A stretch of 64,000 nucleotides of DNA from Candidatus Bipolaricaulota bacterium (GTDB lineage Bacteria > Bipolaricaulota > Bipolaricaulia > UBA7950 > UBA9294). Positions 1-64,000 of the stretch are shown here, piece after piece. A program made the position numbers and the translations under genes. Position 1 is the stretch's first letter. Each line of letters starts with the position of its first letter. The notes under the pieces are model-generated. The model worked only from the letters and a program-made list of their open reading frames with translations, made no database searches and was not told the DNA's origin. The stretch covers positions 115,794 through 179,793 of the forward strand of contig JBFMGK010000003.1 of NCBI GenBank assembly GCA_040752575.1, written 5' to 3'.

Positions 1-267
1 GTCGAAGACCCAGAACACCCGTTTCGCCCCCGGAGCCTGCAGAGCGTGATAGAGCGTCGACGATAGGTGAAGGAGAAACAGCGTCGCACCGTAGATGGCT
101 ACGCTCGCCACGTGGAGGCCCGTCCCGCCTCGTACGGCACGCGCGACCAGAAACACCGTTCCGACAAGGCTCAGGACCGCGCCGACTCCATGGGTGACGC
201 TGTTCGCGATCTCCTCGCCCACCGTGGACCTAGGGGGATGCCTCTTCGCATCGTGCTTACCGTCCAT
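1..267 (-). CDS. Hemolysin III / PAQR family membrane protein (5' part; runs off window)
   Basis: Not in the ORF track. Manual translation from ATG at 267: MDGKHDAKRHPPRSTVGEEIANSVTHGVGAVLS...SSTLYHALQAPGAKRVFWVFD. The EEIANxxTH and SxxYH motifs are typical of HlyIII. Confidence 0.9.
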   Translation of the reverse strand, partial: MDGKHDAKRHPPRSTVGEEIANSVTHGVGAVLSLVGTVFLVARAVRGGTGLHVASVAIYGATLFLLHLSSTLYHALQAPGAKRVFWVFD

Positions 268-997
268 GGGAGGAGTGTACTCGAGCGGGCGCCACGCCAC
301 CCGCACCGTCGGCGGGCCTGGTTCGGCGGTAGAGCAGCGCGCGGCCTTCCTTGCCCACAAGGAGGAGCGCGCCGATGCCGCGCAGCACGTAGGCCACCTT
401 CTGGGCCAACCAGCGCGGACGGCCCAGTGCGGCGGCCAGATCGGCGGTCGTGAAAGGCTCCGCGAGTTCTGCGGGGAGGACGGCCAGGTAGTCGGCCGGC
501 GTGCTGAACGAGGTGCAGTCCACGATCTCGAGAAGGTGGCGTTCGCAGACGCTGTGCGTCGGTCGTCCGCGAGACGCGCCAGCCTGCCGAATCTCCTTCT
601 GTCGGATCAGCACGACGTCGAGAGAGAGATTGGGGTCGGCGAGCACGTCGCGCAGCCCGACGAGGTCGCGGAACACATCGATGACGGTTCCCCGATGCGG
701 CGATACCCGCTCCCTACGGGACCTGCCTTCGGCATCGATCGTTACGACCACGGTCTGCACGGCGACGGGGATGACGAGGCGCACGGGGTGTGAGACGAGA
801 AGGCGCGAGAGCTTGGTGCGGAGCCGCGAGGCTCCCTGAGTCTGGATTTCCACGACCATCGGACCGCGAAGGATGTCCGCGACGAAGCCACAGACGGGGA
901 CTTCGAACAGGTCGCCCTCTTCGGAAACCCAGGCGCGAAGTGCGGCGTGCAGCGGCTTCTCGTTGAGCGTTCCGATGTGGGGCGCGATCGGCCCCAC
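257..997 (-). CDS. Conserved hypothetical protein, PD-(D/E)XK nuclease-like
   Basis: 3' part of ORF 257..1537; probable GTG start at 997. IGTLNEKPLHAALR...FVADILRG..VVEIQT gives a D..E-x-Q/K pattern, with a possible C-terminal HTH (FTTADLAAALG). Confidence 0.6.
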   Translation of the reverse strand: MGPIAPHIGTLNEKPLHAALRAWVSEEGDLFEVPVCGFVADILRGPMVVEIQTQGASRLRTKLSRLLVSHPVRLVIPVAVQTVVVTIDAEGRSRRERVSPHRGTVIDVFRDLVGLRDVLADPNLSLDVVLIRQKEIRQAGASRGRPTHSVCERHLLEIVDCTSFSTPADYLAVLPAELAEPFTTADLAAALGRPRWLAQKVAYVLRGIGALLLVGKEGRALLYRRTRPADGAGGVAPARVHSSHGR

Positions 998-1008
998 GAC
1001 GCGTTCAC

Positions 1009-1443
1009 CTACCGGACGACGAGCCACGTGCCCACAACGATTGCGGCGTATCCGATCGCGCGACCCACGCTCAGGGGATGATGGGGCGCACCGAGCCAAC
1101 CTAGGTGGTCCAATGCCGCGCCGAGGGCCAGTTGCGCGGCGATCGTCAGCGTCAGCGTTGTGCCCAGTCCAAGGCGCGGTACCGCGTAACTCACGGCCGC
1201 GACGATGCCGACGCCGACGAGGCCCGCGGGAAGGGCCAGCCAGGGGATCGACTTCCACGTCAGGGTCGCCGCCGAGGGCCAGAGGGCGGCCAGGCCGATG
1301 GCAAAGGCAAGCCCGGCTGCGTGGATGACCAACGAACTTCCCAGCACTCCAATGCGTGTCCCGACGATTCCCGAAAGCGAAGACTGAACGGCAATGGCTG
1401 CGCCGGCGGCCAGCGCGACCATGGCAGTTCCCCAGACTCCCAT
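1009..1443 (-). CDS. DMT family (YdcZ/DUF606-like) inner-membrane transporter
   Basis: 144 aa, hydrophobic. AGAAIAVQS and PRLG...AQL...LDHLGWLG motifs match the YdcZ family. Confidence 0.85.
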   Translation of the reverse strand: MGVWGTAMVALAAGAAIAVQSSLSGIVGTRIGVLGSSLVIHAAGLAFAIGLAALWPSAATLTWKSIPWLALPAGLVGVGIVAAVSYAVPRLGLGTTLTLTIAAQLALGAALDHLGWLGAPHHPLSVGRAIGYAAIVVGTWLVVR

Positions 1444-2195
1444 CAGGCGCTTCCTCCCCCGCTCGCCGCGTTCCCTTCTTCCATCCGCCGTGCGACGAGG
1501 TCATAGATGAACCTGCACTGCACCGAAAATAGGACAAGATGGCCCAGAACGCGATCCCGGTCGACCGAGGGAGTGCGCGCCTCGCCGGCCTCGGTCTCGG
1601 CCAACAGAGCCGTCGCCTTCAGACCGGACAGATGGGCCTCGAACTCAGCACCTTCGTCGGCGGACGTGCCAAGGCCGCTGACCTTCTCCCGGCAAGCTGC
1701 GGCGGCCTCGGAAGCCGACTTGCGGCGTACCGAGGCAGGCTGGTCTCCTGCGCGACGAGCGACGTCCCGCAACACGTCCTTCGCGGCGCGGGAGAGCAAC
1801 ACGGCGGCCGGGCGCGTCAGCCCCCGCTGAAAGGCGGCCGTCGCATCGCGAGCTGACTCCGTCGCGATCGGCGGCAGACGGTTTCCTGTCGAATCTTGAA
1901 GCCGTCGCACATACCCATCGGGATCTTGGGCCGCTGTGGCCCCGTCATCGAGGCAGAGCGACCCAAAGTCCGTCACGTGGAGAAAGGGCAGGTGAAGATT
2001 GAGCGAGTTCTTCCCGGGGGCAAGGATCCCGGCGATGAGAAGATCCCAGATGACCTCGTGGACGGACAACGCGTCGCCACGTTCATACCCGGGCGCTCGC
2101 CCTCGAATCTCGTTCTCGATGGCGTGAACGTGCGTCTGCGGCGTACGGCGCAGCACGGCCAGGATTTCCTGTCTTAGCCAAGCTTTGTCGATCAT
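1443..2195 (-). CDS. Hypothetical protein
   Basis: ATG at 2195 (MIDKAWLRQEILAVL...). Its stop overlaps the next ATG, and it is globular-looking. Confidence 0.65.
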   Translation of the reverse strand: MIDKAWLRQEILAVLRRTPQTHVHAIENEIRGRAPGYERGDALSVHEVIWDLLIAGILAPGKNSLNLHLPFLHVTDFGSLCLDDGATAAQDPDGYVRRLQDSTGNRLPPIATESARDATAAFQRGLTRPAAVLLSRAAKDVLRDVARRAGDQPASVRRKSASEAAAACREKVSGLGTSADEGAEFEAHLSGLKATALLAETEAGEARTPSVDRDRVLGHLVLFSVQCRFIYDLVARRMEEGNAASGGGSA

Positions 2196-2300
2196 GACGC
2201 GTCTCCGACGGTGAGTCTCGAAGCATATCGCCCGTTGCCACGCCGCACCAAGCGGGCTTGCCAAGCGGAGCCGTGAGCCGTACTTTGAGGGGGGAGGTCC

Positions 2301-3359
2301 ATGGAACGTCGCACGAGATGGGCACACCCTTCGCTGGGGAGCGCGCCGGGATCGCTGGTGCATGCCGGGCCGTCACGCTCGGCGACCGTCGGGCTGACGC
2401 GCATGGAGTACGACCGCGGATCCGTCGACGAGACGCATCCCGAGGCTCCCGGGGCAATGGACGAACTGCGTCCGCAGCGCGTCCTTTGGCTGGACGTCGA
2501 CGGAGTCCACGACGAGGAAGTCGTTGCCGCCATCGGACGTGCGGCGGGGATCCATCCCCTCACGCTCGAGGACATCATGCACACGGGCGAGCGTCCGAAA
2601 ATCGAGGAGAGCGAAGGGACGCTTTTCGTTTCGCTACGAATGCTCCGACTTCGTTCCGATCGAGAGGTCGACGACGAACAAGTGAGCTTGGTTCTCGGGC
2701 CGTCCCGGGTGATCTCTTTCCAGGAACGAGTCGGCGACGTGTTTGACCCGGTTCGCGAGAGGATTCGCTCTGGCAAAGGGCGGATCCGCCATGCCGGGGC
2801 CGACTACTTGTTCTACGCACTGATCGATGCGATCGTCGATCACTACTTCGTTGTTCTCGAGGGACTCGGCGACGCCGTCGAAGATATCTACGAACGCGTG
2901 ACCCGTGACCCGGGCCGAGGGCCGCTAGAGAGCATCCGGCACATCCAACGCGAACTGCTGTACGTGAGGCGGGCCGCCTGGCCGCTCCGCGAGGTCCTGA
3001 GCGAGCTCCTGCGCGGTGAGTGTGCGCTCATCGCGCCCGAGACGCTTCGCTATGTTCGAGACGTCTATGATCACACGCTTCAGATTCTGGAGACGACCGA
3101 GACGTATCGCGAAATGGTCGCGAGCATTATGGACGTCTATCTGTCCGGCGTCAGCCAGCGAACGAACGAGGTCATGAAGGTCCTTACGATGATCGCAACC
3201 CTATTCATTCCACTGACGTTCATCGTCGGAATCTATGGGATGAACTTCGCCTGGATGCCTGAACTGGATTGGCGCTACGGATACTTCGTCATCCTCGGCG
3301 GCATGGCCGTCGTCGCCGTGGCCATGCTGTTCTACTTCCGCAAGAAACACTGGCTCTAG
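2301..3359 (+). CDS. corA: Magnesium/cobalt transporter CorA
   Basis: WLDVDG, HPLTLEDI..ERPKIE and the YGMNF..MPEL signature, with two C-terminal TM helices. SD GGAGG upstream. Confidence 0.97.
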   Translation: MERRTRWAHPSLGSAPGSLVHAGPSRSATVGLTRMEYDRGSVDETHPEAPGAMDELRPQRVLWLDVDGVHDEEVVAAIGRAAGIHPLTLEDIMHTGERPKIEESEGTLFVSLRMLRLRSDREVDDEQVSLVLGPSRVISFQERVGDVFDPVRERIRSGKGRIRHAGADYLFYALIDAIVDHYFVVLEGLGDAVEDIYERVTRDPGRGPLESIRHIQRELLYVRRAAWPLREVLSELLRGECALIAPETLRYVRDVYDHTLQILETTETYREMVASIMDVYLSGVSQRTNEVMKVLTMIATLFIPLTFIVGIYGMNFAWMPELDWRYGYFVILGGMAVVAVAMLFYFRKKHWL

Positions 3360-3412
3360 CTCCGCTCTCGTCCATCGTCGGGGAGCGAGGTGCGTTCACG
3401 GCCTGCGAAGCG

Positions 3413-3622
3413 CTAGAGATAGTCGTCGTCCTCTTCGTCGTCGAGGTCCTCATCGTCGTCGAAGTCGTCTTCCTCTTCGATCCACTCGAGCCTCACCGGG
3501 TCCTCTTCGACGACCTCGAGCAACGCCTCGCACTCCTCGCAGCGCAGGCGGTTGAAGAGCGACAGTTCCTCCTTGTCGACGTCGAAGGCCGCGTCGCACA
3601 CCGGACAGACGATCTTGCTCAC
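3413..3622 (-). CDS. LysW/ArgW-like zinc-ribbon protein with an acidic tail, lacking C-terminal EDWGE
   Basis: GTG start after AAGGAGG. Sequence MSKIVCPVCDAAFDV...CEECEALLEVVEEDPVRLEWIEEEDDFDDDEDLDDEEDDDYL. Confidence 0.75.
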   Translation of the reverse strand: MSKIVCPVCDAAFDVDKEELSLFNRLRCEECEALLEVVEEDPVRLEWIEEEDDFDDDEDLDDEEDDDYL

Positions 3623-3891
3623 AGTGCCCTCCTTGACTTCGGCATCGTACGGCAACGGGCGCTTCGCAGCGCGCCCGGATCGCCTTCCCTGCGCTGCCGG
3701 CAGTCCCGAATCCCCGCTCGACTTACGGCTCTTCACGCGCCTCTCCCGCTCTTTCCGATCCTTCGCCTCACCGGCGGCCTGTCCCGAAAGAAAAGCGTAG
3801 AGCCAATGGCATGTTCAGGCCGCAGGATAGCCAGGCTTCCCAGGGGGCGTCAATAGCGCGTTGGGGTCCCTTGGTCCGCCGGCGACCGGGG

Positions 3892-5283
3892 TCATGTGTC
3901 CACGTCCGATCTTTCGGACCTCGGCGAAACCCCGCCCAGGACGTCCACGACGAGTCCCGACAGGAGACTCACGGCACCGCCGAGGACACGCTCGTCGAAG
4001 TCGAACGTCGACGTGTGGGCCGCCAGGACGCGCGAACGGTCGGCATCATCGCGATGAACGCCGGTCAGGTCCGCGCCGAGTCCTACGTAGGCTGCCATCC
4101 CGCCTCGCTCCTGTACGTGCAGCATCATCTCGGTGAAGTCTTCGCTTCCCCCCACGGCATCGACGGCGAAGCAGTGGAAGTCCCCGACTGCCGAGGCGAC
4201 GTGCTCGATCCGGCGCGCGAGGTCGGGGTCGCTTCGCGCCGTCCCTGCCTCCCCCATGGGGCGAACCTCGACGGTGCAGCCATACATGGATGCGGCGGCC
4301 GTCACGACGGCAAGGGCTCGCTCGGCCATGAAGGCACAGAGCTCCATCGTCTCGCCGCGCACCTCCGCCACCAACAACGCTTGCTCCGGGATGACGTTCC
4401 GGCCGCTGCCTGCGGTGAGCCGGCCGACGTGAACGCGTGTGAACCCCGCGTGATGCCGTGGCAGGGCGTGGAGGTGAACGGCGGCCGTTGCCGCGGCAAG
4501 CAGGGCGTTCCTGCCTCCCTCCGGCATGCCGCCAGCGTGGGCCGCCTCGCCACGGAAGAGGACATCGAGCTTGCGCGTTGCCGCATACCCGCCGAGGCCG
4601 GGAGCGAGTTCCCCGAGGGCCCAGCCCGTGAGCACGTGGCAACCCACAACGATGTCCACGTCGTCGAGATGCCCGGCTTCGACGATCGAACGCGCACCCC
4701 GCACGCCTTCTTCGGCCGGCTGGAAGATCAGCTTCAGCGTGCCCTGCAGTGAATGTTTGGAGCGGGCGAGGGCGTGAGCCACCCCGAGGCCGATCGCCAC
4801 GTGCCCGTCGTGGCCGCATGCGTGGCAGATTCCTTTGTGAACGGATGCGAATCCCTCACGGAGCGGACGATGCGTCGCTGCTTCGCTCTCCATCAGATCG
4901 AGCGCGTCCATGTCAAAACGGAGAGCGACGACGGGTCCACGGCCCCAGCGCCTCAACGCCACTGCGCCCGTCATGCCTCCCCGCATCGTCTCCAGAAGGT
5001 CGCCGTCTACCCCTTCGGCGCGGGCGCGGGACCATGCGGCGTCCAACGCCTCTGGATCCGGGACGCCCCTACGCGACGCGGCTTGACACACATCGGCGCC
5101 CAAGAGAGGCGAGTACCCCAAGGCGCGCAGGCGCTCGACCACGATCGCCGTCGTGCGGAACTCTGTCCAGCCCGTCTCCGGGTGACGATGGAGATCGCGG
5201 CGATCGGCGATGAGAGAGGCCTCTGTCCAGTCACGCTCCAGCGGCTCCTGCGATCCGCGTATCACGCCGCGCAAGCCGGGCAC
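3892..5283 (-). CDS. M20D amidohydrolase, AbgA (p-aminobenzoyl-glutamate hydrolase A)-like
   Basis: RRDLHRHPE, RFDMDAL, HACGHDGH, FQPAEEG and GGSEDF motifs. Exact start uncertain. Confidence 0.9.
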   Translation of the reverse strand: MPGLRGVIRGSQEPLERDWTEASLIADRRDLHRHPETGWTEFRTTAIVVERLRALGYSPLLGADVCQAASRRGVPDPEALDAAWSRARAEGVDGDLLETMRGGMTGAVALRRWGRGPVVALRFDMDALDLMESEAATHRPLREGFASVHKGICHACGHDGHVAIGLGVAHALARSKHSLQGTLKLIFQPAEEGVRGARSIVEAGHLDDVDIVVGCHVLTGWALGELAPGLGGYAATRKLDVLFRGEAAHAGGMPEGGRNALLAAATAAVHLHALPRHHAGFTRVHVGRLTAGSGRNVIPEQALLVAEVRGETMELCAFMAERALAVVTAAASMYGCTVEVRPMGEAGTARSDPDLARRIEHVASAVGDFHCFAVDAVGGSEDFTEMMLHVQERGGMAAYVGLGADLTGVHRDDADRSRVLAAHTSTFDFDERVLGGAVSLLSGLVVDVLGGVSPRSERSDVDT

Positions 5284-5301
5284 AGCGCTCCTCGCTCACG
5301 G

Positions 5302-6411
5302 TCAGAACTCAAGGGTGAACGCTCCGTTCTCGTAGATCTTCTGGTCGTCAACTCGGATCACGCCGCCGTCTCGCAGATCGCACACGAGATCCCAGTGAAT
5401 GGCCGACTCGTTCCGGCTTCCCGTCTCGGGCATCCCCGCGCCGAGCGCCATGTGGAAGCTCCCGGCGATCTTCTCGTCGAACAGGGTGTTTCCTGTGGCT
5501 CTCTGGATTCCCTCGTTAGTGCCGATCGCAAACTCCCCAACGCGGCGGGCCCCCGGGTCCACGTCGAGGGTTCGCTGAAGGAAGTCGTCGCCCTTCTCCG
5601 CATGAGCCTTCACCGCGACTCCCTGCTCAAACCAGATCTCAACGCCCTCAAGGCGGCGTCCGTCATAGACCGTGGGGTAGGAGAAGCGCACGTGTCCCCG
5701 AACGGAGTCCTCGACCGGGCCGGTGAAGACCTCTCCGTCGGGCATGTTCCGCTTCCCGTCGCAGTTCACGAACGTGCGACCCGCGATGCTCATCTCGAGG
5801 TCAACGCCGGGAGCCTGCACACGCAGCGCATGCTTTCCCTTAAGCCAGTTGACGAGCCTCTCCTGCCACGCGGACAGGGTCTGCCAGTGGCGCACCGGAT
5901 CGGTGAGGTCGGGGAGGCAGGCTCGGAAGACGAAGTCCTCGTACTCGGCGAGACCCATCTCGGCGTCCTGGGCGTAGGCGGGTGTGGGATAGAGGCAGCC
6001 GACCCAACGCAGATCGCCCGACGCGGCACGGCCCATAAACGTCTTGAAAAGGTCTCGCGACGCCTCCTTCGAGGCGACGAGTCTGGCGGGATCGACGTTG
6101 GTCAGTTCTTTCGTGTTTGAGGATCCGGACAGCGATAGGATCACGTCGTACGTCTCGTAGACAAGACGAGTCGGCGGGGCGACGTGCCGCAGTTGTTCGT
6201 CGGAGGCATGCCGGAAGAACAGCTCGTCCATGCCGGGGAGTTGGGCGCGCAGGAAGGGAAGCCCGCCTGCATCGAGCACCTCGACGAGGACAGCCTTCAA
6301 CAGCGGTTCAGCGAGCGCGCTTCCTTGAACGTATACCTTGTCCCCCGGGCTTACCGACGTGGAGTACCGAACGAGAACCTCGGCCAGCTTTGCCACGCGT
6401 GGATCCGTCAT
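5302..6411 (-). CDS. Aminopeptidase, M29 family (AmpS/AmpT-like)
   Basis: Start MTDPRVAKLAEVLVRYS after an SD. NMPDGEVFTGP, GEFAIGTN, LFDEKI..SFHMALG and SAIHWDLV motifs. Confidence 0.93.
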   Translation of the reverse strand: MTDPRVAKLAEVLVRYSTSVSPGDKVYVQGSALAEPLLKAVLVEVLDAGGLPFLRAQLPGMDELFFRHASDEQLRHVAPPTRLVYETYDVILSLSGSSNTKELTNVDPARLVASKEASRDLFKTFMGRAASGDLRWVGCLYPTPAYAQDAEMGLAEYEDFVFRACLPDLTDPVRHWQTLSAWQERLVNWLKGKHALRVQAPGVDLEMSIAGRTFVNCDGKRNMPDGEVFTGPVEDSVRGHVRFSYPTVYDGRRLEGVEIWFEQGVAVKAHAEKGDDFLQRTLDVDPGARRVGEFAIGTNEGIQRATGNTLFDEKIAGSFHMALGAGMPETGSRNESAIHWDLVCDLRDGGVIRVDDQKIYENGAFTLEF

Positions 6412-6481
6412 GCCGCCTCCTTGGGGCCCCAGATTCTGCCCGAGTCCGACGATAGCGGCCGCTCCGAGGTTGGGCAAGGGA

Positions 6482-7249
6482 CTAGACGGGAAGCAGCTCG
6501 AGATCACGCGCTGTGTTGACGGGCCGCCCGGGAGACAAGACGGCCACTCGGCGCAGGCCTCCGTAAGCCGATGACGTGAACACCGTCAGACAGCGATCCC
6601 CGAACAGGTACGTCGGCGCGTCAGGTTGGTGCGAGCGCACGAGGACCCGAACACCGAGGGTCGCCGAGCGAATACGAAACTCCTCGGGTCCCAATTGGGG
6701 GCGCCCGGTGACGTAGGGAAGCTCCTCCCCCGGTTGGCGCCAGTCTCCCCAGACGACGTCTCGCCACGCGGACTCGCCCGGCGCGAGAGACGCGATGGTG
6801 TCGAGTGTTGGACTGTCCGGGAGGGCTCCGTGAACAGCGAGGACCCGCGCGGGGTGCCACGCCGCCAGCGGAAGTCCGAGAAGGAGATCGGCCAGTTCGG
6901 CGGCGACATGCGGTTCGAGCGACTCCCAGAAGTCGGCGATGCGAAAGCGCACAGCACCGTAGGCTTCGTGGTTTCCGCACAGGAGAAAGGTCGACGCCGG
7001 CCTCGCGATCTTCTGCGCGAGGACACGCTCGAGCGTCGATGCCGACGCGGGTCCGCGGTCAACGGTATCTCCGAGGAAGACCACCACATGCTCAGGGTCC
7101 CCGAACTCCCGGATGACCGTTTCGACCGCTTCGAGATCCCCGTGAGTGTCTCCGACATAGACGATCCGGCGGTCTTCCGGGAGGCGGATTACCCGTTCCT
7201 CTTTGCGAATCACGGCCATGGCGCGGCGAGCCGTCTCGATCAGCGACAC
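6482..7249 (-). CDS. Ser/Thr protein phosphatase, PPP family metallophosphoesterase
   Basis: GDTHG, GDTVDRG, GNHE, VHG, RSHQ and TVFTSSAY motifs. Confidence 0.88.
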   Translation of the reverse strand: MSLIETARRAMAVIRKEERVIRLPEDRRIVYVGDTHGDLEAVETVIREFGDPEHVVVFLGDTVDRGPASASTLERVLAQKIARPASTFLLCGNHEAYGAVRFRIADFWESLEPHVAAELADLLLGLPLAAWHPARVLAVHGALPDSPTLDTIASLAPGESAWRDVVWGDWRQPGEELPYVTGRPQLGPEEFRIRSATLGVRVLVRSHQPDAPTYLFGDRCLTVFTSSAYGGLRRVAVLSPGRPVNTARDLELLPV

Positions 7250-7340
7250 GAAAACCTCCTATGGGCCGCCGGGGCCTGGAGCGCCCCGCTCGCGCTCTCG
7301 CGCAGGTTGCCTCATGGTAACGCAGAGCGGCGATGATCTG

Positions 7341-7369
7341 TTGACATCACGCGCGGCTCGTGGTACGGT
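7341..7369 (+). promoter_or_regulatory. Sigma70-type promoter
   Basis: TTGACA-17 nt-TACGGT with a TG extension. Confidence 0.6.
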
Positions 7370-7377
7370 TCCGCGTC

Positions 7378-7464
7378 ATGAATGCGAGCTTGGCTTTCCA
7401 GGCGAATTGGGATACGGCAGCTTCTCGGGCTGCCGTATCGGTTGCGTTCACGACGACGAGATAG
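7378..7464 (+). CDS. Candidate 28-aa leader peptide (MNASLAFQANWDTAASRAAVSVAFTTTR)
   Basis: ATG lies 8 nt after the -10 box. The ORF is followed directly by a hairpin and a terminator-like structure. Confidence 0.35.
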   Translation: MNASLAFQANWDTAASRAAVSVAFTTTR

Positions 7465-7505
7465 CCCGTCCGTTTCGCGGACTGCGAGATCGGACGGGCG
7501 TGGAG

Positions 7506-7539
7506 GACCGCAGGCGACAGCCTGGGGTCTTTTCTCTTT
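7506..7539 (+). terminator. Rho-independent terminator or attenuator
   Basis: GACCGCAGGC-GACA-GCCTGGGGTC stem (one mismatch) followed by TTTTCTCTTT. Confidence 0.6.
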
Positions 7540-7573
7540 ACCCAGGACGCCGGAGTGGCGGAAGGAGGTTGAG

Positions 7574-7861
7574 ATGGTCGGGAAGAGACGAGCCGAGATG
7601 GGTTTGCATGAGGTGGCCGAGACCACGCGATCGCCGGCGGCCATCGTCGACCTCATACGATTGAGTTACGTTCATCGGCTTCACGCGGCGTTGCGCGGGT
7701 CGCCGGACATGGCGCGCGTCCTGTCCGCCGTACACCGAGCCCTCGATGCGTGGCCGGATGCGAAGGGAATAGGAGTGGACGACGCTCAGGCGTGGGTTCG
7801 CGCGGCGCTGGCCGATGTCGTTTCGCGTACCGCGGCGATGACTCCACCGCGTTGCGGCTGA
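7574..7861 (+). CDS. Small hypothetical protein (95 aa)
   Basis: Strong SD AAGGAGGT before ATG 7574; lies in frame of ORF 7382..7861. Confidence 0.55.
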   Translation: MVGKRRAEMGLHEVAETTRSPAAIVDLIRLSYVHRLHAALRGSPDMARVLSAVHRALDAWPDAKGIGVDDAQAWVRAALADVVSRTAAMTPPRCG

Positions 7862-7912
7862 GCGTTTCCTGCATCACAGGCGCTCGGGGAGGTTTGGCGT
7901 ATAATGGGGCCT

Positions 7913-8350
7913 ATGGCGACGTTGGACGAAGTAGCGCGGTTCCTCGGCCTTTCCAAGCGGGCTGTTCGCTTGCGTGTCGATGCGCTGGGCGGAATGCTGG
8001 AGCGCTACATGTCGCGCGGGGAACGGAATCGCCTCATCTTCCGCGGTGAAGCCGTCGCCATTCTGCGACGCCTCGAGGAGCTGCGCCTCGAGGAGGGACT
8101 TCCGATTCGCGAAGCGGCCGATCGACTCCGCGGCGAGATCCATGCTGACGGCGAAGGCCCTTCGGGCGTCGTTCTCGTGATCCGTCCCGAAGTCGAGTTC
8201 GCTCTTGTGCAAGAGCTCTTGCGAGACGTCAGCCGAGAGCGCGACCAGTGGCGTGAGTACGCGCTGGCGCTGCAGTCTGTATTGCCTGCCGAACTCAAGT
8301 GGCTCCATTCGGTTGCCCCCGCGTCGCCGGGGGACCGCCGCACGAACTAG
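7913..8350 (+). CDS. HTH (MerR/excisionase-like) DNA-binding protein with C-terminal coiled coil
   Basis: MATLDEVARFLGLSKRAVRLR N-terminal HTH. TATAAT lies 7 nt upstream of the ATG. Confidence 0.65.
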   Translation: MATLDEVARFLGLSKRAVRLRVDALGGMLERYMSRGERNRLIFRGEAVAILRRLEELRLEEGLPIREAADRLRGEIHADGEGPSGVVLVIRPEVEFALVQELLRDVSRERDQWREYALALQSVLPAELKWLHSVAPASPGDRRTN

Positions 8351-8367
8351 AGCGCCGGCCCTCTGCC

Positions 8368-11300
8368 CTACTCGGCGTCGTCGCTAGCTGGAGCCCCCTT
8401 GGCCATAAACCTTGCGGCGACGACTCCACGGCTCGGCACGGGGATCCGCGTCCCGGGTGTCCATGCGGCTCCCGTTTCTGTGGGCACGACGAACAACAGC
8501 GCGGTTCCCTGCGAAACGCCGCGCCGTTCAAGCAACGCGAGGCCAACTTGCGCGTCGGCGAGACTCACGGAACTGGTTACACGACCGAGGATGAGTCCGT
8601 TCTTGTCGAGAACGGCAGCTCCAGCGCGAACCGGCCGCTCCCCGCGTTCAACCGTGAAGCGGACAAGCTCTCGCCGAAGCGACGAGGCTCGCGCCACGGC
8701 AGCCGAGCGTCCGATGAAGAAGGGCTTGTGCAGTTTCACGTAGGACCCGAACCCGGCCTCGAAGGGGTCGATGCCCAGAGGCCCCTCGAGTTCGTGGCCG
8801 TACAACGGGAGGCCGGCCTCGGTGCGCGTTGAGTCTCGGGCCGCCAGCCCGCATGGACGCACACCCAGCGCTTGTCCGGCTTCCAGCAGCGCGTTCCAGA
8901 GCCAGAGGGCCGTTGGCGCGGCGGCAAAGATCTCGTAGCCTACAGGCTCTCCTGTGTATCCTGTTCGCGCGACGAGAATCTGGCGCCCCTCCAAGGCCAG
9001 CTCCACGAACTGCGTCCGCTCGAGAGCTGCGACCCTCCGTGCGTCGGCGGGAGAGAGCACGCTGGACAAGGCTCGGGTGCTCTGGGGACCTTGTAGGGCA
9101 AGGTCGATGACGCCGCGTTCCTCCTTGAGGTCCCGCAGCGCGACGCCACCGCGACCGAGACAACATGCGGCACGCGAGCGGTCGACGATCCACCGATCCT
9201 CAAGCAGCCCGCGGAGCCATGCCCAGTCCTTTGCCTCGTTCGCGGCATTAACGACGACCAGGTAACGATCCTCCGCGCGTCGGTAGACCATGATGTCGTC
9301 GAGGACCTTCCCGTCGGCGTCGAAGAGGTAGGCATACTGGGAGCCGCCGTCCCCCAGCCAGCCGGCGTAGTTCGACGTGGCCTCGTTCAGAAACTGGGTC
9401 GCTCGCTTCCCTTCCACTTGGAAGACGCCCATGTGCCCCAGATCGAACAGCCCGGCGCTGCGACGCACCGCGTTGTGCTCCTCGAGCGCTGAGGTGTACC
9501 ACACCGGCATCTGCCACCCCGCAAAGGGGACGAGCTTCGCCCCGAGGGCCACGTGGACTTCATGCAGAGGCGTCGTCCGGCCCCGCACCTCTTCCGCCTC
9601 CACCCAGACGAACTCCTCGCGCGAGGGTCCCGAGGCCGACGTAACAGCGTCCCCTCCGCCGACGAAGTAGGGTTTGCCGAGGACGAAGCGCTCCGGGTGG
9701 AGCGATGCGAGTTCGCGCACCGAACGCCGGATTTCCCGCTCATCGAGCGGTTCGCAAGCCCACGTCGAAGCCGTCTTCGGGAGAGACGCCACCTCCACGT
9801 CCTCGATCACGGCCGGGCCCTCGACTTTGCGGAAGAGGTCCTCGCGGTCGAAGAGCGTGTAGCCGTCGGAGAGGCCGACGAGCCATGCCTTGATCGTCTG
9901 CACTTGGCTTGGCGGCACGAGGACCGCGTACTCGTCTCTTCCCAGACAGCCGACGAGGGCGGGGGAAATCGCCAGTCCCTTCTCGTCAAAGAAGTAGGTC
10001 GAGCAACACGCGCCGGGACTCAACCCAGCGACATCTCCCGGCGCGGCCTGGTCGAGAAGAGAGGACGCGCGACCGCCGCGAACACGAAAGGCGGCGCATG
10101 TGCCGCCAGGCCGCCGTTCAACGTCCGGACGGACGCCGGCCCGAGGCTCGACCCGTGCGATCAGCGAGGCGACATCACGCTTCGCAGACTCCAGGGCGTG
10201 AAGGGCGATCTTGCCCCGCGGAAGCTCTCCGCGAAGGCCGATGTACGAGAAGGGGCGGATTTCACGGAGCACCGAGGCGATGATCCCGGCGAGCGCCTCC
10301 ATCTCCTGTTTCCCCATGCCGCGTTGCGTCACCCAGGGCGTCCCGAACCGAAGCCCGTGTGCATGAGCGGCGCTCTGATCTCCCGGCAGCGTGTTCTTGT
10401 TGCAGACGATGCCCGCTAGATCGAGGATCCTTGAGGCGGCTTCGCCGAGCAAGGCGAAGCCGGTCTCGCTCGGAAGAAGCCTAAGATCGGCCAACAGGAC
10501 GTGCGTGTTGGTTCCCCCGTATGCGAGAGGAATGCCGTTCGCTTCGAGCGCGTGGGCCAGATGAGCTGCGTTCTCGACGATCCGCCTCTGGAGGGCTGCG
10601 TACTCCGGGGTGCGCGCGAGTTGGAGCGCCACGGCCAGCGCCGCGAACTTGTCTACGTGGGGGCCCCCCTGCAAACCCGGGAAGACCGCGGCGTCCAGCC
10701 GCGCTGCGATCTCCGCGTCGGTCGACAAGAGAACGGCGCCGCGAGCGCCACACAGTGTCTTGTGGGTGGTGAACGAGACGACGTGCGCATGGCCGATCGG
10801 ATTGGGGTAGACCTTCCCGAGGATCAGGCCGGCCGTGTGGGCGACGTCGGCGAGAAGGATGGCCCCCACGTCGTCGGCGATCCTACGGAAGGCCGCCCAA
10901 TCCGGCTGCCACGGGTAGGACGTGAAACCGCCAATGATCATCTTGGGACGATGCTCGCGGGCCAGCGCGCGCATTCGTTCGTAGTCCAGACGGCCGGTTG
11001 CCGGATCTACCGCGTAGGGGACGATGCGGTAGCGGCGGCCGGTGACGTTGAACTGGGAGCCGTGCGTGAGATGACCGCCTTCCGTGAGGGCCATCCCCAT
11101 GACCGTCTCGCCGGGTTTCACGAACGCCTCGTAGACGGCCAGGTTGGCTGCGGCGCCCGACAACGGCTGGACATTGGCCAGAATATGCTCCGCCGGCACA
11201 TCCGGCGTGGCAAAACCCTCGGCCACGCGACGAGCGGCGAGCGACTCGACGATGTCTGCGATCTCGGTGCCCTTGTAGAACCGTCGGTCGGCGTAGCGAC

Positions 11301-11553
11301 GCGTAAGGGCCAGCTGTACGTCGACGTCCGCCAGCTCCTCTTCGGTCGCCTGCATCATGGCCTTGCGGGGATACCCCTCGGCGTAGACGCTTGTGAGGGC
11401 AGAACCGAGGACTTCGCGGACTGCCGGAGGAGTCAGGCTCTCCGAAGCGATGAGGATGATCCTCTCTCGCTGTCTTCGCTCCTCGGCGGATAGCAGGGCG
11501 ACCGTCTGCGGATCGACGTCAAGGGCTCGTAACGCAGACCAAGGCTGGCTCAT
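8368..11553 (-). CDS. glyA-gcvT: Serine hydroxymethyltransferase / glycine cleavage T-protein (GlyA-GcvT) fusion
   Basis: N half: LIASES, YAEGYP, NVQPLSG, GGHLTHG, TTHKTL (PLP Lys). C half: RTTPLH..H..LGA..VPFAGWQMPVWY, EHNAVR..AGLFDLGHMG, RTGYTGE, GLAARDSTRTEAG. One continuous 1061-aa ORF. Confidence 0.95.
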   Translation of the reverse strand: MSQPWSALRALDVDPQTVALLSAEERRQRERIILIASESLTPPAVREVLGSALTSVYAEGYPRKAMMQATEEELADVDVQLALTRRYADRRFYKGTEIADIVESLAARRVAEGFATPDVPAEHILANVQPLSGAAANLAVYEAFVKPGETVMGMALTEGGHLTHGSQFNVTGRRYRIVPYAVDPATGRLDYERMRALAREHRPKMIIGGFTSYPWQPDWAAFRRIADDVGAILLADVAHTAGLILGKVYPNPIGHAHVVSFTTHKTLCGARGAVLLSTDAEIAARLDAAVFPGLQGGPHVDKFAALAVALQLARTPEYAALQRRIVENAAHLAHALEANGIPLAYGGTNTHVLLADLRLLPSETGFALLGEAASRILDLAGIVCNKNTLPGDQSAAHAHGLRFGTPWVTQRGMGKQEMEALAGIIASVLREIRPFSYIGLRGELPRGKIALHALESAKRDVASLIARVEPRAGVRPDVERRPGGTCAAFRVRGGRASSLLDQAAPGDVAGLSPGACCSTYFFDEKGLAISPALVGCLGRDEYAVLVPPSQVQTIKAWLVGLSDGYTLFDREDLFRKVEGPAVIEDVEVASLPKTASTWACEPLDEREIRRSVRELASLHPERFVLGKPYFVGGGDAVTSASGPSREEFVWVEAEEVRGRTTPLHEVHVALGAKLVPFAGWQMPVWYTSALEEHNAVRRSAGLFDLGHMGVFQVEGKRATQFLNEATSNYAGWLGDGGSQYAYLFDADGKVLDDIMVYRRAEDRYLVVVNAANEAKDWAWLRGLLEDRWIVDRSRAACCLGRGGVALRDLKEERGVIDLALQGPQSTRALSSVLSPADARRVAALERTQFVELALEGRQILVARTGYTGEPVGYEIFAAAPTALWLWNALLEAGQALGVRPCGLAARDSTRTEAGLPLYGHELEGPLGIDPFEAGFGSYVKLHKPFFIGRSAAVARASSLRRELVRFTVERGERPVRAGAAVLDKNGLILGRVTSSVSLADAQVGLALLERRGVSQGTALLFVVPTETGAAWTPGTRIPVPSRGVVAARFMAKGAPASDDAE

Positions 11554-12683
11554 GAAGACTCCTTTGTCCAGGAGAACGCTTCCGGGTGAAGTCTACGGGG
11601 TAGCTCGCGGCCTTTCCAGCACGCTTCCGCAGCCAGGTAGAGGTCTCCCGAGACGACGCCGTGTCCACCAAGAACCATCGGGATCGAAGCTTCGCGGGCG
11701 CGTTCGCTGAACTCACGCCAGATGGGGTCTTCGACGGCATCGGTGTGGAAGGCGTCGCTTGCGAAGCGATCGGCTGGCGGAGGCTCCGCCGTCCACGCGA
11801 GCAGAGGCCGTGAATCGATCCAGGCGGCATCTGCGGCACGTTCGAGCGCACGGAAGAACGGCCCCATCCCCTCGCGCTCCAGAATCTGGCGGGTCCACGG
11901 AACATGCCCCGACGGAGCGGCACGCGATCCACGGCTCTCGGAGAGCGCGCTCGTACGACAGGCGACCTCTCGCTCGACTGCGGCCCAAGTGGCCGGACTC
12001 ATCCGGCCGACAAACGCCGTCAACGCGGAACGATCGGCGAGCCGCGCGAGGGCTGCGTCGAGAGTGGGGTGAGCGAGCGGATGGGTATCGATGAATGCGC
12101 GTAAGGCCGAACCCGCGCGGTCACTACGCGACAAGACCACAAGATCCGTCGGGGTGTCGATGTCGAACTGGGTGGCGGCGTCCCTCGGCATGGCGTAGCA
12201 CGGCACGCCCGTCTCGGAGGCCGCAAAGCCGAGGGCGTTGTCCGTCGGCACGGCGGGGAGGCTTTCCAACCAAGCCGCCGAAGAGAAGGCCGCGAAGTCA
12301 CACGAGTAGTAGTTGTTGAACAGCGCGGCGGGGGTCCTGCCTCGAGCGAATGCGACAAGGCGCTCCAGCAGGTCGACGGTCAGCAACGCGCCGCTCCCGC
12401 TTCCGAAGTAAAGCACTCCGTGAGCTGCAAGCGCTGCGGTGGACCGCTTGAGCGCTTCGCCGAAGACAAACGAGTCCCCCATGTCGCTTGGGATGATCTG
12501 CACCCCAGCGGGGACAGGGCCGGATGCAGCGGGCGTCACGATGGCGATTTCCTGAACGTCGGCCTCGCGCAGGCCCGTGATCAGATCGGAGATGCCGGCC
12601 CAGCGGCCGCCAGCGACGTAGCTCTCGAGGGGCGTCCGGCCGTGCGGAGGGTGAAAGACCAACGCAGCAACGCGGCACTTCAA
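11550..12683 (-). CDS. Hypothetical protein, CofC/NTP-transferase-like (GT-A fold)
   Basis: FDIDTPTDL motif plus GSGSGALL and NNYYSCDF. Probable TTG start near 12683; stop overlaps the glyA-gcvT ATG. Confidence 0.6.
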   Translation of the reverse strand: MKCRVAALVFHPPHGRTPLESYVAGGRWAGISDLITGLREADVQEIAIVTPAASGPVPAGVQIIPSDMGDSFVFGEALKRSTAALAAHGVLYFGSGSGALLTVDLLERLVAFARGRTPAALFNNYYSCDFAAFSSAAWLESLPAVPTDNALGFAASETGVPCYAMPRDAATQFDIDTPTDLVVLSRSDRAGSALRAFIDTHPLAHPTLDAALARLADRSALTAFVGRMSPATWAAVEREVACRTSALSESRGSRAAPSGHVPWTRQILEREGMGPFFRALERAADAAWIDSRPLLAWTAEPPPADRFASDAFHTDAVEDPIWREFSERAREASIPMVLGGHGVVSGDLYLAAEACWKGRELPRRLHPEAFSWTKESS

Positions 12684-12796
12684 GCGGTGGCTGCGCCTCG
12701 ACGGCTGTGGGAAAGACGACAAGCCTCCACGGCTCGAAGGTCGAGGCCGAGGAGGCTCTCCACGCGGTAGATGGCTATCGCGTCGCCCGTCTTCGC

Positions 12797-13033
12797 TCAA
12801 CGGCGTACGCGCATCGCCTCCCGCTCCCCGACGTAGGGGAGAAGCGCGAGCTTGCGGGCACGGTTGATCTCGACGGCCACCCTGCGCTGGTGCTTTGCGC
12901 AGAGTCGGGTTGCCCTCTTCGGGAGGATCTTGCCAAGACGGTTCATGTACTGCTTCAATTCCTCGGGCTTCTTGTAATCGAGCGTGACGGTACCCTCGCA
13001 CGCCCGGCACTTCCGCTTTCGCTTCTGGAACAT
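12797..13033 (-). CDS. rpsR: 30S ribosomal protein S18 (Zn-binding C+ type)
   Basis: CRAC..LDYKK..GKILPKRAT.LCAKHQR...INRAR.LALLPY. Confidence 0.97.
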   Translation of the reverse strand: MFQKRKRKCRACEGTVTLDYKKPEELKQYMNRLGKILPKRATRLCAKHQRRVAVEINRARKLALLPYVGEREAMRVRR

Positions 13034-13036
13034 GGC

Positions 13037-13471
13037 CTAGAAAGGAACCTCCTCATCGGGAATCGGAGCATCGTCCATCGCCGGCGCAGGAGCCTCAACC
13101 CCGCGGGCTGCCTCGTTGCCGGCGCGTTGCGTGGGGCTTCCGAGGAACTGGACGCTCGATGCGACGACCTCGGTGTACCACTTCGTCTCTTCCGTCTCTT
13201 CGTTCTTGACCGCGGAAATCCTCAACCGGCCCTCCACAAACACCGAGCGTCCCTTGCTCAGATACTGGGCACAGTGCTCCGCTTGGCTTCCCCAGACCGT
13301 GATCGTGACAAACGTGGTTTCGTCTTTCGCCTGCCCCGTGGAGTCCTTGAAGCTTCGCCCGACGGCCAACCGGAAGCGCGTTTTCGCGGCTCCAGACGCC
13401 GAGTATTTCAACGGGTCGGGGTCGCTAGCGAGGTTTCCCAGAAGGAAGACCTTGTTGACACTTGCTGGCAT
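13037..13471 (-). CDS. ssb: Single-stranded DNA-binding protein
   Basis: VNKVFLLGNL..DP, KGRSVFVEGRL and acidic C-terminal tail EEVPF, between rpsF and rpsR. Confidence 0.97.
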   Translation of the reverse strand: MPASVNKVFLLGNLASDPDPLKYSASGAAKTRFRLAVGRSFKDSTGQAKDETTFVTITVWGSQAEHCAQYLSKGRSVFVEGRLRISAVKNEETEETKWYTEVVASSVQFLGSPTQRAGNEAARGVEAPAPAMDDAPIPDEEVPF

Positions 13472-13480
13472 CGCGTCCGA

Positions 13481-13765
13481 TCAGCCCCGTAGAACGATCT
13501 GATAGCGCAGCAGTTCCTCGTCGATATTCAGCCGCCCTTCGAGCGTGCTGACCGATTCAGGGGGCATGCCGAACTCGGTGAACACGTAGAAACCATCCGT
13601 GTAGTGACGGATAGGATACGCCAGCACGCGCCTTCCCCAGTCTTCGGTCTTGGTCACGGTTCCGCCATTCTCCGCGATCAGGGTGTGCACCCGCTCGCTC
13701 TTGGCGGCACGCGCCTCATCGGTCAGATCCGGACGGACGATGAACACGATCTCGTAGTCTCGCAC
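13481..13765 (-). CDS. rpsF: 30S ribosomal protein S6
   Basis: MRDYEIVFIVRPDL...WGRRVLAYPI...GFYV. GTG start after AGAGGT. Confidence 0.96.
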   Translation of the reverse strand: MRDYEIVFIVRPDLTDEARAAKSERVHTLIAENGGTVTKTEDWGRRVLAYPIRHYTDGFYVFTEFGMPPESVSTLEGRLNIDEELLRYQIVLRG

Positions 13766-13793
13766 GCTCACACCTCTCAAATAGACTACGGAA

Positions 13794-13822
13794 AGCGTAT
13801 CCGTGCGCTCTGGGGAAGTCAA
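13794..13822 (-). promoter_or_regulatory. Promoter of rpsF-ssb-rpsR
   Basis: TTGACT-17 nt-TACGCT on the minus strand. Confidence 0.65.
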
Positions 13823-13937
13823 ACCGCATGTCTTGGCCTGCTTGCGGCGCCGTGGGTCATGACCGCCGCCTCAGCGTCAAGTCAGCGATCCCCCCGAACC
13901 GCCATCGGTTCTAATGGAACCTATGTATTATGCAAAC

Positions 13938-13966
13938 TTGATGGAAGTATGCTGGCGGGCTATTCT
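13938..13966 (+). promoter_or_regulatory. Promoter of the peptide / HD-GYP operon
   Basis: TTGATG-17 nt-TATTCT within an AT-rich patch. Confidence 0.55.
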
Positions 13967-14023
13967 ACGAGCGGTCGCCCCGCTGTGGGGCGAAGCAGGC
14001 AAGCGAAAGCCAAGGAGGCAGCC

Positions 14024-14164
14024 ATGAAGTGGGGCGGATTCAACCGCGAGGGGGAGAAGACGATGAAGAAGCTTCTGACGAGCAAGACGGTGTTCGTGTT
14101 GATGACGCTGGCTGCAGCGGCGCTGGCGATCGGCGAGACGCTCAAGTGGAGGCCCGGCGCCTAG
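14024..14164 (+). CDS. Small signal-peptide-like precursor, copy 1 (MKWGGFNREGEKTMKKLLTSKTVFVLMTLAAAALAIGETLKWRPGA)
   Basis: SD AAGGAGG at 14012-14018. Alternative in-frame start at 14063 with its own purine-rich SD. Confidence 0.85.
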   Translation: MKWGGFNREGEKTMKKLLTSKTVFVLMTLAAAALAIGETLKWRPGA

Positions 14165-14183
14165 ATCGGGGTCAGGGGGAATC

Positions 14184-14324
14184 ATGAAGTGGGGCGGATT
14201 CAGCCGAAGGGGAGAGAGGATGATGAAGAAGCTTCTGACGGGCAAGACGGTGTTCGTGTTGATGACGCTGGCTGCAGCGGCGCTGGCGATCGGCGAGACG
14301 CTCAAGTGGAGGCCCGGCGCCTAG
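14184..14324 (+). CDS. Small precursor, copy 2 (MKWGGFSRRGERMMKKLLTGKTVFVLMTLAAAALAIGETLKWRPGA)
   Basis: SD AGGGGGA upstream; same length and C-terminus as copy 1. Confidence 0.85.
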   Translation: MKWGGFSRRGERMMKKLLTGKTVFVLMTLAAAALAIGETLKWRPGA

Positions 14325-14345
14325 GCCAGGGGAACGGGGGGAGTC

Positions 14346-14486
14346 ATGAAGTGGGGAGGATTCAACCGGGAGGGAGAGAAGAAGATGAGGAAGCTCTTTG
14401 GCGCGAGAACGATGTTTGTGTTGATGACGCTGGCTGCTGCGGCGCTGGCGATTGGCGAGACGCTCAAGTGGAGGCCCGGCGCCTAG
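14346..14486 (+). CDS. Small precursor, copy 3 (MKWGGFNREGEKKMRKLFGARTMFVLMTLAAAALAIGETLKWRPGA)
   Basis: G-rich SD upstream. Only synonymous changes versus copy 1 in the last 23 codons. Confidence 0.85.
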   Translation: MKWGGFNREGEKKMRKLFGARTMFVLMTLAAAALAIGETLKWRPGA

Positions 14487-14570
14487 AGCAGACCCTAGCC
14501 TACAGCAGCATGTCCAGGTAGTATCCAGGTGGCGCGGGCATGAGGTCGCGAACGGAAGCGAGGAGGTCGC

Positions 14571-15878
14571 GTGCGGCTCCCGATTCGGGCGGCTTTGCTG
14601 GTGGGGTTGGTTGTCCTTCTGGCACTTGCTTCCCTGAGTTGGGGAATCGTCAACGTCAGCCATCCGTCGCCTGACGACCTGATCCTCTTCTTCGTCTTCG
14701 CCGTCCTTGCCATTCTTGCCGAGGTCTACGCAACCTGGATTCCGGCCTACAAGTGGGAGATCTCCAGTTCGATCGCGATCTATCTTGCCGGGCTGTTCAT
14801 CCTCGGGCCCGATCTCGTCTTGCCACTTGTCTTTGCGTCATCGGCCGTGTCCGAGCTTCTCTTGCGTTGGGGGACTCATCGCAAAGCTTTCTCCAACGCA
14901 CTCGTGCCGATCGCCTTCAACGTCTCTCAGAGTGTCGTCGCCGTTGCAGCCGCTGGCGCGCTCATGCGGGTGCTCGAGCGCGAGTCGCTGCTCATGCGGG
15001 AACCTGCGGAATTCGCTCTAGCCGTTGCCGCCTTCTTGGCTTACTTTCTCCTCAACGTCAGCCTTGTCGTCGGCATTATCTCGGTCACTCAACGGCGCCC
15101 GTTCTGGCACCTCCTCGCGGAGAACCTACACGCATTCGTCGTGCAGTACGCCGTGCTCTGCGTCTCTGCCATTCTGCTCGCCGTGCTGCGTTCGCTCTCG
15201 GTCTGGCACGTGTTTCTCGCCCTCTTCCCTCTCACGCTCGTTCACATCTCGTTTCGCAGCTACCTTAAGCTGCAAACTCAGGCGAGGAATACTTTTGAGA
15301 GGATCTCCGAGCTCTTGGACGCACGAGACCACTACACCGCCGTCCACTCCGCTGAGGTCGCTGAACTCGCGCTCGCGATTGGACGTGAGCTCGGGATGTC
15401 CGAGCGGGATCTCGAGCAGGTCGATATCGCCGCGCGCGTTCACGACATCGGCAAGGTGGCCATCCCGGATGCCATCCTTCTCAAGCCCGGTCCTCTCAAC
15501 GACGCCGAATGGGGCGTGATGAAGACGCATCCCGTGATCAGCGCGCAGCTTGTTGAGGGTCTCGAGATCTACTCGAATGTCGCCGACGCAGTCCGCCACG
15601 AACATGAGCGGTGGGACGGGAGCGGCTATCCCGATGGACTGCGGGGTGAGGCGATTCCCCTTCTGTCCCGCGTGATAGCCGCTGCGGACATCTACAACGC
15701 CCTGTCGACCGATCGCCCCTATCGCCGAGCGTTCTCGCGCGAGGACGCGATGCGCATCGTTGCCGAGATGCGCGGCGTCGACATCGATCCCCGCGTCGCG
15801 GACGCTTTGCTCGCCGTGATCTCGCGTGCGCAGACGCCCGAGACGATCGCCGCGGCTCCCGCGGATTCCGGAGCATGA
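14571..15878 (+). CDS. Membrane-bound HD-GYP phosphodiesterase with multi-TM sensor domain
   Basis: About 230 hydrophobic N-terminal residues, then DARDHYTAVHS, HDIGK, HP and RHEHERWDGSGYPDGL..EAIPLLSRVIAAADIYNAL. SD GAGGAGG. Confidence 0.93.
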   Translation: MRLPIRAALLVGLVVLLALASLSWGIVNVSHPSPDDLILFFVFAVLAILAEVYATWIPAYKWEISSSIAIYLAGLFILGPDLVLPLVFASSAVSELLLRWGTHRKAFSNALVPIAFNVSQSVVAVAAAGALMRVLERESLLMREPAEFALAVAAFLAYFLLNVSLVVGIISVTQRRPFWHLLAENLHAFVVQYAVLCVSAILLAVLRSLSVWHVFLALFPLTLVHISFRSYLKLQTQARNTFERISELLDARDHYTAVHSAEVAELALAIGRELGMSERDLEQVDIAARVHDIGKVAIPDAILLKPGPLNDAEWGVMKTHPVISAQLVEGLEIYSNVADAVRHEHERWDGSGYPDGLRGEAIPLLSRVIAAADIYNALSTDRPYRRAFSREDAMRIVAEMRGVDIDPRVADALLAVISRAQTPETIAAAPADSGA

Positions 15879-16429
15879 TCTTTCTCTATGCCATCGCAGT
15901 GGGCATCACTTTCGGGTACCTTGCCGGCGGCCGCCTTCGCGGACTGGCCCTCCTACCGCTTCGCGCGTCCTGGCTCGTCCTTGTGGCTCTGGGAATCCAG
16001 TTTCTGATCTTCCCGCTGTTCGCACCCCAGCCCTTGTTCCCGTATGCGACAACTCCGCTTCACGGTCTCTCGTATGCCTTGGCGGTGGCCTGGTTGATTG
16101 TGAATCGCCGGCAATTCCCGCTGCTCGTCGTTGGACTTGGCGCCGGGCTGAATGGGTTGGCCGTCCTTGCCAACCAAGGACACATGCCCTCGTCGCCGCA
16201 CGCGCTCGAACGCGCGGGCCTCGCCACGACGGCGCGCGTCCTGGCGGATACGGGAACGTACGGAAACCTTGTTGAGATGGGGGCTGCAACGCGCCTCAAC
16301 TGGCTGGGCGATCGATTCGCCCTGCCGAGCGGGTGGCCCTTCGCCACGGCCTTTAGCGTGGGAGACCTTCTGATCGGCGTCGGACTGGCATGGCTCATCG
16401 CGCGAGGCATGAGGCGATATGGGCGGTGA
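15875..16429 (+). CDS. DUF5317-like membrane protein
   Basis: GGRLRGLA, GAGLN..AVLANQGHMP and LNWLGDRF......FSVGDLLI motifs; ATGA overlap with the HD-GYP gene. Family assigned from recalled motifs, not from a search. Confidence 0.8.
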   Translation: MIFLYAIAVGITFGYLAGGRLRGLALLPLRASWLVLVALGIQFLIFPLFAPQPLFPYATTPLHGLSYALAVAWLIVNRRQFPLLVVGLGAGLNGLAVLANQGHMPSSPHALERAGLATTARVLADTGTYGNLVEMGAATRLNWLGDRFALPSGWPFATAFSVGDLLIGVGLAWLIARGMRRYGR

Positions 16430-18554
16430 ACTCTCGTCTCTGTTGGCCCCCTACGGCGTTGCCGTTGTGGGCGCGGGCCCCGCTTCAGGATCTGTCGGCG
16501 GGGAGATCCTGCGTAACCTGGTGCGCTGCGGCCACAGCGGACCTCTCTACGCGGTGAACCCGAAGTACGACGAGGTCGCCGGAGTACCCTGCATGCCGTC
16601 AGTCGACAGGCTGCCTGACTTCGTGGACCTTGCCATCCTTGCCGTCCCGCGCGACGCCGTCCTCCGCATCGTAGACGCGTGCGGAGGCAGGGGAATCAGA
16701 AACCTGATCATCGTGACGGCAGGGTTCAAGGAGAGCGGCCGCGAGGGCGCCGAGCTTGAAGACGCTCTTCGGCACCTCATCGCCCGTCACCGCCTGCGCG
16801 TCATCGGGCCTAATTGCATGGGGATCCTGCGCCGCACGGGGGAAGTGCAGCTCAACGCTTCGTTCTCCCGCTGGTTCCCCGAGGGAGGCAACATCGCATT
16901 CATCTCGCAGAGCGGGTCGCTGGGCGAGACGCTCCTCGAGTGTTTCGCCGAGGCCGGTCTGGGCGTTTCGCTCTTCGTCAACCTTGGAAACCGCGCCGGT
17001 CTCACCGAAGACGACTTCCTTGCCGAACTCGCTGACGACCCATCGTGCGGTGCCGTGTTCCTGTACTTGGAGAGCTTTGCCAACCCGGCGGCGTTCCGCC
17101 GCCTCGTCGAAGACATGGCTCCCCGCAAACCCGTGGTCGTCCTCAAGGCCGGGCGCACCGAAGCGGGCGCGGCAGCCGTTGCGTCGCACACAGGATCGTT
17201 GGCGAGTTCAGATGCGATCGTCGACGCCTTTCTTCGCCAGTCGGGCGCGCTGCGTGTGACGACTGTTCAGGAGACCCTGACGGCACTTCGTGCATTGGAG
17301 CGGCGCGTGCTCCCGAAGGGGCGCCGGACGCTCGTCCTCACGAACGCCGGCGGTGCAGGCATCCTTGCCGCGGACGCCTGCGAACGTGCCGGCCTCGACG
17401 TCCCGCGGCTCTCCGAGGACGTGCAAGACGCGTTGCGCAGCGTCCTTGTTCCCGAGGCAGGAACTGGAAACCCGGTGGACCTGCTGGCGACGGCGGGAGC
17501 CCGGGCGTACGAAGCGGCGATCGACATCGGGCTGCGCGAAGCGGACGCGGCGGTCGTCATCTTCCGCCCACCCCTCGTTCTGCCCGATCCGCCCGTGGCG
17601 GTGGCCGACGCGGTGATCTCAGCGGCTTCTCGGTGGCCTGACAAGCCTGTTGTCGTGAGCACTCTGAGCGAGCAATCTACCGAGATCACAGAACGATTCC
17701 ACGCCGCTCGGCTCCCGGTCTTTGCGATGCCCGAGACGGCCGTCGAAGCGCTGTCTGTCCTCGCTCGCGCCTCGCTCGTTCAGAAGCGACAGACCGAAGA
17801 CGTACCGGTCTCCTACTCCGTGGCAACCGCGCAGCGCGTCATCCGCGATGCTCGGCGGGAAACCCGCATCGGGCTGACGTTCTCCGAAGGAGCCACCCTG
17901 TTGTCGGCGTATGGGATCGGTGTCTGCGCGAGTCGGTACGTGGGGGCCGCCGAGGACCTACGTGCGGCGGTCGCCGGGATGCGGTTTCCCCTGGCGGCGA
18001 AGCTGGACTCGCCTCAACTCCTGCACCGAGTCGAGGAGAACGCGGTCGCGCTCGATCTGAAGGATCCGGGAGACGTAAAGCGAGCCGTGGAACGTCTTCT
18101 TCGCTCTCCGGTTGCGGCGGCGCTGCCCGACGCCCGTGTGCTCGTGCAGGAGATGCAGCGGGGGCGAGAACTCATCCTTGGCGTGAAGCGCGACGGAGCC
18201 TTCGGACCGGTCGTCATGTTCGGCATCGGGGGAACCTACGTTGAGGCCTTCCACGACGTTGCGTTCGCCGTGGCGCCGCTCACCCAACGCGATGCGATCT
18301 CCATGGTGAGCTCGATCCGCGCGGCGCGGCTGCTGGGGGCGTTCCGCGGCCAGCCGGCCGTCGATCTTGGCGCCCTTACCCGGGCACTCGTCGCTCTCGG
18401 CCAACTGGCGCTCGACGTTCGCGACATCGAGGAGATCGACGTCAATCCTCTGTTCGCTGATGCCGAGAACCTGACTGCCGTGGACGTGCTGGTGAGGCTT
18501 TCATCGCCCGTACCTAGGGATAGAGGCGGTGAATCTGCCGCGGAAACGGAATGA
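16419..18554 (+). CDS. Acetate--CoA ligase family protein (ADP-forming acyl-CoA synthetase, alpha-beta fusion)
   Basis: AVVGA..VNP, GFKE, RVIGPNCMG, SQSG, LKAGRT..GAAAVASHTGSLA (phospho-His), NAGG, NPVD and a C-terminal ATP-grasp (FGPVVMFGIGG, EIDVNP). Confidence 0.92.
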   Translation: MGGELSSLLAPYGVAVVGAGPASGSVGGEILRNLVRCGHSGPLYAVNPKYDEVAGVPCMPSVDRLPDFVDLAILAVPRDAVLRIVDACGGRGIRNLIIVTAGFKESGREGAELEDALRHLIARHRLRVIGPNCMGILRRTGEVQLNASFSRWFPEGGNIAFISQSGSLGETLLECFAEAGLGVSLFVNLGNRAGLTEDDFLAELADDPSCGAVFLYLESFANPAAFRRLVEDMAPRKPVVVLKAGRTEAGAAAVASHTGSLASSDAIVDAFLRQSGALRVTTVQETLTALRALERRVLPKGRRTLVLTNAGGAGILAADACERAGLDVPRLSEDVQDALRSVLVPEAGTGNPVDLLATAGARAYEAAIDIGLREADAAVVIFRPPLVLPDPPVAVADAVISAASRWPDKPVVVSTLSEQSTEITERFHAARLPVFAMPETAVEALSVLARASLVQKRQTEDVPVSYSVATAQRVIRDARRETRIGLTFSEGATLLSAYGIGVCASRYVGAAEDLRAAVAGMRFPLAAKLDSPQLLHRVEENAVALDLKDPGDVKRAVERLLRSPVAAALPDARVLVQEMQRGRELILGVKRDGAFGPVVMFGIGGTYVEAFHDVAFAVAPLTQRDAISMVSSIRAARLLGAFRGQPAVDLGALTRALVALGQLALDVRDIEEIDVNPLFADAENLTAVDVLVRLSSPVPRDRGGESAAETE

Positions 18555-19809
18555 CCTCGCGGATGTGCCCGACGCCGCAGATCCATGTGATGACCCGTTC
18601 AAGTCCCATGCCGAATCCAGCGTGGGGAACCGACCCGAAGCGGCGCAGATCGATATACCATTCGTACGCGGCGCGCGGGAGGCGATTCTCCTCGAGCTGC
18701 GCAATCAACTCGTCCTCGCGGTCAACGCGCTGACTGCCCCCGATGATCTCGCCGTATCCGTCCGGAGCGATGAGATCGGCAGCGAGGACGCGTGATGGGT
18801 CTGCGGGATCTCGCTTCATGTAGAACGGCTTCATTCCGACGGGGAATCGCTCCACGAACACGGGGCGCCCAAAGTGGCCGCCCAGAGTCTCCTCTTCGGG
18901 AGCCCCAAAGTCGTCGCCGAAGGTCACGGCATGTCCTCGGTCGGCCAGCAACTGGATCGCATCTCCGTAGTCGATCCGCGCAAACGGCTGACGCACCGAC
19001 GCAAGGAGCGCTTCCACGTCTCGGTCGAGCGCCGCGAGGTCCTCCGCCCGCTCGGCGACAACCGTCTCGACGAGGAAACGCACGAGGTCTTCCTGCAGGG
19101 CTAGGTTGGCTTCATGATCGGCGAAGGCCATCTCTGCTTCGGCAATCCAGAACTCCGTCACATGCTTGCGCGTCTTGGACTTCTCGGCGCGAAACGCGGG
19201 GCCGATCCAGTACACCTTTCCGAGGGCCATCGCTGTCGCTTCAAGGTACAGCTGGCCGCTCTGACTGAGATACGCCGGCTCGCCGAAGTAGTCGAGCTCG
19301 AAGAGCGTGGTCGTTCCCTCGACAGAGGCCCCGGTTAGGATGGGCGCCTCCGTGGCCACAAAGTCCCGCTGGTGAAAGAACTCGCGGAACGCCCGGAAGG
19401 CGGCGTCGCGGACGCGCAGGATGGGAACCTGTCTTCCCGTACGGATCCAGAGGTGCCGATGGTCGAGGAGGAAACCTGGCGTCTGCTCCTTGAGTTCGAT
19501 CGGGAAGTCGGCCGTTGGCTCGTGGACGACCTCCACGGACCGAAGCTGCATCTCGCAACCGCTGGGGGCGCGACGTTCCTCGCGCAGGCGTCCCGAGATG
19601 AGCAAGGACGTCTCACGAGCGAGGCGGCTGACCTTCGCAAACAGCGCCGAGTCGTCGCTCTCCGAGAGAACGGCCTGCAGAGTTCCCGTTCCATCGCGCA
19701 GCTGGAGAAACACGATCTTCCCGCTCGACCGCTTGTTGTACATCCAGCCCCGGAGCGTCACGTCTTCGCCGGCGTGGTCACGCGCTTCGGAGATCGAGAT
19801 GGTCGTCAT
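18514..19809 (-). CDS. asnS: Asparagine--tRNA ligase
   Basis: LRGW..NKRSSGKIVFLQLRDGTG, YLSQSGQLYLE, FRAEKSKTRKHVTEFW, GEIIGGSQR and PHAGFGMGLER. Confidence 0.95.
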   Translation of the reverse strand: MTTISISEARDHAGEDVTLRGWMYNKRSSGKIVFLQLRDGTGTLQAVLSESDDSALFAKVSRLARETSLLISGRLREERRAPSGCEMQLRSVEVVHEPTADFPIELKEQTPGFLLDHRHLWIRTGRQVPILRVRDAAFRAFREFFHQRDFVATEAPILTGASVEGTTTLFELDYFGEPAYLSQSGQLYLEATAMALGKVYWIGPAFRAEKSKTRKHVTEFWIAEAEMAFADHEANLALQEDLVRFLVETVVAERAEDLAALDRDVEALLASVRQPFARIDYGDAIQLLADRGHAVTFGDDFGAPEEETLGGHFGRPVFVERFPVGMKPFYMKRDPADPSRVLAADLIAPDGYGEIIGGSQRVDREDELIAQLEENRLPRAAYEWYIDLRRFGSVPHAGFGMGLERVITWICGVGHIREVIPFPRQIHRLYP

Positions 19810-19873
19810 GGTTCCTCCCTGCCGCTCGGCCGGAGAGGGTAGGAAACGCGAGGTGCGAATGCAAGCTGCATCC

Positions 19874-21277
19874 TCAGGAGATGTCCGTCGATGTGGCGGG
19901 CTCGACCTCGCGGATCACCCGTCGGGTCCAGTTTCCCGACAGGAAGAACGCGAGTGCGATGGCCGCCGTGCCGAAGTTTGATGCGAGCATGGCCCACCAG
20001 ACCGCGAACGGTCCCATGTGCAGCGCGAACTCCAGGACGTAGACCAGGGGGACTCGCAACGCCCAAAGCCGGAACAAATCGAAGAACATCGAATGTCCCG
20101 TGCGGCCTGCCCCTTGGTACACGCCCATGATGACCTGGATCACACCCATGAACGGAAACGCGAAGGCCACGAGGAGGAGCATGTCCTGCCCCACGGCGAT
20201 CACTTCGAGGTCGGACACGAAGACGCGCATGAGCGATGTGCGCAGCGCGAGGACGAACCCAGCGGCAACCACAAGGATTGCCGAAGACCATGCCATTCCC
20301 GCCCATGCCGATCGACGAGCCCGTTGGGGCTTCCCCGCTCCGAGGTTCTGTCCGACCATCGTTGCGGTGGCCTGACCGAGTCCCATGGCGGGCATCAACG
20401 CAAACGAGATGAACGCGTTCCCGATGCCGAACGCACTCAACACGACGGTGCCGATGCGCGCCAGCGCTCCGTTCATGATCGCAAAGCCTAGAGCCGTTCC
20501 CGACTGGCCGATGGACGCGAGGCCTCCGATCGATACGATGCGACGCACGAGCGGCCACCGGAGCCGGAGGTCGGTACGATGGATGTGGACGCCGACGCGA
20601 CCCGAGAAGAGAAGCGCGTAACCGACGATACACATGCTCGTGCGCGCGATGACCGTGGCCAAGGCCGCGCCGGCCACCCCCCAGCGAGGGAACGGCCCCG
20701 GGCCGAAGATCAGAAGAGGGTCTAGGGCTGCATTGAGCGCGACCGATCCTGCCATGAGCCACAGTGGAGTCACCGTGTCTCCGACGCCGTTGAGAAGAGC
20801 CGTCACGACGAACGTGCCGAACATCGCAGGCAGCCCGGCGTAGAGGATCCGCAGATAGATCGAAGCAGCGTCCGTGAGAGCCGGCTCGGCGCCCATCAAG
20901 GCCAAGAGGGGGCGCGCCGCGAAGAACCCCGCCGCAGCGAGGATCACGGACAGAAAGGCGGTGAACGCCATCGTCTGACCTGCAAAGAGGTTGGCGTCTT
21001 CGTGACGGCCAGCCCCCGTGTACTGCGCTACCAGGGCGGTTCCGGCGATCGTCATCCCCCCGCCAACCGAGAGGACAAGAAACACGAGGGGCCATGACAG
21101 AGCGAGTGCTGCGATCCCCACGGCGCTGAAGCGGGCAAGCCAGAAACGATCGGTGAAATTGTACAGGGTTTGCAGAAGGTTCGACAGCATGATCGGCCAC
21201 GCCAGGCGCAAGAGCGAAGGCGAGATGGGGCCTTCGGTGAGCCGGCGGCGCAAGGCGTCGGGAATCTCCCTGGGCAT
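19874..21277 (-). CDS. MATE family efflux transporter
   Basis: LTEGPI..LLRLAWP, AQYTGA, GDTVTP, LDPLLIFG..GVAGAALAT and GQNLGA motifs. Confidence 0.95.
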   Translation of the reverse strand: MPREIPDALRRRLTEGPISPSLLRLAWPIMLSNLLQTLYNFTDRFWLARFSAVGIAALALSWPLVFLVLSVGGGMTIAGTALVAQYTGAGRHEDANLFAGQTMAFTAFLSVILAAAGFFAARPLLALMGAEPALTDAASIYLRILYAGLPAMFGTFVVTALLNGVGDTVTPLWLMAGSVALNAALDPLLIFGPGPFPRWGVAGAALATVIARTSMCIVGYALLFSGRVGVHIHRTDLRLRWPLVRRIVSIGGLASIGQSGTALGFAIMNGALARIGTVVLSAFGIGNAFISFALMPAMGLGQATATMVGQNLGAGKPQRARRSAWAGMAWSSAILVVAAGFVLALRTSLMRVFVSDLEVIAVGQDMLLLVAFAFPFMGVIQVIMGVYQGAGRTGHSMFFDLFRLWALRVPLVYVLEFALHMGPFAVWWAMLASNFGTAAIALAFFLSGNWTRRVIREVEPATSTDIS

Positions 21278-21328
21278 GGCGCCAGTTTACCGCGGATGCC
21301 GTTCTCTCTCCGTCCGACGTGCGCTGGC

Positions 21329-21358
21329 GTTGACAAATGTCAACACATGACTTAGGCT
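21329..21358 (+). promoter_or_regulatory. Promoter with palindromic operator
   Basis: GTTGACA-AA-TGTCAAC perfect inverted repeat (21329-21344) overlapping the -35 TTGACA, with -10 TAGGCT at 17 nt spacing. Confidence 0.75.
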
Positions 21359-21368
21359 TCCCTACGCG

Positions 21369-22061
21369 ATGGAAAAGAGAACGTTCGGCGACATTCTGCG
21401 CGAGAACCGGCTGCGCAAAGGGGTCAGCCTGCGTCAGCTCGCAGGGGCCACGGGAATCGACTACAGCCGCCTCTCGAGGATGGAAACGGGAACTCGACCG
21501 GCTCCCGATCTCACGGCGCTGCGCAAGTTGGCGAGAGCGCTGGACCTTGAACTCGCGGATCTCGTCGTCTCGGCGGGGACGGCCCGGGAGATTGTCGACG
21601 ATCTTCTGTGGAACGAACGCCTCCATGTAGGCGAAGCCCTGGCCGACGTAGCGGCCTACGAGCCCGGAGCTTCCCCGCTGGCGAAGAAGAACCGCTTCCG
21701 GGTCCAGGTGACTTCACGAAACGGGGCGCGATGTGTCATCCGCCTCGGCGGCGAGTCTCTCGTTGTCTTCTCGTTTTCCCGCGCGGTGATTCTCGACGTC
21801 GAGTTGCCTCCCCAGATGGCCTGTCTGTTTCGGGACGATCCCCGAGACGCGCTCGCTACCGCGGAGAACGTAATGCAGGGGAGCGTCAGAAAGGCGAGGC
21901 GTCTTGGGCAGTTGGTCAACACCGTCCTTGAGGTTCGAGGCGCATCGATCAACTCCTTGGAGTCCGTAACGTCGTTCGACGAACGAGGGCTGACGGTTGG
22001 GGAGCCAGCGTTCGTCTGGATCCCGGCGGCGGCGATTCGGACGCAGCCGGCAATTTCATAG
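21369..22061 (+). CDS. XRE-family HTH regulator with C-terminal TOBE-like domains
   Basis: FGDILRENR.RKGVSLRQLA..TGIDYSRLSRMETG. C-terminal KNRFRVQV and ENVMQGSV....GLTVGEPAFVWIPA resemble TOBE/Mop domains. Confidence 0.8.
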   Translation: MEKRTFGDILRENRLRKGVSLRQLAGATGIDYSRLSRMETGTRPAPDLTALRKLARALDLELADLVVSAGTAREIVDDLLWNERLHVGEALADVAAYEPGASPLAKKNRFRVQVTSRNGARCVIRLGGESLVVFSFSRAVILDVELPPQMACLFRDDPRDALATAENVMQGSVRKARRLGQLVNTVLEVRGASINSLESVTSFDERGLTVGEPAFVWIPAAAIRTQPAIS

Positions 22062-22071
22062 GAGGAAGGAC

Positions 22072-23553
22072 ATGCGTACGTTCGTCGTGATGGCAGGGGT
22101 CATCCTGGCGCTTGGGGTTGCGGCGACGGGGGCGACATCGTGGGTCGTCACCGTGGCCCATGGAGACCGTTCGGTCGAGGTGGACCTTCCGCTGACGGAG
22201 GCGTCGGTCGGAGGGACCGTCGCGTATCAAGGGCCGGTGATGACCCCCGGAGACGAGAACTGGAAGTCCGCGCGGTCGTACACGGGTATTCCCCTGACGG
22301 CGCTGCTGGCGAACGTCGGAGGGATGTCCGAAGGTGACGTCCTCTCGGTCATCGCGGGAGATGGTTACGAAAAGAAGCTCCCGTACGCGGCGATCTACGG
22401 CGAGACGCCTGCGGGAACGGCCATCCTTGGCATCGAGGTGGGCTCCGACGGTGACGACGCGCCGATCCTTGCGTTTCTTCCGCCCGACGGGCAGTTCTCC
22501 AACGACGACATGTTGGCCGCGTTGGGGGAGGAGTACGCGCACTACTTCGGGCAGGCTCCGTCGACGACCGGCCTGTTGGTGAAAGGCGTCGCCTACCTCA
22601 TCGTGAACTACGACGGCGGCGATCGACCGACGGCCTCCGAGGAAGCCGCGGTGGCGGCGGGGCCGGCGGAGGGCACCGTCCTGACCGTCGTGCGTGGCGG
22701 CGAGACGTTCGCGTATACGATGGCCGACCTGGAGATGCTGGAATCGTTGACCGCGCCCGGCACCTTCACGAACTCGGCGGGCGTCGACTACAGTGCAACC
22801 TACACGGGGATTCCCTTCTCCGCGCTGATCGGCGATGCGCCGGCTGACGCGACCGTTCGCGTCTACGCGGCGGACGGCTACTCCATGAACTACCCGGCGA
22901 GCCAGCTCATGGATTCGACGGAGGGCACGTGGGTCGTCGCCTACCAGGTCAACGGTTGGTACATGCCCCTGGATCCCGGCTATCTGCGAATCGTCCAGAT
23001 CGGCGACGCCAATCCCCACTTCACAAGCTCGCTCTCCGCACGCATGGTGAAGCGGATCGAGGTGCTCGGCGAGTACACTTCGTACGCGCTGACGCTCGTT
23101 GGAGAGACGACGCGCACCTTCAGCCGCGGCGAACTCGAGGCGGGAATCGGCTGCCCGTGCCACACCGCGACGGTGACGGTGACGTCGAAGGGCGAGACGG
23201 CGACCTACTCTGGGCTTCCTCTGTGGCGGCTCTTGGCCTATGTCGACGGGGGCACGGCACCCGCCGACGACGAAGGCATCCACTACAACGATGAGGACTT
23301 CGATGCGACAAGAGCCGGCGCCGGCTACACGATCACGCTCCAAGCCGAGGACGGCTACGCGCAGACGGTCTCCTCGGCCGTTGTCGCGGGCGATGATCGG
23401 TTCCTCGTCGCGTTCAAGAAGAACGGCGCCTTCCTGGATGCGTCGAGCGATGGAGCCATGCGCTTCGTCTTCGACGATTCGGTCGTGCTTCCTGAAGGGA
23501 AGAGCCTCAAGTCGGTGAAGTTCCTGACGACGATCCTCCTCACCCTCGAGTAG
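22072..23553 (+). CDS. Secreted protein with three molybdopterin-oxidoreductase-like domains
   Basis: Signal peptide and three YxGxP(L/F)..L(L/I)...ADGY-like units. SD AGGAGG. Confidence 0.75.
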   Translation: MRTFVVMAGVILALGVAATGATSWVVTVAHGDRSVEVDLPLTEASVGGTVAYQGPVMTPGDENWKSARSYTGIPLTALLANVGGMSEGDVLSVIAGDGYEKKLPYAAIYGETPAGTAILGIEVGSDGDDAPILAFLPPDGQFSNDDMLAALGEEYAHYFGQAPSTTGLLVKGVAYLIVNYDGGDRPTASEEAAVAAGPAEGTVLTVVRGGETFAYTMADLEMLESLTAPGTFTNSAGVDYSATYTGIPFSALIGDAPADATVRVYAADGYSMNYPASQLMDSTEGTWVVAYQVNGWYMPLDPGYLRIVQIGDANPHFTSSLSARMVKRIEVLGEYTSYALTLVGETTRTFSRGELEAGIGCPCHTATVTVTSKGETATYSGLPLWRLLAYVDGGTAPADDEGIHYNDEDFDATRAGAGYTITLQAEDGYAQTVSSAVVAGDDRFLVAFKKNGAFLDASSDGAMRFVFDDSVVLPEGKSLKSVKFLTTILLTLE

Positions 23554-23559
23554 GGCAGC

Positions 23560-24597
23560 GTGAACGCTGTGCGTGGAGAGGGGCGCGGCCGCTTGGAGAT
23601 CCGCGATCTGGTTCTCATTGCGCTCCTCTCCGCGGCCGGCGGGGTCCTATCGACCTACATCGGCTATCTCGGGAATCTTGTGAACCGCATGTTCGGCGTC
23701 CCGTTCGGCGCCGGGCAGATCATCGCGGGGTTCCACGTGATCTGGCCGCTGCTTGCCCGAGCGCTCGTAGGGCGTTTCGGATCCGGAACCCTGACCGGTT
23801 TGACCAAAGGGGCCGTGGAGCTGTTCACCGGCGGAACGCATGGCGCGGTCATCGTTTTCATCTCCGCGATCGAAGGGCTGTTCGTCGACGTCGGGCTGTC
23901 CGTGACCCGCCGCCGTTCGCTTCCAACCACAATGCTCGCGGGTGCGCTGGCCAGCGCATCGAACGTTGTCGTGTTCCAGGCGATCTACTTCTCCGGCGTA
24001 GCGCTGGGTTTCCTGGGTACGATGGTCGGTCTGGCCCTCGTCTCGGGCGCCGTGTTTGGGGGGTATCTGGCTTGGGATCTCGAGACCCTGTTGGTTCGGT
24101 CGCGAGTTGTGGCGGCGAAGCCGAGCGAGCCGCGCAGCCTGAGCCCATGGCGTCGCGGGGCCGTGCTGCTGCTGGTCGGCGCCTTCCTCGCCGGGGCCGT
24201 CGGATTCTACGTGTTGGTGTTCGACCCGTTCTCCTCGCCGGGGACGGCGGAGGTGCAGGGCGCCGTTGAGGTCACGGATCCGTTCTTCTACAGCGAAGAT
24301 GCCTGGACGGAGCGGACGGTGAATGCCGAGCTGCGCGGAAGCGCAACTTACGTCCCGCCAGCCAACTACACGGGGATCCCCCTCCAAGCGATCCTCGCGC
24401 GTGCTTCACCTCGGGATGAGGCGACGCGCCTACGCGTCGTTGCCTTCGACGGGTACGAGGCTGAGTTTGTCCTGGCCGACGTTCTTGACGATCCGAACCT
24501 CCTCCTCACGTTCGACGGCGAAGCCCTGCGGCTTGTCGCCCCAGGGTACGATGGCGCGTATTGGGTTCGGCAGGTGGTTCGACTTGTCGTGGAGTAG
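23560..24597 (+). CDS. ECF transporter S component fused to a molybdopterin-oxidoreductase-like domain
   Basis: RDLVLIALLSA..G..RALVGRFGSGTLTG..E S-component pattern. C-terminal YTGIPLQAIL...VVAFDGY...WVRQVVRLVV. Confidence 0.8.
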   Translation: MNAVRGEGRGRLEIRDLVLIALLSAAGGVLSTYIGYLGNLVNRMFGVPFGAGQIIAGFHVIWPLLARALVGRFGSGTLTGLTKGAVELFTGGTHGAVIVFISAIEGLFVDVGLSVTRRRSLPTTMLAGALASASNVVVFQAIYFSGVALGFLGTMVGLALVSGAVFGGYLAWDLETLLVRSRVVAAKPSEPRSLSPWRRGAVLLLVGAFLAGAVGFYVLVFDPFSSPGTAEVQGAVEVTDPFFYSEDAWTERTVNAELRGSATYVPPANYTGIPLQAILARASPRDEATRLRVVAFDGYEAEFVLADVLDDPNLLLTFDGEALRLVAPGYDGAYWVRQVVRLVVE

Positions 24598-26029
24598 CGA
24601 CTTCGATCTCGAAGTGCGCGACCTCGTCGTGCGCTACGGCGATCGGCAGGAACCGGCTCTGGACGGAATCTCCGAGGTCATCGAGCGGGGAGAGGTCGTC
24701 GCGATCTCGGGTCCTTCGGGTTGCGGGAAGACGACGCTTTGCCGCGTCCTCTGCGGCGTGATTCCCGGGCTTGTCCCGGCTCAGGTCACCGGGGAGGCTC
24801 GGCTGGGGGACAGGCGGATCGGCCACGAGGGGGCCGAGATGCTGGCGTCGTCGATCGGCTTTGTGCAGCAGGACGCCGATGCGCAGATCTGCACTCTCAG
24901 CGTCTGGCAAGAGGTGGCCTTCGGTCCGGAGAACTTGCGGCTTGCGGAGGAGGAGATCCGGACGCGGGTTGCGGACGCCCTTAGCGACCTAGGGATCGAG
25001 TCTCTCCGAGACCGAAAGACGACGACGCTCTCCGGCGGAGAGAAGCAACGATTGGCCGTCGCCTCGGTCCTCGCAATGCGCCCCGGCATCCTCCTTCTCG
25101 ACGAGCCGACTGCGAATCTCGACCCGCGCGGCGTTCAGCAGCTCTTCGCCCTGCTCGCGCGAACCACGCACCGCGAAGCGCAGACCCTGATTCTTGTCGA
25201 GCATCGGGTCGAAGCCCTGCGTTCGCTGGCCCCACGCCTGGTCTTGTTGGAACGTGGCAGAATCGTCCGACGCCTCTCGGCATACGCGCCATGGGATCTC
25301 TCCCCCCTTGGATTGAGGGGAGACTGGCCTCCCGCGGCGTCGGAGACGAAGGCGAGCTTGACTCTCGCCTCCGCGCGCCATGTCACCTTCCGCTATCGCG
25401 ACGGCGGGCCGTTGATCGAGGACCTGAGCCTCGACCTGCGCGGCGGCGAAGTGCTTGCCGTGATCGGCCCCAACGGTGGCGGAAAGACGTCGCTTCTGCG
25501 TCTTCTTGCCGGCCTCGCGCAGCCGCTCGAGGGGCGCGTGGAGCGCCCTCGCACGGTTCGCGTGGGCTTTGTCTTCCAGCATCCGCACCACCAGATCTTC
25601 GAGCGTACGGTGCGGCGTGAGATCTGCTTTGCCCCCGCGTTGTCCCCCGAGAACGGGGAGTCCCGTCTGCGCGAGGCACGGCTCGACCACGTCGCCGGCG
25701 CGGCGCCTCTTTCGCTGAGTTTGGGCGAACAACGCCGGCTCACCGTCGCGACGGCGATGGCGCAACACCCCAACATCCTGCTGTTGGATGAGCCGTTCAT
25801 CGGACAAGACCGACAAAACGTGCTGTGGGTCATCTCGTGCCTTCGGCGCGTCGTGGCCGAGGGGGGAGCCGTCGTCCTCGTGACGCACGACATTCCCCTC
25901 GTCGACGCACTGGCTGACCGAGTGCTGTTTCTCGACCGCCGCACGGCCCTCCTCGGACGTCGCGACGAGGTCTTTGCATCGTTGCGTGAACGGGGCGACA
26001 CGCCGTTCACTCCGGAGGCGTGGCGTTGA
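24584..26029 (+). CDS. ECF transporter dual-ATPase (A-A') component
   Basis: Two Walker A motifs (GPSGCGKTT, GPNGGGKTS), signatures LSGGEKQR and LSLGEQRR, LLDEP twice, EVAFGPEN. Start uncertain (24551 or 24584). Confidence 0.9.
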   Translation: MSWSSDFDLEVRDLVVRYGDRQEPALDGISEVIERGEVVAISGPSGCGKTTLCRVLCGVIPGLVPAQVTGEARLGDRRIGHEGAEMLASSIGFVQQDADAQICTLSVWQEVAFGPENLRLAEEEIRTRVADALSDLGIESLRDRKTTTLSGGEKQRLAVASVLAMRPGILLLDEPTANLDPRGVQQLFALLARTTHREAQTLILVEHRVEALRSLAPRLVLLERGRIVRRLSAYAPWDLSPLGLRGDWPPAASETKASLTLASARHVTFRYRDGGPLIEDLSLDLRGGEVLAVIGPNGGGKTSLLRLLAGLAQPLEGRVERPRTVRVGFVFQHPHHQIFERTVRREICFAPALSPENGESRLREARLDHVAGAAPLSLSLGEQRRLTVATAMAQHPNILLLDEPFIGQDRQNVLWVISCLRRVVAEGGAVVLVTHDIPLVDALADRVLFLDRRTALLGRRDEVFASLRERGDTPFTPEAWR

Positions 26030-26775
26030 GCGACGTGGGCCTGCACGGCACATCTCCTCTGGCCAACGTCTTTCTGCTCCTTTGTCTTGTCGGGGCCACG
26101 CTGGCCGCCCCGAGCCTCGCGGCGGCCGGAGTCGTTCTGACGGCGATGGCGGCCCTTGCGGTTGCATCCGGCGAACGCCCCCTTTCTCTTCTGCCGCGAC
26201 TTCGCCGCCTCCTTGTCTTCGCCTTCGTGCTGTTTCTTGCCCAGGCTCTGTCGACTCGCGGTGGAACGGCCCTCGTTACGTGGCCGGTTCGCATCACGGA
26301 CGCGGGGATGATCGCGGGCGGACGGATGGCTGTGCGATTCCTGACGATCCTCTCGGCCAGCGCGCTGTTCGTGCGCACGACGGACCCTGACCGGCTATCG
26401 CAGGCGCTCGTTCGTCTGGGCATTCCGTATCGCTTTGGCGCGCTTCTCGTGCTGTCCCTTCGTTTCGTGCCGTTCTTCGAAGACGAGCTTCGGTCCGTGC
26501 GCGAAGCGCAGAAGATCAGAGGGCTCGCGGCCTCGGTTCGCAGTCCACGTCGGCTTCTCCAGTCCGCACGATACACGTTCCTTCCCGTGCTCGTGTCCGG
26601 GCTCTACCGCGTGGATGCCATCACCATTTCCATGAAGACGAGGGGGTTCGGCCTCTACCCGGATCGAACCACCGCCCGCCCGATGCACCGCAGCCCGTGG
26701 ACGATTCTGACGCTGTTCGTCGCGGCCCTCGCGTTGGCTGCGGCGCTCGCGATCGAAACCAGGGGGTGGGGATGA
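26020..26775 (+). CDS. ECF transporter transmembrane T component
   Basis: TTDP..L..AL..LG.P, LRFVP, AQKIRG and MKTRGF (the two conserved X-R-X motifs of EcfT). Confidence 0.92.
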   Translation: MALSDVGLHGTSPLANVFLLLCLVGATLAAPSLAAAGVVLTAMAALAVASGERPLSLLPRLRRLLVFAFVLFLAQALSTRGGTALVTWPVRITDAGMIAGGRMAVRFLTILSASALFVRTTDPDRLSQALVRLGIPYRFGALLVLSLRFVPFFEDELRSVREAQKIRGLAASVRSPRRLLQSARYTFLPVLVSGLYRVDAITISMKTRGFGLYPDRTTARPMHRSPWTILTLFVAALALAAALAIETRGWG

Positions 26776-27344
26776 AGAGTGACATCCGTCCAAGTTGGTT
26801 GCTGGGTCTCGTTGCCATGGCGCTGGCGATGGTCGTTCCGCTTGCCGTTCGCATCGCCCTGGGGCCGCCGGGAAAGGAGGTCGTGCGCGTCGACGCGAAC
26901 GGCGAGAGCCGGCGCTTCACGCTGGCTGCTCTCGGGCGGCTGCCCGGCCTGACGCGGCAGGGCGAGGTCCAAAACCAGTTCGGAAACTGGCGCGATGCCG
27001 GGGTCTATCGCGGACCCTTCGTGCGCGAGCTTGTCGCGGGCTTGCCGTACGACGAACTCCTCGTCGAGGCGCAGGATGGATACGCGGCAACGATCTCGCG
27101 CGAACGCGTCGAGGACGATGCCTATCCGATGATCCTCGCAACCTCGTGCGACGGCGTGAGCGTCCCCGAGTGGGAAGATGGACCGAGGATCGTCGTGCTC
27201 CCCGAGTCCGGACGCGTCAGCAACGCCGAGTACGGCGTTGTCTCCGCCGGCAGCACGTGGGTCAAGAACGTGGCCCGGATCGTGCCCCGTCGCCGGGGCA
27301 CGGAGATCCTCGACGACGAACCTCCCGCAGAAAGCGAGCCATGA
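26772..27344 (+). CDS. Membrane-anchored molybdopterin-oxidoreductase-like domain protein
   Basis: N-terminal TM, then YRGPFVRELV...EAQDGY..GPRIVV..WVKNVARI. ATGA overlap with ecfT. Confidence 0.7.
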   Translation: MKSDIRPSWLLGLVAMALAMVVPLAVRIALGPPGKEVVRVDANGESRRFTLAALGRLPGLTRQGEVQNQFGNWRDAGVYRGPFVRELVAGLPYDELLVEAQDGYAATISRERVEDDAYPMILATSCDGVSVPEWEDGPRIVVLPESGRVSNAEYGVVSAGSTWVKNVARIVPRRRGTEILDDEPPAESEP

Positions 27345-27409
27345 TCGGCCGCGTTCCTGAGCGCGCCCCACGTCACCTCGCCGCGGCAAGAGGGAGTACC
27401 TCCACCACC

Positions 27410-30400
27410 CTAGGGGGCTGCATGGCGGACGAAAGCCGGGGCCTCCGTGAGGCACGCCAGACCGACATGGTCGCGCCAGTACCCGAGGACGGGACGCAGA
27501 TAGACCCGTTCGCCCAAGATGTCCACCCGCAGAAGCTCTGCGGCGAGTTGCGCGACACCTTCGCCATGACCGGAGGCGAGGATCTCGCCAAGTAGTTCGA
27601 AAGCCAGAGCAGCCTCTGCCGGCGTATAGCGCCAGCCGAGACGGGCAAAGTCCGAGAAGACGAGCCGCCCATCCGCAGCGCGTGCCGTCGCCGCGAAGGC
27701 CTCCCATGCGGCAAGACCGGCACTCCGCAGCTCGACGTCCCCGAGAGCGCGGGCGGCGATGAGCAGGATCTCGACCCGCGCCGCGGCTTCCGCAATGCCG
27801 GCGGGTTCCAGGTTCAGAACGTTTCGAGCAATGGCGGCGAGGGCCGCCGCGGCTTCCGCGGACCTTTCCGTGGGCGTCAGCACGGCCTCGGCGAGGCCGC
27901 GAGCGACAAGGACGACGTCGGTCAGACCGGCGAGCAGATCCGACTCGAGGGTCGCCGACACCGTGCCGTCGTCCAACACGTGGCGGCAGACGGCCGTCAC
28001 GAAGCCGCCGGCCATCTCTCCCGCGTTGCGGCGCGCCGCGTCCGATGCACCTGCTGCCGTTGTGATCCGAGCCAGCCCGAACAGGATCGATGCCTGGTCT
28101 GCCGCAAGAACGCGCGGGTCACTCGTTGTGAAGTCAACTCCTTGCTCGGTCGCTACGATGCGCGTTCCGTGGACGAGCGAAGCCGTTCCATCTGCCGAGG
28201 TTGTCAGCGTCTGTCGCAGCCACTCGACCTGCCAATCGACGGCCGCCGAGACGTAGCTCTGGAGATAGGCCGCCAGGCCGTCGCCTCGCGGCGTCGCAAG
28301 GAAACCCGCCTCGCGGGCCAGCGTCCAGCCTAGGGCCGCGGGGCTCACGTCCTCCGCCCTGTCGACGAAACCGACGCCACGCTCGACGATCGGAACGCCC
28401 CCCGAACTCGGCAGAACGATCGGAGCTCCAAACTCCGGCGGTGCAGGCAACCCCGCCTCTCTGGCGAGCGACGGGGCGTCGAAGAACGTCGTCTGCGCAA
28501 ACTGACTCAGCGGAACACCAAGACCCGACTCGCCGAGCAGGACGCCCAAGTTCGCCAACGACGCGGCGGTCGCCTCGGCCGACGCTTCGCCGAGCCCGTC
28601 CAGGGTGACGAGGTCGTCGAGCGCGACCGAAAGGCGCATGGCCTCGTGGGTTCGGTAGTCGACGGCGGCATCGCGGAGCGCACCGCCCCAGGCGTCGTCG
28701 GCCGTGCTCAGAGACACGTCGGCGCATGCTTGGCGGGGAGGAATCGGCTCGCCACGAGCGTCGATGGCCGACAGGGTCACGCAGTTGGTCAGCGTCTCGC
28801 CCAGAGGCCGATCCTCATCGATGCGTACTTCCAGAGTCCAGCGTTTGATCTCGCCGGCCTCGAGGGAGTCGTAGGTCCAGACGAGCGTCTGCCCGTCGAC
28901 GGACACGGGAGCGGGCTCCGCCGAGAGCAGATGCACGCCCGGCGGCAGGACGTCCGTCACGAGGACGCTATAGAACGCTTCAGCCGTCGGGTTCTCTGCC
29001 TCCATCACGTAGCGCACGATGTCGCCGGGCCGAGTCCACGCGACGCCCCGATACGGCGAAGCGGGTTCCACGCACGCCCGGCGGTCGAGAACGGGTGCCT
29101 TGAGGAGGGTCGAACCCTCTTGATCCTCGACGCGCGCGGGAAGCTGCAGATCCAGCGCGTCGAGCGTTCGCCCGACATGGCGACGAATGTGCGCGCGAAT
29201 CCGATCCGCGTCGACCGGTTCCGCGAACCCCGCCGCCGAAGGGAGCGCCGTCAGCGCGAGGCCCAGCTCAAGCGGCGTGGCGCACCAGGACAACAGGTCG
29301 GGCGCCCCGGCGAAGGCCTCCGCCTCATGGTTCCAGAACCGATCGTCGAAGGCGAGAACTGCAGCACGAATCTCCGCCGACAAGTCCGCGAATCCGACGG
29401 AATGGGCGGCGAGCAACGACCGCAGCGCCCCAAGCTGCCCGCCCAAGGTCGGCGGCTCACAGACCGCACCCTCGACCGGAACGGCGTCCCAGCGCTCACG
29501 GTACACGCCTTGGCCCGTCCAGAGGTGCGAGAGGACGAAGGACGCGCCCTCTTCGAGGAGCTGGCGAGCGATCTCTGTGGATCGCGCGCCGGAGAACACG
29601 TCGAGCGTGCCCTCGAGGGCCTCGGCAACCAGGCCGAGACCCAGCGCTGAGACGCGATCGCCGGGGAGCCATGACGCGTTGCTGGGCGTCGCCGAGTCCG
29701 CGAGAACGCGCTCCGTCCCTCGACGGTGTGCGGTCTCGAGGGTTGAGAGGGCCATCTGGGCAAGCGATGCGATCCGGCCCGGGAAGGCGAGCGGGTCCAC
29801 GGGAATCTCGGCGAGAAGGGCCTGAGCTTCGGGGTCCGCTGTCAGGCGCGCAACCTCGCACAGGCCAAGGAGAACCGAAGCGTGGTCGAACAGCTGACTC
29901 GTACGGTCGACGGCTTCATACGTCGTCCTCCCGCCCGTCGTGCGCGCCGACGAGACATGCGGCAAATACGAAACCCCGTCCGGCCCAGGGACTTGCAGAT
30001 CCTCCAGGGCGCTCACTTGAGCGGCGATGCCTGCGACGAGGGCACGCACGAGGGCTTCGTCCTCGGACGAGCGTTCGACGCTGGCGAGGATCTGAGAGGT
30101 CTCCTGCGCCTCTCGTAGGAGGGTCATTCCCAGAGCTGAGGGGACGATCCTCGTATCGAACGTCGCCGGATTCCAGGCGAGTCCCGTGACAGGTTCCCTC
30201 CCGATCACGGGATCTCCGGCGAAGAACGGTATCAAGGTCGGACGGACTTCTGCGGTGGGCAACGACGCAGCGATCCGGCCGTCGAGCGACGTGAAGCCCT
30301 CGATGGCGTCAGACCCCAGGCCGAGGCCGGAGTGGAGGATCACCGCGACGAGATGGGCGTCGGCGTCGTCCTCGCGCCCGATCCCCGAGGCCTGAAGCGC

Positions 30401-33400
30401 ATACGCTCCGAACATCCCGATGTCCGTCTGATACCAGGGGCTGTCGTCGAGTACGCGGAGGCCGCCGCATGCCGACTCGGATCCCGTCTCGACGAGACAC
30501 AACCATCGCTGAAGGACCGGCGCGAAGTCCGCGCCCGCGTTCGCAGAGACTCCGAATAGGGTTCCGAAGCCGTCTCCTTGAACGATGCGCGCCCCGCTCT
30601 CCGTGAGCGCGTTGTCCAGTTGCAGCGCTCCGTCGTCGACCACGCTGCGGACGTACGCTGCCAGCCGGCCGAGAACCTGGGCGGCATCCTGCGCATCGCC
30701 GCCCTGCGCGAGACGGCGAAGCGCGCCGACCGCAAGACCCATGTCGAGGGCGGTTGTGCAGAACGTGCCACGGTCCAGGCGATACAGCCCAAACCCCAAG
30801 CTTCCGTCCCACGCATCGCGCTCGAGGGCGTCGTAGGCTTTCCATGCGGCCTCGACGTTGCCTGCGACGAGGGATCCGTAGATCCCGGCGAACTGCGACG
30901 CCAACGCGGTGAATACCCCGGCCGTGGTCGACGGCTCGACAAACGTTCCGTCGGACCGTTGGCGTTTCGCGAGGCATATCTCGGCAGCGTCGCGCAGTCG
31001 GGAAGCCACATCGCCGTGAACGCCCGCGAGGTCCGCGGCCTCGTCCGTGGCGATCAGGAGCAGGGCGACATCGATGGTCGATGCGAGAAGGCGTTGGGGT
31101 TCAGCGTCGCTTGGCGAGCGGCCGTAGAACTCGCCGTCCGGAGCCGCATGATAGACGGCAATGGCCCGGGCGGCGCGATCCAGCACGGAAGCCGCCCCCG
31201 CTTCGAGCGAGGAAGCCAGCTCGCGTTCTCCGGCCGGCCAGTCGTTGGCCCCGCGTACCCAGGCGAGCGTTCGGGCGGCTCCCCAGATGAGCGCGACCTG
31301 ATCGAACAGGACGCTGGCATCGTCGAGGATCTCCAGCTCGCCTGTGGCCTCCCTCTCGCGAGCCTCGTGCGCCACGTGAGTCGTCGCGCCGTCGGTTGAC
31401 GCAAGCAGAGCCCCTTCGAGGACCTGGAGCTTGTTCGCGAGGCCTTCAGCAAGCACCCAGCCTGTGTAACGATCGGCGGCATCTTGCGAGGTCACTCGCG
31501 CGGCTGCCGCTTGGGCACCGCTCAACAGGCCCATCCCGAGATTGCTTGCGACGATGCGGCGATCGATCTCGGTCCACTGCCCGCTAGCTCCCCACGTCGA
31601 ATCGCGCGAGGCCTCAAAGACCGGCTCTCCGCCCGCGTACTCCAGGGCGATCCATCGTCCCGCGGGAGGGCTGTCGAACGTGGAGAGCCCGGCGGCAGCC
31701 GCCAGTTCAGCCAGTCGCTCCGCCAGAGCCGCTTCGAGCGAAATCCCGGCCGCCTCGGCGCGTGCCGCGATGCGCGGCGCGCGTTCCAGCGGAACTCCGA
31801 TACTCGATAGAACAGCTACCTGAAGAACGTTGTCCGTGGCCGCCTGTCCTAGGTCATGGGCAACGGTCCTCGTCCACGTCGGGAGTAGCGTGTCGGGGAA
31901 GCGGTCGTTCGTCCCGCTCTCGGCGGCGAACGACGCGAACTCCGACGCGGCGAACAGCGCGATGTCGGTCTGGAACCACACCGCCCCCGCTACAGCTTCG
32001 ATCCCCAGGCATCCGCCGCTTCCCAACGTCTCGGCCGTCTTCCGCAAGACGGGCACCTCGACGACTCCGCCGGCGCCGTCGGCGAGCCAAGATCGGGCGA
32101 TAACCGCCGCAGTGTCGGCGTCATCCGCGTCGACGTCGTCGGGAACGAGACTCCGCTGATCGGGGGCGATGACAGCACCGTCCGCGTCGCGACCGGTAGC
32201 CTGCAGACGATTGACGTAGCGTCGGCCATCGACGACAGGTTGATCGACGACCGCATCCAGGTGAACGGTCAGAGCCTGCCCGATGGCCAGCGTTGCGTCG
32301 AGGTCGAAGAGCAAGCTGTCCCCCGCGTCGCTCGGCTCGGCGGAGAAGATGCGGTCGGGGGTCGTCACACGCGCCGAGCCCCGCACGTACGACATCTCCG
32401 GCGGCAAGCGATCGCTCACGTCGACCGAAAAGGCGGTCGCGGTGCCGACGTTTCGTACGACGAGCGCGAAGCGGACGGTATCACCGAGCTCCACGCGATC
32501 GTCTGCGACGTTCCGGCCGTCTCGCAGCACGGCGCTGACGGACTTATGGGTCACCAGCGCGGGAACGTCGGCAGCGCCGAATAGGACGGCGTCATCTTGA
32601 TCGTCCAGGTCCGTATCTGCGCGAACGCTCGCTGACGCGTTGGCCGGAATCGCGTTGTGGTCTCCGTCGAAGCCGTCCGCCGACATGCGGTTCTCGTACG
32701 CGGTCCCGGCCCGCGTCGGGCCGTTGACGCGTGCCTGGAAGCGCAGAGTAAGAACGTTGTCCGGCGCAAGGCGCGCGTCGAGCGGCCACCAGAGGCTGCT
32801 CGGCCCACCCAGCGGGTCGGCGGTGGCCGTTCCCGTGCCGAGCGGCCATCGCGCGTCGGTCGTCCCGGAGACGTACGTGAACGGAGGCGGAAGAGCATCC
32901 CGGACGTCGACGTCATAGGCTGTGCCCAGTCCGACGTTCTGCACGACAAGCTCGAACGTGACCAGGTCTCCCTCTCGCACGGCGGCGGTCGCGCCGAGCC
33001 GGGTTCCGCCGCGCACGACGTCGAGAACGCGCTTCTCGGTTACCAGAGCTGGCTGTACAGCTTGGAGACTGGCCGAGCTCGCGTCATCGAGGTCGTCGTC
33101 CTCCGGAACGGTGTCCCGCGCGTCGGCTGGAATGGCGGCCCCGGCTGCATCCTCGCCCGCGGCGAGCATGGTGTTCTCATAGCGCAGGCCCTGGCGAACG
33201 CGGTTCGACACCTTGGCCTCGTACGACAACGTCAGAGCTTCTCCTGGCTCGAGCGCTGCCCCAAGAGACCAGGTCAGCGTGGGTCCGGGCGCGCCCGCCG
33301 GCGCGACCGTCGAGGAACCCCTCGGCCACGCGGCGTTGGTCGGGCCGCGGTAGTCCAGCTCTTCGGGAAGGGTGTCCACGACCGAGACATTGAGCGCTGG

Positions 33401-36400
33401 ACCGCTGCCCACGTTGCGGACGACGAGCGTGTACGCGACGACATCGCCCGGCTCGACGTTTTCCGACGACACGGGACGTGCGCCGCGGAGCACGCGATCG
33501 ATCCGCTTTTCGGTGACCAGCGCGGGAGCGCCGACGCGAATCGTTGCAATTCCCGTGTCATCGGGGTCAGAGTCCTCAGCGTCGTCATCGTTGGTGTCGC
33601 CGAGCGCGGCGTTCGAGATAGGGATAGCAGTCCCGAATCCGTCCTCTCCGGTGGCCGTCGCCACGTTGGTCAGGCTCACGCCGGGAGGTGCCGAGAGCGT
33701 GACGCGGGCGGCGAACTCCACCGTCAGCGTTTCTCCGCCGGCGACCGTCGCGTCAAGGGAGGTCGAGAACCCTCCCGCGCCGTCCGCCAGGCCGAGGCTT
33801 CCGCCGGCGACCGGCGCGCTCACGGAGTAGGTCCCCGAACCTTGCGGCCCGGACGTATCCACGACAATTCCCGTGGGCAGGTCGTCCTCCAGCTCCACAG
33901 CGTAGGCCGTCCCCTCTCCGACGTTGCGAACCACGATGCGGTAGATGATGAGGTCGCCGTACAAGAGGGGGTCGACGACCCCGATCGAGGATCCGCCGCG
34001 TCGCACGTCGACGACCCGCTTGTCCACCGACAGAGCGGGTTCCGCGACGTCAATGGAGGCGATCCCCGTATCATCAGCGTCCGGATCTTCGGCGTCGTCG
34101 TCGCTCAGGTCGCCCGCCGCCGCATTCGAGGCGGCAGTGGCCGCTCCCAGATTGTCGACTCCGTTCGCCTGCGCCACGTTGACCAGCGCGATCCCCTGAA
34201 CCGCCGCGCTCGTGACGCGCGCGGTGTAGTCCGCCGTCAGCGTTCCCCCTCCGGCGAGCGCGGCGCCGACCGCCGCCGTGAACGACGTTAGGCCGCTTGT
34301 CAGGCCGAGGGAGCCGGAACTGGCCGGGGCACTCACCGTGTACGTTCCCGCCGACCCCGGTGCCGCAGTCTCCGTCAGGAGACCTGTCGGGAGGGTGTCG
34401 GAAATGCTGACGGCGTAGGCTGTTCCCTCTCCCACGTTCCGGACCACGAAGCGATAGACGATGAGGTCGCCGGGCTCGACGGGGCCGGACGTTCCGACAC
34501 TGCTGCCGCCTCTCAAGACGTCCGCGATGGTCTTGTTGACCTTGAGTGCCGGACGATCGGCTTCGATCGTGACGCTCGCGCTGCCGGCCGGAATATCCCT
34601 GCCGCTCCCTTCCTGTCCATCTCCCGTGACGATATTCGTCAAGATGTCGCCTTGTTCGAGCGTGCTCTGCGCGATCGCGCAGTAGCGGAGGGTCAGCGAC
34701 GCGCCGACGGCGAGCGTGGCGTGAAGGGAGGTCGTGAAGGTGGAGCCGCCCGCAGGAACGGGGAACGTCCCGCTGCCGCCGGCCGACAACGTGTACTCGC
34801 CGTTATGTCCGGGCGCCGCCGTGTGGTAGACAAGGCCGTCGGGCAGAGTGTCGGCGAGGTCCACGTGGAAGGCGATGGCCGCTCCGTTGTTGGTGATCGT
34901 CGCCATGTACTCGACCACATCCCCCGACTCGACGGTGGAGGTCGGCCAGATGCTCGCTCCGCTTCGCCAGACGTTGGTGATCGACTTCGCGGTCGTGAGT
35001 GCCGGACATGTGCACAGGGCTGCGGCGATCGAGGCTTCGTTGTCTGCCTCGGAACACTCGCAGATTACGCCCGCCTCATCTGCCACCACCCGGATCGCGT
35101 GCGGCGTCGCGCAGAGCAGGGGCGGCGTCGTGTAGCTCAAGGAGTAGGTTGCGCCTGCGTCGATGGACTGCGTCTCCTCATGGACGCGTGTCCCATCCGC
35201 GTACACGCGGATCGAAACGCCGGTTGCCGTCTGCCCGCCGGTGTTTCGGATGCTTGCCGTCACGGTGAACGTATCGTCGAGATTGCAGACGGCGCCAACG
35301 TTCGACACCGCGAGATCCGGGGCGCTCACCGAGAAGGTCGTCGAGGCGGTGTTGTTCGCGCCCGTGCATTCACAGACGGCATTCGCCGGATCGGCCGTCG
35401 CCGTCACGGCGTAGCCCGAGCCACATCCGACAGGGGCGGCGAAGGGAACCGTGATGGTTTCGCTCTCTCCCGCTGCAAGGGCGACCGTGGTTGACGCCTG
35501 TCCCGTTGCGGCGCCCGTGATCCCCACGACGACGCCCGACGGCGCGATGCCGCAGCCGGAGTTCCGCACGGTGACCTGGGCGGATCCCGGCAAACACGGG
35601 TTCGGCGCGCTCGCAGTGAATGTCGTGATCACGAGGTCGGGAAGCGGCGACGTGTAGACTGCCGTTCCGGTGTTGTTCGTGCCCGTGCACTCGCAGACCT
35701 CGTTCCCGGTGTCCACCGTGGCCGTGAACGTGCAATCACACGTTGCGCAGCCGCTCCACGCTCCGGCGACCGGGAACTGCACGACGACGCTCGCTCCGGC
35801 TGCAAGGCTCGTCACGCGCTGGCTCGCGAACGCGAGGCAGCCGCTTGTCGCGAGGCCGACGTCGAACGCCCCCGCGGATCCGCAGCCTGTGTTGGTCACC
35901 GTGACGGCGGCGAGTCCCGAAATCGTGTCGCCTGTGCAGCCTAGACCTGCAAAGTCGATCCCGCTCGCGATGAGATCGGGGAAGGCGACGGGCAGAGCCG
36001 TCGCGCAGAACGTGTTGTTCGTCCCGCTGCACTCGCAGAGCGTATTCGAGTCATCCGCCTCGATCTGGACGGAGATCTCGCACGGCGAGCAAGCGTTGGC
36101 CGTCGTGGTTCGGTCGACGGCGAAGGCCTGCGTTCCACCTCCGGCGGCGAGGCTGACGCCCGTGAACGTCTGAGTCCACTGATCGAGCACGGTTCCGCCA
36201 CAGCTTGCTCCCGCGAACACCGTGAACCGCATCGGGATGTTCGTCGTGAGGGAGCTTGCGCCGCAGCCCTGGTTGCGCAGAGTGACACTCCCTTGGATGC
36301 GCAGTTGCCCGTCTCCCGCGCAGGACGGAGCCAGCGTGCTCGCGTGCACGACGACATCGGGAATCGTCGGCGTGTAGACAAGGGACGCGATGTTGTTGTT

Positions 36401-39400
36401 CTCACGGCACTCACAAACAAGCCCGCCCGTGTCGAGGGTAGCGGCAAACGTGTAGCTGCAGGACGAGCATGCGATGGGCCATCCAGATAGGGTCAGGACT
36501 TGACTTCCTCCAGCGGCGAGAGGCAGCGTGCCCCCCAAGCTCGTGAACGTTCCGCTTCCCGTCCATCCGGTCGTCGACTCGGAGAAGCTGATCGTGAAAT
36601 CGCTCGATATAGCGGCTGTCCCCGCGTTGCGAACCGTGAGGAGGAGGCGCCCGTCGGAAATCCCGTCGCTCTCGCACGTGAACTGCGGGCTGATGTCCGA
36701 GGCGGAGATCGAGAGGTCGGGTACCGTGACCGTGGCCGTCCTCGTGACCGAACCTCCGCTTGACGTACAGAGGTACTCCGCGGTGGTGTTCGGATCGCCG
36801 TCAAGAGCGGCAAGCGTACATCCCCACGTCGTCACAGCCGTACCCGTGCGACGCGATGCGGTGCAGTTGTCCGGCGGGGGCGCGAGTCGGACCCCCAGTT
36901 GGACCGACTGCGAGCCGCCGGGCGCTAACGGGCCGATCTCCCAGCCCCACTGCTGGGGATTCGCCCCGATCTGTGTGCCGCCGGAGACGCGCACCAGATC
37001 TGCGCCGAGGGTGTCGATGATCCTGACGAACTCCGCGATGGAAGCTCCCGTGTTGGTCACCGTGATCGTCCACGTGACGGTGCTGCCGGGATTCGCGCAG
37101 TCCAGGACCGTGGTGGACGGCGTCTTCGTGACCGAGAGCGTGGGAGGAGCCGCCGTGAGGGTGACCGTCGACGTCGTATGAACCTGAGTTTCGCTGCAGC
37201 AGTCGTACGCGTACGTGTCGATCGTCGCCGACGCCGTCGTCCGATAGCAGGCGGCACTCACGCCGAAGCGCACGGCGACCTCGCCGCCAGGGGGAATCGT
37301 CGAGCAAAGGTCGTTCCCCGGCCCCGAGGCGGACGTGCTGTACCACGTCAGCACTTGGCCAGCCTGGACCGGGTTCGCCGCCGGCGCAAAGCCGCTCCCG
37401 CAGTCGATCTCCGTCGAACCGGCGAGATAGGCCAGCCCCGCGGGGAGCGTGATCTTCACGTCGGGCGAATACGCCGGCGCCGAGGTGCTGTTGTTCGTCA
37501 GCGTCAACGTCAGCGTGGCCTCGTCTGCGCACGCGCCGATGGACGTGGGCGACAGCGTCCCCGCCGAGGAGAGCGATATCGTGCGCGTCGCCGTGGCCGA
37601 CCCCGAGGCGTACGACGACGAGAGACACGACGGGGCCGAAGCGCTGCTCCCATCACCTCCGCAGGCCCAATAGGCGCGCACCGAGTTGGACAGCGGGCCG
37701 CAGCTCGCGGAGGCTGCGGTGACGGTGAGCGTCTCCGTCTCTCCGACCCCCAGGTCGGCGATCTCCCAGGTGACGTCTTGTCCCGAGCCGTGACCGCCGT
37801 CGACACCGCCCGTCGACGACGCGTACGTGACTCCGGCACCCAGTGTCGCTTCGACCCACACGACGGAGGCGACGGCCGGTCCGCCGTTGCTCACGCGAAT
37901 CTGCCACGTGACAGTGCCGTCGCACGCGATCGGTTGCCCGGGAGCCGGCGAGGTCTGCGTCACGGTCAACGAAAGAGAGGGCTTCCTCGTGGCGATCGTG
38001 AAGGATCCGATGCCCGAAAGGAAGACCTGGCCACATGGGTTCTCATAGCTCGAACGGGCCTGGAGCGTTCCCCCGTTGAACCCGCAGTCGGCGGCGACGT
38101 CGAACCGGATCTCGACCGTCGTCCCCGCTGCGACGGCTGCCAGCGCAGGAACTTGAGCCCCATCCCACGTCAGCGTGGGGCCGGGTGCCCCGTTTGGCGC
38201 GGCCGCCGGATTCCACGGACCGCCGCTGACCCTGTATTCGGCATTGCCGAGATACGACAGACCGGTCGGCAGGGTGGCGGTTGCGACCAGATCGTACGCG
38301 GTCGCGATCCCCGAACTGCGCAGGGTGATCGTGGCCTTGTCGACGGCGCACGCGTCGAGCGGCGTGGGCGCGAGCGACGTGGCGACGACGCTCGCCGGGG
38401 CGACCAGCACGTAGGAGCTGTCAGATCTCTCCGGCTGGCACGACGCGCCCCCGCACCCCCAACCGACGGTCGCTGCATGCGTCAAGTTTGAGCAGGACAC
38501 GAGGTCGGCCGTGAACTGGATGACGGGACGCTCGCCCGGCTCAATCCGTTCGAACAGGAACGATGCGCCGTTGATCGCCCCGCCGGAGTGATCTTGGTTC
38601 GGCTGCGTGGTCAGGGCGCCCGAGTAGCCGGACGCGGACGACGACGCGTAAGCAAGCCCGCTTCCGAGGAGGTCATCGACGTAGACGTTGTAGGCCGTGC
38701 CGTTGGAGCTGTTGTAGAGCTCGATTCTCCACGTCACCGACCGCTGGGTTGTGTACACGGCCTCGGGCGTCATCGTGATGTAGACGTCGCCCGAGAGCCG
38801 CAGCGATGCCGCGTCGGAGCCCGACACGGAGCACGTATCGTCGTAGCCATCGTCGTCGGTGCAGAGATCGTCGTACGTCCCCACGGCAGATAGCGCGGCG
38901 AGCGGACCGCCGCACTTCGTGGTCACGGGGACCGTCAGGCTGGCGCTTGAGCCCGGCGTGGAAAAGCCGTCGGCGAATCGCCACTCGACGGTGTTGGCGC
39001 CGACGATCGGTGGCTCGCTCGGCGCCACCCCCGACCCCGTGGCGCCGGCGAAGTCCGCGAGCACGCCCGCGGTCCCCGTGAGGACCAATCGGGCGTCGTA
39101 GGGGACGGCAACGGATGATGTTCGTGCGAAGCTGATCGTCACGGGGTACGTCGCGCAGTCCTCTTGGATCGTCGGAACCCCCGAGACCGAGACGCTCATC
39201 GCCGGCGGCTGCAGGGTGAGTTGCACCGTGTCGTAGAACAGCGTGCACGGCCCGACCGAGGGGATCTCGTGGCTCATCCACACGTAGAACGACGAGCTTG
39301 CGCCGCACGTCGGCGTGCTGGTCGATGTGGCTTGCAGGTCGTAGGTGAACGTCAGCGTGTGTCCGCGCACCGAACGGGTGTCCATGACGCGGAACTCCAC

Positions 39401-41281
39401 CGACGTCGGTCCGTCGGTCACGCTGACCGGCGTCGCGATTCCGTCGATGCTCGCCGACGCGCTGCCGGGGACGACCGCAAGGCCGTTCTCTTTCAGGAAG
39501 GCGTAGGAGAAATCGCTGAACGTGATCGTGTCCAGAGCTGGATCGTCCGCGAAGGGGTGGGCGTCGGTGAGGGTCACCGAATCCCCGCAACGCTCCAGCG
39601 TTGACGACGAGATCGTGTAGTCCGACGTGTAGAGGCGATCGCACGTCACGGCCGTCGTGGACGTCGCGGAGGCCGTCAGCACGCACCCGCAGCAACTCAG
39701 CGCCGTCGCTGTGACTTCGTTGGTCTGCTCGGTGTAGCAGTAGTCGCAGTCGAGAGGGACACTCACGATGAGTTGCCACGAGACGACCGACGTCACCGAA
39801 GGGTCGAACGTCCAGACCACGGTACCGCCCGTTCCTCCCGGCCCCGGGGTCCACGTTCCCCCGCCCGTCGCGATGACGGGGAAGCCGTCGGGAAGGGTGT
39901 CCGTAACCGTCACGAGGCCGGTGGAGCCGGAGCCGCATCCCGTCGGCCCGGTGTAGCTGGCCGTGATCTCGTAGGTCACGTCTTGGCCGTATCCCACGAC
40001 AGCGGGTCCTGACTTGGAGAGTGTTAGGCGAGGAGCCGCCGATGCACTGACGGAGCCGAACTGCGGCTGTGCGCGGTGCAAGACGCCGCAATCGTTCGTG
40101 TACTCCAGCGTATAAAGGGGCGTGCCGCTGGGCGTTGTCGCGCACCAGTCTCCGTTGAACGTGACGTCGAAGATCAGATCGAACGCCGATCCGCCGGCGA
40201 TGTCAGGCAGGTTGAAGCATCCGCCGCTGTACGTCGCGCCCCCCTGAACGTTCGAGATGATCATCGCGTCCAGGCCTGTTGCGCAGAGCACGCCGTCGTG
40301 CGCCGTGCCGTCGCCCGTGTTGATGACGGGGATGGTGACCGTTGTCGTGGTCGCGCAGTAGGGGATCACGATCGACGGCGCGGCGAACTCGAGAAACGGG
40401 AGTCGCTGGACAAACGACACGGAAGACGTCGCCGTGCCACACCCGCACTCGCCGAAGTTCGTTGCCGTATCGGCGCAGAGTTCGCCGTCGTCGCAGCCGA
40501 ACTTCGCGTCGAGCTCGTTCCCGAGACCCGTGCACGCCACAACGCGGGCGACGAGCGTGATGAATACGGAGTCGTCGGGATCGATGTCGGCCAGCCCGGG
40601 AACAGAGCCGGAGTCCCATGTGACGATGCCCCCCGCCTCGGACCCCGATGGCGACGACGAGACGTACTCAAGCCCCGCGCCTAGAGTGTCCGTGACCAAG
40701 ACGTTTCGAATGCTCCCGAGACCCGTGCTGCGGACCTCCAGCGTCCATGTGACCAGATCCCCCACGCCGGCGGACGGAGACGCCGGCGTCTTGATCACCG
40801 CGACGGCTCCGGGAAGGATCTCCACGGCGTGAGAGTCTGTCACGTGAAGAGAGACGCCCGGCTGGGCGCACTCGATGTAGTCAACCTCCGCAAGGTCCGT
40901 TCCGGAGACCGCAAGGCATGTCGTGGCAAGCTCGAATTCGAGCGTGGCGGTCTCGCCGGGCGGGAGCTCATAGCTTCCTCCGACGATCGAGTCGAGATCC
41001 CAGGCATTGAGCACCGGATCGGCGGCACGCGTCTCGCCCGTGTGCAGTGTGATGGCGCCCGATCCCGGGACGAACTCGTACTCGGCGCTGGGTGGTGTGT
41101 TCCGGAAGACAATCTGGCAGGCGGTCTGAGTCGGGCTGGAGTTCGTGAACGACATCACGAAGGTCCCCACATCGCACAGTTCGAGCGAACTGGGTCCGGA
41201 CAGAAGCTGTGCCGTCGCCGCGCCCGAAACCAGACCCACCATCAGGAGTGCACCCCAGATACCGCGGAGTCTATTCAACAC
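27410..41281 (-). CDS. Giant secreted or surface protein (4623 aa) with DUF11 and CARDB-like Ig repeats and three C-terminal helical repeats
   Basis: Signal peptide and SD GAGGAGG. Many GD.V.Y...V.N.G.G.A..V...D.LP.GL units and five PD[LV]...D......CEC...NN units. Confidence 0.9.
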   Translation of the reverse strand: MLNRLRGIWGALLMVGLVSGAATAQLLSGPSSLELCDVGTFVMSFTNSSPTQTACQIVFRNTPPSAEYEFVPGSGAITLHTGETRAADPVLNAWDLDSIVGGSYELPPGETATLEFELATTCLAVSGTDLAEVDYIECAQPGVSLHVTDSHAVEILPGAVAVIKTPASPSAGVGDLVTWTLEVRSTGLGSIRNVLVTDTLGAGLEYVSSSPSGSEAGGIVTWDSGSVPGLADIDPDDSVFITLVARVVACTGLGNELDAKFGCDDGELCADTATNFGECGCGTATSSVSFVQRLPFLEFAAPSIVIPYCATTTTVTIPVINTGDGTAHDGVLCATGLDAMIISNVQGGATYSGGCFNLPDIAGGSAFDLIFDVTFNGDWCATTPSGTPLYTLEYTNDCGVLHRAQPQFGSVSASAAPRLTLSKSGPAVVGYGQDVTYEITASYTGPTGCGSGSTGLVTVTDTLPDGFPVIATGGGTWTPGPGGTGGTVVWTFDPSVTSVVSWQLIVSVPLDCDYCYTEQTNEVTATALSCCGCVLTASATSTTAVTCDRLYTSDYTISSSTLERCGDSVTLTDAHPFADDPALDTITFSDFSYAFLKENGLAVVPGSASASIDGIATPVSVTDGPTSVEFRVMDTRSVRGHTLTFTYDLQATSTSTPTCGASSSFYVWMSHEIPSVGPCTLFYDTVQLTLQPPAMSVSVSGVPTIQEDCATYPVTISFARTSSVAVPYDARLVLTGTAGVLADFAGATGSGVAPSEPPIVGANTVEWRFADGFSTPGSSASLTVPVTTKCGGPLAALSAVGTYDDLCTDDDGYDDTCSVSGSDAASLRLSGDVYITMTPEAVYTTQRSVTWRIELYNSSNGTAYNVYVDDLLGSGLAYASSSASGYSGALTTQPNQDHSGGAINGASFLFERIEPGERPVIQFTADLVSCSNLTHAATVGWGCGGASCQPERSDSSYVLVAPASVVATSLAPTPLDACAVDKATITLRSSGIATAYDLVATATLPTGLSYLGNAEYRVSGGPWNPAAAPNGAPGPTLTWDGAQVPALAAVAAGTTVEIRFDVAADCGFNGGTLQARSSYENPCGQVFLSGIGSFTIATRKPSLSLTVTQTSPAPGQPIACDGTVTWQIRVSNGGPAVASVVWVEATLGAGVTYASSTGGVDGGHGSGQDVTWEIADLGVGETETLTVTAASASCGPLSNSVRAYWACGGDGSSASAPSCLSSSYASGSATATRTISLSSAGTLSPTSIGACADEATLTLTLTNNSTSAPAYSPDVKITLPAGLAYLAGSTEIDCGSGFAPAANPVQAGQVLTWYSTSASGPGNDLCSTIPPGGEVAVRFGVSAACYRTTASATIDTYAYDCCSETQVHTTSTVTLTAAPPTLSVTKTPSTTVLDCANPGSTVTWTITVTNTGASIAEFVRIIDTLGADLVRVSGGTQIGANPQQWGWEIGPLAPGGSQSVQLGVRLAPPPDNCTASRRTGTAVTTWGCTLAALDGDPNTTAEYLCTSSGGSVTRTATVTVPDLSISASDISPQFTCESDGISDGRLLLTVRNAGTAAISSDFTISFSESTTGWTGSGTFTSLGGTLPLAAGGSQVLTLSGWPIACSSCSYTFAATLDTGGLVCECRENNNIASLVYTPTIPDVVVHASTLAPSCAGDGQLRIQGSVTLRNQGCGASSLTTNIPMRFTVFAGASCGGTVLDQWTQTFTGVSLAAGGGTQAFAVDRTTTANACSPCEISVQIEADDSNTLCECSGTNNTFCATALPVAFPDLIASGIDFAGLGCTGDTISGLAAVTVTNTGCGSAGAFDVGLATSGCLAFASQRVTSLAAGASVVVQFPVAGAWSGCATCDCTFTATVDTGNEVCECTGTNNTGTAVYTSPLPDLVITTFTASAPNPCLPGSAQVTVRNSGCGIAPSGVVVGITGAATGQASTTVALAAGESETITVPFAAPVGCGSGYAVTATADPANAVCECTGANNTASTTFSVSAPDLAVSNVGAVCNLDDTFTVTASIRNTGGQTATGVSIRVYADGTRVHEETQSIDAGATYSLSYTTPPLLCATPHAIRVVADEAGVICECSEADNEASIAAALCTCPALTTAKSITNVWRSGASIWPTSTVESGDVVEYMATITNNGAAIAFHVDLADTLPDGLVYHTAAPGHNGEYTLSAGGSGTFPVPAGGSTFTTSLHATLAVGASLTLRYCAIAQSTLEQGDILTNIVTGDGQEGSGRDIPAGSASVTIEADRPALKVNKTIADVLRGGSSVGTSGPVEPGDLIVYRFVVRNVGEGTAYAVSISDTLPTGLLTETAAPGSAGTYTVSAPASSGSLGLTSGLTSFTAAVGAALAGGGTLTADYTARVTSAAVQGIALVNVAQANGVDNLGAATAASNAAAGDLSDDDAEDPDADDTGIASIDVAEPALSVDKRVVDVRRGGSSIGVVDPLLYGDLIIYRIVVRNVGEGTAYAVELEDDLPTGIVVDTSGPQGSGTYSVSAPVAGGSLGLADGAGGFSTSLDATVAGGETLTVEFAARVTLSAPPGVSLTNVATATGEDGFGTAIPISNAALGDTNDDDAEDSDPDDTGIATIRVGAPALVTEKRIDRVLRGARPVSSENVEPGDVVAYTLVVRNVGSGPALNVSVVDTLPEELDYRGPTNAAWPRGSSTVAPAGAPGPTLTWSLGAALEPGEALTLSYEAKVSNRVRQGLRYENTMLAAGEDAAGAAIPADARDTVPEDDDLDDASSASLQAVQPALVTEKRVLDVVRGGTRLGATAAVREGDLVTFELVVQNVGLGTAYDVDVRDALPPPFTYVSGTTDARWPLGTGTATADPLGGPSSLWWPLDARLAPDNVLTLRFQARVNGPTRAGTAYENRMSADGFDGDHNAIPANASASVRADTDLDDQDDAVLFGAADVPALVTHKSVSAVLRDGRNVADDRVELGDTVRFALVVRNVGTATAFSVDVSDRLPPEMSYVRGSARVTTPDRIFSAEPSDAGDSLLFDLDATLAIGQALTVHLDAVVDQPVVDGRRYVNRLQATGRDADGAVIAPDQRSLVPDDVDADDADTAAVIARSWLADGAGGVVEVPVLRKTAETLGSGGCLGIEAVAGAVWFQTDIALFAASEFASFAAESGTNDRFPDTLLPTWTRTVAHDLGQAATDNVLQVAVLSSIGVPLERAPRIAARAEAAGISLEAALAERLAELAAAAGLSTFDSPPAGRWIALEYAGGEPVFEASRDSTWGASGQWTEIDRRIVASNLGMGLLSGAQAAAARVTSQDAADRYTGWVLAEGLANKLQVLEGALLASTDGATTHVAHEAREREATGELEILDDASVLFDQVALIWGAARTLAWVRGANDWPAGERELASSLEAGAASVLDRAARAIAVYHAAPDGEFYGRSPSDAEPQRLLASTIDVALLLIATDEAADLAGVHGDVASRLRDAAEICLAKRQRSDGTFVEPSTTAGVFTALASQFAGIYGSLVAGNVEAAWKAYDALERDAWDGSLGFGLYRLDRGTFCTTALDMGLAVGALRRLAQGGDAQDAAQVLGRLAAYVRSVVDDGALQLDNALTESGARIVQGDGFGTLFGVSANAGADFAPVLQRWLCLVETGSESACGGLRVLDDSPWYQTDIGMFGAYALQASGIGREDDADAHLVAVILHSGLGLGSDAIEGFTSLDGRIAASLPTAEVRPTLIPFFAGDPVIGREPVTGLAWNPATFDTRIVPSALGMTLLREAQETSQILASVERSSEDEALVRALVAGIAAQVSALEDLQVPGPDGVSYLPHVSSARTTGGRTTYEAVDRTSQLFDHASVLLGLCEVARLTADPEAQALLAEIPVDPLAFPGRIASLAQMALSTLETAHRRGTERVLADSATPSNASWLPGDRVSALGLGLVAEALEGTLDVFSGARSTEIARQLLEEGASFVLSHLWTGQGVYRERWDAVPVEGAVCEPPTLGGQLGALRSLLAAHSVGFADLSAEIRAAVLAFDDRFWNHEAEAFAGAPDLLSWCATPLELGLALTALPSAAGFAEPVDADRIRAHIRRHVGRTLDALDLQLPARVEDQEGSTLLKAPVLDRRACVEPASPYRGVAWTRPGDIVRYVMEAENPTAEAFYSVLVTDVLPPGVHLLSAEPAPVSVDGQTLVWTYDSLEAGEIKRWTLEVRIDEDRPLGETLTNCVTLSAIDARGEPIPPRQACADVSLSTADDAWGGALRDAAVDYRTHEAMRLSVALDDLVTLDGLGEASAEATAASLANLGVLLGESGLGVPLSQFAQTTFFDAPSLAREAGLPAPPEFGAPIVLPSSGGVPIVERGVGFVDRAEDVSPAALGWTLAREAGFLATPRGDGLAAYLQSYVSAAVDWQVEWLRQTLTTSADGTASLVHGTRIVATEQGVDFTTSDPRVLAADQASILFGLARITTAAGASDAARRNAGEMAGGFVTAVCRHVLDDGTVSATLESDLLAGLTDVVLVARGLAEAVLTPTERSAEAAAALAAIARNVLNLEPAGIAEAAARVEILLIAARALGDVELRSAGLAAWEAFAATARAADGRLVFSDFARLGWRYTPAEAALAFELLGEILASGHGEGVAQLAAELLRVDILGERVYLRPVLGYWRDHVGLACLTEAPAFVRHAAP

Positions 41282-41329
41282 TGCTGACCCTCCTCACAAC
41301 CCCTAGCCACGTCTTCATGCCAATTGCCG

Positions 41330-41339
41330 ATTATACACA
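41330..41339 (-). promoter_or_regulatory. Extended -10 promoter element of the giant gene
   Basis: TGTGTATAAT on the minus strand, about 50 nt upstream of the start codon. Confidence 0.5.
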
Positions 41340-41600
41340 TGCCCGCCGCCGTCAGCGGGGACATCTGCGGCTGCCGACTCGTCCCGCGCGTCCCACGCCC
41401 CGCGTGGATCTGCGAGGGTGGAGTCCCCCTGCGCTGCGGGCGTGGTGTTCCGCGCGATCGACGACGTGCCGGCGCCTACCGGCAAGGCTCCCGTAGATCG
41501 AGGCGTCGTGGCCAGGTCCGGGAGTCGGCCCTTACGAGCGTCGTCAACATCGGATCCCCGGGCACCTTGTCGCAGACCGTTCAACGCGCTACACAGGAGC

Positions 41601-42416
41601 GTGCCCAACCGACCCCGGCGACACTTCATCGGCAGAGACCGGCGCTCTTCCTGGCCGCTGCTCGTTTCTCTGGGCCTCGTGACGCTGATCGGGCCGGCCC
41701 CTTACGTCGCGGGGCTCACGGTCTCGGTGTCCGAGTTCGATCTCGCGGCGACTCCCTGTGAGCAACGCACGCTCACCTTCGTCGTGCTCAACGATGAGCC
41801 GCGCAGCGCGCTCCTTGAGATCGTCATCGTGGATTGGGACGAAGCGCCCGATGGAACCACCAAGCTGTTCCCGGTCGGCGACGTCGACCGGTCTTGCGGG
41901 ATGTGGATCGCTGTCCCCTCCGGCCAACTCGCTCTGGCCCCGTTCGAGGAGGCCGAGGTTACGATCTCCCTCGAGGTGCCTCCCGGGGTTCGCGGGACGT
42001 ACTGGAGCGGCCTGCTTGTGCGTGCCGCGATGCCGGCCGCGCCGGCCGCAGGCCTTGTCGTCTCTCGCGAGGCGCTCGTCCGCCTCTTCTTCACGGTGTC
42101 CCCGGCGACGCGGTCCACAGCGGTGACCGACATGGAGGTCGTGTCCGTCGAGCCTTTCTCCGCGTCGGTCGAGCTCGAGAACGCAGGCGAGACGCGGGTT
42201 CGATTTCGCGAGGCCATCGTCACAGTGGAGGGACCGGCGCGAGCCGTTCGAACGGTGGTACTGCCTGCAACGGACGTTCTTCCAGGGCGAACCGTCCGGC
42301 TCTCCACTTCGGCACCGTGGGGTCTGGCCGAAAGCGGGATCTACATCATCCGCGCCGTCTTCGACGATGGTGGAGAGACCCTGATTGCCGGCCAGATTGC
42401 CGTACGCGTCCCCTAG
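41601..42416 (+). CDS. Secreted Ig-fold chaperone-like protein (PapD/DUF916-like)
   Basis: GTG after AGGAG; signal or TM segment; RSCGMWI...L.PFE..EV.....PPG..GTYWSGLLV and ELENAGET motifs. Confidence 0.6.
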   Translation: MPNRPRRHFIGRDRRSSWPLLVSLGLVTLIGPAPYVAGLTVSVSEFDLAATPCEQRTLTFVVLNDEPRSALLEIVIVDWDEAPDGTTKLFPVGDVDRSCGMWIAVPSGQLALAPFEEAEVTISLEVPPGVRGTYWSGLLVRAAMPAAPAAGLVVSREALVRLFFTVSPATRSTAVTDMEVVSVEPFSASVELENAGETRVRFREAIVTVEGPARAVRTVVLPATDVLPGRTVRLSTSAPWGLAESGIYIIRAVFDDGGETLIAGQIAVRVP

Positions 42417-42475
42417 CCCACGTCTCAACAGGACCGGGAGGAGGAAACATCGAGTCACGAGGGAGGCGGCCGACC

Positions 42476-42976
42476 ATGCGCTCACAAGACACGGGAAGAT
42501 CCCTGCTGCGTCGCCTGCTGGTCTTTCTCGCGCTGGGCGCGTTGGGAGCGTCCGTTCTCGCGGTCGAGACCTCGGTCGACGTCAAGGTCCGATGGCGCGT
42601 TCTCCCGTACCAATCGTTGTCCGTTGTCGGATCCGCGTCGGCGGGATCGACGATTGAGCTCGCTCTTCCCCAGGAGTCGCCGCTCGGGAGCGGGCAAGAC
42701 GAAACGCCGCGTGCGCTTCGCCTGCTCGTGGCGAGCAACGTTCCATGGAAGGTGCAGATCCGGCTCGAGGGCGAAGGCATCTCCTCGGCGGCGTACGTTG
42801 AAGCCCGCCAGACCGGCGGGACGTACGTCTTCCTTTCCGGAGATCCGGTGATCGTCGCGCGCGGAGCCCACGGAGTCTACGACGTCGACCTCGACATCCG
42901 GTGGACGATCGGCGGACCCTCTGCCCGCGAGGTCCTACAGCGCACGCGGCTGATCGCCACGATTCTCCCCGACTAG
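42476..42976 (+). CDS. Small secreted beta-rich protein (pilin/WxL-like subunit candidate)
   Basis: ATG 42476 after GGGAGG; signal peptide; V.SNVPWKV motif. Confidence 0.55.
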   Translation: MRSQDTGRSLLRRLLVFLALGALGASVLAVETSVDVKVRWRVLPYQSLSVVGSASAGSTIELALPQESPLGSGQDETPRALRLLVASNVPWKVQIRLEGEGISSAAYVEARQTGGTYVFLSGDPVIVARGAHGVYDVDLDIRWTIGGPSAREVLQRTRLIATILPD

Positions 42977-43031
42977 GCCGCCGTGCGGTGCGTCTGGACG
43001 GGCCCGGGAGTCCTGCGATAGAGTGGGAGCC

Positions 43032-45395
43032 ATGAAGAGCGGGTTTCCTCTAGCCAAGCGGATCTGGGCCGCTGCCTTGTCCTCCGTCCTCGTGGGGGCG
43101 GCGTTCCTCGCGTCGTGGGCGCTCACGCGAGATCGTCTACCGATGGGCACGATTCTGGTCCCGCGAGACGCCGAAACCGTGGCTGCAGCCCTGGAACGCG
43201 TCGAGACCGGAGGCACCATCGCGCTGGACGCCGCGCACGGGCCGTTCTCGGGCCCGTTGACCCTTGACGTCGAAGGGGTTCGTCTGATTTCACACAACGG
43301 ACGGGCACTCGTCGAGGGTGCCGGAGGCCCGGGGATCCTCCTGTTGGCTCATGGCACCTCCGTCGACGGCGTGTCGGTGCGCACCGCCTCTGTGGGAGTC
43401 ACCGTTACCGGCTCGAACTGCGTGGTACGAGACGTCGACGTGCAGAGGTGCGTCCAGGGAATCGATCTCACGGGAGGCCACGACAACCGCGTTGTCGGCG
43501 TTCGAGTTGTCGGCGGTCGCCTCGGCCTCGCCGTGACATCGGCTCGCCACGAGCTGAGGGACCTCTTCCTGTCAGACCTTGACGAGGCTGGCGTCCACGT
43601 GGTCGACGCGTCGGAGATCTCCATCGAAAACGCGAACGTCGTCGAGTGCCGCGTCGGCCTGTCCATCGAGCGTTCGACGGATGTGCGGATCGAGAGGTCC
43701 CGAATCCTCGAAGGCGATGTGGGGGTGGAGATTGTCGCGAGCGAAAGAGCGGACGCCCGCTCGGTCTCTGTGGCGGGCGTCAGGACAGGCATGCTGTTTC
43801 GAGACGTTGAGATGGCAACGGTCGAGGACTGCTCCTTCCGTGACGTAAGCGGCGTCGGCGTGTCCATGGTCGACTCCCCGCGCGTCCGCGTCGCGCGATC
43901 CTCGTTCCAGGGTTGCGATGTCGGCGTCGAGGCGTCGGGTGCTGAGGACCACACGATTTGCGACAACACGTTTGCGGATTGCGTCGCTTCCGGCGTGCTC
44001 GTTCGCTCCTCAGCCGGCGACGTCGTCGCTCGCAATGACGTGCGCGGCGGAAGGCTCTGCATCTGGCTCGATCGTGCCGTCGGGCCTTGGGTTCTCAGAA
44101 ACACGGCGGCGCAGGCAGGTGCTGTCGGGCTGCTTCTGGAAGGCGTCGAGAAGGCGCTCGTCTTGGACAACCAGGTCGTCTCGGCTCCCAGTGGATTGGC
44201 GTTGGTCGCTTCGCACTCGATCGTCGTCCGCCGGAACGAGGTTCGCGATGCCGCGTCGGAGGGGTATGCCTTCTGGAACGGGTCTCTCGGAAACACGGTT
44301 GCGTCCAACCGCGTTCTCGATAGCCACGTCGGAATCCTTCTCGCCGGCTCGGAGCGGGAGATGCTGTTCGACAACAGCGTCGCGGGTTGCGACGTTGCCG
44401 TGGCCCTGCACCGCATCGGACAAGGGGTCCACGTGGAGAACCATCACATCGAGGCGTGCGGCGCGGGCATCGTATGGGACGATGAAGGTGAGATAGACTC
44501 GCCGCTCGTGGACCAGGGTTTCCGCGTCGAGCGCGAGGCATCCTCTTCGTCTCCCCTCGTGGTCGGCAACCTGTTCCTGAGAGTGCGGGCTCTGGAAGTC
44601 GAGAATCGGACGCCGATCGCGTTGTTGGCGACCGAGAACCAGAGCTTGCCCGGCGAGCTTCGTGTCGCCGGACACGTGATCCTCCCCACAGACTCGGGCG
44701 AGACGATGGCGATCGCCGCGGGATCCTCGACTACCGAGACTCTTCTTGGGCGCCTTCTTCAGATTGCCCTCGCCGAGAGGGGAGTCCGGGTCGTGGATCT
44801 CATCGGCCTTCCCGACGGAGAGGCGGCGAGAGCCGTGCAGCGGGGAGACGCGGACGCAGCTTGGCTCGTCGGCAGCGGAACTGCCTGTAACGCGTTCTGG
44901 CCGATCTCGGTACGCCGTGCGTGGTCGCTCGTGGTCGCGGCGCCCGTAGGCGCTGCGGGTTCCGTCATTCTTGCCGCTCCCCACGGGGCCCCCGTGGCTT
45001 CCGCGGCCGCGGCTCTTCTGGCGGAAGGCATCGTCGTCAGCTCCGTGCGCGATGTCTCGACAAGTGACGAAGCGGAGTCCCTCTTGAAGTTCGGCGATGT
45101 CGACGCCGCGCTCCTCGATCGCATCGAGGAGACCCTAACCCTGGTGGGCTACGCAGAAGTACCCATGGAACAGGGGGCACTGCCTGCGATAGGACTGTGT
45201 GTGGGTCCGTCGGCCGCGGATCCGGTGGGACTCCGCGCGACGTTCGATCGCCTGCTGCCGGTTCTTCACGACGATACCCTGCGGCAACTTGCGGGTCGCG
45301 TGCGTCTCCTGCGGCGGGAGCCGCTGGATGTCGCGATGGATTTTCTCATCAAGGCGGGGCTCGTCGGCGACCTCGCCAGAGGAGGCGAGTCATGA
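43032..45395 (+). CDS. Right-handed beta-helix (NosD-like) protein fused to an OpuAC-like substrate-binding domain
   Basis: TILVPRDAETVAAAL followed by parallel beta-helix repeats. C-terminal TTETLLGRLLQIALAERG...DVAMDFLIKAGL. Confidence 0.7.
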   Translation: MKSGFPLAKRIWAAALSSVLVGAAFLASWALTRDRLPMGTILVPRDAETVAAALERVETGGTIALDAAHGPFSGPLTLDVEGVRLISHNGRALVEGAGGPGILLLAHGTSVDGVSVRTASVGVTVTGSNCVVRDVDVQRCVQGIDLTGGHDNRVVGVRVVGGRLGLAVTSARHELRDLFLSDLDEAGVHVVDASEISIENANVVECRVGLSIERSTDVRIERSRILEGDVGVEIVASERADARSVSVAGVRTGMLFRDVEMATVEDCSFRDVSGVGVSMVDSPRVRVARSSFQGCDVGVEASGAEDHTICDNTFADCVASGVLVRSSAGDVVARNDVRGGRLCIWLDRAVGPWVLRNTAAQAGAVGLLLEGVEKALVLDNQVVSAPSGLALVASHSIVVRRNEVRDAASEGYAFWNGSLGNTVASNRVLDSHVGILLAGSEREMLFDNSVAGCDVAVALHRIGQGVHVENHHIEACGAGIVWDDEGEIDSPLVDQGFRVEREASSSSPLVVGNLFLRVRALEVENRTPIALLATENQSLPGELRVAGHVILPTDSGETMAIAAGSSTTETLLGRLLQIALAERGVRVVDLIGLPDGEAARAVQRGDADAAWLVGSGTACNAFWPISVRRAWSLVVAAPVGAAGSVILAAPHGAPVASAAAALLAEGIVVSSVRDVSTSDEAESLLKFGDVDAALLDRIEETLTLVGYAEVPMEQGALPAIGLCVGPSAADPVGLRATFDRLLPVLHDDTLRQLAGRVRLLRREPLDVAMDFLIKAGLVGDLARGGES

Positions 45396-46711
45396 CGACC
45401 GAGCATCGGGGCGACGGGAGAAGGACTGCCGCAAAGTGCCCGGGCGAGCCGCATGCCGTGGGGCCGGTCGCCCATCTGCGGTCGCGGGTCAGGTACGGAA
45501 TCTCGCTGCGGGGCAAACTCGTCGTACCGACGTTGGGTTTGGGCCTTCTCGTTGTCGCGGCGCTGTTCGCGTTTGCTTACCTTGCACTGATCTCGTCCGT
45601 CGAGTCGATCTACGAGGCGCGCGCGCGCAGCGTCGCCGCCGTTGTCTCGAAGTCCATCCAGGACAAAGACTACGTGCTCTACTACTCGGAGAAGCTGAAC
45701 GAGGACATCCAACGGCTGCTCGAGCAGTACGACTCGATCGTCGGGATTGCTGTGATCGGCGCCAGCGCGCGTGGATTCGTCACGGTGGCGAGCACAGATC
45801 CGACACAGGTGGGGATTCCGGCCAGCAACCTGCAGACCGAGCGCCTCGAGTCCCTCCGCGAGGGAGAAGTGAGCCGGACCCGCATAGGCGCGACGCCCGT
45901 GTTGCAGGCGGTGCATCCGATCGAGTCCAACGGCCAACGCGTGGGGGCTGTCGTTGTCGACATGTCGTTGGACGAGCAATCGACCCTTGTGCGCCGTCTC
46001 TCCTGGCAGTTTGCCGCAGCCGCGGTGGGGGGCTTCGCGCTCCTGGGCGGCCTCCTCTATCTGATCTTGACCTGGGCGGTGACGCGTCCGGTTCGACGCC
46101 TCGCCGATGCGGCGAATGCCGTGGCCGGGCGAACGTACGACGTTGATCTCGCTCCGCAGACCGCGCGCCTTCCCGGGACGCCCCTCCGGGATGAGGTCGG
46201 CCAACTCGTGGACAACTTCCACCTGATGGCCAAGGTGATGCATGCGCACGAAGGCGAGCTGCGTCGGCTCGTTCTCCTCGACGAGGTCACCGGCGCCTAC
46301 AATGCAGAGCACTTCCGGTCGCAGCTTCCGGTCGAGCTATCCAAGGGATCCCGGTACGGCCATCCGACGTCGCTGCTTGTCATCGATCTCGAGGGGGTCG
46401 AGCGTCTCTCCGAGGCCGAGCGCCGGAAAGTGCGCATCGCGACGGCCGCCTACCTGGTCAAGTCGCTGCGCAAAGTCGACTCGCTGTTCGCTCTCTCTGA
46501 CGACCGTTTCGTCGCCCTGCTCCCCGAGACGCCGCCTGCCGGCGCCGCCGTGGCGGCCGCGCGGCTTCTCGCGTACTCCTCGGACGTCGCGGCATCGACG
46601 GAGTATTCCGTCGCATGGACCGCTTCTCCGATGGGCTGGGAGGCCGGCGCGGGGCCGGTCGCCGAGGATCTCGTCGCCCGCCTCTTGCGTAAGGAAGCGC
46701 GCTCTGAATGA
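45392..46711 (+). CDS. Membrane sensor with HAMP and degenerate GGDEF domain
   Basis: Two TM helices, a HAMP (PVRRLA...DEVGQL...F..M) and LDEVTGAYN..F. The GGDEF position reads LSDDRF. Confidence 0.8.
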   Translation: MTTEHRGDGRRTAAKCPGEPHAVGPVAHLRSRVRYGISLRGKLVVPTLGLGLLVVAALFAFAYLALISSVESIYEARARSVAAVVSKSIQDKDYVLYYSEKLNEDIQRLLEQYDSIVGIAVIGASARGFVTVASTDPTQVGIPASNLQTERLESLREGEVSRTRIGATPVLQAVHPIESNGQRVGAVVVDMSLDEQSTLVRRLSWQFAAAAVGGFALLGGLLYLILTWAVTRPVRRLADAANAVAGRTYDVDLAPQTARLPGTPLRDEVGQLVDNFHLMAKVMHAHEGELRRLVLLDEVTGAYNAEHFRSQLPVELSKGSRYGHPTSLLVIDLEGVERLSEAERRKVRIATAAYLVKSLRKVDSLFALSDDRFVALLPETPPAGAAVAAARLLAYSSDVAASTEYSVAWTASPMGWEAGAGPVAEDLVARLLRKEARSE

Positions 46712-48078
46712 CCGTTCGGCCCTGGAGAGGCTGGTTGGCGATTGCCCTGGCCGTCTCCAGCGTTGGGTTGCTCGGGGGCCTGAGTCGTGCGGCGGCGATC
46801 ACCGGTCTTACGGTCACAGACCTGACCCCGCTCACGATCGCGTTCGACCTCGAGCATGAGGGGAGCGCACCGCTTCCTGCGGCACGTGGCGTGGCAACGC
46901 TGAGCGAGCTGGAGGCGGGCGACATCGAGCAGTTCGCTGTGGAGTCGCTGCCGGTCCCGGCGGGAGGGCGTGTGCACGTCGAGGCGGCGAGCCGCTGGGA
47001 GTTCCAGCTTGCGGGCATCTACGTCGTCGATGTCGCCCTGGACTTGGGCCCGAACGGCCTCGTTTCGGCATCGTTGCGCCTGCGAATCGCTCCCGTCCGC
47101 TTGCCTCTCGGGCCTCGCCCGGAAGCTGCGGCAGACCTCACGCTGGTTCAGGAGCCCGTGAACTGGGGACTCACCCGCGTCCATGCGCAGGAAGTCTGGG
47201 CGATCAGCCACGGTTCCTCGAATGTTGTCGTCGCGGTGATCGACTCCGGGATTGACCGATCGATCCCGCAGCTCGCCGAGGCGATGTGGCTCAACGAGGA
47301 CGAAGTCCCCGCGAATGGCGTCGACGACGATCGGAACGGCTACGTCGACGACGTCCATGGGTGGGACTTCCGCGACGGCGATGCATCGTCCCTTCAGGGA
47401 ACCCCTCTTCATGGTCACGGCACGGTGGTCGCGTCGATCCTTGCCGCTCGCCCCGGACGGTATCCCGTCGTCGGGGTCGCCCCCGGAGTACGTCTGATGG
47501 ACGTCCGCTTTCTCGACTCGTCGAACGCGTTTCGGTCGGCAGACTGGAAGACCTTCGAACGCGCCATCGGCTATGCCGTCGACAACGGCGCCGATCTCAT
47601 CAACCTGAGCATCTACGCAAACGGCCGCCCGCCGGCTTCCTTCGAGAAGGCGCTGCAAGACGCGCAGGCCCGAGGCGTCGTGATCGTTGGCATCACCGGC
47701 AACCAAGGTCAGGCCGAGGTGATGTATCCCGGACGGTTCTCCTCGGTTCTTGCGGTCTCAGCGTTGGGTCAGAATGGGCAGATCGCTGGTTTCAGCAACC
47801 GAGGCGCGGACGTCGCGATCTGCGCTCCGGGAGACATGATCTCTGCGTTCACCGCGGGAGGGCGCGTCGTCACGCTGTCGGGAACATCCTATGCCGCCCC
47901 GCATGTGACAGGCGTGCTCGCCCTCATGCTGTCGGCTGTGCCCAATCTGTCGCCGGCGCGCGCGGTGGAGATCCTCCTTGAGACGGCGTCAGATCTGGGC
48001 CCGCGAGGCCGGGATGACGCCTATGGGGATGGTCTTGTCGATGCTGCGGCTGCAGTCTCGGCAGGTCTGGGACGGTAG
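46708..48078 (+). CDS. Secreted S8 (subtilisin-like) serine peptidase
   Basis: VAVIDSG, HGHGT and SGTSYAAPHV catalytic triad; NGVDDDRNGYVDD Ca-binding loop. Confidence 0.95.
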   Translation: MTVRPWRGWLAIALAVSSVGLLGGLSRAAAITGLTVTDLTPLTIAFDLEHEGSAPLPAARGVATLSELEAGDIEQFAVESLPVPAGGRVHVEAASRWEFQLAGIYVVDVALDLGPNGLVSASLRLRIAPVRLPLGPRPEAAADLTLVQEPVNWGLTRVHAQEVWAISHGSSNVVVAVIDSGIDRSIPQLAEAMWLNEDEVPANGVDDDRNGYVDDVHGWDFRDGDASSLQGTPLHGHGTVVASILAARPGRYPVVGVAPGVRLMDVRFLDSSNAFRSADWKTFERAIGYAVDNGADLINLSIYANGRPPASFEKALQDAQARGVVIVGITGNQGQAEVMYPGRFSSVLAVSALGQNGQIAGFSNRGADVAICAPGDMISAFTAGGRVVTLSGTSYAAPHVTGVLALMLSAVPNLSPARAVEILLETASDLGPRGRDDAYGDGLVDAAAAVSAGLGR

Positions 48079-48133
48079 GCGTGGCGGTTCTTGCCTTGCG
48101 AACGTCGTTCGCCCATACTGCCAAGGGGGGGCT

Positions 48134-48724
48134 ATGGGACAGCTCGTTGTCTTGGTGGGTCTTCCGGGCTCGGGGAAAACCGCGTTTGTGCGCGATTGCC
48201 CGGGCTGGGTGATTGTGTCTCGAACTGCCATCCGCCATGCGATGTTCCGCTGCTCCTACGATCCCGACTGCGAGCCTACGGTCGATAGGGTCTTCTCGGC
48301 CGCCTTGGTCGAAGCCCTCGACTCCCCGGCGGACGTCGTCTGCGTCGACGAACCGAATCTGACGCGAGCAGAACGGCTCACGCTGATCGACCTGGCGAGG
48401 GTCTTTCAGCGCGAGCCCATAGCGCACGTGATGCCCTCCGCTTCGCCCGACGCGCTATTCGATCGGCTGCAGAGGAATCTTCGCCGTCTAGCGCTCGAGC
48501 AGTCCCACCTCAAGGTGCGTCCCTTCTCGCGACGATCGTTCGACCTGTTGGTCGAACGGCTCGAACCTGTCGGTTCTGAAGAGGGCTTCTCTCGCGTCGT
48601 CCTCACGACGTCGACGCAGAGAGACCCGCGCGAGGTCTCGCCCAGGCAAGGGAGGGATCGCGGGACGAGAGACGCTCTTCCTCTGTTCGCTCCGCTGGCG
48701 ACGAGCGACCCGCGCTCGGGCTAG
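48134..48724 (+). CDS. P-loop kinase (AAA_33-like) ATP-binding protein
   Basis: LVGLPGSGKT, VDEPNLT..ER and EEGF motifs. Confidence 0.8.
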   Translation: MGQLVVLVGLPGSGKTAFVRDCPGWVIVSRTAIRHAMFRCSYDPDCEPTVDRVFSAALVEALDSPADVVCVDEPNLTRAERLTLIDLARVFQREPIAHVMPSASPDALFDRLQRNLRRLALEQSHLKVRPFSRRSFDLLVERLEPVGSEEGFSRVVLTTSTQRDPREVSPRQGRDRGTRDALPLFAPLATSDPRSG

Positions 48725-48960
48725 CCTAGCCCGAGAAGGCTGTCGATGCGGACTCTGTCAAAACCCACCACGACTTCGCCGTCCACGTCGACCACGGGAA
48801 CTCCGTACTGCCCGCTCTTCTCCACCATCTCTCGCGCCTTCTGCATGTCGGCCGACACGTCGACCTCCGAGAACGCGACACCGCGGGATCGCAGATGATC
48901 CTTCACGGCGTGGCACCAAGAACAGGTGGGCGTTGTGTAGATCGTCACGCTGTGGTCCAT
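48721..48960 (-). CDS. Glutaredoxin-like protein (NrdH/YruB family)
   Basis: VTIYTTPTCSWC, SGQYGVPV and VGFD motifs. Confidence 0.92.
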   Translation of the reverse strand: MDHSVTIYTTPTCSWCHAVKDHLRSRGVAFSEVDVSADMQKAREMVEKSGQYGVPVVDVDGEVVVGFDRVRIDSLLGLG

Positions 48961-49238
48961 GATTCCTCTCCCTTCATGCATGCTGCCATGAGGTGCGCGA
49001 TCCTCGCGTCGACCTGATAGCAGTTTCGCGTACCGTGTTTCGTCTTGTGCAGGATTCCCGCGTGTTCGAGCTTCCCGAGATGATAGGACATCGCCGGCTG
49101 GCTCAACCCCACAGTTTCCTGTAGCTCCCCGCATCCCACGGGCCTCCGCATCAGTTGCTCGACAATCAGAAGCCGAGCGGGGCTCGCGAGGCATGAGAAA
49201 ACCTCGGCCCACTCGTCCTGTGCGGTTCGCTGGGACAA
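48945..49238 (-). CDS. ArsR/SmtB family transcriptional regulator
   Basis: FSCLASPARLLI, GLSQPAMSYHL..LEHAG. TTG start chosen after GGGAGG because the upstream ATG overlaps the -10 box. Confidence 0.88.
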   Translation of the reverse strand: MSQRTAQDEWAEVFSCLASPARLLIVEQLMRRPVGCGELQETVGLSQPAMSYHLGKLEHAGILHKTKHGTRNCYQVDARIAHLMAACMKGEESWTTA

Positions 49239-49272
49239 GCCTCCCCTTTGCTTCTTGCGGTTCACGGGTAGC

Positions 49273-49322
49273 ATCGTAAGCGGCGAGCGTCCTCTTGTCA
49301 AGTATTTGGATAATTCGATATA
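49273..49322. promoter_or_regulatory. Divergent promoter region with candidate ArsR operator
   Basis: Minus-strand TTGACA-17-TACGAT (49301..49273) next to the AT-rich imperfect palindrome TATTTGGATAATTCGATATA. Confidence 0.5.
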
Positions 49323-49334
49323 GAAAGGGGTCCG

Positions 49335-49745
49335 ATGATCACCGTGAACTATGGCGGGGGCATGAAGTTCGTCGGCCGCGGGGCAAGCGGCCACGACGTC
49401 GTGATGGATGCCAGCGAGGCGAACGGCGGCGGCGACAGCGCGGCGCGACCGGTTGAGGTTCTCCTCTGTGCGCTGGGCGGCTGCACCGGGATGGACGTCG
49501 TCTCCATCCTCCGCAAGATGAAGACCGAGCCGAAGAGCTTGCGAATCGAGATCTCCGACGAGCGTGCGCCGGAGTATCCGAAGGTCCTCCGACGCATCCA
49601 TCTGAGCTACGTCCTCGGCGGAGACGTTCCCCGCGTGAACGTCGACAAAGCCATTGATCTCTCGCTGTCGAAGTACTGCCCGATCGCCAATACGCTGGCA
49701 GGAGTCTCCGAGATCACGCACGACGTGCGATTCGAGAAGGGCTAG
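49335..49745 (+). CDS. OsmC family protein (YhfA-like)
   Basis: RPVEVLLCALGGCTGMDVVSILRKM and LSLSKYCPI motifs. Confidence 0.92.
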   Translation: MITVNYGGGMKFVGRGASGHDVVMDASEANGGGDSAARPVEVLLCALGGCTGMDVVSILRKMKTEPKSLRIEISDERAPEYPKVLRRIHLSYVLGGDVPRVNVDKAIDLSLSKYCPIANTLAGVSEITHDVRFEKG

Positions 49746-50815
49746 AGGTCTCGCGCCTTCTCGAGAATGCGCTCCACATCGATGTTGGACTGGACGTGAT
49801 CGACCGCGTAGTCCAGCGACGGGCCGGGATGCAGCCAGAAGCGGTCGAGCATGCTCGAGCAGGCTGCCGCGGTGGCTAGCGTATTCTGTCCGGCGAGGAT
49901 CACCGGCACATCACGTGCCTCGGCCTGGTCCACGACCGAGCGGGGCGGGCGCTGAGCTCCCGTCAGGATGAGACCGCGAAGCTCGTCGACCTCGAGAGCG
50001 GCCGTTTGCAGATCGGTGCGATCGGCTCCCGTGATGGCCGCGAACTCCGGGGTTCTGCGGAAGCTCCGCAACGACGCCTCGATCCCCATGGCGCCGACGA
50101 CGAAGTGCCTGACCTCGCGCGAAAGGTCTGGTCGCGTCAGCACACGGCCGCCCAACCGCCGGGCGATCTCATCGGTCCGCACGCAGCGCAGATTGGGATC
50201 ACTCGGAATGATCCCCAGCACCTCGGCGCCCCGATCCGCCAAGAACGACGTAAGGACCTCCTCGACGAGGGCGTACGACCGATCCAGCGGGACGTCCTTC
50301 AAGATCACCCCGAGAACGGGAGGTCCGCCCTCCAAAAGGCGAAGGGCGACGAGGATTCTGTCGATCGCAGCCTCTCCGTCGAATCGTGACAAGAGGAGCA
50401 CGTCGGATTCCAGAAGCTCGGCGATGTCCAGATCGCTAAGCCCGGCGCTGATCCCGGTTCCGAGCGCGCTGCGGCCTTCGATGAGCGCTGCGCCTCGGCC
50501 GACCGCGATGTTCTCGAATGACTCGACGATTCGCTGTCGAAACCCGCGGTCTCCTGCCTCGATGGCCTCGCGAAGCGACGGTCCTTCAAGGGGGATTGGG
50601 GCGACGTCGTGCAGATCGTCCTCGAGTTCGAGGAAAGACCGCACGGCTGCTGCATCTCGATCGACCGGCTCGCCCGTCGCGTAGGACACCTCTTCGCTGA
50701 TGGGCTTCACGTACGCCACCGAAAGGCCGCGGGATCTGAGCGCGCGGCCCAGCGCCAGGCAGAGAAGGGTCTTCCCTGAGTGACTCTCGGTGGAGACGAC
50801 GAGCAATCGTTTCAT
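49742..50815 (-). CDS. Phosphotransacetylase-family protein (BioD-like N domain + DRTGG domain, no PTA catalytic domain)
   Basis: STESHSGKT..LAL...YVKPI, VVGAM and ITGADRTDL motifs. Confidence 0.85.
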   Translation of the reverse strand: MKRLLVVSTESHSGKTLLCLALGRALRSRGLSVAYVKPISEEVSYATGEPVDRDAAAVRSFLELEDDLHDVAPIPLEGPSLREAIEAGDRGFRQRIVESFENIAVGRGAALIEGRSALGTGISAGLSDLDIAELLESDVLLLSRFDGEAAIDRILVALRLLEGGPPVLGVILKDVPLDRSYALVEEVLTSFLADRGAEVLGIIPSDPNLRCVRTDEIARRLGGRVLTRPDLSREVRHFVVGAMGIEASLRSFRRTPEFAAITGADRTDLQTAALEVDELRGLILTGAQRPPRSVVDQAEARDVPVILAGQNTLATAAACSSMLDRFWLHPGPSLDYAVDHVQSNIDVERILEKARDL

Positions 50816-51006
50816 GGCAGCCCGGGATCGAACCCGTGAGAGTCTATCGTACGACGGCGCTGGAGCGGGCGCAATCGATTCCCTTCACAGGATTCTCACG
50901 CGCGGAGCCAAGAGCCTCCACATCGCGCGGCCAAGCTCTGATGTTGTTCGGGACGGCCGGGCGTTCTTTCGGCCGGCTGCGTGGGAGGGCTATAATGGAT
51001 CTCGGC

Positions 51007-51690
51007 ATGAAGAGGATCCTCATCGTAGATGACGAAGAGATGATCGTCCGGACGGTGAAGGCATACCTTGATCGCGAGGGCTTCAAGACGTACACGGCGT
51101 ACGATGGAGCCACAGCCCTCCAGTCGTTCGACGAAAAGGGGCCTGACCTGATCATCCTCGATCTCATGCTTCCGAAAATGAGCGGACTCGAAGTGACACG
51201 AGCCATCCGAGCGAAGTCGGCGGTGCCGATCATCATGCTGACGGCCAAGGCTGGAGAAGCCGATCGCGTCGTCGGGCTCGAGTTGGGAGCGGACGACTAT
51301 GTGGTCAAGCCGTTCAGCCCGCGCGAATTGGTTGCTCGCGTTCGCGCGGTCCTCCGGCGGTTCGAGGGCGAGGGCCTGGAGTCGGAGCGGATCATCGCAG
51401 GGGACCTTGAGATCGACCTCAAGACGCGGGAGCTTCGCGTGAAGGGCACGCCCGTCGACCTGACGCCGACTGAGTTCGACCTCTTGACCTACCTTGCGCG
51501 GCATCCCGGTCAAGTGTTCACGCGACTTCAGCTTCTGCGCGAGGTTCAGGGGTACACGTACGACTCGTTCGCGCGCACGATCGATACCCACGTGAAGAAC
51601 CTGCGCCGCAAGACGGAGGACGATCCCAAGGCGCCCCGGTACGTCCAGACCGTTCACGGTGTGGGGTATCGGTTCGCTCGCCAGAACTAG
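51007..51690 (+). CDS. OmpR-family response regulator
   Basis: ILIVDDE, DLIILDLMLP, GLELGADDYVVKPF, wHTH RTIDTHVKNLRRK..TVHGVGY. Alternative start at 50995. Confidence 0.96.
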   Translation: MKRILIVDDEEMIVRTVKAYLDREGFKTYTAYDGATALQSFDEKGPDLIILDLMLPKMSGLEVTRAIRAKSAVPIIMLTAKAGEADRVVGLELGADDYVVKPFSPRELVARVRAVLRRFEGEGLESERIIAGDLEIDLKTRELRVKGTPVDLTPTEFDLLTYLARHPGQVFTRLQLLREVQGYTYDSFARTIDTHVKNLRRKTEDDPKAPRYVQTVHGVGYRFARQN

Positions 51691-51691
51691 C

Positions 51692-53068
51692 ATGCTGCGA
51701 AGAGTCCCGCTCTCCCTAAAGCTGGGCGCGGCGTTCTTCGGGATGATCGTTCTGTCAGTTGCCGTCGTCTACTTCCTCACAGCGAGTTCCGTATCCCAGA
51801 GATTTGACGAGTACCGACGAGAGAAGCAGGCGGAGTTCACCGAGTCGGTACGCTCCCTCTGCATCTGGTATTGGCGGCAGTTCGGGTCGTGGGTCGGCGT
51901 CGACCAGATCTTCTACCATCGCGTGACCGTGCGCATCGGCGAGGAGGTCTTCGAGGGCGTATCGCCGAACTACAAGGGCCGTTTCTCTCTCGCGACCGCC
52001 GACGGCCGGATCTTTCTGACCACGGAGCGAGATGCCGTGGGAACGACGCTATCCCCCAGCGAGCTCGAACGCTCCGTTCCGATCGTCGTCGACGGCGAGG
52101 TCAAGGGGACTCTCTTTCCGGTGAGCGTGGCTCCCGATCTGGATCCCCAGGAGGCAACGTTCCTGGCCTCGGCGAAGAAGTCGGCGCTGATCGGCGGGGG
52201 CATCGCGGCGACGGTGGCGTTCGCCCTCTCGATTCTCCTGATCGCGCAGATCCTGTCGCCTCTCCGCGTCCTGACGCGCGCTACGGAGAGCGTCGCCCGC
52301 GGCGAGCTTCCGACCGAAGTCTCCATTCGCTCTCGCGATGAACTCGGCCGGCTGGGCGAGTCCTTCTCACGGATGGTGGAGAACCTTCGCCGTTCCGAAC
52401 GGCTTCGGCAGACCATGACGGCTGACATTGCCCACGAGATCCGCACGCCGGTCACGATCATTCAAGGGACTCTGGAGGCCATCCTGGATGGTGTCTACGA
52501 GCCGGCGCCCGAGACGATCGCGCCGATCTACGAGGAGACCCTCCATCTGGGGCGGCTCATCGACGATCTACGCGATCTCGCCCTTGCCGAAGCCGGGGAG
52601 CTGCGCCTCAACCGGGAGATGATCGATGTCGCCCAGCTCGTTCGACAGGTCGTCGAGGCGGCAGCGCCATCTCTTGAGGGGCTGGCTGCCGTAGACGTTG
52701 TCGTCGAGGGCGATTCCCCTGCGGCACTCATCGATCCCAAGAGATTCCGTCAAGTATTGGCAAACCTCCTTAGCAACGCGCTGCGACACACCCCCGCCGA
52801 GGGGAAGATCACGGTAACCCTTCAACACAGCGCCGCCGAATTTGAGTTGTCGGTTGTCGACAGCGGACCCGGCATCGCCCCGGCAGATCTCCCCCATATC
52901 TTTGAGCGGTTCTACCGGGGAGACCCATCGAGGAGCCGCACGGTAGGGGGAAGCGGACTGGGTCTAGCCATCGTCAAACAGTGGGTCGAGGCGCATGGCG
53001 GCCGCATCCGCGCCGAGAACGCGGGGAGCGGCGGAGCCAAGTTCACGCTCCACATGCCCCTGGGTTGA
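51692..53068 (+). CDS. Sensor histidine kinase (BaeS-like)
   Basis: Two TM helices, HAMP, ADIAHEIRTP, NLLSNA, DSGPGI, FERFYR and GSGLGLAI. Confidence 0.96.
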   Translation: MLRRVPLSLKLGAAFFGMIVLSVAVVYFLTASSVSQRFDEYRREKQAEFTESVRSLCIWYWRQFGSWVGVDQIFYHRVTVRIGEEVFEGVSPNYKGRFSLATADGRIFLTTERDAVGTTLSPSELERSVPIVVDGEVKGTLFPVSVAPDLDPQEATFLASAKKSALIGGGIAATVAFALSILLIAQILSPLRVLTRATESVARGELPTEVSIRSRDELGRLGESFSRMVENLRRSERLRQTMTADIAHEIRTPVTIIQGTLEAILDGVYEPAPETIAPIYEETLHLGRLIDDLRDLALAEAGELRLNREMIDVAQLVRQVVEAAAPSLEGLAAVDVVVEGDSPAALIDPKRFRQVLANLLSNALRHTPAEGKITVTLQHSAAEFELSVVDSGPGIAPADLPHIFERFYRGDPSRSRTVGGSGLGLAIVKQWVEAHGGRIRAENAGSGGAKFTLHMPLG

Positions 53069-53099
53069 AACGGGCTTGGGAAAACGGCTAGCATGAAGC

Positions 53100-53573
53100 A
53101 TGCGCACGTTCCACAATCCCCACTTGGGGGATCTGGAGTTCGACGACGTGGTCGCCGAACTCGTTTCGCAGATGAGGTCGAACCCGAAGGATCGGTTCGA
53201 GATCCTCATCGGGACGGATTCCTCTGCGTCGCCGGATCGACTCGACTTCGTCAGTGCGATCGTCCTCCATCGGCTTGGAAAGGGAGGGCGTTACTTCTGG
53301 ACGCGGCACCGCGAACCGACCATGCCTTCCCTGCGACAGCGCATCTGGCGCGAAGCTTGGCTGTCGTTCGAACTGGCGCAAGAGCTCATTGAACGTCTGT
53401 CGTCGTTGTCGCTCCTCCAGTTCAACCTTGAGATTCACGTCGACATCGGAGAGAACGGTCGGACGAAGGAAATGATCGACGAGGTCGTCGGGATGATCAT
53501 CGGCAACGGACTCCGCGTGAAGATCAAGCCGCACGCCTACGCCGCCACTTCGGTCGCCGACAAGCACACCTAG
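53100..53573 (+). CDS. RNase H-like YkuK family protein (DUF458)
   Basis: IGTDS, HRLGKGGRYF, EIHVDIG.NG.T and IKP.AYAA..VADK motifs. Confidence 0.88.
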   Translation: MRTFHNPHLGDLEFDDVVAELVSQMRSNPKDRFEILIGTDSSASPDRLDFVSAIVLHRLGKGGRYFWTRHREPTMPSLRQRIWREAWLSFELAQELIERLSSLSLLQFNLEIHVDIGENGRTKEMIDEVVGMIIGNGLRVKIKPHAYAATSVADKHT

Positions 53574-54400
53574 CGCTCGCGGTGCGCCGCGTCGTACGCG
53601 CGGTTCCGCGCGATCCCCAGAGCCCTGAGAAGACGCTCTTGGACTCGCTTCGGAACGCCCTCCTCGCGGGCGATGTCGACGAAAGAAGCGAGCATCCCCT
53701 CGTCGGGGTCCTCCGGCCCGACGGAGCATCCTGCAATGATCAGGACGATCTCCCCGCGCACATCGCCGCGCGCGGACAACGACTGCCGGATTTCGGCCGC
53801 CGTGCCGCGGAGGAACTCCTCGTGCAATTTCGTCAATTCCCGCGCGACGACAACTGCTCGGTCCGGCAGCACGCGAGCGAGCAGGTCCAGTGTCTCGAGC
53901 AGCCGATGGGGTGATTCATACGCCACGGTCGTGCGCGGCTCGCGGCCAAGGCTCACGAAGAGCGCCTCCCGAAGTCCCCGCTTGCGTGGCAGGGAGCCCT
54001 CGAACGCGAAGCGATCCGGTGGGAGCCCCGACGAGACGAGGGCGGCAAGGGCTGCGCAGGCCCCCGGAACCGGCGAGACCTCGATGCCTGCCCGTAGGGC
54101 TGCGCGCACGAGCGGGTACCCCGGGTCGCTCATCAGGGGCGTCCCGGCATCACTCACCAGAGCGATCTGCCGACCCTCGACCAGGCGGCGTACGATGTCG
54201 TCGATGCGGCTGTCCTCGCTTCCCTCGTAGAGACTCGAGTAAAAGGGAGTGTGGATCTCGTAGTGGTTGAGGAGGGGGCGCGTCGTTCGCGTGTCCTCGG
54301 CGACAATGGCGTCCACGGTTCGAAGGACTTCCAGCGCACGAAGCGTGACGTCGGCGAGGTTGCCGATAGGAAGCGACACGATGTACAGACGTCCTGTCAT
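53570..54400 (-). CDS. rsmI: 16S rRNA (cytidine1402-2'-O)-methyltransferase
   Basis: GRLYIVSLPIGNL.D, AEDTR, VSDAGTP..SDPG, YESPHR and ARELTK.HEE motifs. Confidence 0.95.
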   Translation of the reverse strand: MTGRLYIVSLPIGNLADVTLRALEVLRTVDAIVAEDTRTTRPLLNHYEIHTPFYSSLYEGSEDSRIDDIVRRLVEGRQIALVSDAGTPLMSDPGYPLVRAALRAGIEVSPVPGACAALAALVSSGLPPDRFAFEGSLPRKRGLREALFVSLGREPRTTVAYESPHRLLETLDLLARVLPDRAVVVARELTKLHEEFLRGTAAEIRQSLSARGDVRGEIVLIIAGCSVGPEDPDEGMLASFVDIAREEGVPKRVQERLLRALGIARNRAYDAAHRER

Positions 54401-54591
54401 GACCCGCTGCGACGCGTCCCGCGCCGCAGACGTCCTCCTTGGCGGGACTCTAGAGGATCGGGCCGGAACACACAACTCGTCGGGTGCGGCGACGGGCCGT
54501 TGACATCGACCAGAGGTTCGCGGTAGCCTCTAGATGCTCCGGGAAGAGGCGCCCTCCGTCGGGGGTCGTTGGGCGCGGGAGGATGGTCCCG

Positions 54592-55533
54592 ATGAACGGC
54601 TCGTCTCTTGTCCTGGCGCTGGTCCTTGTTGGTGCTCTCTTGGGAGCCCTCTTCTTTCTCACCCCGCCACCGGTCGTTCCCGTGGAGACCACGGGCGGTT
54701 CTCTCGAGTCCACGGTCGCTGCGGCCACGCCATCTAGCGATGCGCTGCGCGTCGACGTTGGGCCGGATCAGGTGATCGAGGAGAGGACATCGATTCGGCT
54801 CGTTGGCGTGGTTGCCGGTGCGGTCGAACCTGTATCCGTTGCCTGGACGGCGGACGGCGGACTTGGCTCGTTCAGCGATCCGCTGCGTCTCGAGACGTCG
54901 TACACCGCAGCGTCAGCGTGTGGATGCGACGACTGCGTCACGGTCACCTTGGCCGTCGTCGACGCGCAAGGACGCACCGCTCGCGACCATCTCGTCATCT
55001 CGATTCGGGACGAGTTGGCCTGCCCGCAGCCGGCTCCCGTCTGCCGATGTGTAGAACCGGACCCGTGTGCCCCTGCGCCGCGGTCGCGTTGCCCGGAACC
55101 CGTTGTGGCTTGCGCGTCGCCGTGCATCACCCGTGCCGCGGTTCCCACCTGCAACGAGGTCCCGGTGCCCTGCTCGTGCAATGCCTGCGGACCCACGTGG
55201 AGCCCCGTCTGGCCTGCGGGTTCCGAACCCGCCCCGCAGAACAGGCCCCAGGGACAGATCGTCTCCCACGTCGACGTCCGGGTTCGCGAGGGTGGAGCCG
55301 TCCCCCTCGTCGCCGTCGTGCGCAACCCGGGGTGCGTCTCGGTGTGTTTCACGTGGTCGGCTTCGCGAGGGACGTTCGAGGGTGCCGACACCCTGACACC
55401 GGTCTACCGCGCACCACAGATCGACCGCCCCGGCGGCGAAGACGTGACGGTCACGTTCGTCGTACGAGACGCGTGGGGAAGCCGCTCGATCGACCAGCTG
55501 CGGCTGCGCATTCTTGACACGAGTTCGCCCTAG
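54592..55533 (+). CDS. Membrane-anchored Cys/Pro-rich protein with two PKD-like domains
   Basis: N-terminal TM and two W...G.F.......Y.A units flanking a Cys-rich linker. Confidence 0.65.
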   Translation: MNGSSLVLALVLVGALLGALFFLTPPPVVPVETTGGSLESTVAAATPSSDALRVDVGPDQVIEERTSIRLVGVVAGAVEPVSVAWTADGGLGSFSDPLRLETSYTAASACGCDDCVTVTLAVVDAQGRTARDHLVISIRDELACPQPAPVCRCVEPDPCAPAPRSRCPEPVVACASPCITRAAVPTCNEVPVPCSCNACGPTWSPVWPAGSEPAPQNRPQGQIVSHVDVRVREGGAVPLVAVVRNPGCVSVCFTWSASRGTFEGADTLTPVYRAPQIDRPGGEDVTVTFVVRDAWGSRSIDQLRLRILDTSSP

Positions 55534-55856
55534 TCTCGCGGTCGTAGATCCTGTACGGCGAGTGAACCCAATGCTGCGCGGAAGGGGTAGAGGCGTGCTC
55601 GAAACACACCCGCCTCGACGGCGGGATCCCTCAGCATCGTGGACTGCGCCTCGCGTTCCGAACCGGCAACAAAGAGCACGATGCCGAACGTATCGTCCGT
55701 CTCTCCTTCTGTGCGGCCCGCGAGAAGAACGATTCCGCGCTCGGTTAGCGTGCGCAAGTACTGGAAGTGGAGTTCGACGGCCTCTGCCTCGCCTGCGTTC
55801 GGAGCTGCAAGGAAGCCTCTTCGCGCGGGCTCGATGACGTAGAGGAACTGCGGCAT
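55530..55856 (-). CDS. YciI family protein
   Basis: H..YL..L...G...LAGRT and DPAV..G motifs. Confidence 0.85.
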   Translation of the reverse strand: MPQFLYVIEPARRGFLAAPNAGEAEAVELHFQYLRTLTERGIVLLAGRTEGETDDTFGIVLFVAGSEREAQSTMLRDPAVEAGVFRARLYPFRAALGSLAVQDLRPRD

Positions 55857-55865
55857 GGAGAGATC

Positions 55866-56117
55866 CTATGAGTCGACCCGCTCGACGACGATGCTGCACT
55901 CGGTCAGCAGAGCGGCGAGAGCGCCCAGCGCGGCGAGCGTCGGCAACAAGACCGCGCCGACCAGCCCGAGGGTGAGCGGGACCTCCATGAGGACGCGACC
56001 CTCCTTGTTCTTGATCGTGATGCGCCGGATGTTTCCCTGGTGAACGAGTTCCTTGACCGTTCTGACCAGATCCTCGCCCTGGACGTTCAACTCCTCCGTT
56101 CGCCGCTCTTCGCTCAT
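55866..56117 (-). CDS. DUF4342-like small protein
   Basis: VKELVHQGNIRRITIK...LMEVPLT.G.VG...P.LAALG..AALLT.C.I.VER. Start taken at MSEERR after GAGGAG. Confidence 0.8.
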   Translation of the reverse strand: MSEERRTEELNVQGEDLVRTVKELVHQGNIRRITIKNKEGRVLMEVPLTLGLVGAVLLPTLAALGALAALLTECSIVVERVDS

Positions 56118-56362
56118 GAGCTTCTCCTCGCGCATCGTAGATCCCGGAGGTTGCGTCGTCCAAGCGACAACGCGACCTCTGGGCAGGCCGGATCGTCCAG
56201 CGACATCCCACCGCGCCGACGGGCAACCGGATCCGACGTTCGCCTAGCCGCAACACGGCGATCGTAAGGAAGCGCATGAAGGACGTCAACGGAGGGAGAG
56301 CTTGTGGATCCGCGCCGCGGGATCTATAAACACGGGGCACTCGCGAGGGTGCGAGGAGTGTG

Positions 56363-57461
56363 ATGTTTCAAGAAAGGATCGACGACCTTCGGCAGAGCCT
56401 TGCGAAGATCGGTGAGCACCTTTGACCGAGCCGTCCTCGAGCGCGACATCGCGACGTACGAAGAGGAGATGACGCAGCCGGGCTTCTGGGATCGGCGAGA
56501 GCGCGCGACCGAAGTTGCGCGCGCCGCCGAGCACAAGAAGGCCATCCTCCTTCGATGGGATCGGGCGCTGGCAGAACTCAACGACCTCGAGCTTCTCCAC
56601 GGGATGGCGCTTGAGGCGGCAGACTCCGGCGAGCTCTCGGCCGTTGGCTCTCGCCTCACTTCGCTCGAAACCTCGCTGCGGCAATTTCGGATCGAACTGA
56701 TGTTCTCTGGCGAGCACGACAGCTCCGACGCGTACTTGTCGATCAACGCAGGCGCGGGCGGAACCGACTCCCAGGACTGGGCGGAGATGATCCTGCGCAT
56801 GTACGGCCGCTTCTGCGAGCGACTGGGGTTCTCGGCGTCTCTGCTGGAGGCAAGTCCAGGCGATACGGCCGGCTTGCGCAGTGCGACCCTCGAGGTCAAA
56901 GGCTCCTACGCCTTCGGCCACCTACGGTGCGAGTCGGGCGTCCATCGTCTCGTCCGGCTCTCGCCGTTCGACGCGGCGCACCGGCGTCACACCTCGTTCT
57001 GTGCCGTGTCCGTCGCACCGGCCCTCCGCGAGGCGACGCTCGAGATCGACCCCAAAGACCTCCGTGTGGACACCTATCGCTCGTCGGGAGCCGGAGGCCA
57101 ACACGTCAACGTCACGGACTCCGCCGTCCGAATCACGCATCTGCCGACCGGCGTCGTGGTCTCGTGCCAGAACGAGCGAAGTCAGCTTCAGAATAGGGCT
57201 ACGGCCATGCGCGTGCTCCACGCGAGGCTCTCGGAACTCCTTCGGCGCGAGCGCGCCGAGAAGCTCGACGAGCTTCGCGGCGAGCTGCGGGAGATCGAGT
57301 GGGGAAGCCAGATTCGGTCGTACGTTCTTCACCCCTATCAGCTGGTGAAGGATCATCGGACGGACGTGGAGACCTCCGACGTCGATGGGGTTCTCGACGG
57401 CGACCTCACTCTGTTCATCGAGGCCTACCTGCGGGATCATGCAGCGGAGGAGCGTCCCTAG
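56363..57461 (+). CDS. prfB: Peptide chain release factor 2 (programmed +1 frameshift)
   Basis: ORF1 MFQERIDDLRQSLAKIGEHL ends CTT-TGA-C. The +1 frame continues DRAVLE... with the SPF and GGQ motifs. Confidence 0.96.
56411..56426 (+). promoter_or_regulatory. RF2 autoregulatory frameshift site
   Basis: GGTGAG-CAC-CTT-TGA-C: an internal SD-like element 3 nt before the slippery codon and UGA. Confidence 0.93.
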
Positions 57462-57500
57462 GGTGCGGACGCTGGATCGACGTAGGAATACGACGCGGCG

Positions 57501-57529
57501 TTGCTCGATCCACGATATGCTGCTACAAT
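57501..57529 (+). promoter_or_regulatory. Sigma70-type promoter
   Basis: TTGCTC-17 nt-TACAAT with a TG extension. Confidence 0.6.
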
Positions 57530-57566
57530 AGATCCCGAACCATACCGATACTGAGGGGGACAAGAC

Positions 57567-57740
57567 GTGGCCAAAGAGCTGCTAGATAAGATCTCTATTT
57601 ACGTGCCGAAGAGTAAACTGGATCAGCGACCGGTCGAACGCCTCATGAAGCTTGCCGAGGCCAAGGATCGATCGGTCAACTACCTCGTCGTCGAAGCTAT
57701 TGTGGAGTACTTGGCTCGCGAGGAGAAGCGGAAGAACTAG
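57567..57740 (+). CDS. Ribbon-helix-helix (CopG/Arc-like) protein, 57 aa
   Basis: Not in the ORF track. SD GAGGGGG then GTG. MAKELLDKISIYVPKSKLDQRPVERLMKLAEAKDRSVNYLVVEAIVEYLAREEKRKN. Confidence 0.8.
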   Translation: MAKELLDKISIYVPKSKLDQRPVERLMKLAEAKDRSVNYLVVEAIVEYLAREEKRKN

Positions 57741-58180
57741 ATCTCGGTCTGATCCTCGACACTGCGCTCACGCAGAAGGGCGAGGTAGCCCTGCAGAATG
57801 AGTACGGCCGAGAGGCCGTCTCGTAGGCTCTTGCGCCTCCTTCTTGATACATTGCCTTCGAGGAGCGCGCGTTCTGCCTCGGCTGACGAACCCCGCTCGT
57901 CGAAAACCTCGACGGCAAGGCCTGTCGCAGCGCCGACGCGTTCGGCGAATTCACGCGCTTCCTGTGCCATGGTCCCGTGGGTTCCGTCGGGAAGCAGCGG
58001 CAGGCCGACCACGATCCGCACGACTCCGTGGGCCGACGCGAGCGAGATCAACCGGGCGAGGTCCTCGTCTTCGCTTCTCGATCGTCGGAGCGGCTCAAGA
58101 GGTCTGGCGATCAGCCCGTCTTCGTCGGAGAGCGCAAGGCCATGCCGCCGGCGCCCGTAGTCGATGCCGAGCGTTCTCAC
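57737..58180 (-). CDS. ruvX: YqgF/RuvX Holliday-junction-resolvase-like protein
   Basis: LGIDYG.RR.GLALSD, IVVGLP, DER.SS..AE and D..SA.LILQ.YL motifs. Confidence 0.93.
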   Translation of the reverse strand: MRTLGIDYGRRRHGLALSDEDGLIARPLEPLRRSRSEDEDLARLISLASAHGVVRIVVGLPLLPDGTHGTMAQEAREFAERVGAATGLAVEVFDERGSSAEAERALLEGNVSRRRRKSLRDGLSAVLILQGYLALLRERSVEDQTEI

Positions 58181-58764
58181 GTCCCTCCGCCAAGGATCTC
58201 CAGAGCGCGGCGCACGAGGTCTTCCGCGGCGAGACCTTCGCCCCGCAGGCGGGATAGCGCGTCGCGTGCCTCGCGAACCGAGAAACCGAGCGACCGCGAC
58301 GTCAACGCTCGCAGGGCAATCTCCTCCGCCGGCGAGAGAAAGAGCGAGCCCGCGCGACGTCCGGAGTCCACGATCTTGTCCCGCAGATCGACGAGGATCC
58401 GCTCCGCGGTCTTCCGCCCCACGCCCTTGACCGACATCAGGAGGTCGGCGTCACGGGCAGCGATGACTTCGGCAAGCTTCTCCGGCGGGATCACGGACAG
58501 GATCTGAAGGGCGACCCGAGGGCCGACCTGGCTGACGGTGAGGAGCTTGCGGAAGACGTCGCGCTCCGACTCGTCGGCGAAACCGAACAGCTCGATCGTG
58601 TCTTCGCGGACGAGCAAATGGATGAACACAACGGCCGAGTGCCCTACGTCGAGGGCTCGGAGCGTGACGGCCGAGCAGGAAGCTCGATAGGCAACGCCGC
58701 CCGTGTCGACGACCACCGAGTCCTCCGTCTTGCGCAGGACGTCGCCGCACAAAGAATCGATCAT
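58177..58764 (-). CDS. ruvA: Holliday junction branch migration protein RuvA
   Basis: VVDTGGVAY, VRED...LFGF, VSQVGPRVAL and VKGVGRKTAERILVDLRDK motifs. Confidence 0.95.
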   Translation of the reverse strand: MIDSLCGDVLRKTEDSVVVDTGGVAYRASCSAVTLRALDVGHSAVVFIHLLVREDTIELFGFADESERDVFRKLLTVSQVGPRVALQILSVIPPEKLAEVIAARDADLLMSVKGVGRKTAERILVDLRDKIVDSGRRAGSLFLSPAEEIALRALTSRSLGFSVREARDALSRLRGEGLAAEDLVRRALEILGGGT

Positions 58765-59369
58765 GGGTTCACCTCAACCACGGCGCGGGCCCCGGTCTCG
58801 GCCTCCAGCGCTGCAGCGAACTCGTTTACCCGACTCGGCGCCAACGCGACCGATACGGCGCCGTCCGCATCGTACCGAATCTCGAGGACTCTGGCTCCAT
58901 AGCGGTGCACGAGGCGCAGGACGGCCGCGTTGGCCTCGACGGGGAAGCGGACCCGTACCGCAATCTCAAGCCGGCGCTCGACAATCGTTCCTGCCGAGAT
59001 CGTTTGAGCGACGGCATCGGCGTACGCTCGTGCGAGGCCCCCGACGCCGAGCTTGATCCCTCCGAACACACGCGCCACGACGGCGACGACGTTGAACAAC
59101 TCCGCGCCTTCGAGGACGCGGAGCATCGGCATGCCAGCCGAGCCGGTCGGCTCGCCGGCATCGTCGAGCCGCACGATGTGCTCGGGGGGAGCGAAGACCC
59201 GATAGGCGTAGCAGACGTGCGACACGTCGTGGTGCTCGCGCCGCACGGCGCCGATTTTCTCTGCGGCTTCCGCGGCCGAGGCGACGGGTTCGACGGTACA
59301 CAGGAAACGGGATCGTCTGCGAGTCAACCGCGATGCCGACGGCGCTGCCAGGGTCCGGTACGCGTCCAT
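58761..59369 (-). CDS. yigZ: YigZ/IMPACT family protein
   Basis: RSRF, SHVCYAYR, DDAGEP.GSAG.PML and R.FGGIKLGVGGL.RAY motifs. Confidence 0.9.
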   Translation of the reverse strand: MDAYRTLAAPSASRLTRRRSRFLCTVEPVASAAEAAEKIGAVRREHHDVSHVCYAYRVFAPPEHIVRLDDAGEPTGSAGMPMLRVLEGAELFNVVAVVARVFGGIKLGVGGLARAYADAVAQTISAGTIVERRLEIAVRVRFPVEANAAVLRLVHRYGARVLEIRYDADGAVSVALAPSRVNEFAAALEAETGARAVVEVNP

Positions 59370-60124
59370 CACGCGTGGCCAACCAGTTCGACGTCTTGCT
59401 CGTCGTGCCACGCCGAGATCGCGGCCAAGGCGTTTTGGATTGGCTTTGCCTCGCCTCGCAAGAGGAGAGAGACCGAGCCTCGACCCGGGCCGACGCCGCC
59501 CGAGGCGATGTGGAGGGATTCGACTCCGAAGAGGAGGTCGAGCGCTTCGATCTCCGTCACGATCCACCCGTGGAGAGGGAAAAGGCCGCAGGAAAGGCCT
59601 TGGTGCGGCTCCGTGCGCCCCGAGCCCATCTCCAGGGAGAGGTCCGCGACCGACGCGTGAACGGACTTCGAGACGCTGATGGGAATCACGAGGTCGGCGC
59701 CGCGGGCCACGGCCGCGGGGATATAGGTTCCAACCGTCCCGCCGCTTGCGGAAGCGAGCAAGACGCCGACGGTTCCCCATGGGTCGAGGGCGTTGCCTCC
59801 CTTGATGACCACGTCGCCCGCCTGCAGCCTCTGAACGACCGCCTCGGGCTCGGCATCGATGCGTCGGCCCTTCTCGAGAAGGATGTCCGTCATCTCACGG
59901 AACCGCGCGTTGAGATTCCATCGGTCATCGATGAACCCCGCGGCGAACGCCGCGCGGTCGATCGGCTCTCCCAGGAGTTCCTCCGCCACGAACGCGTTCG
60001 TCGTCCCACGCGTGATGACGACTCGGCCCTCGGACATGGCTTGGTGCACCTTAGGGTGTGCTGCGACACCCCTGGCGATGAGACGCTTGGACGCGGCGGA
60101 CGAGAGCACAACGGACGCATTCAT
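59369..60124 (-). CDS. Conserved hypothetical protein
   Basis: SKRLIARGV, GTTNAFVAEEL, IKGGNALD and GGT.G motifs. Stop abuts the yigZ start. Confidence 0.75.
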   Translation of the reverse strand: MNASVVLSSAASKRLIARGVAAHPKVHQAMSEGRVVITRGTTNAFVAEELLGEPIDRAAFAAGFIDDRWNLNARFREMTDILLEKGRRIDAEPEAVVQRLQAGDVVIKGGNALDPWGTVGVLLASASGGTVGTYIPAAVARGADLVIPISVSKSVHASVADLSLEMGSGRTEPHQGLSCGLFPLHGWIVTEIEALDLLFGVESLHIASGGVGPGRGSVSLLLRGEAKPIQNALAAISAWHDEQDVELVGHA

Positions 60125-60212
60125 CGTGGTCTCCTGTTTGCGAAAGGGTCTGCGGGTATGCTATAAGCACCGACGCAGCAAAGCAAAACCTAGAGACAAG
60201 GTGGTCATCTCG

Positions 60213-61838
60213 ATGCGTTACGACAAGGCCGGTTACGAGAAGGAATGCAGGGACTTCGTCTGGGACATCCCCGCCGACTACAACATCGTCGATGTCGTCG
60301 AGGGGCACGCGAAGAGAAACCCGAGCAAGCTCGCCATCCTGTGGGAAGATGCCGACGGCAACGCGAGAAAGATGACCTATGGTGAGCTGGTCGAGGGGAT
60401 GCGCCGGTTCGGCGACGCTCTCATGAGACTTGGGCTGAAGAAGAACGACCCGGTGATCCACATCCTACCGCGCATCCCCGAAGCCCACGTCGCTCAGCTT
60501 GGAACGTTCGTCGCCGGAGGCGTCGCGATCCCCAGTTCCGAGATGCTCAAGGAGAAGGAGATCCTCTACCGCTCTCAGGCTTCGGGGGCACGATTCATCG
60601 TCGCCGATACGTCGACCGTCGAGACGGTCGAAGCCGTGCGCGGCCAATGCCCGCTCGAGGTGTTCATCCTGATCGGCTCAACGAATCCGAGGAAGGGCTG
60701 GCTTTCGTTCGAGGATCTCGTCAAATCGGGAGATCCGAACGTGAAGAAGGTCCCGCTCGTTGCCGAGGATCCGATGACGATCAACTTCACGTCAGGCACG
60801 ACGGGCAACCCGAAGCCCGTCGTGCACAAGCACCATTGGATGTACTGCCACCACCGGATCACGGCCAAGTACTGGTACGATGCGGACGAAACCGACGTCG
60901 TCTGGGCCACGACGGCCCCGGGGTGGGCGAAGTGGTACTGGAGCCCGGTCGGCGTCTCGCTGACGACGGGCGCCACGCAACTCATCTACAACGGGCGGTT
61001 CGACGGCGAGCGATACCTTGACCTGCTCGCGAAGTACAAGGTGACGAAGCTCTGCTGCACGCCGACCGAGTACCGTCTGTTCGCCCAGCTTCCCGAGATG
61101 GGTAGGTTCAAGATCCACCTCAAGGATGCGCTCTCGGCCGGCGAGCCGCTCAACGTCGAGCCGATCGAAGCGTTCAAACGCGCCTTCGGCGTCACGATTC
61201 GGGATGGCTACGGGCAGACGGAGAGCGTTTGCCTTGTCTGCAATCTGCCGGGGATGCCCGTGAAGCCTGGGGCGATGGGCCTGCCGACCCCCGGTTCGGG
61301 GGCCGCCTTGATCGATGAGAACGGCCAGCCCGTCCAACGGGGCGAAGTCGGTGAGATCGCGATCAAGCCTGGGAACCCTATCATCTTTGACGGGTACTGG
61401 AAGTCCCCCGAACTGGACCGGGACGTCTTCTCCGGCGGATGGTACCGGACCGGAGACCTGGCCAAGGCCGACGAAGACGGGTACTTCTTCTTCGAAGGGC
61501 GCGCCGACGATGTCATGCTCACGTCGGGATACCGAATTGGGCCGTTCGAGGTCGAGGACGCCCTGGTCAGCCATCCGGCGGTCGTCGAGGCTGCCGCTGT
61601 CGCGGCACCGCACCGAGAGCGCGGCGAAATCGTCAAGGCGTTCATCGTTCTGGCCAAGGGGTACGCGCCTTCGGAGGCCCTGACCAAGGAGCTACAGGAC
61701 CACGTGAAGAACGTCGCGGCGCCGTACAAGTACCCGCGGGCGATTGAGTACGTCAGCGATTTGCCCAAGACGACAAGCGGCAAGATCAAGCGTGCCGAGC
61801 TGAAGCGCAAAGAGTGGGAGGGCTGGGACCGGCGATGA
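60213..61838 (+). CDS. AMP-forming acyl-CoA synthetase (short/medium-chain)
   Basis: FTSGTTGNPK, SAGEPLN, DGYGQTES, YRTGD, GRADD...SGYRIGPFEVE and LPKTTSGKI motifs. Confidence 0.95.
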   Translation: MRYDKAGYEKECRDFVWDIPADYNIVDVVEGHAKRNPSKLAILWEDADGNARKMTYGELVEGMRRFGDALMRLGLKKNDPVIHILPRIPEAHVAQLGTFVAGGVAIPSSEMLKEKEILYRSQASGARFIVADTSTVETVEAVRGQCPLEVFILIGSTNPRKGWLSFEDLVKSGDPNVKKVPLVAEDPMTINFTSGTTGNPKPVVHKHHWMYCHHRITAKYWYDADETDVVWATTAPGWAKWYWSPVGVSLTTGATQLIYNGRFDGERYLDLLAKYKVTKLCCTPTEYRLFAQLPEMGRFKIHLKDALSAGEPLNVEPIEAFKRAFGVTIRDGYGQTESVCLVCNLPGMPVKPGAMGLPTPGSGAALIDENGQPVQRGEVGEIAIKPGNPIIFDGYWKSPELDRDVFSGGWYRTGDLAKADEDGYFFFEGRADDVMLTSGYRIGPFEVEDALVSHPAVVEAAAVAAPHRERGEIVKAFIVLAKGYAPSEALTKELQDHVKNVAAPYKYPRAIEYVSDLPKTTSGKIKRAELKRKEWEGWDRR

Positions 61839-62677
61839 GGGCCCGGGGAGTCTCTGCGGCGTTCGCCATTTCGTTCATCCTCCTTGCGGGGTTGACGGCG
61901 CGCGCCGTGGGACTCGATTTGGGATGTGAGGTCGTGCTGATCGATCTCACCGGAGCCTACCCGAAGGTCTCGACAGCGCTCGAGGCGTCAGCCGACGTTC
62001 TCCTCGGCCTCGCCGGAGACCAGGGGACGCCGCCCAGCGAGTTGGCGGCACTGGAGACGACCTTCAACGCGGGAATCGCCAACGTGGTCGCCGCATTGGC
62101 GACCTTCCCTCGGGCGATCCCGGTCCCTCTCCTCGGCGCGGGTCTTGAGATCCCGCTCCCATGGATCGTCGTCGATGCGCTACGCCTGTCGGGAGGATGC
62201 CTCGACTCCTCTTGGGCACGATCGCTGGCCCGCGTTGCGGGCGTCGTCCTTCCCGAGCCCCTTCTCGAGCAGATCCTGCCGCTCGGCGCGGAGACGGCGA
62301 GGTTTGCCCTGGATGCCGACGCCCTCGTGTGGGCAATCGCTGCCGACGGCGTGAAGCGCTTTGACCTATGGATCGCGGCGCTCAGTCTCTCCGCCGGGTT
62401 GGGGTACTCGGCGGGAGCGCTGGCCGTCAACGTGGAGCGCGAGGTCCCTGTGGCTTGGGAGGGAGGCGTGGACTCCGCCGTCGCGGCTCTTCACCTTGCG
62501 GATCTTCGCTGGGCGGCCCTTGCAGCACGTCTAGGGGCTCGACTTGAGCTCGGACTGCCCTTCTTCCGGATCTATGCCGAGGCGCGCCTCGTGGCACCTC
62601 TTGCCGAGTGGATCGGGTGGTGGGACCTCCGGGTCGCGGGATGGGCGGGGGCGATAGGAGTGGTGATCCGTTTCTGA
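61835..62677 (+). CDS. Secreted hypothetical protein, possible outer-membrane beta-barrel
   Basis: Signal peptide, amphipathic strands and a C-terminal GWAGAIGVVIRF ending in Phe. Confidence 0.55.
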   Translation: MRARGVSAAFAISFILLAGLTARAVGLDLGCEVVLIDLTGAYPKVSTALEASADVLLGLAGDQGTPPSELAALETTFNAGIANVVAALATFPRAIPVPLLGAGLEIPLPWIVVDALRLSGGCLDSSWARSLARVAGVVLPEPLLEQILPLGAETARFALDADALVWAIAADGVKRFDLWIAALSLSAGLGYSAGALAVNVEREVPVAWEGGVDSAVAALHLADLRWAALAARLGARLELGLPFFRIYAEARLVAPLAEWIGWWDLRVAGWAGAIGVVIRF

Positions 62678-63060
62678 TGGACGATCGAGATCTCGTAAGG
62701 TTGGCGAACGAGGCGAGGCGAAACGCCTACGCCCCCTACTCGCGTTTCCCCGTCGGCGCAGCGCTCTTGTGCGCCGACGGGACGGTTGTGACGGGGGTCA
62801 ACGTCGAGAGCGCGGTCAACGGGCTCTCGCTCTGCGCCGAGCGCGTGGCGCTGTTCAAGGCGATCTCCGAGGGCAAGCGGGAGTTCGTGAAGATCGCCGT
62901 GTCCTGCGAGTCCGACCACTGCCGCCCGTGCGGGGCGTGCCGCCAGGTGCTCCACGAGCATGCACCGAAGCTCGTGGTCCTGATGGGAAACCCCGTCGGG
63001 GATTTCGTGCGGACGACGGTGGCCGAGCTTCTGCCGGACGCCTTCCGCCTCGAGGCGTGA
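62677..63060 (+). CDS. cdd: Cytidine deaminase
   Basis: AYAPYSRFPVGAAL, G.NVE, CAER and PCGACRQ motifs. Confidence 0.96.
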   Translation: MDDRDLVRLANEARRNAYAPYSRFPVGAALLCADGTVVTGVNVESAVNGLSLCAERVALFKAISEGKREFVKIAVSCESDHCRPCGACRQVLHEHAPKLVVLMGNPVGDFVRTTVAELLPDAFRLEA

Positions 63061-63097
63061 AGAGGACGGCGACCGGTGGAGCGTCCGTAGCCCGTCG

Positions 63098-64000
63098 CTA
63101 GACCAGTCCCGTAGGCGTCTCGCCCAAGATCCGTTCCACAATGAGCGGCGGCGGCGTGTGCGGCGTTCCCGACGGGTCCGTCTCGAACGCCGACTCGACG
63201 AGTCGCCGGGCCTCTGCCAAGGGTCTCTCGTCGCCCACGTGAAGCAGGACGAGCGGCTCGCCCGCGCGCACGGAGTCGCCGACCTTCTTCAGGATCTCCG
63301 CTCCCACCGCAGGGTCAATCGCGTCCTCCTTCTTGGTGCGTCCCGCGCCGAGGGCATTCGCTGCGCGTCCAATCGAGAGGGCATCGACTTTCCGTAAGAT
63401 TCCCGTGCCCTGTGCCTCCATCGCGATGCGGCGCGGGGCTTGCGGCAACCGACTAGGGTCGTCGATCACGCGCGGATCCCCTCCCTGCGCTGCGATGAGC
63501 GAACGGAACTTCTCGAGGGCGTCCCCGTTCGCGAGAAGACGGCGCAACGCCGCGAGTGCGTCCTCCCGCGTCGCCGCGCGGCCCGAGAAGAAGAGCAACT
63601 CGGCTCCGAGTTCGCAACAGAGGTCGGCGAGATCTTGCGGCCCTCTCCCCTGAAGGGTCTCGATGGCTTCGCGTACCTCGAGCGCGTTGCCGACTGCCCG
63701 CCCCAACGGCTGCGACATGTCCGTGATCACGGCCGCCATCTTGCGTCCGAGTTTCGCGCCGATCGCGACGAGCGCTTGCGCCAGACGGCGCGAGTCCTCG
63801 AGCTTTGGAAGAAACGCGCCCGATCCCGTCTTGACGTCGATCACGATGGCCTGCGCGCCTCCGGCGATCTTCTTCGACATGATCGAGGCGACGATGAGCG
63901 GGAGGGAGTCCACGGTCGCGGTGACGTCGCGCAACTCATACAGAATGCGGTCTGCGGGCACCATGTCGGCGGTGTGGTCGGCGAGCGCGCGGGGCGGAGG
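63098..64000 (-). CDS. pdp: Pyrimidine-nucleoside / thymidine phosphorylase (3' part; runs off window)
   Basis: PAD..LY.LRDVTATV.SLPLI.ASIMSKK, DVKTGSGAF, TDMSQPLG.AVGNALEV and LGAGR motifs. Confidence 0.95.
   Translation of the reverse strand, partial: PPPRALADHTADMVPADRILYELRDVTATVDSLPLIVASIMSKKIAGGAQAIVIDVKTGSGAFLPKLEDSRRLAQALVAIGAKLGRKMAAVITDMSQPLGRAVGNALEVREAIETLQGRGPQDLADLCCELGAELLFFSGRAATREDALAALRRLLANGDALEKFRSLIAAQGGDPRVIDDPSRLPQAPRRIAMEAQGTGILRKVDALSIGRAANALGAGRTKKEDAIDPAVGAEILKKVGDSVRAGEPLVLLHVGDERPLAEARRLVESAFETDPSGTPHTPPPLIVERILGETPTGLV

Follow-up and report, generated by a model that had tools for sequence, protein, structure and literature searches.

Architecture of the locus

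The window, that is, the whole 64,000-nucleotide stretch of a Candidatus Bipolaricaulota contig analysed here, carries on its forward strand three head-to-tail copies of a mini-protein gene, each 141 nt long including the stop codon, encoding 46 amino acids and separated from the next by spacers of 19 and 21 nt. Copy 1 (14024..14164) is preceded by the Shine-Dalgarno (SD) sequence AAGGAGG at 14012-14018, and purine-rich SD-like stretches precede both copy 2 (14184..14324; GGGGGA at 14175-80) and copy 3 (14346..14486; GGGGGGAG at 14336-43). The three products are 85-89% identical to one another (copy 2 is 89% and copy 3 85% identical to copy 1), copy 2 is nucleotide-identical to copy 1 from codon 21 on, and Tandem Repeats Finder reports a single array at 14023-14491 with a period of 160, 2.9 copies and 88% matches. 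The original prediction had described three 141-nt copies with an SD each, of which the open reading frame list showed only copy 1 within a longer ORF, and both statements agree with what we find: at the default 60-aa cut-off, only copy 1 is listed, inside the open frame 13604-14164. We rejected this 186-aa ORF as a gene, as its 5' part overlaps rpsF on the opposite strand and the frame is unconserved in relatives.

The host genome (2.16 Mb, 78 contigs, 94.7% complete) contains these three copies only. An assembly artefact was put forward at the outset as what could undo the copy number, and it is very unlikely: the copies differ, sister genomes hold similar arrays within contigs of 200-300 kb, and a separately assembled 188-nt contig of a public sediment run spans the junction between copies 1 and 2, with assembled contigs from public runs of one study covering 13803-14269.

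Upstream of the array lies a promoter-like element on the same strand (13938..13966; TTGATG, a 17-nt spacer and TATTCT), embedded in a nucleotide block that is kept in 7 genus-level sequences in an alignment of upstream regions from 9 genomes. Since a strict consensus promoter scan matched no promoter, the element is put forward here as putative. Gene callers translate the upstream block of relatives to 'MYYA..' in the reading frame of the peptide, whereas in the window the block lies in a different frame and is therefore non-coding. No Rfam family reached its gathering score anywhere in the window, and neither strand of 13700-14650 gave a match at E<=1, so that no riboswitch or known leader is seen at the array. 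Predicted folding is unremarkable (z-scores of -0.7 to +2.1) for the 5' leader, for the spacers and for the gap between array and downstream gene.

That downstream gene (14571..15878, forward strand) begins 84 nt after copy 3 with a GTG start preceded by GAGGAGG, and the gap shows no terminator and no unusual structure (z-score 0.56). It encodes a membrane HD-GYP protein of 435 aa with a polytopic N-terminal domain, an HD_5 match (E 1.1e-37) and the motifs HDIGK and HEHERWDGSGYP. The signature residues H259, H291, D292, G294, K295, H345, E346, W348, G350, G352, Y353 and P354 are invariant in 34 orthologues, and with the signature complete, the protein qualifies as a putative c-di-GMP phosphodiesterase. 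HD_5 is matched in 34/34 of these orthologues and the Pfam family MASE9 (PF20972) in 14/34 at E<=0.01 (best E 7.3e-10); as the window's own protein has no MASE9 match at that threshold, its assignment as a MASE9-type enzyme is a predicted one, made by orthology only. Searches of the host genome matched GGDEF seven times, HD_5 five times and EAL not at all, which leaves the HD-GYP enzymes as its only detected c-di-GMP hydrolases; the mini-protein array stands at only one of the five HD-GYP genes.

The HD-GYP stop codon overlaps by 4 nt with the next gene (15875..16429, forward strand), which encodes a membrane protein of 184 aa of the DUF5317 family (PF17248, E 6.2e-28) and is itself followed by an ADP-forming acyl-CoA synthetase-like gene. 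Together with S6, SSB, S18 and a class II aminoacyl-tRNA synthetase (D/K/N family), these make up the neighbourhood within ~6 kb. We found no RiPP-type modifying enzyme, dedicated protease or exporter among these neighbours, and the same pattern holds in relatives.

The mini-ORFs are under purifying selection and evolve in concert

To characterize selection, a codon alignment was built from 71 copies in related genomes, 45 of them distinct at the nucleotide level, and dN/dS was determined for the genus by the pooled Nei-Gojobori method, from 142 between-genome pairs of 18 distinct copies. The pooled value of 0.18 bears out the purifying selection proposed originally, and variable sites fall on codon positions 1, 2 and 3 in the numbers 22, 16 and 32. 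Together, dN/dS and the codon-position pattern exclude a non-coding repeat and argue that the mini-ORFs are translated genes under purifying selection, as judged from their substitution patterns. One copy in a related genome (G013) is apparently frameshifted.

Constraint is distributed unevenly along the gene. Synonymous divergence is ~0.5 in all gene parts within the genus, and dN/dS is 0.04 over the first 13 codons, 0.20 in the basic linker, 0.39 in the hydrophobic stretch and 0.10 over the last 7 codons; accordingly, the segment under the tightest constraint among orthologues is the N-terminal MKWGGFNREGE, with the C-terminal LKWRPG second and the hydrophobic middle the loosest. This distribution contradicts the proposed organization into a variable leader and a conserved bioactive core, as constraint peaks in the N-terminal codons and is weakest in the hydrophobic portion of what was taken for the core. 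A RiPP-type division into conserved and variable parts is likewise not seen: both ends are constrained (0.04 and 0.10), and the middle varies only among hydrophobic residues.

Within the window, 14 codons differ in total between copies 1 and 3. Codons 24-46 account for exactly three of them (TTC/TTT, GCA/GCT and ATC/ATT), all synonymous as first reported, and the chance that three of three changes there would be synonymous is ~0.02 by our own arithmetic (18.7 synonymous sites of 69). The remaining 11 fall in codons 1-23, where 7 replace a residue, in agreement with the tolerance of the N-terminal region to residue changes noted between these two copies. Synonymous divergence between copies 1 and 3, however, drops from 0.57 in the 5' half to 0.16 in the 3' half, and this low value, together with the identity of copies 1 and 2 from codon 21 on, means that selection is only one source of the 'invariant C-terminus', the other being a recent gene conversion or duplication. 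The original claim of a C-terminus held invariant by selection therefore stands in part: the low dN/dS of the tail (0.10) speaks for it, while the identical 3' halves are partly of recent origin.

Paralogues within a genome share 83-98% nucleotide identity, as opposed to a mean of 78% and a maximum of 84% between genomes, and from this greater likeness within than between genomes it follows that the arrays evolve in concert. In two sister genomes with three paralogues each (G007 and G001), the proteins are identical, and 10/10 and 9/9 variable nucleotide sites are synonymous. Such near-identical paralogues fit dosage amplification, and not diversification, as had been suggested from the window alone.

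A family of predicted single-pass membrane mini-proteins

The mini-protein has no family in Pfam or NCBIfam. A protein search retrieved 16 representatives of related clusters in other assemblies, none of them with a name beyond 'hypothetical protein', and a profile search of 1.84 billion representative proteins gave 65 matches at E<=0.001, two of them spurious. The profile matches P0020 and P0080 were repetitive long proteins and were dropped, and loci L066-L069 were set aside because they matched only 'EGEK.MKKLL', that is, a ribosome-binding site read as protein plus the start of a signal peptide. A search of the ESM Atlas with the mini-protein reached a best score of 0.86, below the meaningful level, and the absence of fused or longer forms among 8000 candidates is weak evidence that such forms do not occur. 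In relatives, gene callers had assigned the mini-protein 59-81 residues, with the start pushed upstream into non-coding DNA, and the family thus illustrates how gene callers miss or mis-extend such genes.

Among the sampled genomes of the phylum, 85/121 contain mini-protein profile matches. In the window's family, most genomes have at least two and up to 6 matches per genome, and in other families mostly one; these copy numbers are lower bounds, as in many contigs the assembly ends within the array or is interrupted there by a 100-N gap.

Across 38 diverse aligned members, M1 and W3 never vary, nor does the Lys in the terminal K-W; K2 is nearly invariant, and the Trp of K-W is present in at least 90%. 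All 38 have a Lys or Arg just before the hydrophobic stretch and an uncharged core of 16-19 residues, often with a G/A-xxx-G pattern; the hydrophobic core itself measures 16 residues in the window's genus and 14 in most Bacillota forms described below. Eight Bipolaricaulota members for which charge was tabulated carry a net +4 to +6 in the N-terminal part and +1 in the tail. Under the positive-inside rule, such a bias points to a single-pass protein with a cytoplasmic N-terminus and a tail of a few residues outside, and the mini-protein indeed looks like a single-pass, N-in membrane protein, a topology we infer from charge and hydrophobicity. Compared with a Sec-type signal peptide, for which a basic n-region, an h-region of 7-15 residues and small residues at -3/-1 would be expected, the members have a basic N-terminal side, a core of 16-19 residues (14 in most Bacillota forms), a column before the tail that holds G or S in 33/38 members, and small residues thereafter. 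Some tails end one to three residues past K-W.

The family further includes short paralogues of 31-37 residues that lack the MKWGG extension and are encoded by separate genes; in the arrays of two genera these alternate with the long ones. In the window's genus, a conserved Met14 is preceded by GAGGGNGAG, and the same short form could arise there by internal initiation.

The mini-protein gene is linked to HD-GYP genes in two phyla

In 16 of the 16 related loci with downstream DNA, the gene directly 3' of the array on the same strand encodes an HD_5 protein; the remaining 4 of 20 break off within the array. A further 20 loci from other families of the phylum were chosen via DUF5317, which is single-copy in 105/121 sampled genomes. 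Seventeen of them have a mini-protein homologue, directly before the HD-GYP gene in all 16 that could be followed, and the three without one comprise two contig ends and genome G058. The upstream neighbour of the array varies, being rpsF, HU, a DHH protein or a NosD-like protein. DUF5317 usually comes next after the HD-GYP gene, with some exceptions. In G058, the array and the HD-GYP gene share one contig and DUF5317 lies in the middle of another, 358-kb contig; in G015 and G038, DUF5317 is on another contig and the mini-protein stays with the HD-GYP gene; and G051 has a second mini-protein and HD-GYP pair without DUF5317. The tightest unit is therefore the mini-protein together with the HD-GYP gene. 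As these genomes are related and hence non-independent, the conserved adjacency is partly inherited gene order.

A second phylum extends the linkage. Of 201 genomes sampled from the phylum to which a Clostridia assembly belongs, 72 encode DUF5317, and among 20 Bacillota DUF5317 loci that were fetched, 14 have an HD-GYP orthologue directly upstream. In 13 of these 14, an ORF of 24-32 codons lies directly upstream of the HD-GYP gene and ends in ..LAGGAN[FY][KR][WF]G; the 6 loci that lack an upstream HD-GYP gene yielded no such small ORF. An hhalign comparison of the Bipolaricaulota family with the Bacillota ORFs gave a probability of 93% and an E of 3.5e-7 over 26 columns, covering the helix and the tail. 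The family core is therefore the helix with its K/R-aromatic tail, and the MKWGG extension is lineage-specific. The endings of the Bacillota ORFs vary among ..KWG, ..RFGG, ..IYW and ..FWW. The mini-protein genes are thus coding and selected, are found lineage-wide and in a second phylum, and are linked to HD-GYP in all informative loci.

Full-text literature searches (MASE9, DUF5317, and HD-GYP with small membrane protein) returned no paper that describes the mini-protein family and none on DUF5317. DUF5317 is also present in T. maritima and Thermus thermophilus, used as control genomes, and the window's protein, which carries the family's invariant Asp/Asn/Gly motifs, is predicted to fold with high confidence (pLDDT 93.4). 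Foldseek found no match to this model at E<=0.001, VIA-align aligned helical hairpins only (best Z 6.6), and a sequence profile search of the PDB gave nothing below E 1.7. As for a protease function, 2/23 members have sub-threshold Pfam matches to signal peptidase II (Peptidase_A8; best E 0.0084), an hhalign comparison with 16 LspA proteins of the same phylum gives a probability of 1.9%, and no LspA is among the Foldseek or VIA-align matches listed. That DUF5317 might be a signal-peptidase-II-like protease is a suggestion owed to those sub-threshold matches, and its predicted structure does not speak for it.

A candidate in-membrane partner of the HD-GYP sensor

We propose, at what we judge to be an even chance, that the mini-protein acts within the membrane on the HD-GYP sensor, as its accessory or regulator, and has been amplified for dosage in the window's family. 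The operon would comprise three mini-protein genes, the MASE9-type HD-GYP phosphodiesterase gene and the DUF5317 gene, and its co-transcription is suggested by the unstructured, terminator-free 84-nt gap, the fixed synteny and the conserved promoter-like block. The mini-protein would consist of a basic cytoplasmic N-terminus with the conserved MKWGG[FY], a single transmembrane helix of ~19 residues between Lys residues, often with a small-xxx-small face, and a very short outer tail ending in K-W-[RH]-P/G. Remaining in the membrane, it would pack on the membrane sensor domain of the HD-GYP protein, possibly together with DUF5317, and set or relay the input that controls c-di-GMP hydrolysis. Tandem amplification, homogenized by gene conversion and selection, would provide more mini-protein relative to the enzyme, and the presence of three copies, each under selection, points to a higher dose being needed in the window's family. 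Topology, co-transcription, physical binding and any effect on enzyme activity are thus parts of the model that we deduce.

Structure prediction of a complex of HD-GYP protein, DUF5317 and mini-protein scored 0.45; two controls in which a partner was replaced scored 0.00, and the control in which the HD-GYP protein was replaced scored 0.59, and we give this prediction no weight for or against the model. The partly inherited gene order and the missing MASE9 match of the window's own HD-GYP protein temper the proposal. Two sequence features also count against an in-membrane role: the short core followed by small residues, as in the cleavage region of a signal peptide, and the absence of the conserved N-terminal motif from the short paralogues and the Bacillota forms.

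The first of these features is what one would expect of a secreted signal, an interpretation close to the original view of the locus. The hydrophobic stretch would then direct export, signal peptidase or DUF5317 would cut after the conserved G/S and free a K-W peptide of 6-10 residues, and MASE9 would sense the freed peptide and thereby couple cell density to c-di-GMP, with three copies supplying more signal. The short hydrophobic core of 14-19 residues with its basic N-terminal side, the G or S that precedes the tail in 33/38 members with small residues next to it, the likeness of the Bacillota ..LAGG-AN.. to a lipobox minus its Cys, and the sub-threshold signal peptidase II matches of 2/23 DUF5317 proteins (best E 0.0084) all favour such processing, and multi-copy precursor genes are common among peptide signals. 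Species-specific peptide signals, on the other hand, usually diversify, as known peptide pheromones do, whereas the K-W tail hardly varies within the phylum and reappears in a second one, which weakens the reading of the tail as a bioactive core. Some tails stop one to three residues beyond K-W, the 13 N-terminal codons are the most constrained where a disposable leader should not be, no exporter or known maturation protease was found nearby, and the likeness of DUF5317 to LspA does not reach significance (hhalign 1.9%, with no LspA among the structural matches listed). We therefore regard a secreted signal, although it is the leading alternative, as unlikely. A hybrid of the two views, in which the mini-protein is the missing MASE9 input, DUF5317 cuts the pre-peptide at the small-residue site, the K-W tail or the remaining helix switches the HD-GYP enzyme and amplification tunes the signal, strikes us as a long shot; if true, it would amount to a peptide-to-c-di-GMP circuit conserved across phyla.

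Demand for the product could also have nothing to do with signalling, the mini-protein being an abundant small membrane protein with a role of its own, such as membrane stabilization or as a subunit of another complex, that merely shares the HD-GYP promoter. Up to 6 matches per genome suggest a demand unusual for the regulator of a low-abundance sensor, and in the window's genus the array adjoins the highly expressed rpsF-ssb-rpsR genes; against this, linkage to HD-GYP persists in all informative loci of two phyla, with one of the 14 Bacillota HD-GYP loci lacking the ORF, while other neighbours change, and most genomes outside the window's family have a single copy, so that we give this explanation little credence. 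The position of the array directly 5' of a gene that would be regulated, and the conserved W and P/G near the stop codon, would suit cis-acting leader or arrest peptides, in which small ORFs ending in W-x-P-(G)-stop stall ribosomes and tune translation or transcription of the HD-GYP gene that follows; termination is known to be slow where Pro or Gly precedes the stop. Yet the ends of the Bacillota homologues share no arrest motif, selection acts on the entire hydrophobic helix and the far N-terminus, the 84-nt gap holds no terminator or attenuator structure (z-score 0.56), and three or more serial copies make little sense for a leader, all of which leaves this mechanism very improbable. Still less plausible are type I toxin-like or membrane-damaging peptides in tandem, as in the Ldr, Ibs and PSM-alpha operons: the products are small, hydrophobic, basic and tandemly repeated, but they occupy a single locus per genome, in fixed synteny with signalling genes and with a vertical distribution over the phylum rather than a mobile pattern, and no antisense RNA family was matched (Rfam, both strands, E<=1, 13700-14650). 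A partner of MASE9 within the membrane fits best because the mini-protein is the first cistron, has invariant candidate interface residues and a helix-packing face, and carries a tail that does not diversify.

Comparison with known small proteins and sensors

MASE9-HD-GYP phosphodiesterases have been defined in Thermotoga maritima (TM1467) and Streptomyces venezuelae (HdgA), and MASE9 is presented as a membrane sensor domain with no known ligand, for which the authors suggest binding within the membrane (bioRxiv 10.1101/2021.11.05.467447). Like TM1467 and HdgA, the product of the window's downstream gene combines a polytopic membrane domain with an HD-GYP domain that retains all signature residues. 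The phrase 'small protein' does not occur in the text of that paper (bioRxiv 10.1101/2021.11.05.467447), relative to which the linkage to the mini-protein and to DUF5317 is an addition here.

Small single-pass membrane proteins acting on membrane sensors have precedents that resemble the proposed partner in layout and in the way it would act. In enterobacteria, MgrB and SafA regulate the sensor PhoQ; like them, the mini-protein falls under 50-65 residues, has one predicted transmembrane helix in an N-in orientation and is a candidate to act on a membrane sensor. It has no sequence relationship to either, its candidate target is a c-di-GMP phosphodiesterase rather than a histidine kinase, and, unlike theirs, its gene lies in the operon of the target and is tandemly amplified. 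KdpF, CydX and AcrZ are tiny single-helix subunits of membrane enzymes whose genes lie within the partner's operon or next to it and are often left unannotated. Genes of this type are single-copy, and we know of no multi-copy arrays among them, whereas the window's mini-protein, which is not homologous to them, is multi-copy.

Phr peptides and the Enterococcus pheromones from lipoprotein signal peptides derive from exported signalling-peptide precursors of Gram-positive bacteria, with which the mini-protein shares a length of ~40 residues, a basic N-terminus, a hydrophobic stretch, small residues and a short C-terminal piece; it differs in a tail that does not diversify, a highly conserved N-terminal extension and the lack of a Rap/RNPP-type receptor or exporter. 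The Ldr and Ibs type I toxins and the PSM-alpha operon are tandem small-peptide operons, and the array resembles them in its head-to-tail series of nearly identical genes for short hydrophobic peptides, but is unlike them in its synteny with a signalling enzyme, fixed across two phyla, and in that no antitoxin RNA was detected with Rfam.

An unannotated mini-protein encoded before HD-GYP enzymes in at least two phyla is a concrete candidate for the partner of the sensor. As MASE9 is a widespread membrane sensor domain that has so far been without a signal, the mini-protein would be a candidate for its input. The arrays themselves are a clean case of concerted evolution under purifying selection and, with 1 to 6 matches per genome, provide a natural dosage series for the family.

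Upstream elements and array architecture

Two conserved blocks lie between rpsF, the ribosomal protein S6 gene on the − strand, and the three-copy mini-protein array. The array-proximal one (window positions 13921–13966) is promoter-like and conserved in the genus, and gene callers read the matching block in relatives as a 'MYYA..' N-terminal extension of the mini-protein. We reject such a coding extension because in the window the block lies in another frame than the mini-protein; judged from sequence, it is therefore a non-coding, promoter-like element. The second block (~13775–13830), upstream of rpsF, carries ..GGGTATCCGTG.. and ..GAAGTCAAACC, both kept throughout the genus in an alignment of upstream regions; it has no match in Rfam and may represent an S6-operon leader.

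The array itself takes different forms in related genomes. At loci L039 (genome G033, locus positions 6040–7620) and L040 (G016, 6040–7060), long 49-residue genes with the N-terminal MKWGG.. motif alternate with short 33-residue genes devoid of it. In the second copy of the array at locus L042 (G013, 6110–6639), the N- and C-terminal parts are in different frames and the tail is changed to ..WKCYG; this copy is either undergoing decay or one of the short genes.

Genes related to c-di-GMP and flanking ORFs

At locus L074 (G049, 2490–5259), the mini-protein gene is followed by two consecutive HD-GYP paralogues and then by DUF5317. Within the window, a weak GGDEF-domain match (~46277–46585, +; E 1.2e-6) falls inside an open frame of 547 residues. 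Two − strand ORFs, at 11553–12698 (~380 residues) and 19809–21626 (~606 residues), have no family in Pfam or NCBIfam. Domain matches further place serine hydroxymethyltransferase (SHMT) and a glycine-cleavage T-protein (GCV_T) domain within a single 1061-residue ORF (8368–11553, −). As relatives carry ORFs of ~1050–1080 residues at the corresponding position, the SHMT–GCV_T fusion looks conserved among them.

Follow-up and report, generated by a model that had tools for sequence, protein, structure and literature searches.

The usual route to the supply of AOR-type enzymes combines an oxyanion transporter (WtpABC, TupABC or ModABC) with the proteins MoaA-MoaC-MoaE-MoeA-MoaB, such that the oxyanion is imported and the pterin is built from GTP. 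To our knowledge, uptake of a ready-made W/Mo pterin cofactor has not been described for any prokaryote, and free Moco and Tuco are very labile, which counts against such uptake. The only documented use of external Moco that we found is in Caenorhabditis elegans, where, in the parts of the sources available to us, dietary Moco is taken up protein-bound (PMC7849362, PMC9793310); this is an animal system, with no transporter named in those parts and no sequence relation to the operon described below.

On the transport side, the closest described system is YkoEDC of Bacillus subtilis (5EDL), a group I ECF transporter of thiamine/HMP, which is encoded by a dedicated operon and comprises a PF09819 S component, EcfT and two EcfA domains. 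On the binding side, the closest solved structure is PruR of Agrobacterium and other Proteobacteria (7kos, 7kou, 7kom, 7kp2, 7rkb), a periplasmic pterin binder with a small, non-catalytic, cut-down version of the fold of the sulfite-oxidase (SUOX) Moco enzymes. The accessible sections of its description present PruR as a single-domain signalling protein that is paired with the DcpA cyclase/phosphodiesterase and binds monapterin-type pterins, with N102, Y104 and W160 as contacts (PMC11194511).

Here we describe an operon, found in a 64,000-nucleotide stretch of a Candidatus Bipolaricaulota genome (the window), that combines features of these systems. With a probability of roughly 60%, we read it as a salvage system for a preformed W/Mo pterin cofactor, of which the tungsten cofactor, or a late form of it that carries metal, is the likeliest candidate; if this is true, a bacterium unable to make a W/Mo pterin cofactor takes the finished cofactor up. 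The importer would be a dedicated (group I) ECF system whose substrate is a preformed molybdopterin-type pterin cofactor; in it, p2, p6 and the S-tethered domain would be non-catalytic relatives of the sulfite-oxidase Moco fold, cut down as in PruR, with an additional membrane helix that tethers the fourth domain to the S component. Outside the cell, these domains would capture the labile cofactor, protect it and then pass it to the S component, uptake being driven by EcfT and the double ATPase. Expression would be set by the XRE regulator according to Mo/W status, via a Mop/TOBE-like sensor tail, with a tungsten-cofactor-type riboswitch in its place in Bacillota, and the imported cofactor would go to six AOR-family enzymes in a cell that lacks both the biosynthesis pathway and any tungstate/molybdate transporter. 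We observed the gene content, the fold, the conservation of the motif, the phyletic pattern and the linkage to riboswitches; we infer the identity of the ligand, the hand-off between domains, the direction of transport and the ligand of the regulator, as well as the choice between cofactor and metal. The original prediction, in which non-catalytic capture domains of sulfite-oxidase fold supply the S component with a Mo/W pterin cofactor or its metal, is supported, each part that could be checked having held up.

Table 1. Features of the operon in window coordinates (nucleotides unless residues are given)
Feature	Position	Strand	Evidence
Regulator, XRE	21369..22061	+	HTH: PF13560 (HTH_31) E 5.2e-12
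Regulator C-terminal tandem Mop/TOBE-like module	about residues 106-226	+	family-level profile matches
p2, three truncated SUOX/PruR-like domains	22072..23553	+	PF00174 E 2.8e-11
p2 D1	22144-22662	+	
p2 D2	22690-23112	+	
p2 D3	23113-23550	+	
CPCH motif, start of p2 domain 3	23152..23163	+	invariant, 13/13 D3 sequences
S component with fused SUOX/PruR-like domain	23560..24597	+	PF09819 E 3e-19; C-terminal PF00174 E 1.5e-5
S component, seventh membrane helix	residues 196-220, nt 24145-24219	+	
S component, outward-facing SUOX/PruR-like domain	nt 24235-24594	+	
Fused EcfA-EcfA' double ATPase	about 24584..26029	+	two PF00005 (ABC_tran) stretches
EcfT transmembrane coupling component	26020..26775	+	PF02361 E 3.5e-27
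p6, fifth SUOX/PruR-like domain	26772..27344; domain nt 26862-27284	+	domain profile E 1e-34

The six genes that had been proposed to form an operon all lie where expected on the + strand, tightly packed within 21369-27344, with neighbours that overlap or nearly touch (Table 1). The ATG of p2 is preceded by a GGAGGA-type ribosome site, the start of EcfT overlaps the ATPase stop, and the ATG of p6 overlaps the EcfT stop as ATGA. Hydrophobic N-termini, read by eye in the case of p2, suggest a putative signal peptide or anchor for p2 and a putative anchor for p6. The double ATPase, whose start is uncertain (candidates TTG 24584, ATG 24551 and GTG 24614), matches the ECF_ATPase models TIGR04521 (E 8.4e-85) and TIGR04520 (E 1.3e-78), and the EcfT is the only homologue that tblastn found in the host genome.

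The S component invites comparison with YkoE. Its model (pLDDT 85) shows helices over residues 14-180 and 196-220 and then a beta domain, and a Foldseek search with it returned YkoE 5edl as the top match of the membrane core (E 6.6e-8, TM 0.81 on the target), with superposition of the six-helix core, as well as SUOX/PruR chains. The original prediction had taken an S component that clusters with and binds a known vitamin as evidence against itself. The first half of this was found, in that the protein is a PF09819/YkoE relative. An importer of thiamine or HMP like YkoEDC, with accessory domains irrelevant to the substrate, would also suit the host, which must import thiamine since ThiC and ThiE are missing from its genome and no ThiD exceeds the cut-off. 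Relatives are named thiamin/HMP permeases in the sources, and one genus has the operon beside a ThiB-like ABC system. The second half, binding, is improbable. Five thiamine contacts, Y46, W49, E77, Q95 and D131, are listed for YkoE in the available portion of its description (PMC5037267); the S component, at about 22% identity, aligns A56, H59, E87, E105 and F139 to them and so keeps one of the five, the stacking Trp of YkoE being an invariant His. Unlike YkoE, it carries a seventh helix and a fused outside domain, and the operon has two more genes that encode four more SUOX/PruR-like domains, and a Mop/TOBE-type regulator, with relatives that have Moco/Tuco riboswitches. No TPP riboswitch was found in the window; the single one in the genome (74.1 bits) precedes thiamine pyrophosphokinase and an NMT1/ThiY-type ABC transporter elsewhere, and where the operon adjoins the ThiB-like system, the TPP riboswitch lies on the opposite strand, facing the ThiB operon. 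ThiC, moreover, is missing from 180 of the phylum's 184 genomes, irrespective of the operon. Thiamine is very improbable as the substrate, since the only TPP riboswitch in the genome controls another transporter.

The five extra domains set the operon apart from YkoEDC. The YxG and AxDG-aromatic motif that they had been said to share was found in all five, and in a set of 68 domain sequences, taken from the window and from 20 related loci, it is nearly invariant (Y 67/68, G 68/68, A 63/68, D 68/68, G 68/68), ending in an aromatic residue in 68/68 (Y 59, W 6, F 3). Searched against the whole 2.16-Mb host genome, the domain profile finds exactly five copies, all in the operon, with three matches in p2 (E 1.8e-27, 1.5e-39 and 4.1e-29); a first genome-wide look with PF00174, a search in which weak matches can be missed, had reported one of the five, and p6 alone has no Pfam match. 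The predicted sulfite-oxidase fold was borne out by the models: the closest structural match of the p2 D2 model (pLDDT 87.5) is PruR 7rkb (Z 14.0, rmsd 2.6 over 119 residues; 7kp2, Z 13.8), followed by the Moco-domain core of the SUOX enzymes SorA (2blf), SoxC (2xts), chicken SO (1sox) and YedY/MsrP (1xdq) at Z 9.1-13.5, the next, unrelated chain scoring 3.6. PruR also ranked first in Foldseek, and the domain profile detects both PruR 7kos (E 4.5e-8) and SorA (E 6.4e-7). Unlike the SUOX enzymes, the operon domains occur in several copies, are predicted to lie outside the cell and lack dimerisation and haem domains by Pfam; the PF00174 match, as in p2, covers only profile positions 63-163 of 169. 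The Mo-ligand hairpin Cys, absent in PruR as well, occurs in only 2 of the 68 sequences, in line with the proposal that the domains are non-catalytic.

The candidate pterin site can be traced through PruR. A sequence-profile alignment places A-L-N-D-Y of PruR over A-x-D-G-Y of the domain family, so that the Asn/Asp-x-Tyr pterin-contact stretch is kept. The W160-equivalent Trp is present in two of the five domain classes, namely 15/15 S-fused and 14/14 p6 domains, and missing from the three p2 domains; the W70-equivalent Trp is likewise present in two, D1 (12/12) and D6 (14/14), such that p6 orthologues have Trp at both positions in 14/14. These likenesses could also point to a small non-Moco pterin, of the neopterin/monapterin type or a folate precursor, which would be bound as in PruR and imported or sensed by the transporter. 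The PruR pocket is described, in the sections at hand, as fitting small pterins only and, by its authors, as too short for Moco (PMC11194511). The operon domains are PruR-sized, an observation that counts against Moco binding. A small pterin, however, cannot stand in for the MoaA/MoaC/MoeA functions, and it is their loss that goes along with the operon; FolK is found in 70 of 73 genomes of the host's family irrespective of the operon, the riboswitch of the relatives is of the Moco/Tuco rather than the THF class, and there is no DcpA-type partner gene. In contrast to PruR, there are several of these domains, one of them is part of a transporter subunit, and their genetic links lead to Mo/W cofactor supply and not to c-di-GMP. 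We regard a small pterin as improbable.

The domain family extends well beyond this operon, with 6482 cluster representatives at E <= 1e-3, including tandem arrays and very large surface proteins that also contain PKD, SLH, Big and NosD domains, so that its members need not always bind a pterin. In genus g26 the domains are stand-alone proteins apart from any ECF genes, and small paralogues adjoin sugar-type binding proteins. The domains might accordingly be general surface modules of a W/Mo-linked transporter with another substrate, such as a degradation product or other W/Mo-dependent nutrient. We consider this unlikely, for all five host copies sit within one operon, the pterin-contact motif is invariant, and one core arrangement (domain proteins, S fusion, A, T) has been kept in Bipolaricaulota, Bacillota and Thermoplasmata archaea alike.

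The test of co-occurrence and gene loss gave the predicted result. Six tungsten-type AOR genes (AFOR_N) were found in the host genome, which is 94.7% complete, and family searches of it gave no MoaC, MoeA_N or PF00384. By tblastn with the phylum's own proteins, a search that covered MoaA/C/E, MoeA, MoaB, WtpA/B, TupA and ModA/B, none was found. Across the 184 genomes of the phylum, mostly MAGs of 56-99% completeness and counted as related, non-independent genomes, the operon and the oxyanion transporter plus moa/moe cluster are almost mutually exclusive, the cluster standing in its stead in relatives that lack it. With MoaC, MoeA, WtpA or TupA-like proteins as de novo markers, the host's family (74 genomes) divides into operon only (51), markers only (15), both (3) and neither (5), and the switch is seen within three genera (g6, g8, g14). 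In G121, one of the three with both, only a pseudogene remnant of the operon is left: S is interrupted by a stop codon and has lost 4 residues in an invariant motif, the ATPase shows a stop, a frameshift and the loss of 20 residues, EcfT is frameshifted, p2 is down to one domain, and the regulator is lost. All 64 operon carriers in the phylum have AOR genes. There are also 38 AOR-positive genomes with neither markers nor operon (family f3 30, f1 4, f10 3, f6 1), among them two single-contig f3 genomes, 96% and 99% complete, and five of the 38 that were checked have no EcfT at all; another supply route must therefore exist, and the operon is not the sole answer to auxotrophy.

Outside the phylum, all 24 carriers have AOR genes and 16 of them retain MoaC; there the system adds to biosynthesis and does not replace it, a situation that would also fit a metal importer. 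Unforeseen by the original prediction, Bacillota relatives sit behind P3-less Moco/Tuco riboswitches. RF01055, the Moco riboswitch, lies on the operon strand at 16 of the 24 non-Bipolaricaulota loci, and at 13 of these 16 it directly leads the order domain protein, two-domain protein, S, A, T; stem P3 is missing in all 13 alignments shown. The part of the literature seen links the P3-less class to tungsten-cofactor metabolism (Regulski et al. 2008, PMC2408646). In Bacillota, the ECF system and the oxyanion transporters with moa/moe share a Moco/Tuco riboswitch regulon.

The same linkage bears on metal import, in which tungstate or molybdate oxyanion would reach the S component from the SUOX-like domains or from TupA-like proteins. 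Tungstate transporters are often preceded by Tuco-type riboswitches, according to the same portion of that source (PMC2408646), and carriers with MoaC could use imported metal. In a Pelotomaculum MAG, S-A-T follows modA-modB-modC-like genes, DUF364, the riboswitch and two TupA-like genes, the TupA-like binding proteins replacing the domain proteins between riboswitch and S-A-T; this neighbourhood also speaks for the cofactor reading. In the host and the 51 operon-only genomes, however, MoeA and MoaC are absent, in the host also MoaA/E/B, so that free metal could not be built into cofactor; the conserved motif, moreover, maps onto the PruR pterin contacts and not onto an oxyanion site. We know of no ECF transporter for an oxyanion, which also counts against metal, and we hold this reading to be unlikely.

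The resemblance of the regulator tail to molybdate/tungstate-binding Mop/TOBE modules, which would suit metal import as well as cofactor salvage, had been proposed from the window copy, where the label is the weaker (TOBE_2, E 0.013, under the cut-off). It holds at the level of the family: among 16 orthologues, TOBE is found in 8 and TOBE_2 in 6, and the regulator profile matches the regulatory (C-terminal) domain of ModC 3d31 (E 1.3e-6, residues 107-224) and ModG 1h9j (E 1.1e-3). The CPCH motif of p2 D3 is a possible metal or thiol site.

We describe here a real, conserved and previously undescribed variant of the ECF transporters, which belongs to a supply system for the tungsten/molybdenum cofactor and which, at a rough probability of 0.6, imports a preformed pterin cofactor. 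The original prediction of a six-gene operon, with the motif Y-x-G ... A-x-D-G-aromatic in all five repeats, was confirmed by gene calls, Pfam and an alignment of the repeats. The six genes are close-packed, the EcfT start overlapping the ATPase stop and the p6 ATG overlapping the EcfT stop. The S component matches its Pfam family with E 3e-19 (69.8 bits against a cut-off of 25.2) and is modeled with the ECF S fold of six helices between residues 14 and 180. The ATPase contains two PF00005 stretches and is also matched by TIGR04521 and TIGR04520. As in group I ECF transporters, EcfT and two EcfA domains are encoded beside the gene for a protein of S fold, and searches of the whole genome found one EcfT and one such S component.

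Features of the ECF operon, of its surroundings and of related loci (L-numbers, loci in other genomes unless marked; C36, another contig of the host)
Feature	Sequence	Position	Strand	Remarks
XRE-type regulator	window	21369-22061	+	
p2	window	22072-23553	+	hydrophobic N-terminus and three repeats
CPCH of p2 domain 3	window	23152-23163	+	
S component	window	23560-24597	+	PF09819, with C-terminal extension
Fused double ABC ATPase	window	about 24584-26029	+	
EcfT	window	26020-26775	+	PF02361, E 3.5e-27
p6	window	26772-27344	+	hydrophobic N-terminal anchor and one repeat
Hydroxymethyltransferase fusion	window	8368-11553	-	
DUF11/CARDB protein	window	27410-41281	-	
Host TPP riboswitch operon	C36 (L128)	7291-12168	-	
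ThiB-like ABC system, genus g32	L014	2580-6552	-	
Decayed operon, G121	L022	about 1470-5530		
Second Pelotomaculum riboswitch and gene	L119	10276-13032	+	
Anoxynatronum downstream riboswitch	L120, L121	11215-11998	+	
c-di-GMP-I riboswitch	L008	592-706	+	54.8 bits
Stand-alone p2-like gene, genus g26	L036	6744-8288	+	
Stand-alone p2-like gene, genus g26	L037	7296-8624	-	
Single-domain paralogue	L042	1279-1821	+	
Single-domain paralogue	L043	1371-1925	+	

A consensus scan of 21200-27500 was not informative: it returned no promoter-like sites and two overlapping terminator-like sites within the regulator gene, against a mean of 5.0 in shuffles. Among sequencing runs, none of RNA was listed as containing the window, and one of DNA contained a fraction of 0.23 of its sequence words. 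The remainder of the window contains no Mo/W-related gene. It does encode a 1061-residue frame fusing serine hydroxymethyltransferase (PF00464) with an aminomethyltransferase folate-binding domain (PF01571). The gene immediately after the operon, on the opposite strand, encodes a presumed surface protein of 4623 residues in which DUF11 stretches occur seven times and CARDB stretches three times.

The order regulator, p2, S, ATPase, EcfT, p6 is kept in 20 Bipolaricaulota loci over two families, usually flanked by a MATE transporter and AsnRS. Layout variants lack p2 (G042), have a small p2 (G041) or have dispersed genes (G128). In one locus (L008) a c-di-GMP-I riboswitch was found ~4 kb past the p6 end. 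Using one genome per species, a scan detected 209 relatives, among them Bacillota MAGs, a Pelotomaculum MAG, Syntrophomonadaceae, two cultured Anoxynatronum strains, Thermoplasmata and Methanomassiliicoccales archaea. In the core of nine loci outside the phylum, the S fusion, the ATPase and EcfT come after one to three proteins that contain one to four repeats.

The repeats are ~120-150 residues long. In an alignment of 68 of them, drawn from the window and from related loci, the motif residues are nearly invariant: Y in 67, the first G in all 68, A in 63, and D, the second G and the aromatic residue in all 68. A phmmer search with whole p2 against PDB sequences gave no matches at E <= 1, and profile and fold searches were needed. 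When the model of the second repeat of p2 (pLDDT 87.5) was compared with 48,161 PDB representatives, the top matches were PruR chains, 7rkb (Z 14.0, rmsd 2.6, 119 of 146 residues aligned) and 7kp2 (Z 13.8), followed by SUOX-family enzymes at Z 9.1-13.5 (ten SUOX/PruR representatives); the best unrelated chain reached Z 3.6. Foldseek agrees, with PruR chains at ranks 1-7, and the repeat profile retrieves PruR 7kos (E 4.5e-8) and SorA (E 6.4e-7) from the PDB. The sulfite-oxidase-type fold that had been proposed from the motif was thereby borne out.

According to the available part of its description, PruR is a degenerate version of the SUOX fold in which W70 stands in for the Mo-binding Cys, and a pterin ring stacks between Y104 and W160, with a bond to N102 (PMC11194511). 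The PruR stretch A-L-N-D-Y aligns over A-x-D-G-Y of the repeat family in the profile alignment; the motif therefore corresponds to the pterin-contact stretch as given in that part of the paper. At the N102 position all 68 repeats have Asp instead of Asn, and at the Y104 position all 68 have an aromatic residue. The Trp equivalent to W160 is present in the S-fused domain (15/15) and in p6 (14/14) and in none of the 39 p2 domains; a Trp at the W70 position was found in p2 domain 1 (12/12) and p6 (14/14). In the Mo-ligand hairpin, Cys occurs in only two of the 68 repeats, the ligand position being occupied by W (p2 domain 1, p6), Y (S-fused domain), a variable residue (p2 domain 2) or a gap (p2 domain 3). 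Furthermore, the N-terminal third of the Moco domain is missing: PF00174 (Oxidored_molyb) matches p2 and the S extension at profile positions 63-163 of 169, matches to the repeats beginning at position 63-64, and p6 alone has no Pfam match. Thus, in line with the first proposal, no domain class is predicted to be catalytic, the Cys being rare, and a PruR-like pterin site is predicted for at least two of the five classes, the S-fused domain and p6, where the W160-type Trp is kept. In addition, p2 domain 3 carries at its start a CPCH motif, invariant in 13/13 orthologues, a possible metal or thiol site.

The operon domains and PruR are alike in having a SUOX fold reduced to a small size, about 140 residues. 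They differ in their partners, which are a DcpA-type cyclase/phosphodiesterase for PruR and the ECF subunits here, the operon having no GGDEF/EAL gene. With the SUOX Moco enzymes they share the fold but not the Mo-ligating Cys or the full-length Moco domain. The PruR pocket is, in the available part of the same paper, too short for Moco (PMC11194511), and a pocket of PruR size counts against import of the whole cofactor.

The AlphaFold model of the S component (61-sequence alignment, pLDDT 85) has six helices, a seventh at residues 196-220 and then the beta domain. ECF S components terminate in the cytoplasm; because a seventh helix follows this end, the modeled S-fused domain should lie outside the cell.

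In the 2.16-Mb host genome the repeat profile finds exactly five copies, all in the operon. A family search with PF00174, which is insensitive to this divergent domain, reported the S-fused copy only, and our own profile was used instead. Elsewhere, the family comprises 6482 representatives at E <= 1e-3 (165 at <= 1e-30) and also builds giant surface proteins and arrays in which as many as ten copies stand in tandem. In genus g26, two to three such domains make up stand-alone proteins with no transporter nearby, and the neighbors of these (KaiC-like, PAS/GAF-HD, a cation efflux protein) give no functional lead. A 180-residue single-domain paralogue in operon-negative genomes (L042, L043) is flanked by a sugar-type binding protein (SBP_bac_1) and a zinc alcohol dehydrogenase.

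To what demand such a transporter would answer is suggested by the host genome, which is assigned through named relatives to Candidatus Bipolaricaulota and is 94.7% complete. It carries six genes of the AOR family, the tungsten-type enzymes marked by AFOR_N, with open frames of 639-782 residues, and family searches found no MoaC, MoeA_N or PF00384. Relatives have a biosynthetic cluster, WtpA-WtpB-WtpC-MoaA-MoaC-(MoaE)-MoeA-MoaB, with WtpA at 391 bits against a cut-off of 355. None of their WtpA, WtpB, MoaA, MoaC, MoaE, MoeA or MoaB was found in the host by tblastn, which matched only generic ABC ATPases and one weak radical-SAM protein; TupA-like, ModA and ModB queries found nothing except one weak permease match. 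With six pterin-dependent enzymes and no visible cofactor synthesis or metal uptake, the host must therefore import a compound that already carries both pterin and metal.

Operon and biosynthetic cluster nearly exclude each other in Bipolaricaulota. Among the 184 genomes of the phylum, mostly MAGs of 56-99% completeness and counted as if related genomes were independent, the S fusion (PF09819) is present in 64, MoaC in 61, MoeA_N in 71, WtpA-like proteins in 26, TupA-like proteins in 21 and AFOR_N in 150; every PF09819 protein is of the fused kind. The proposed co-occurrence of the operon with loss of moa/moe genes was borne out in the host's family (n=74 including the host), where 51 genomes have the operon only, 15 have at least one of the four de novo markers (MoaC, MoeA, WtpA-like, TupA-like) only, and 3 have both. 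The operon is thus present in 54 and absent from 20, five of which have neither system (G139, G149, G153, which also lacks AOR, G176 and G180, where a p6 fragment lies on a 2.9-kb contig). Genera g2, g13 and g16 are wholly de novo, and in g6, g8 and g14 the two states separate genome by genome. In the two de novo genomes without WtpA (G125, G129), TupA-like genes lie on moaC-bearing contigs. As controls, FolK was found in 70/73 family genomes, operon present or absent, and ThiC was absent from 180/184 genomes.

Of the three genomes with both systems, G121, which carries WtpA, MoaC and MoeA, contains a decayed copy of the whole operon. Its S gene is interrupted by a stop and has lost four residues of an invariant motif; the ATPase gene combines a stop with a frameshift and the loss of 20 residues; the EcfT gene is frameshifted; p2 is down to one domain and the regulator is gone. 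G122, a bin of 3.3 Mb in 720 contigs, is 6% contaminated, and the contigs that carry the moa genes of G158 measure about 3.5 kb.

In family f3, all 50 genomes have AOR, 10 the operon (one, G037, with markers), 10 markers only and 30 neither. Over the phylum, 98 of the 150 AOR-positive genomes lack all four markers; the operon is present in 60 of these and absent from 38. These 38, which count against import of the cofactor, include two single-contig genomes of 96% and 99% completeness. EcfT was absent from the five of them that were tested; therefore, no hidden ECF variant explains those five. (The 38 are G005-G032, G035, G038, G047, G064, G095-G097 and others.) AOR genes are found in every carrier of the system, 64/64 inside the phylum and 24/24 outside, 88/88 in total. 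MoaC is kept in 16 of the 24 outside carriers; there the system therefore accompanies biosynthesis, and such MoaC-positive carriers also count against the cofactor as substrate.

A further link to this metabolism comes from RNA. Of the 24 loci outside the phylum, 16 have the Moco/Tuco riboswitch RF01055 on the same strand as the operon, at 53.6-78.7 bits where the gathering score is 36. The eight loci that lack it are two from archaea and six that are short (3.5-5.5 kb). In 13 loci the aptamer lies directly 5' of genes for a one-domain protein, a two-domain protein and the S fusion on one strand, and the P3 stem is absent in 13/13 printed alignments. In the available part of Regulski et al. 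2008 (PMC2408646), P3-less RNAs are associated with tungsten-cofactor metabolism, and two of them in Syntrophomonas wolfei precede "putative Moco-utilizing sulphite oxidase" genes; these may be of the same kind as the operon domain genes. In the Pelotomaculum MAG, modA, modB, a modC-like gene and DUF364 come first, then a riboswitch, two TupA-like genes and finally S, ATPase and EcfT. The modB match reaches 260 bits (cut-off 182.6); the TupA-like matches, with E 2e-51 and 1.3e-73, stay under the equivalog cut-off. Here TupA-like genes replace the domain proteins, which again counts against the cofactor reading. A second Pelotomaculum riboswitch precedes a gene whose product, 736 residues long, combines PKD repeats with a Shr-like haem-binding-type domain and a single SUOX/PruR-like domain.

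RF01055 is absent from the window, where Rfam gave no match at gathering score and none at E <= 1 over 21000-23800, and from nine Bipolaricaulota loci; in Bipolaricaulota loci the XRE-Mop regulator takes its place. The TOBE tail first ascribed to this regulator is seen at the family level and more weakly in the window copy itself, which matches TOBE_2 with E 0.013, below cut-off. TOBE was detected in 8 of 16 orthologues (best E 3.2e-4) and TOBE_2 in 6 (best E 5.4e-5), and the regulator profile matches 3d31, the molybdate/tungstate-sensing C-terminal domain of ModC, over residues 107-224 (E 1.3e-6), as well as ModG 1h9j (E 1.1e-3) and, weakly, Mop 1fr3 (E 0.19). By these profile matches the tail appears Mop/TOBE-like. 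Unlike that of ModE, the DNA-binding domain is XRE-type. Riboswitch and regulator fit either cofactor or metal import.

The S core itself is a relative of YkoE (5edl, E 4.6e-7 by sequence and 6.6e-8 by Foldseek, which also retrieves ThiT 4muu/3rlb), and the host needs thiamine, since it has no ThiC, no ThiE and no ThiD above cut-off. A YkoE-type importer of thiamine or HMP is nevertheless very improbable. The thiamine contacts of YkoE, listed in the available part of PMC5037267 as Y46, W49, E77, Q95 and D131, align to A56, H59, E87, E105 and F139, so that Glu alone is kept, in an alignment at about 22% identity where a local shift is possible; H59 is invariant in the S family. The window has no TPP riboswitch (Rfam, gathering score; E <= 1 upstream), and the host's single one (74.1 bits), on contig C36, leads genes for thiamine pyrophosphokinase, an ABC permease, an NMT1/ThiY-type binding protein and an ATPase. 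In genus g32 a ThiB-like ABC system, with a TPP riboswitch and ThiL-like, ThiB-like (TIGR01254, 237 bits), fused ThiP-like and ATPase genes, lies divergent to the ECF regulator, and its riboswitch faces away from the ECF genes.

A preformed metal-pterin compound is favored instead, because of the pterin-type fold and motif and because MoeA, MoaB and the other enzymes are missing from the 51 operon-only genomes. By the established pathway, import of cPMP or MPT alone would still require MoaD/E or MoeA; MoaE and MoeA were looked for and not found. The lability of the free cofactor counts against this reading: in the textbook view the Mo/W pterin cofactor is too unstable for uptake and each cell makes its own, the known exception being, to our knowledge, a nematode. 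In a broader proposal, to which we give somewhat less than an even chance, most AOR-bearing Bipolaricaulota, as well as some Bacillota and Thermoplasmata, would be tungsten-cofactor auxotrophs or scavengers. A relay of cut-down sulfite-oxidase domains at their surface would capture the metal-pterin cofactor intact from outside, with proteins released by lysed neighbors as a possible source, protect it and pass it to the ECF importer; at hand-off, the metal or dithiolene might be bound by the CPCH of domain 3.

If this is true, the Mo/W cofactor would be a traded vitamin in anoxic communities, and a dedicated prokaryotic importer would overturn the no-uptake view for anaerobes and explain part of the AOR-positive genomes without markers. 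A set of several capture domains outside the cell, including one fused to S, would also be a new design, undescribed for ECF transporters, and would re-read both the 2008 "sulfite oxidase" genes behind tungsten-type riboswitches and current "thiamin/HMP permease" annotations. No published description of the system was found in the searchable literature, subscription journals and supplements lying outside this scope. Searches for ECF transporters with molybdopterin, tungsten/molybdenum cofactor or pterin, and for Bipolaricaulota with auxotrophy, Moco or ECF, gave nothing relevant among the matches listed; those for energy-coupling factor or YkoE with Oxidored_molyb gave YkoE work only, and those for Moco uptake, transporter or salvage nematode work only. 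PMC6092417 makes no mention of aldehyde, tungsten, molybd, vitamin, cofactor or ECF.

Since the Bipolaricaulota lineages are uncultured, a cofactor-rich extract plus tungsten may be what cultures need. The two cultured Anoxynatronum strains make import of the cofactor directly testable. In both, a P3-less riboswitch lies directly downstream of the operon and precedes the gene for a second, unfused S component (PF12822, E 3.4e-9).
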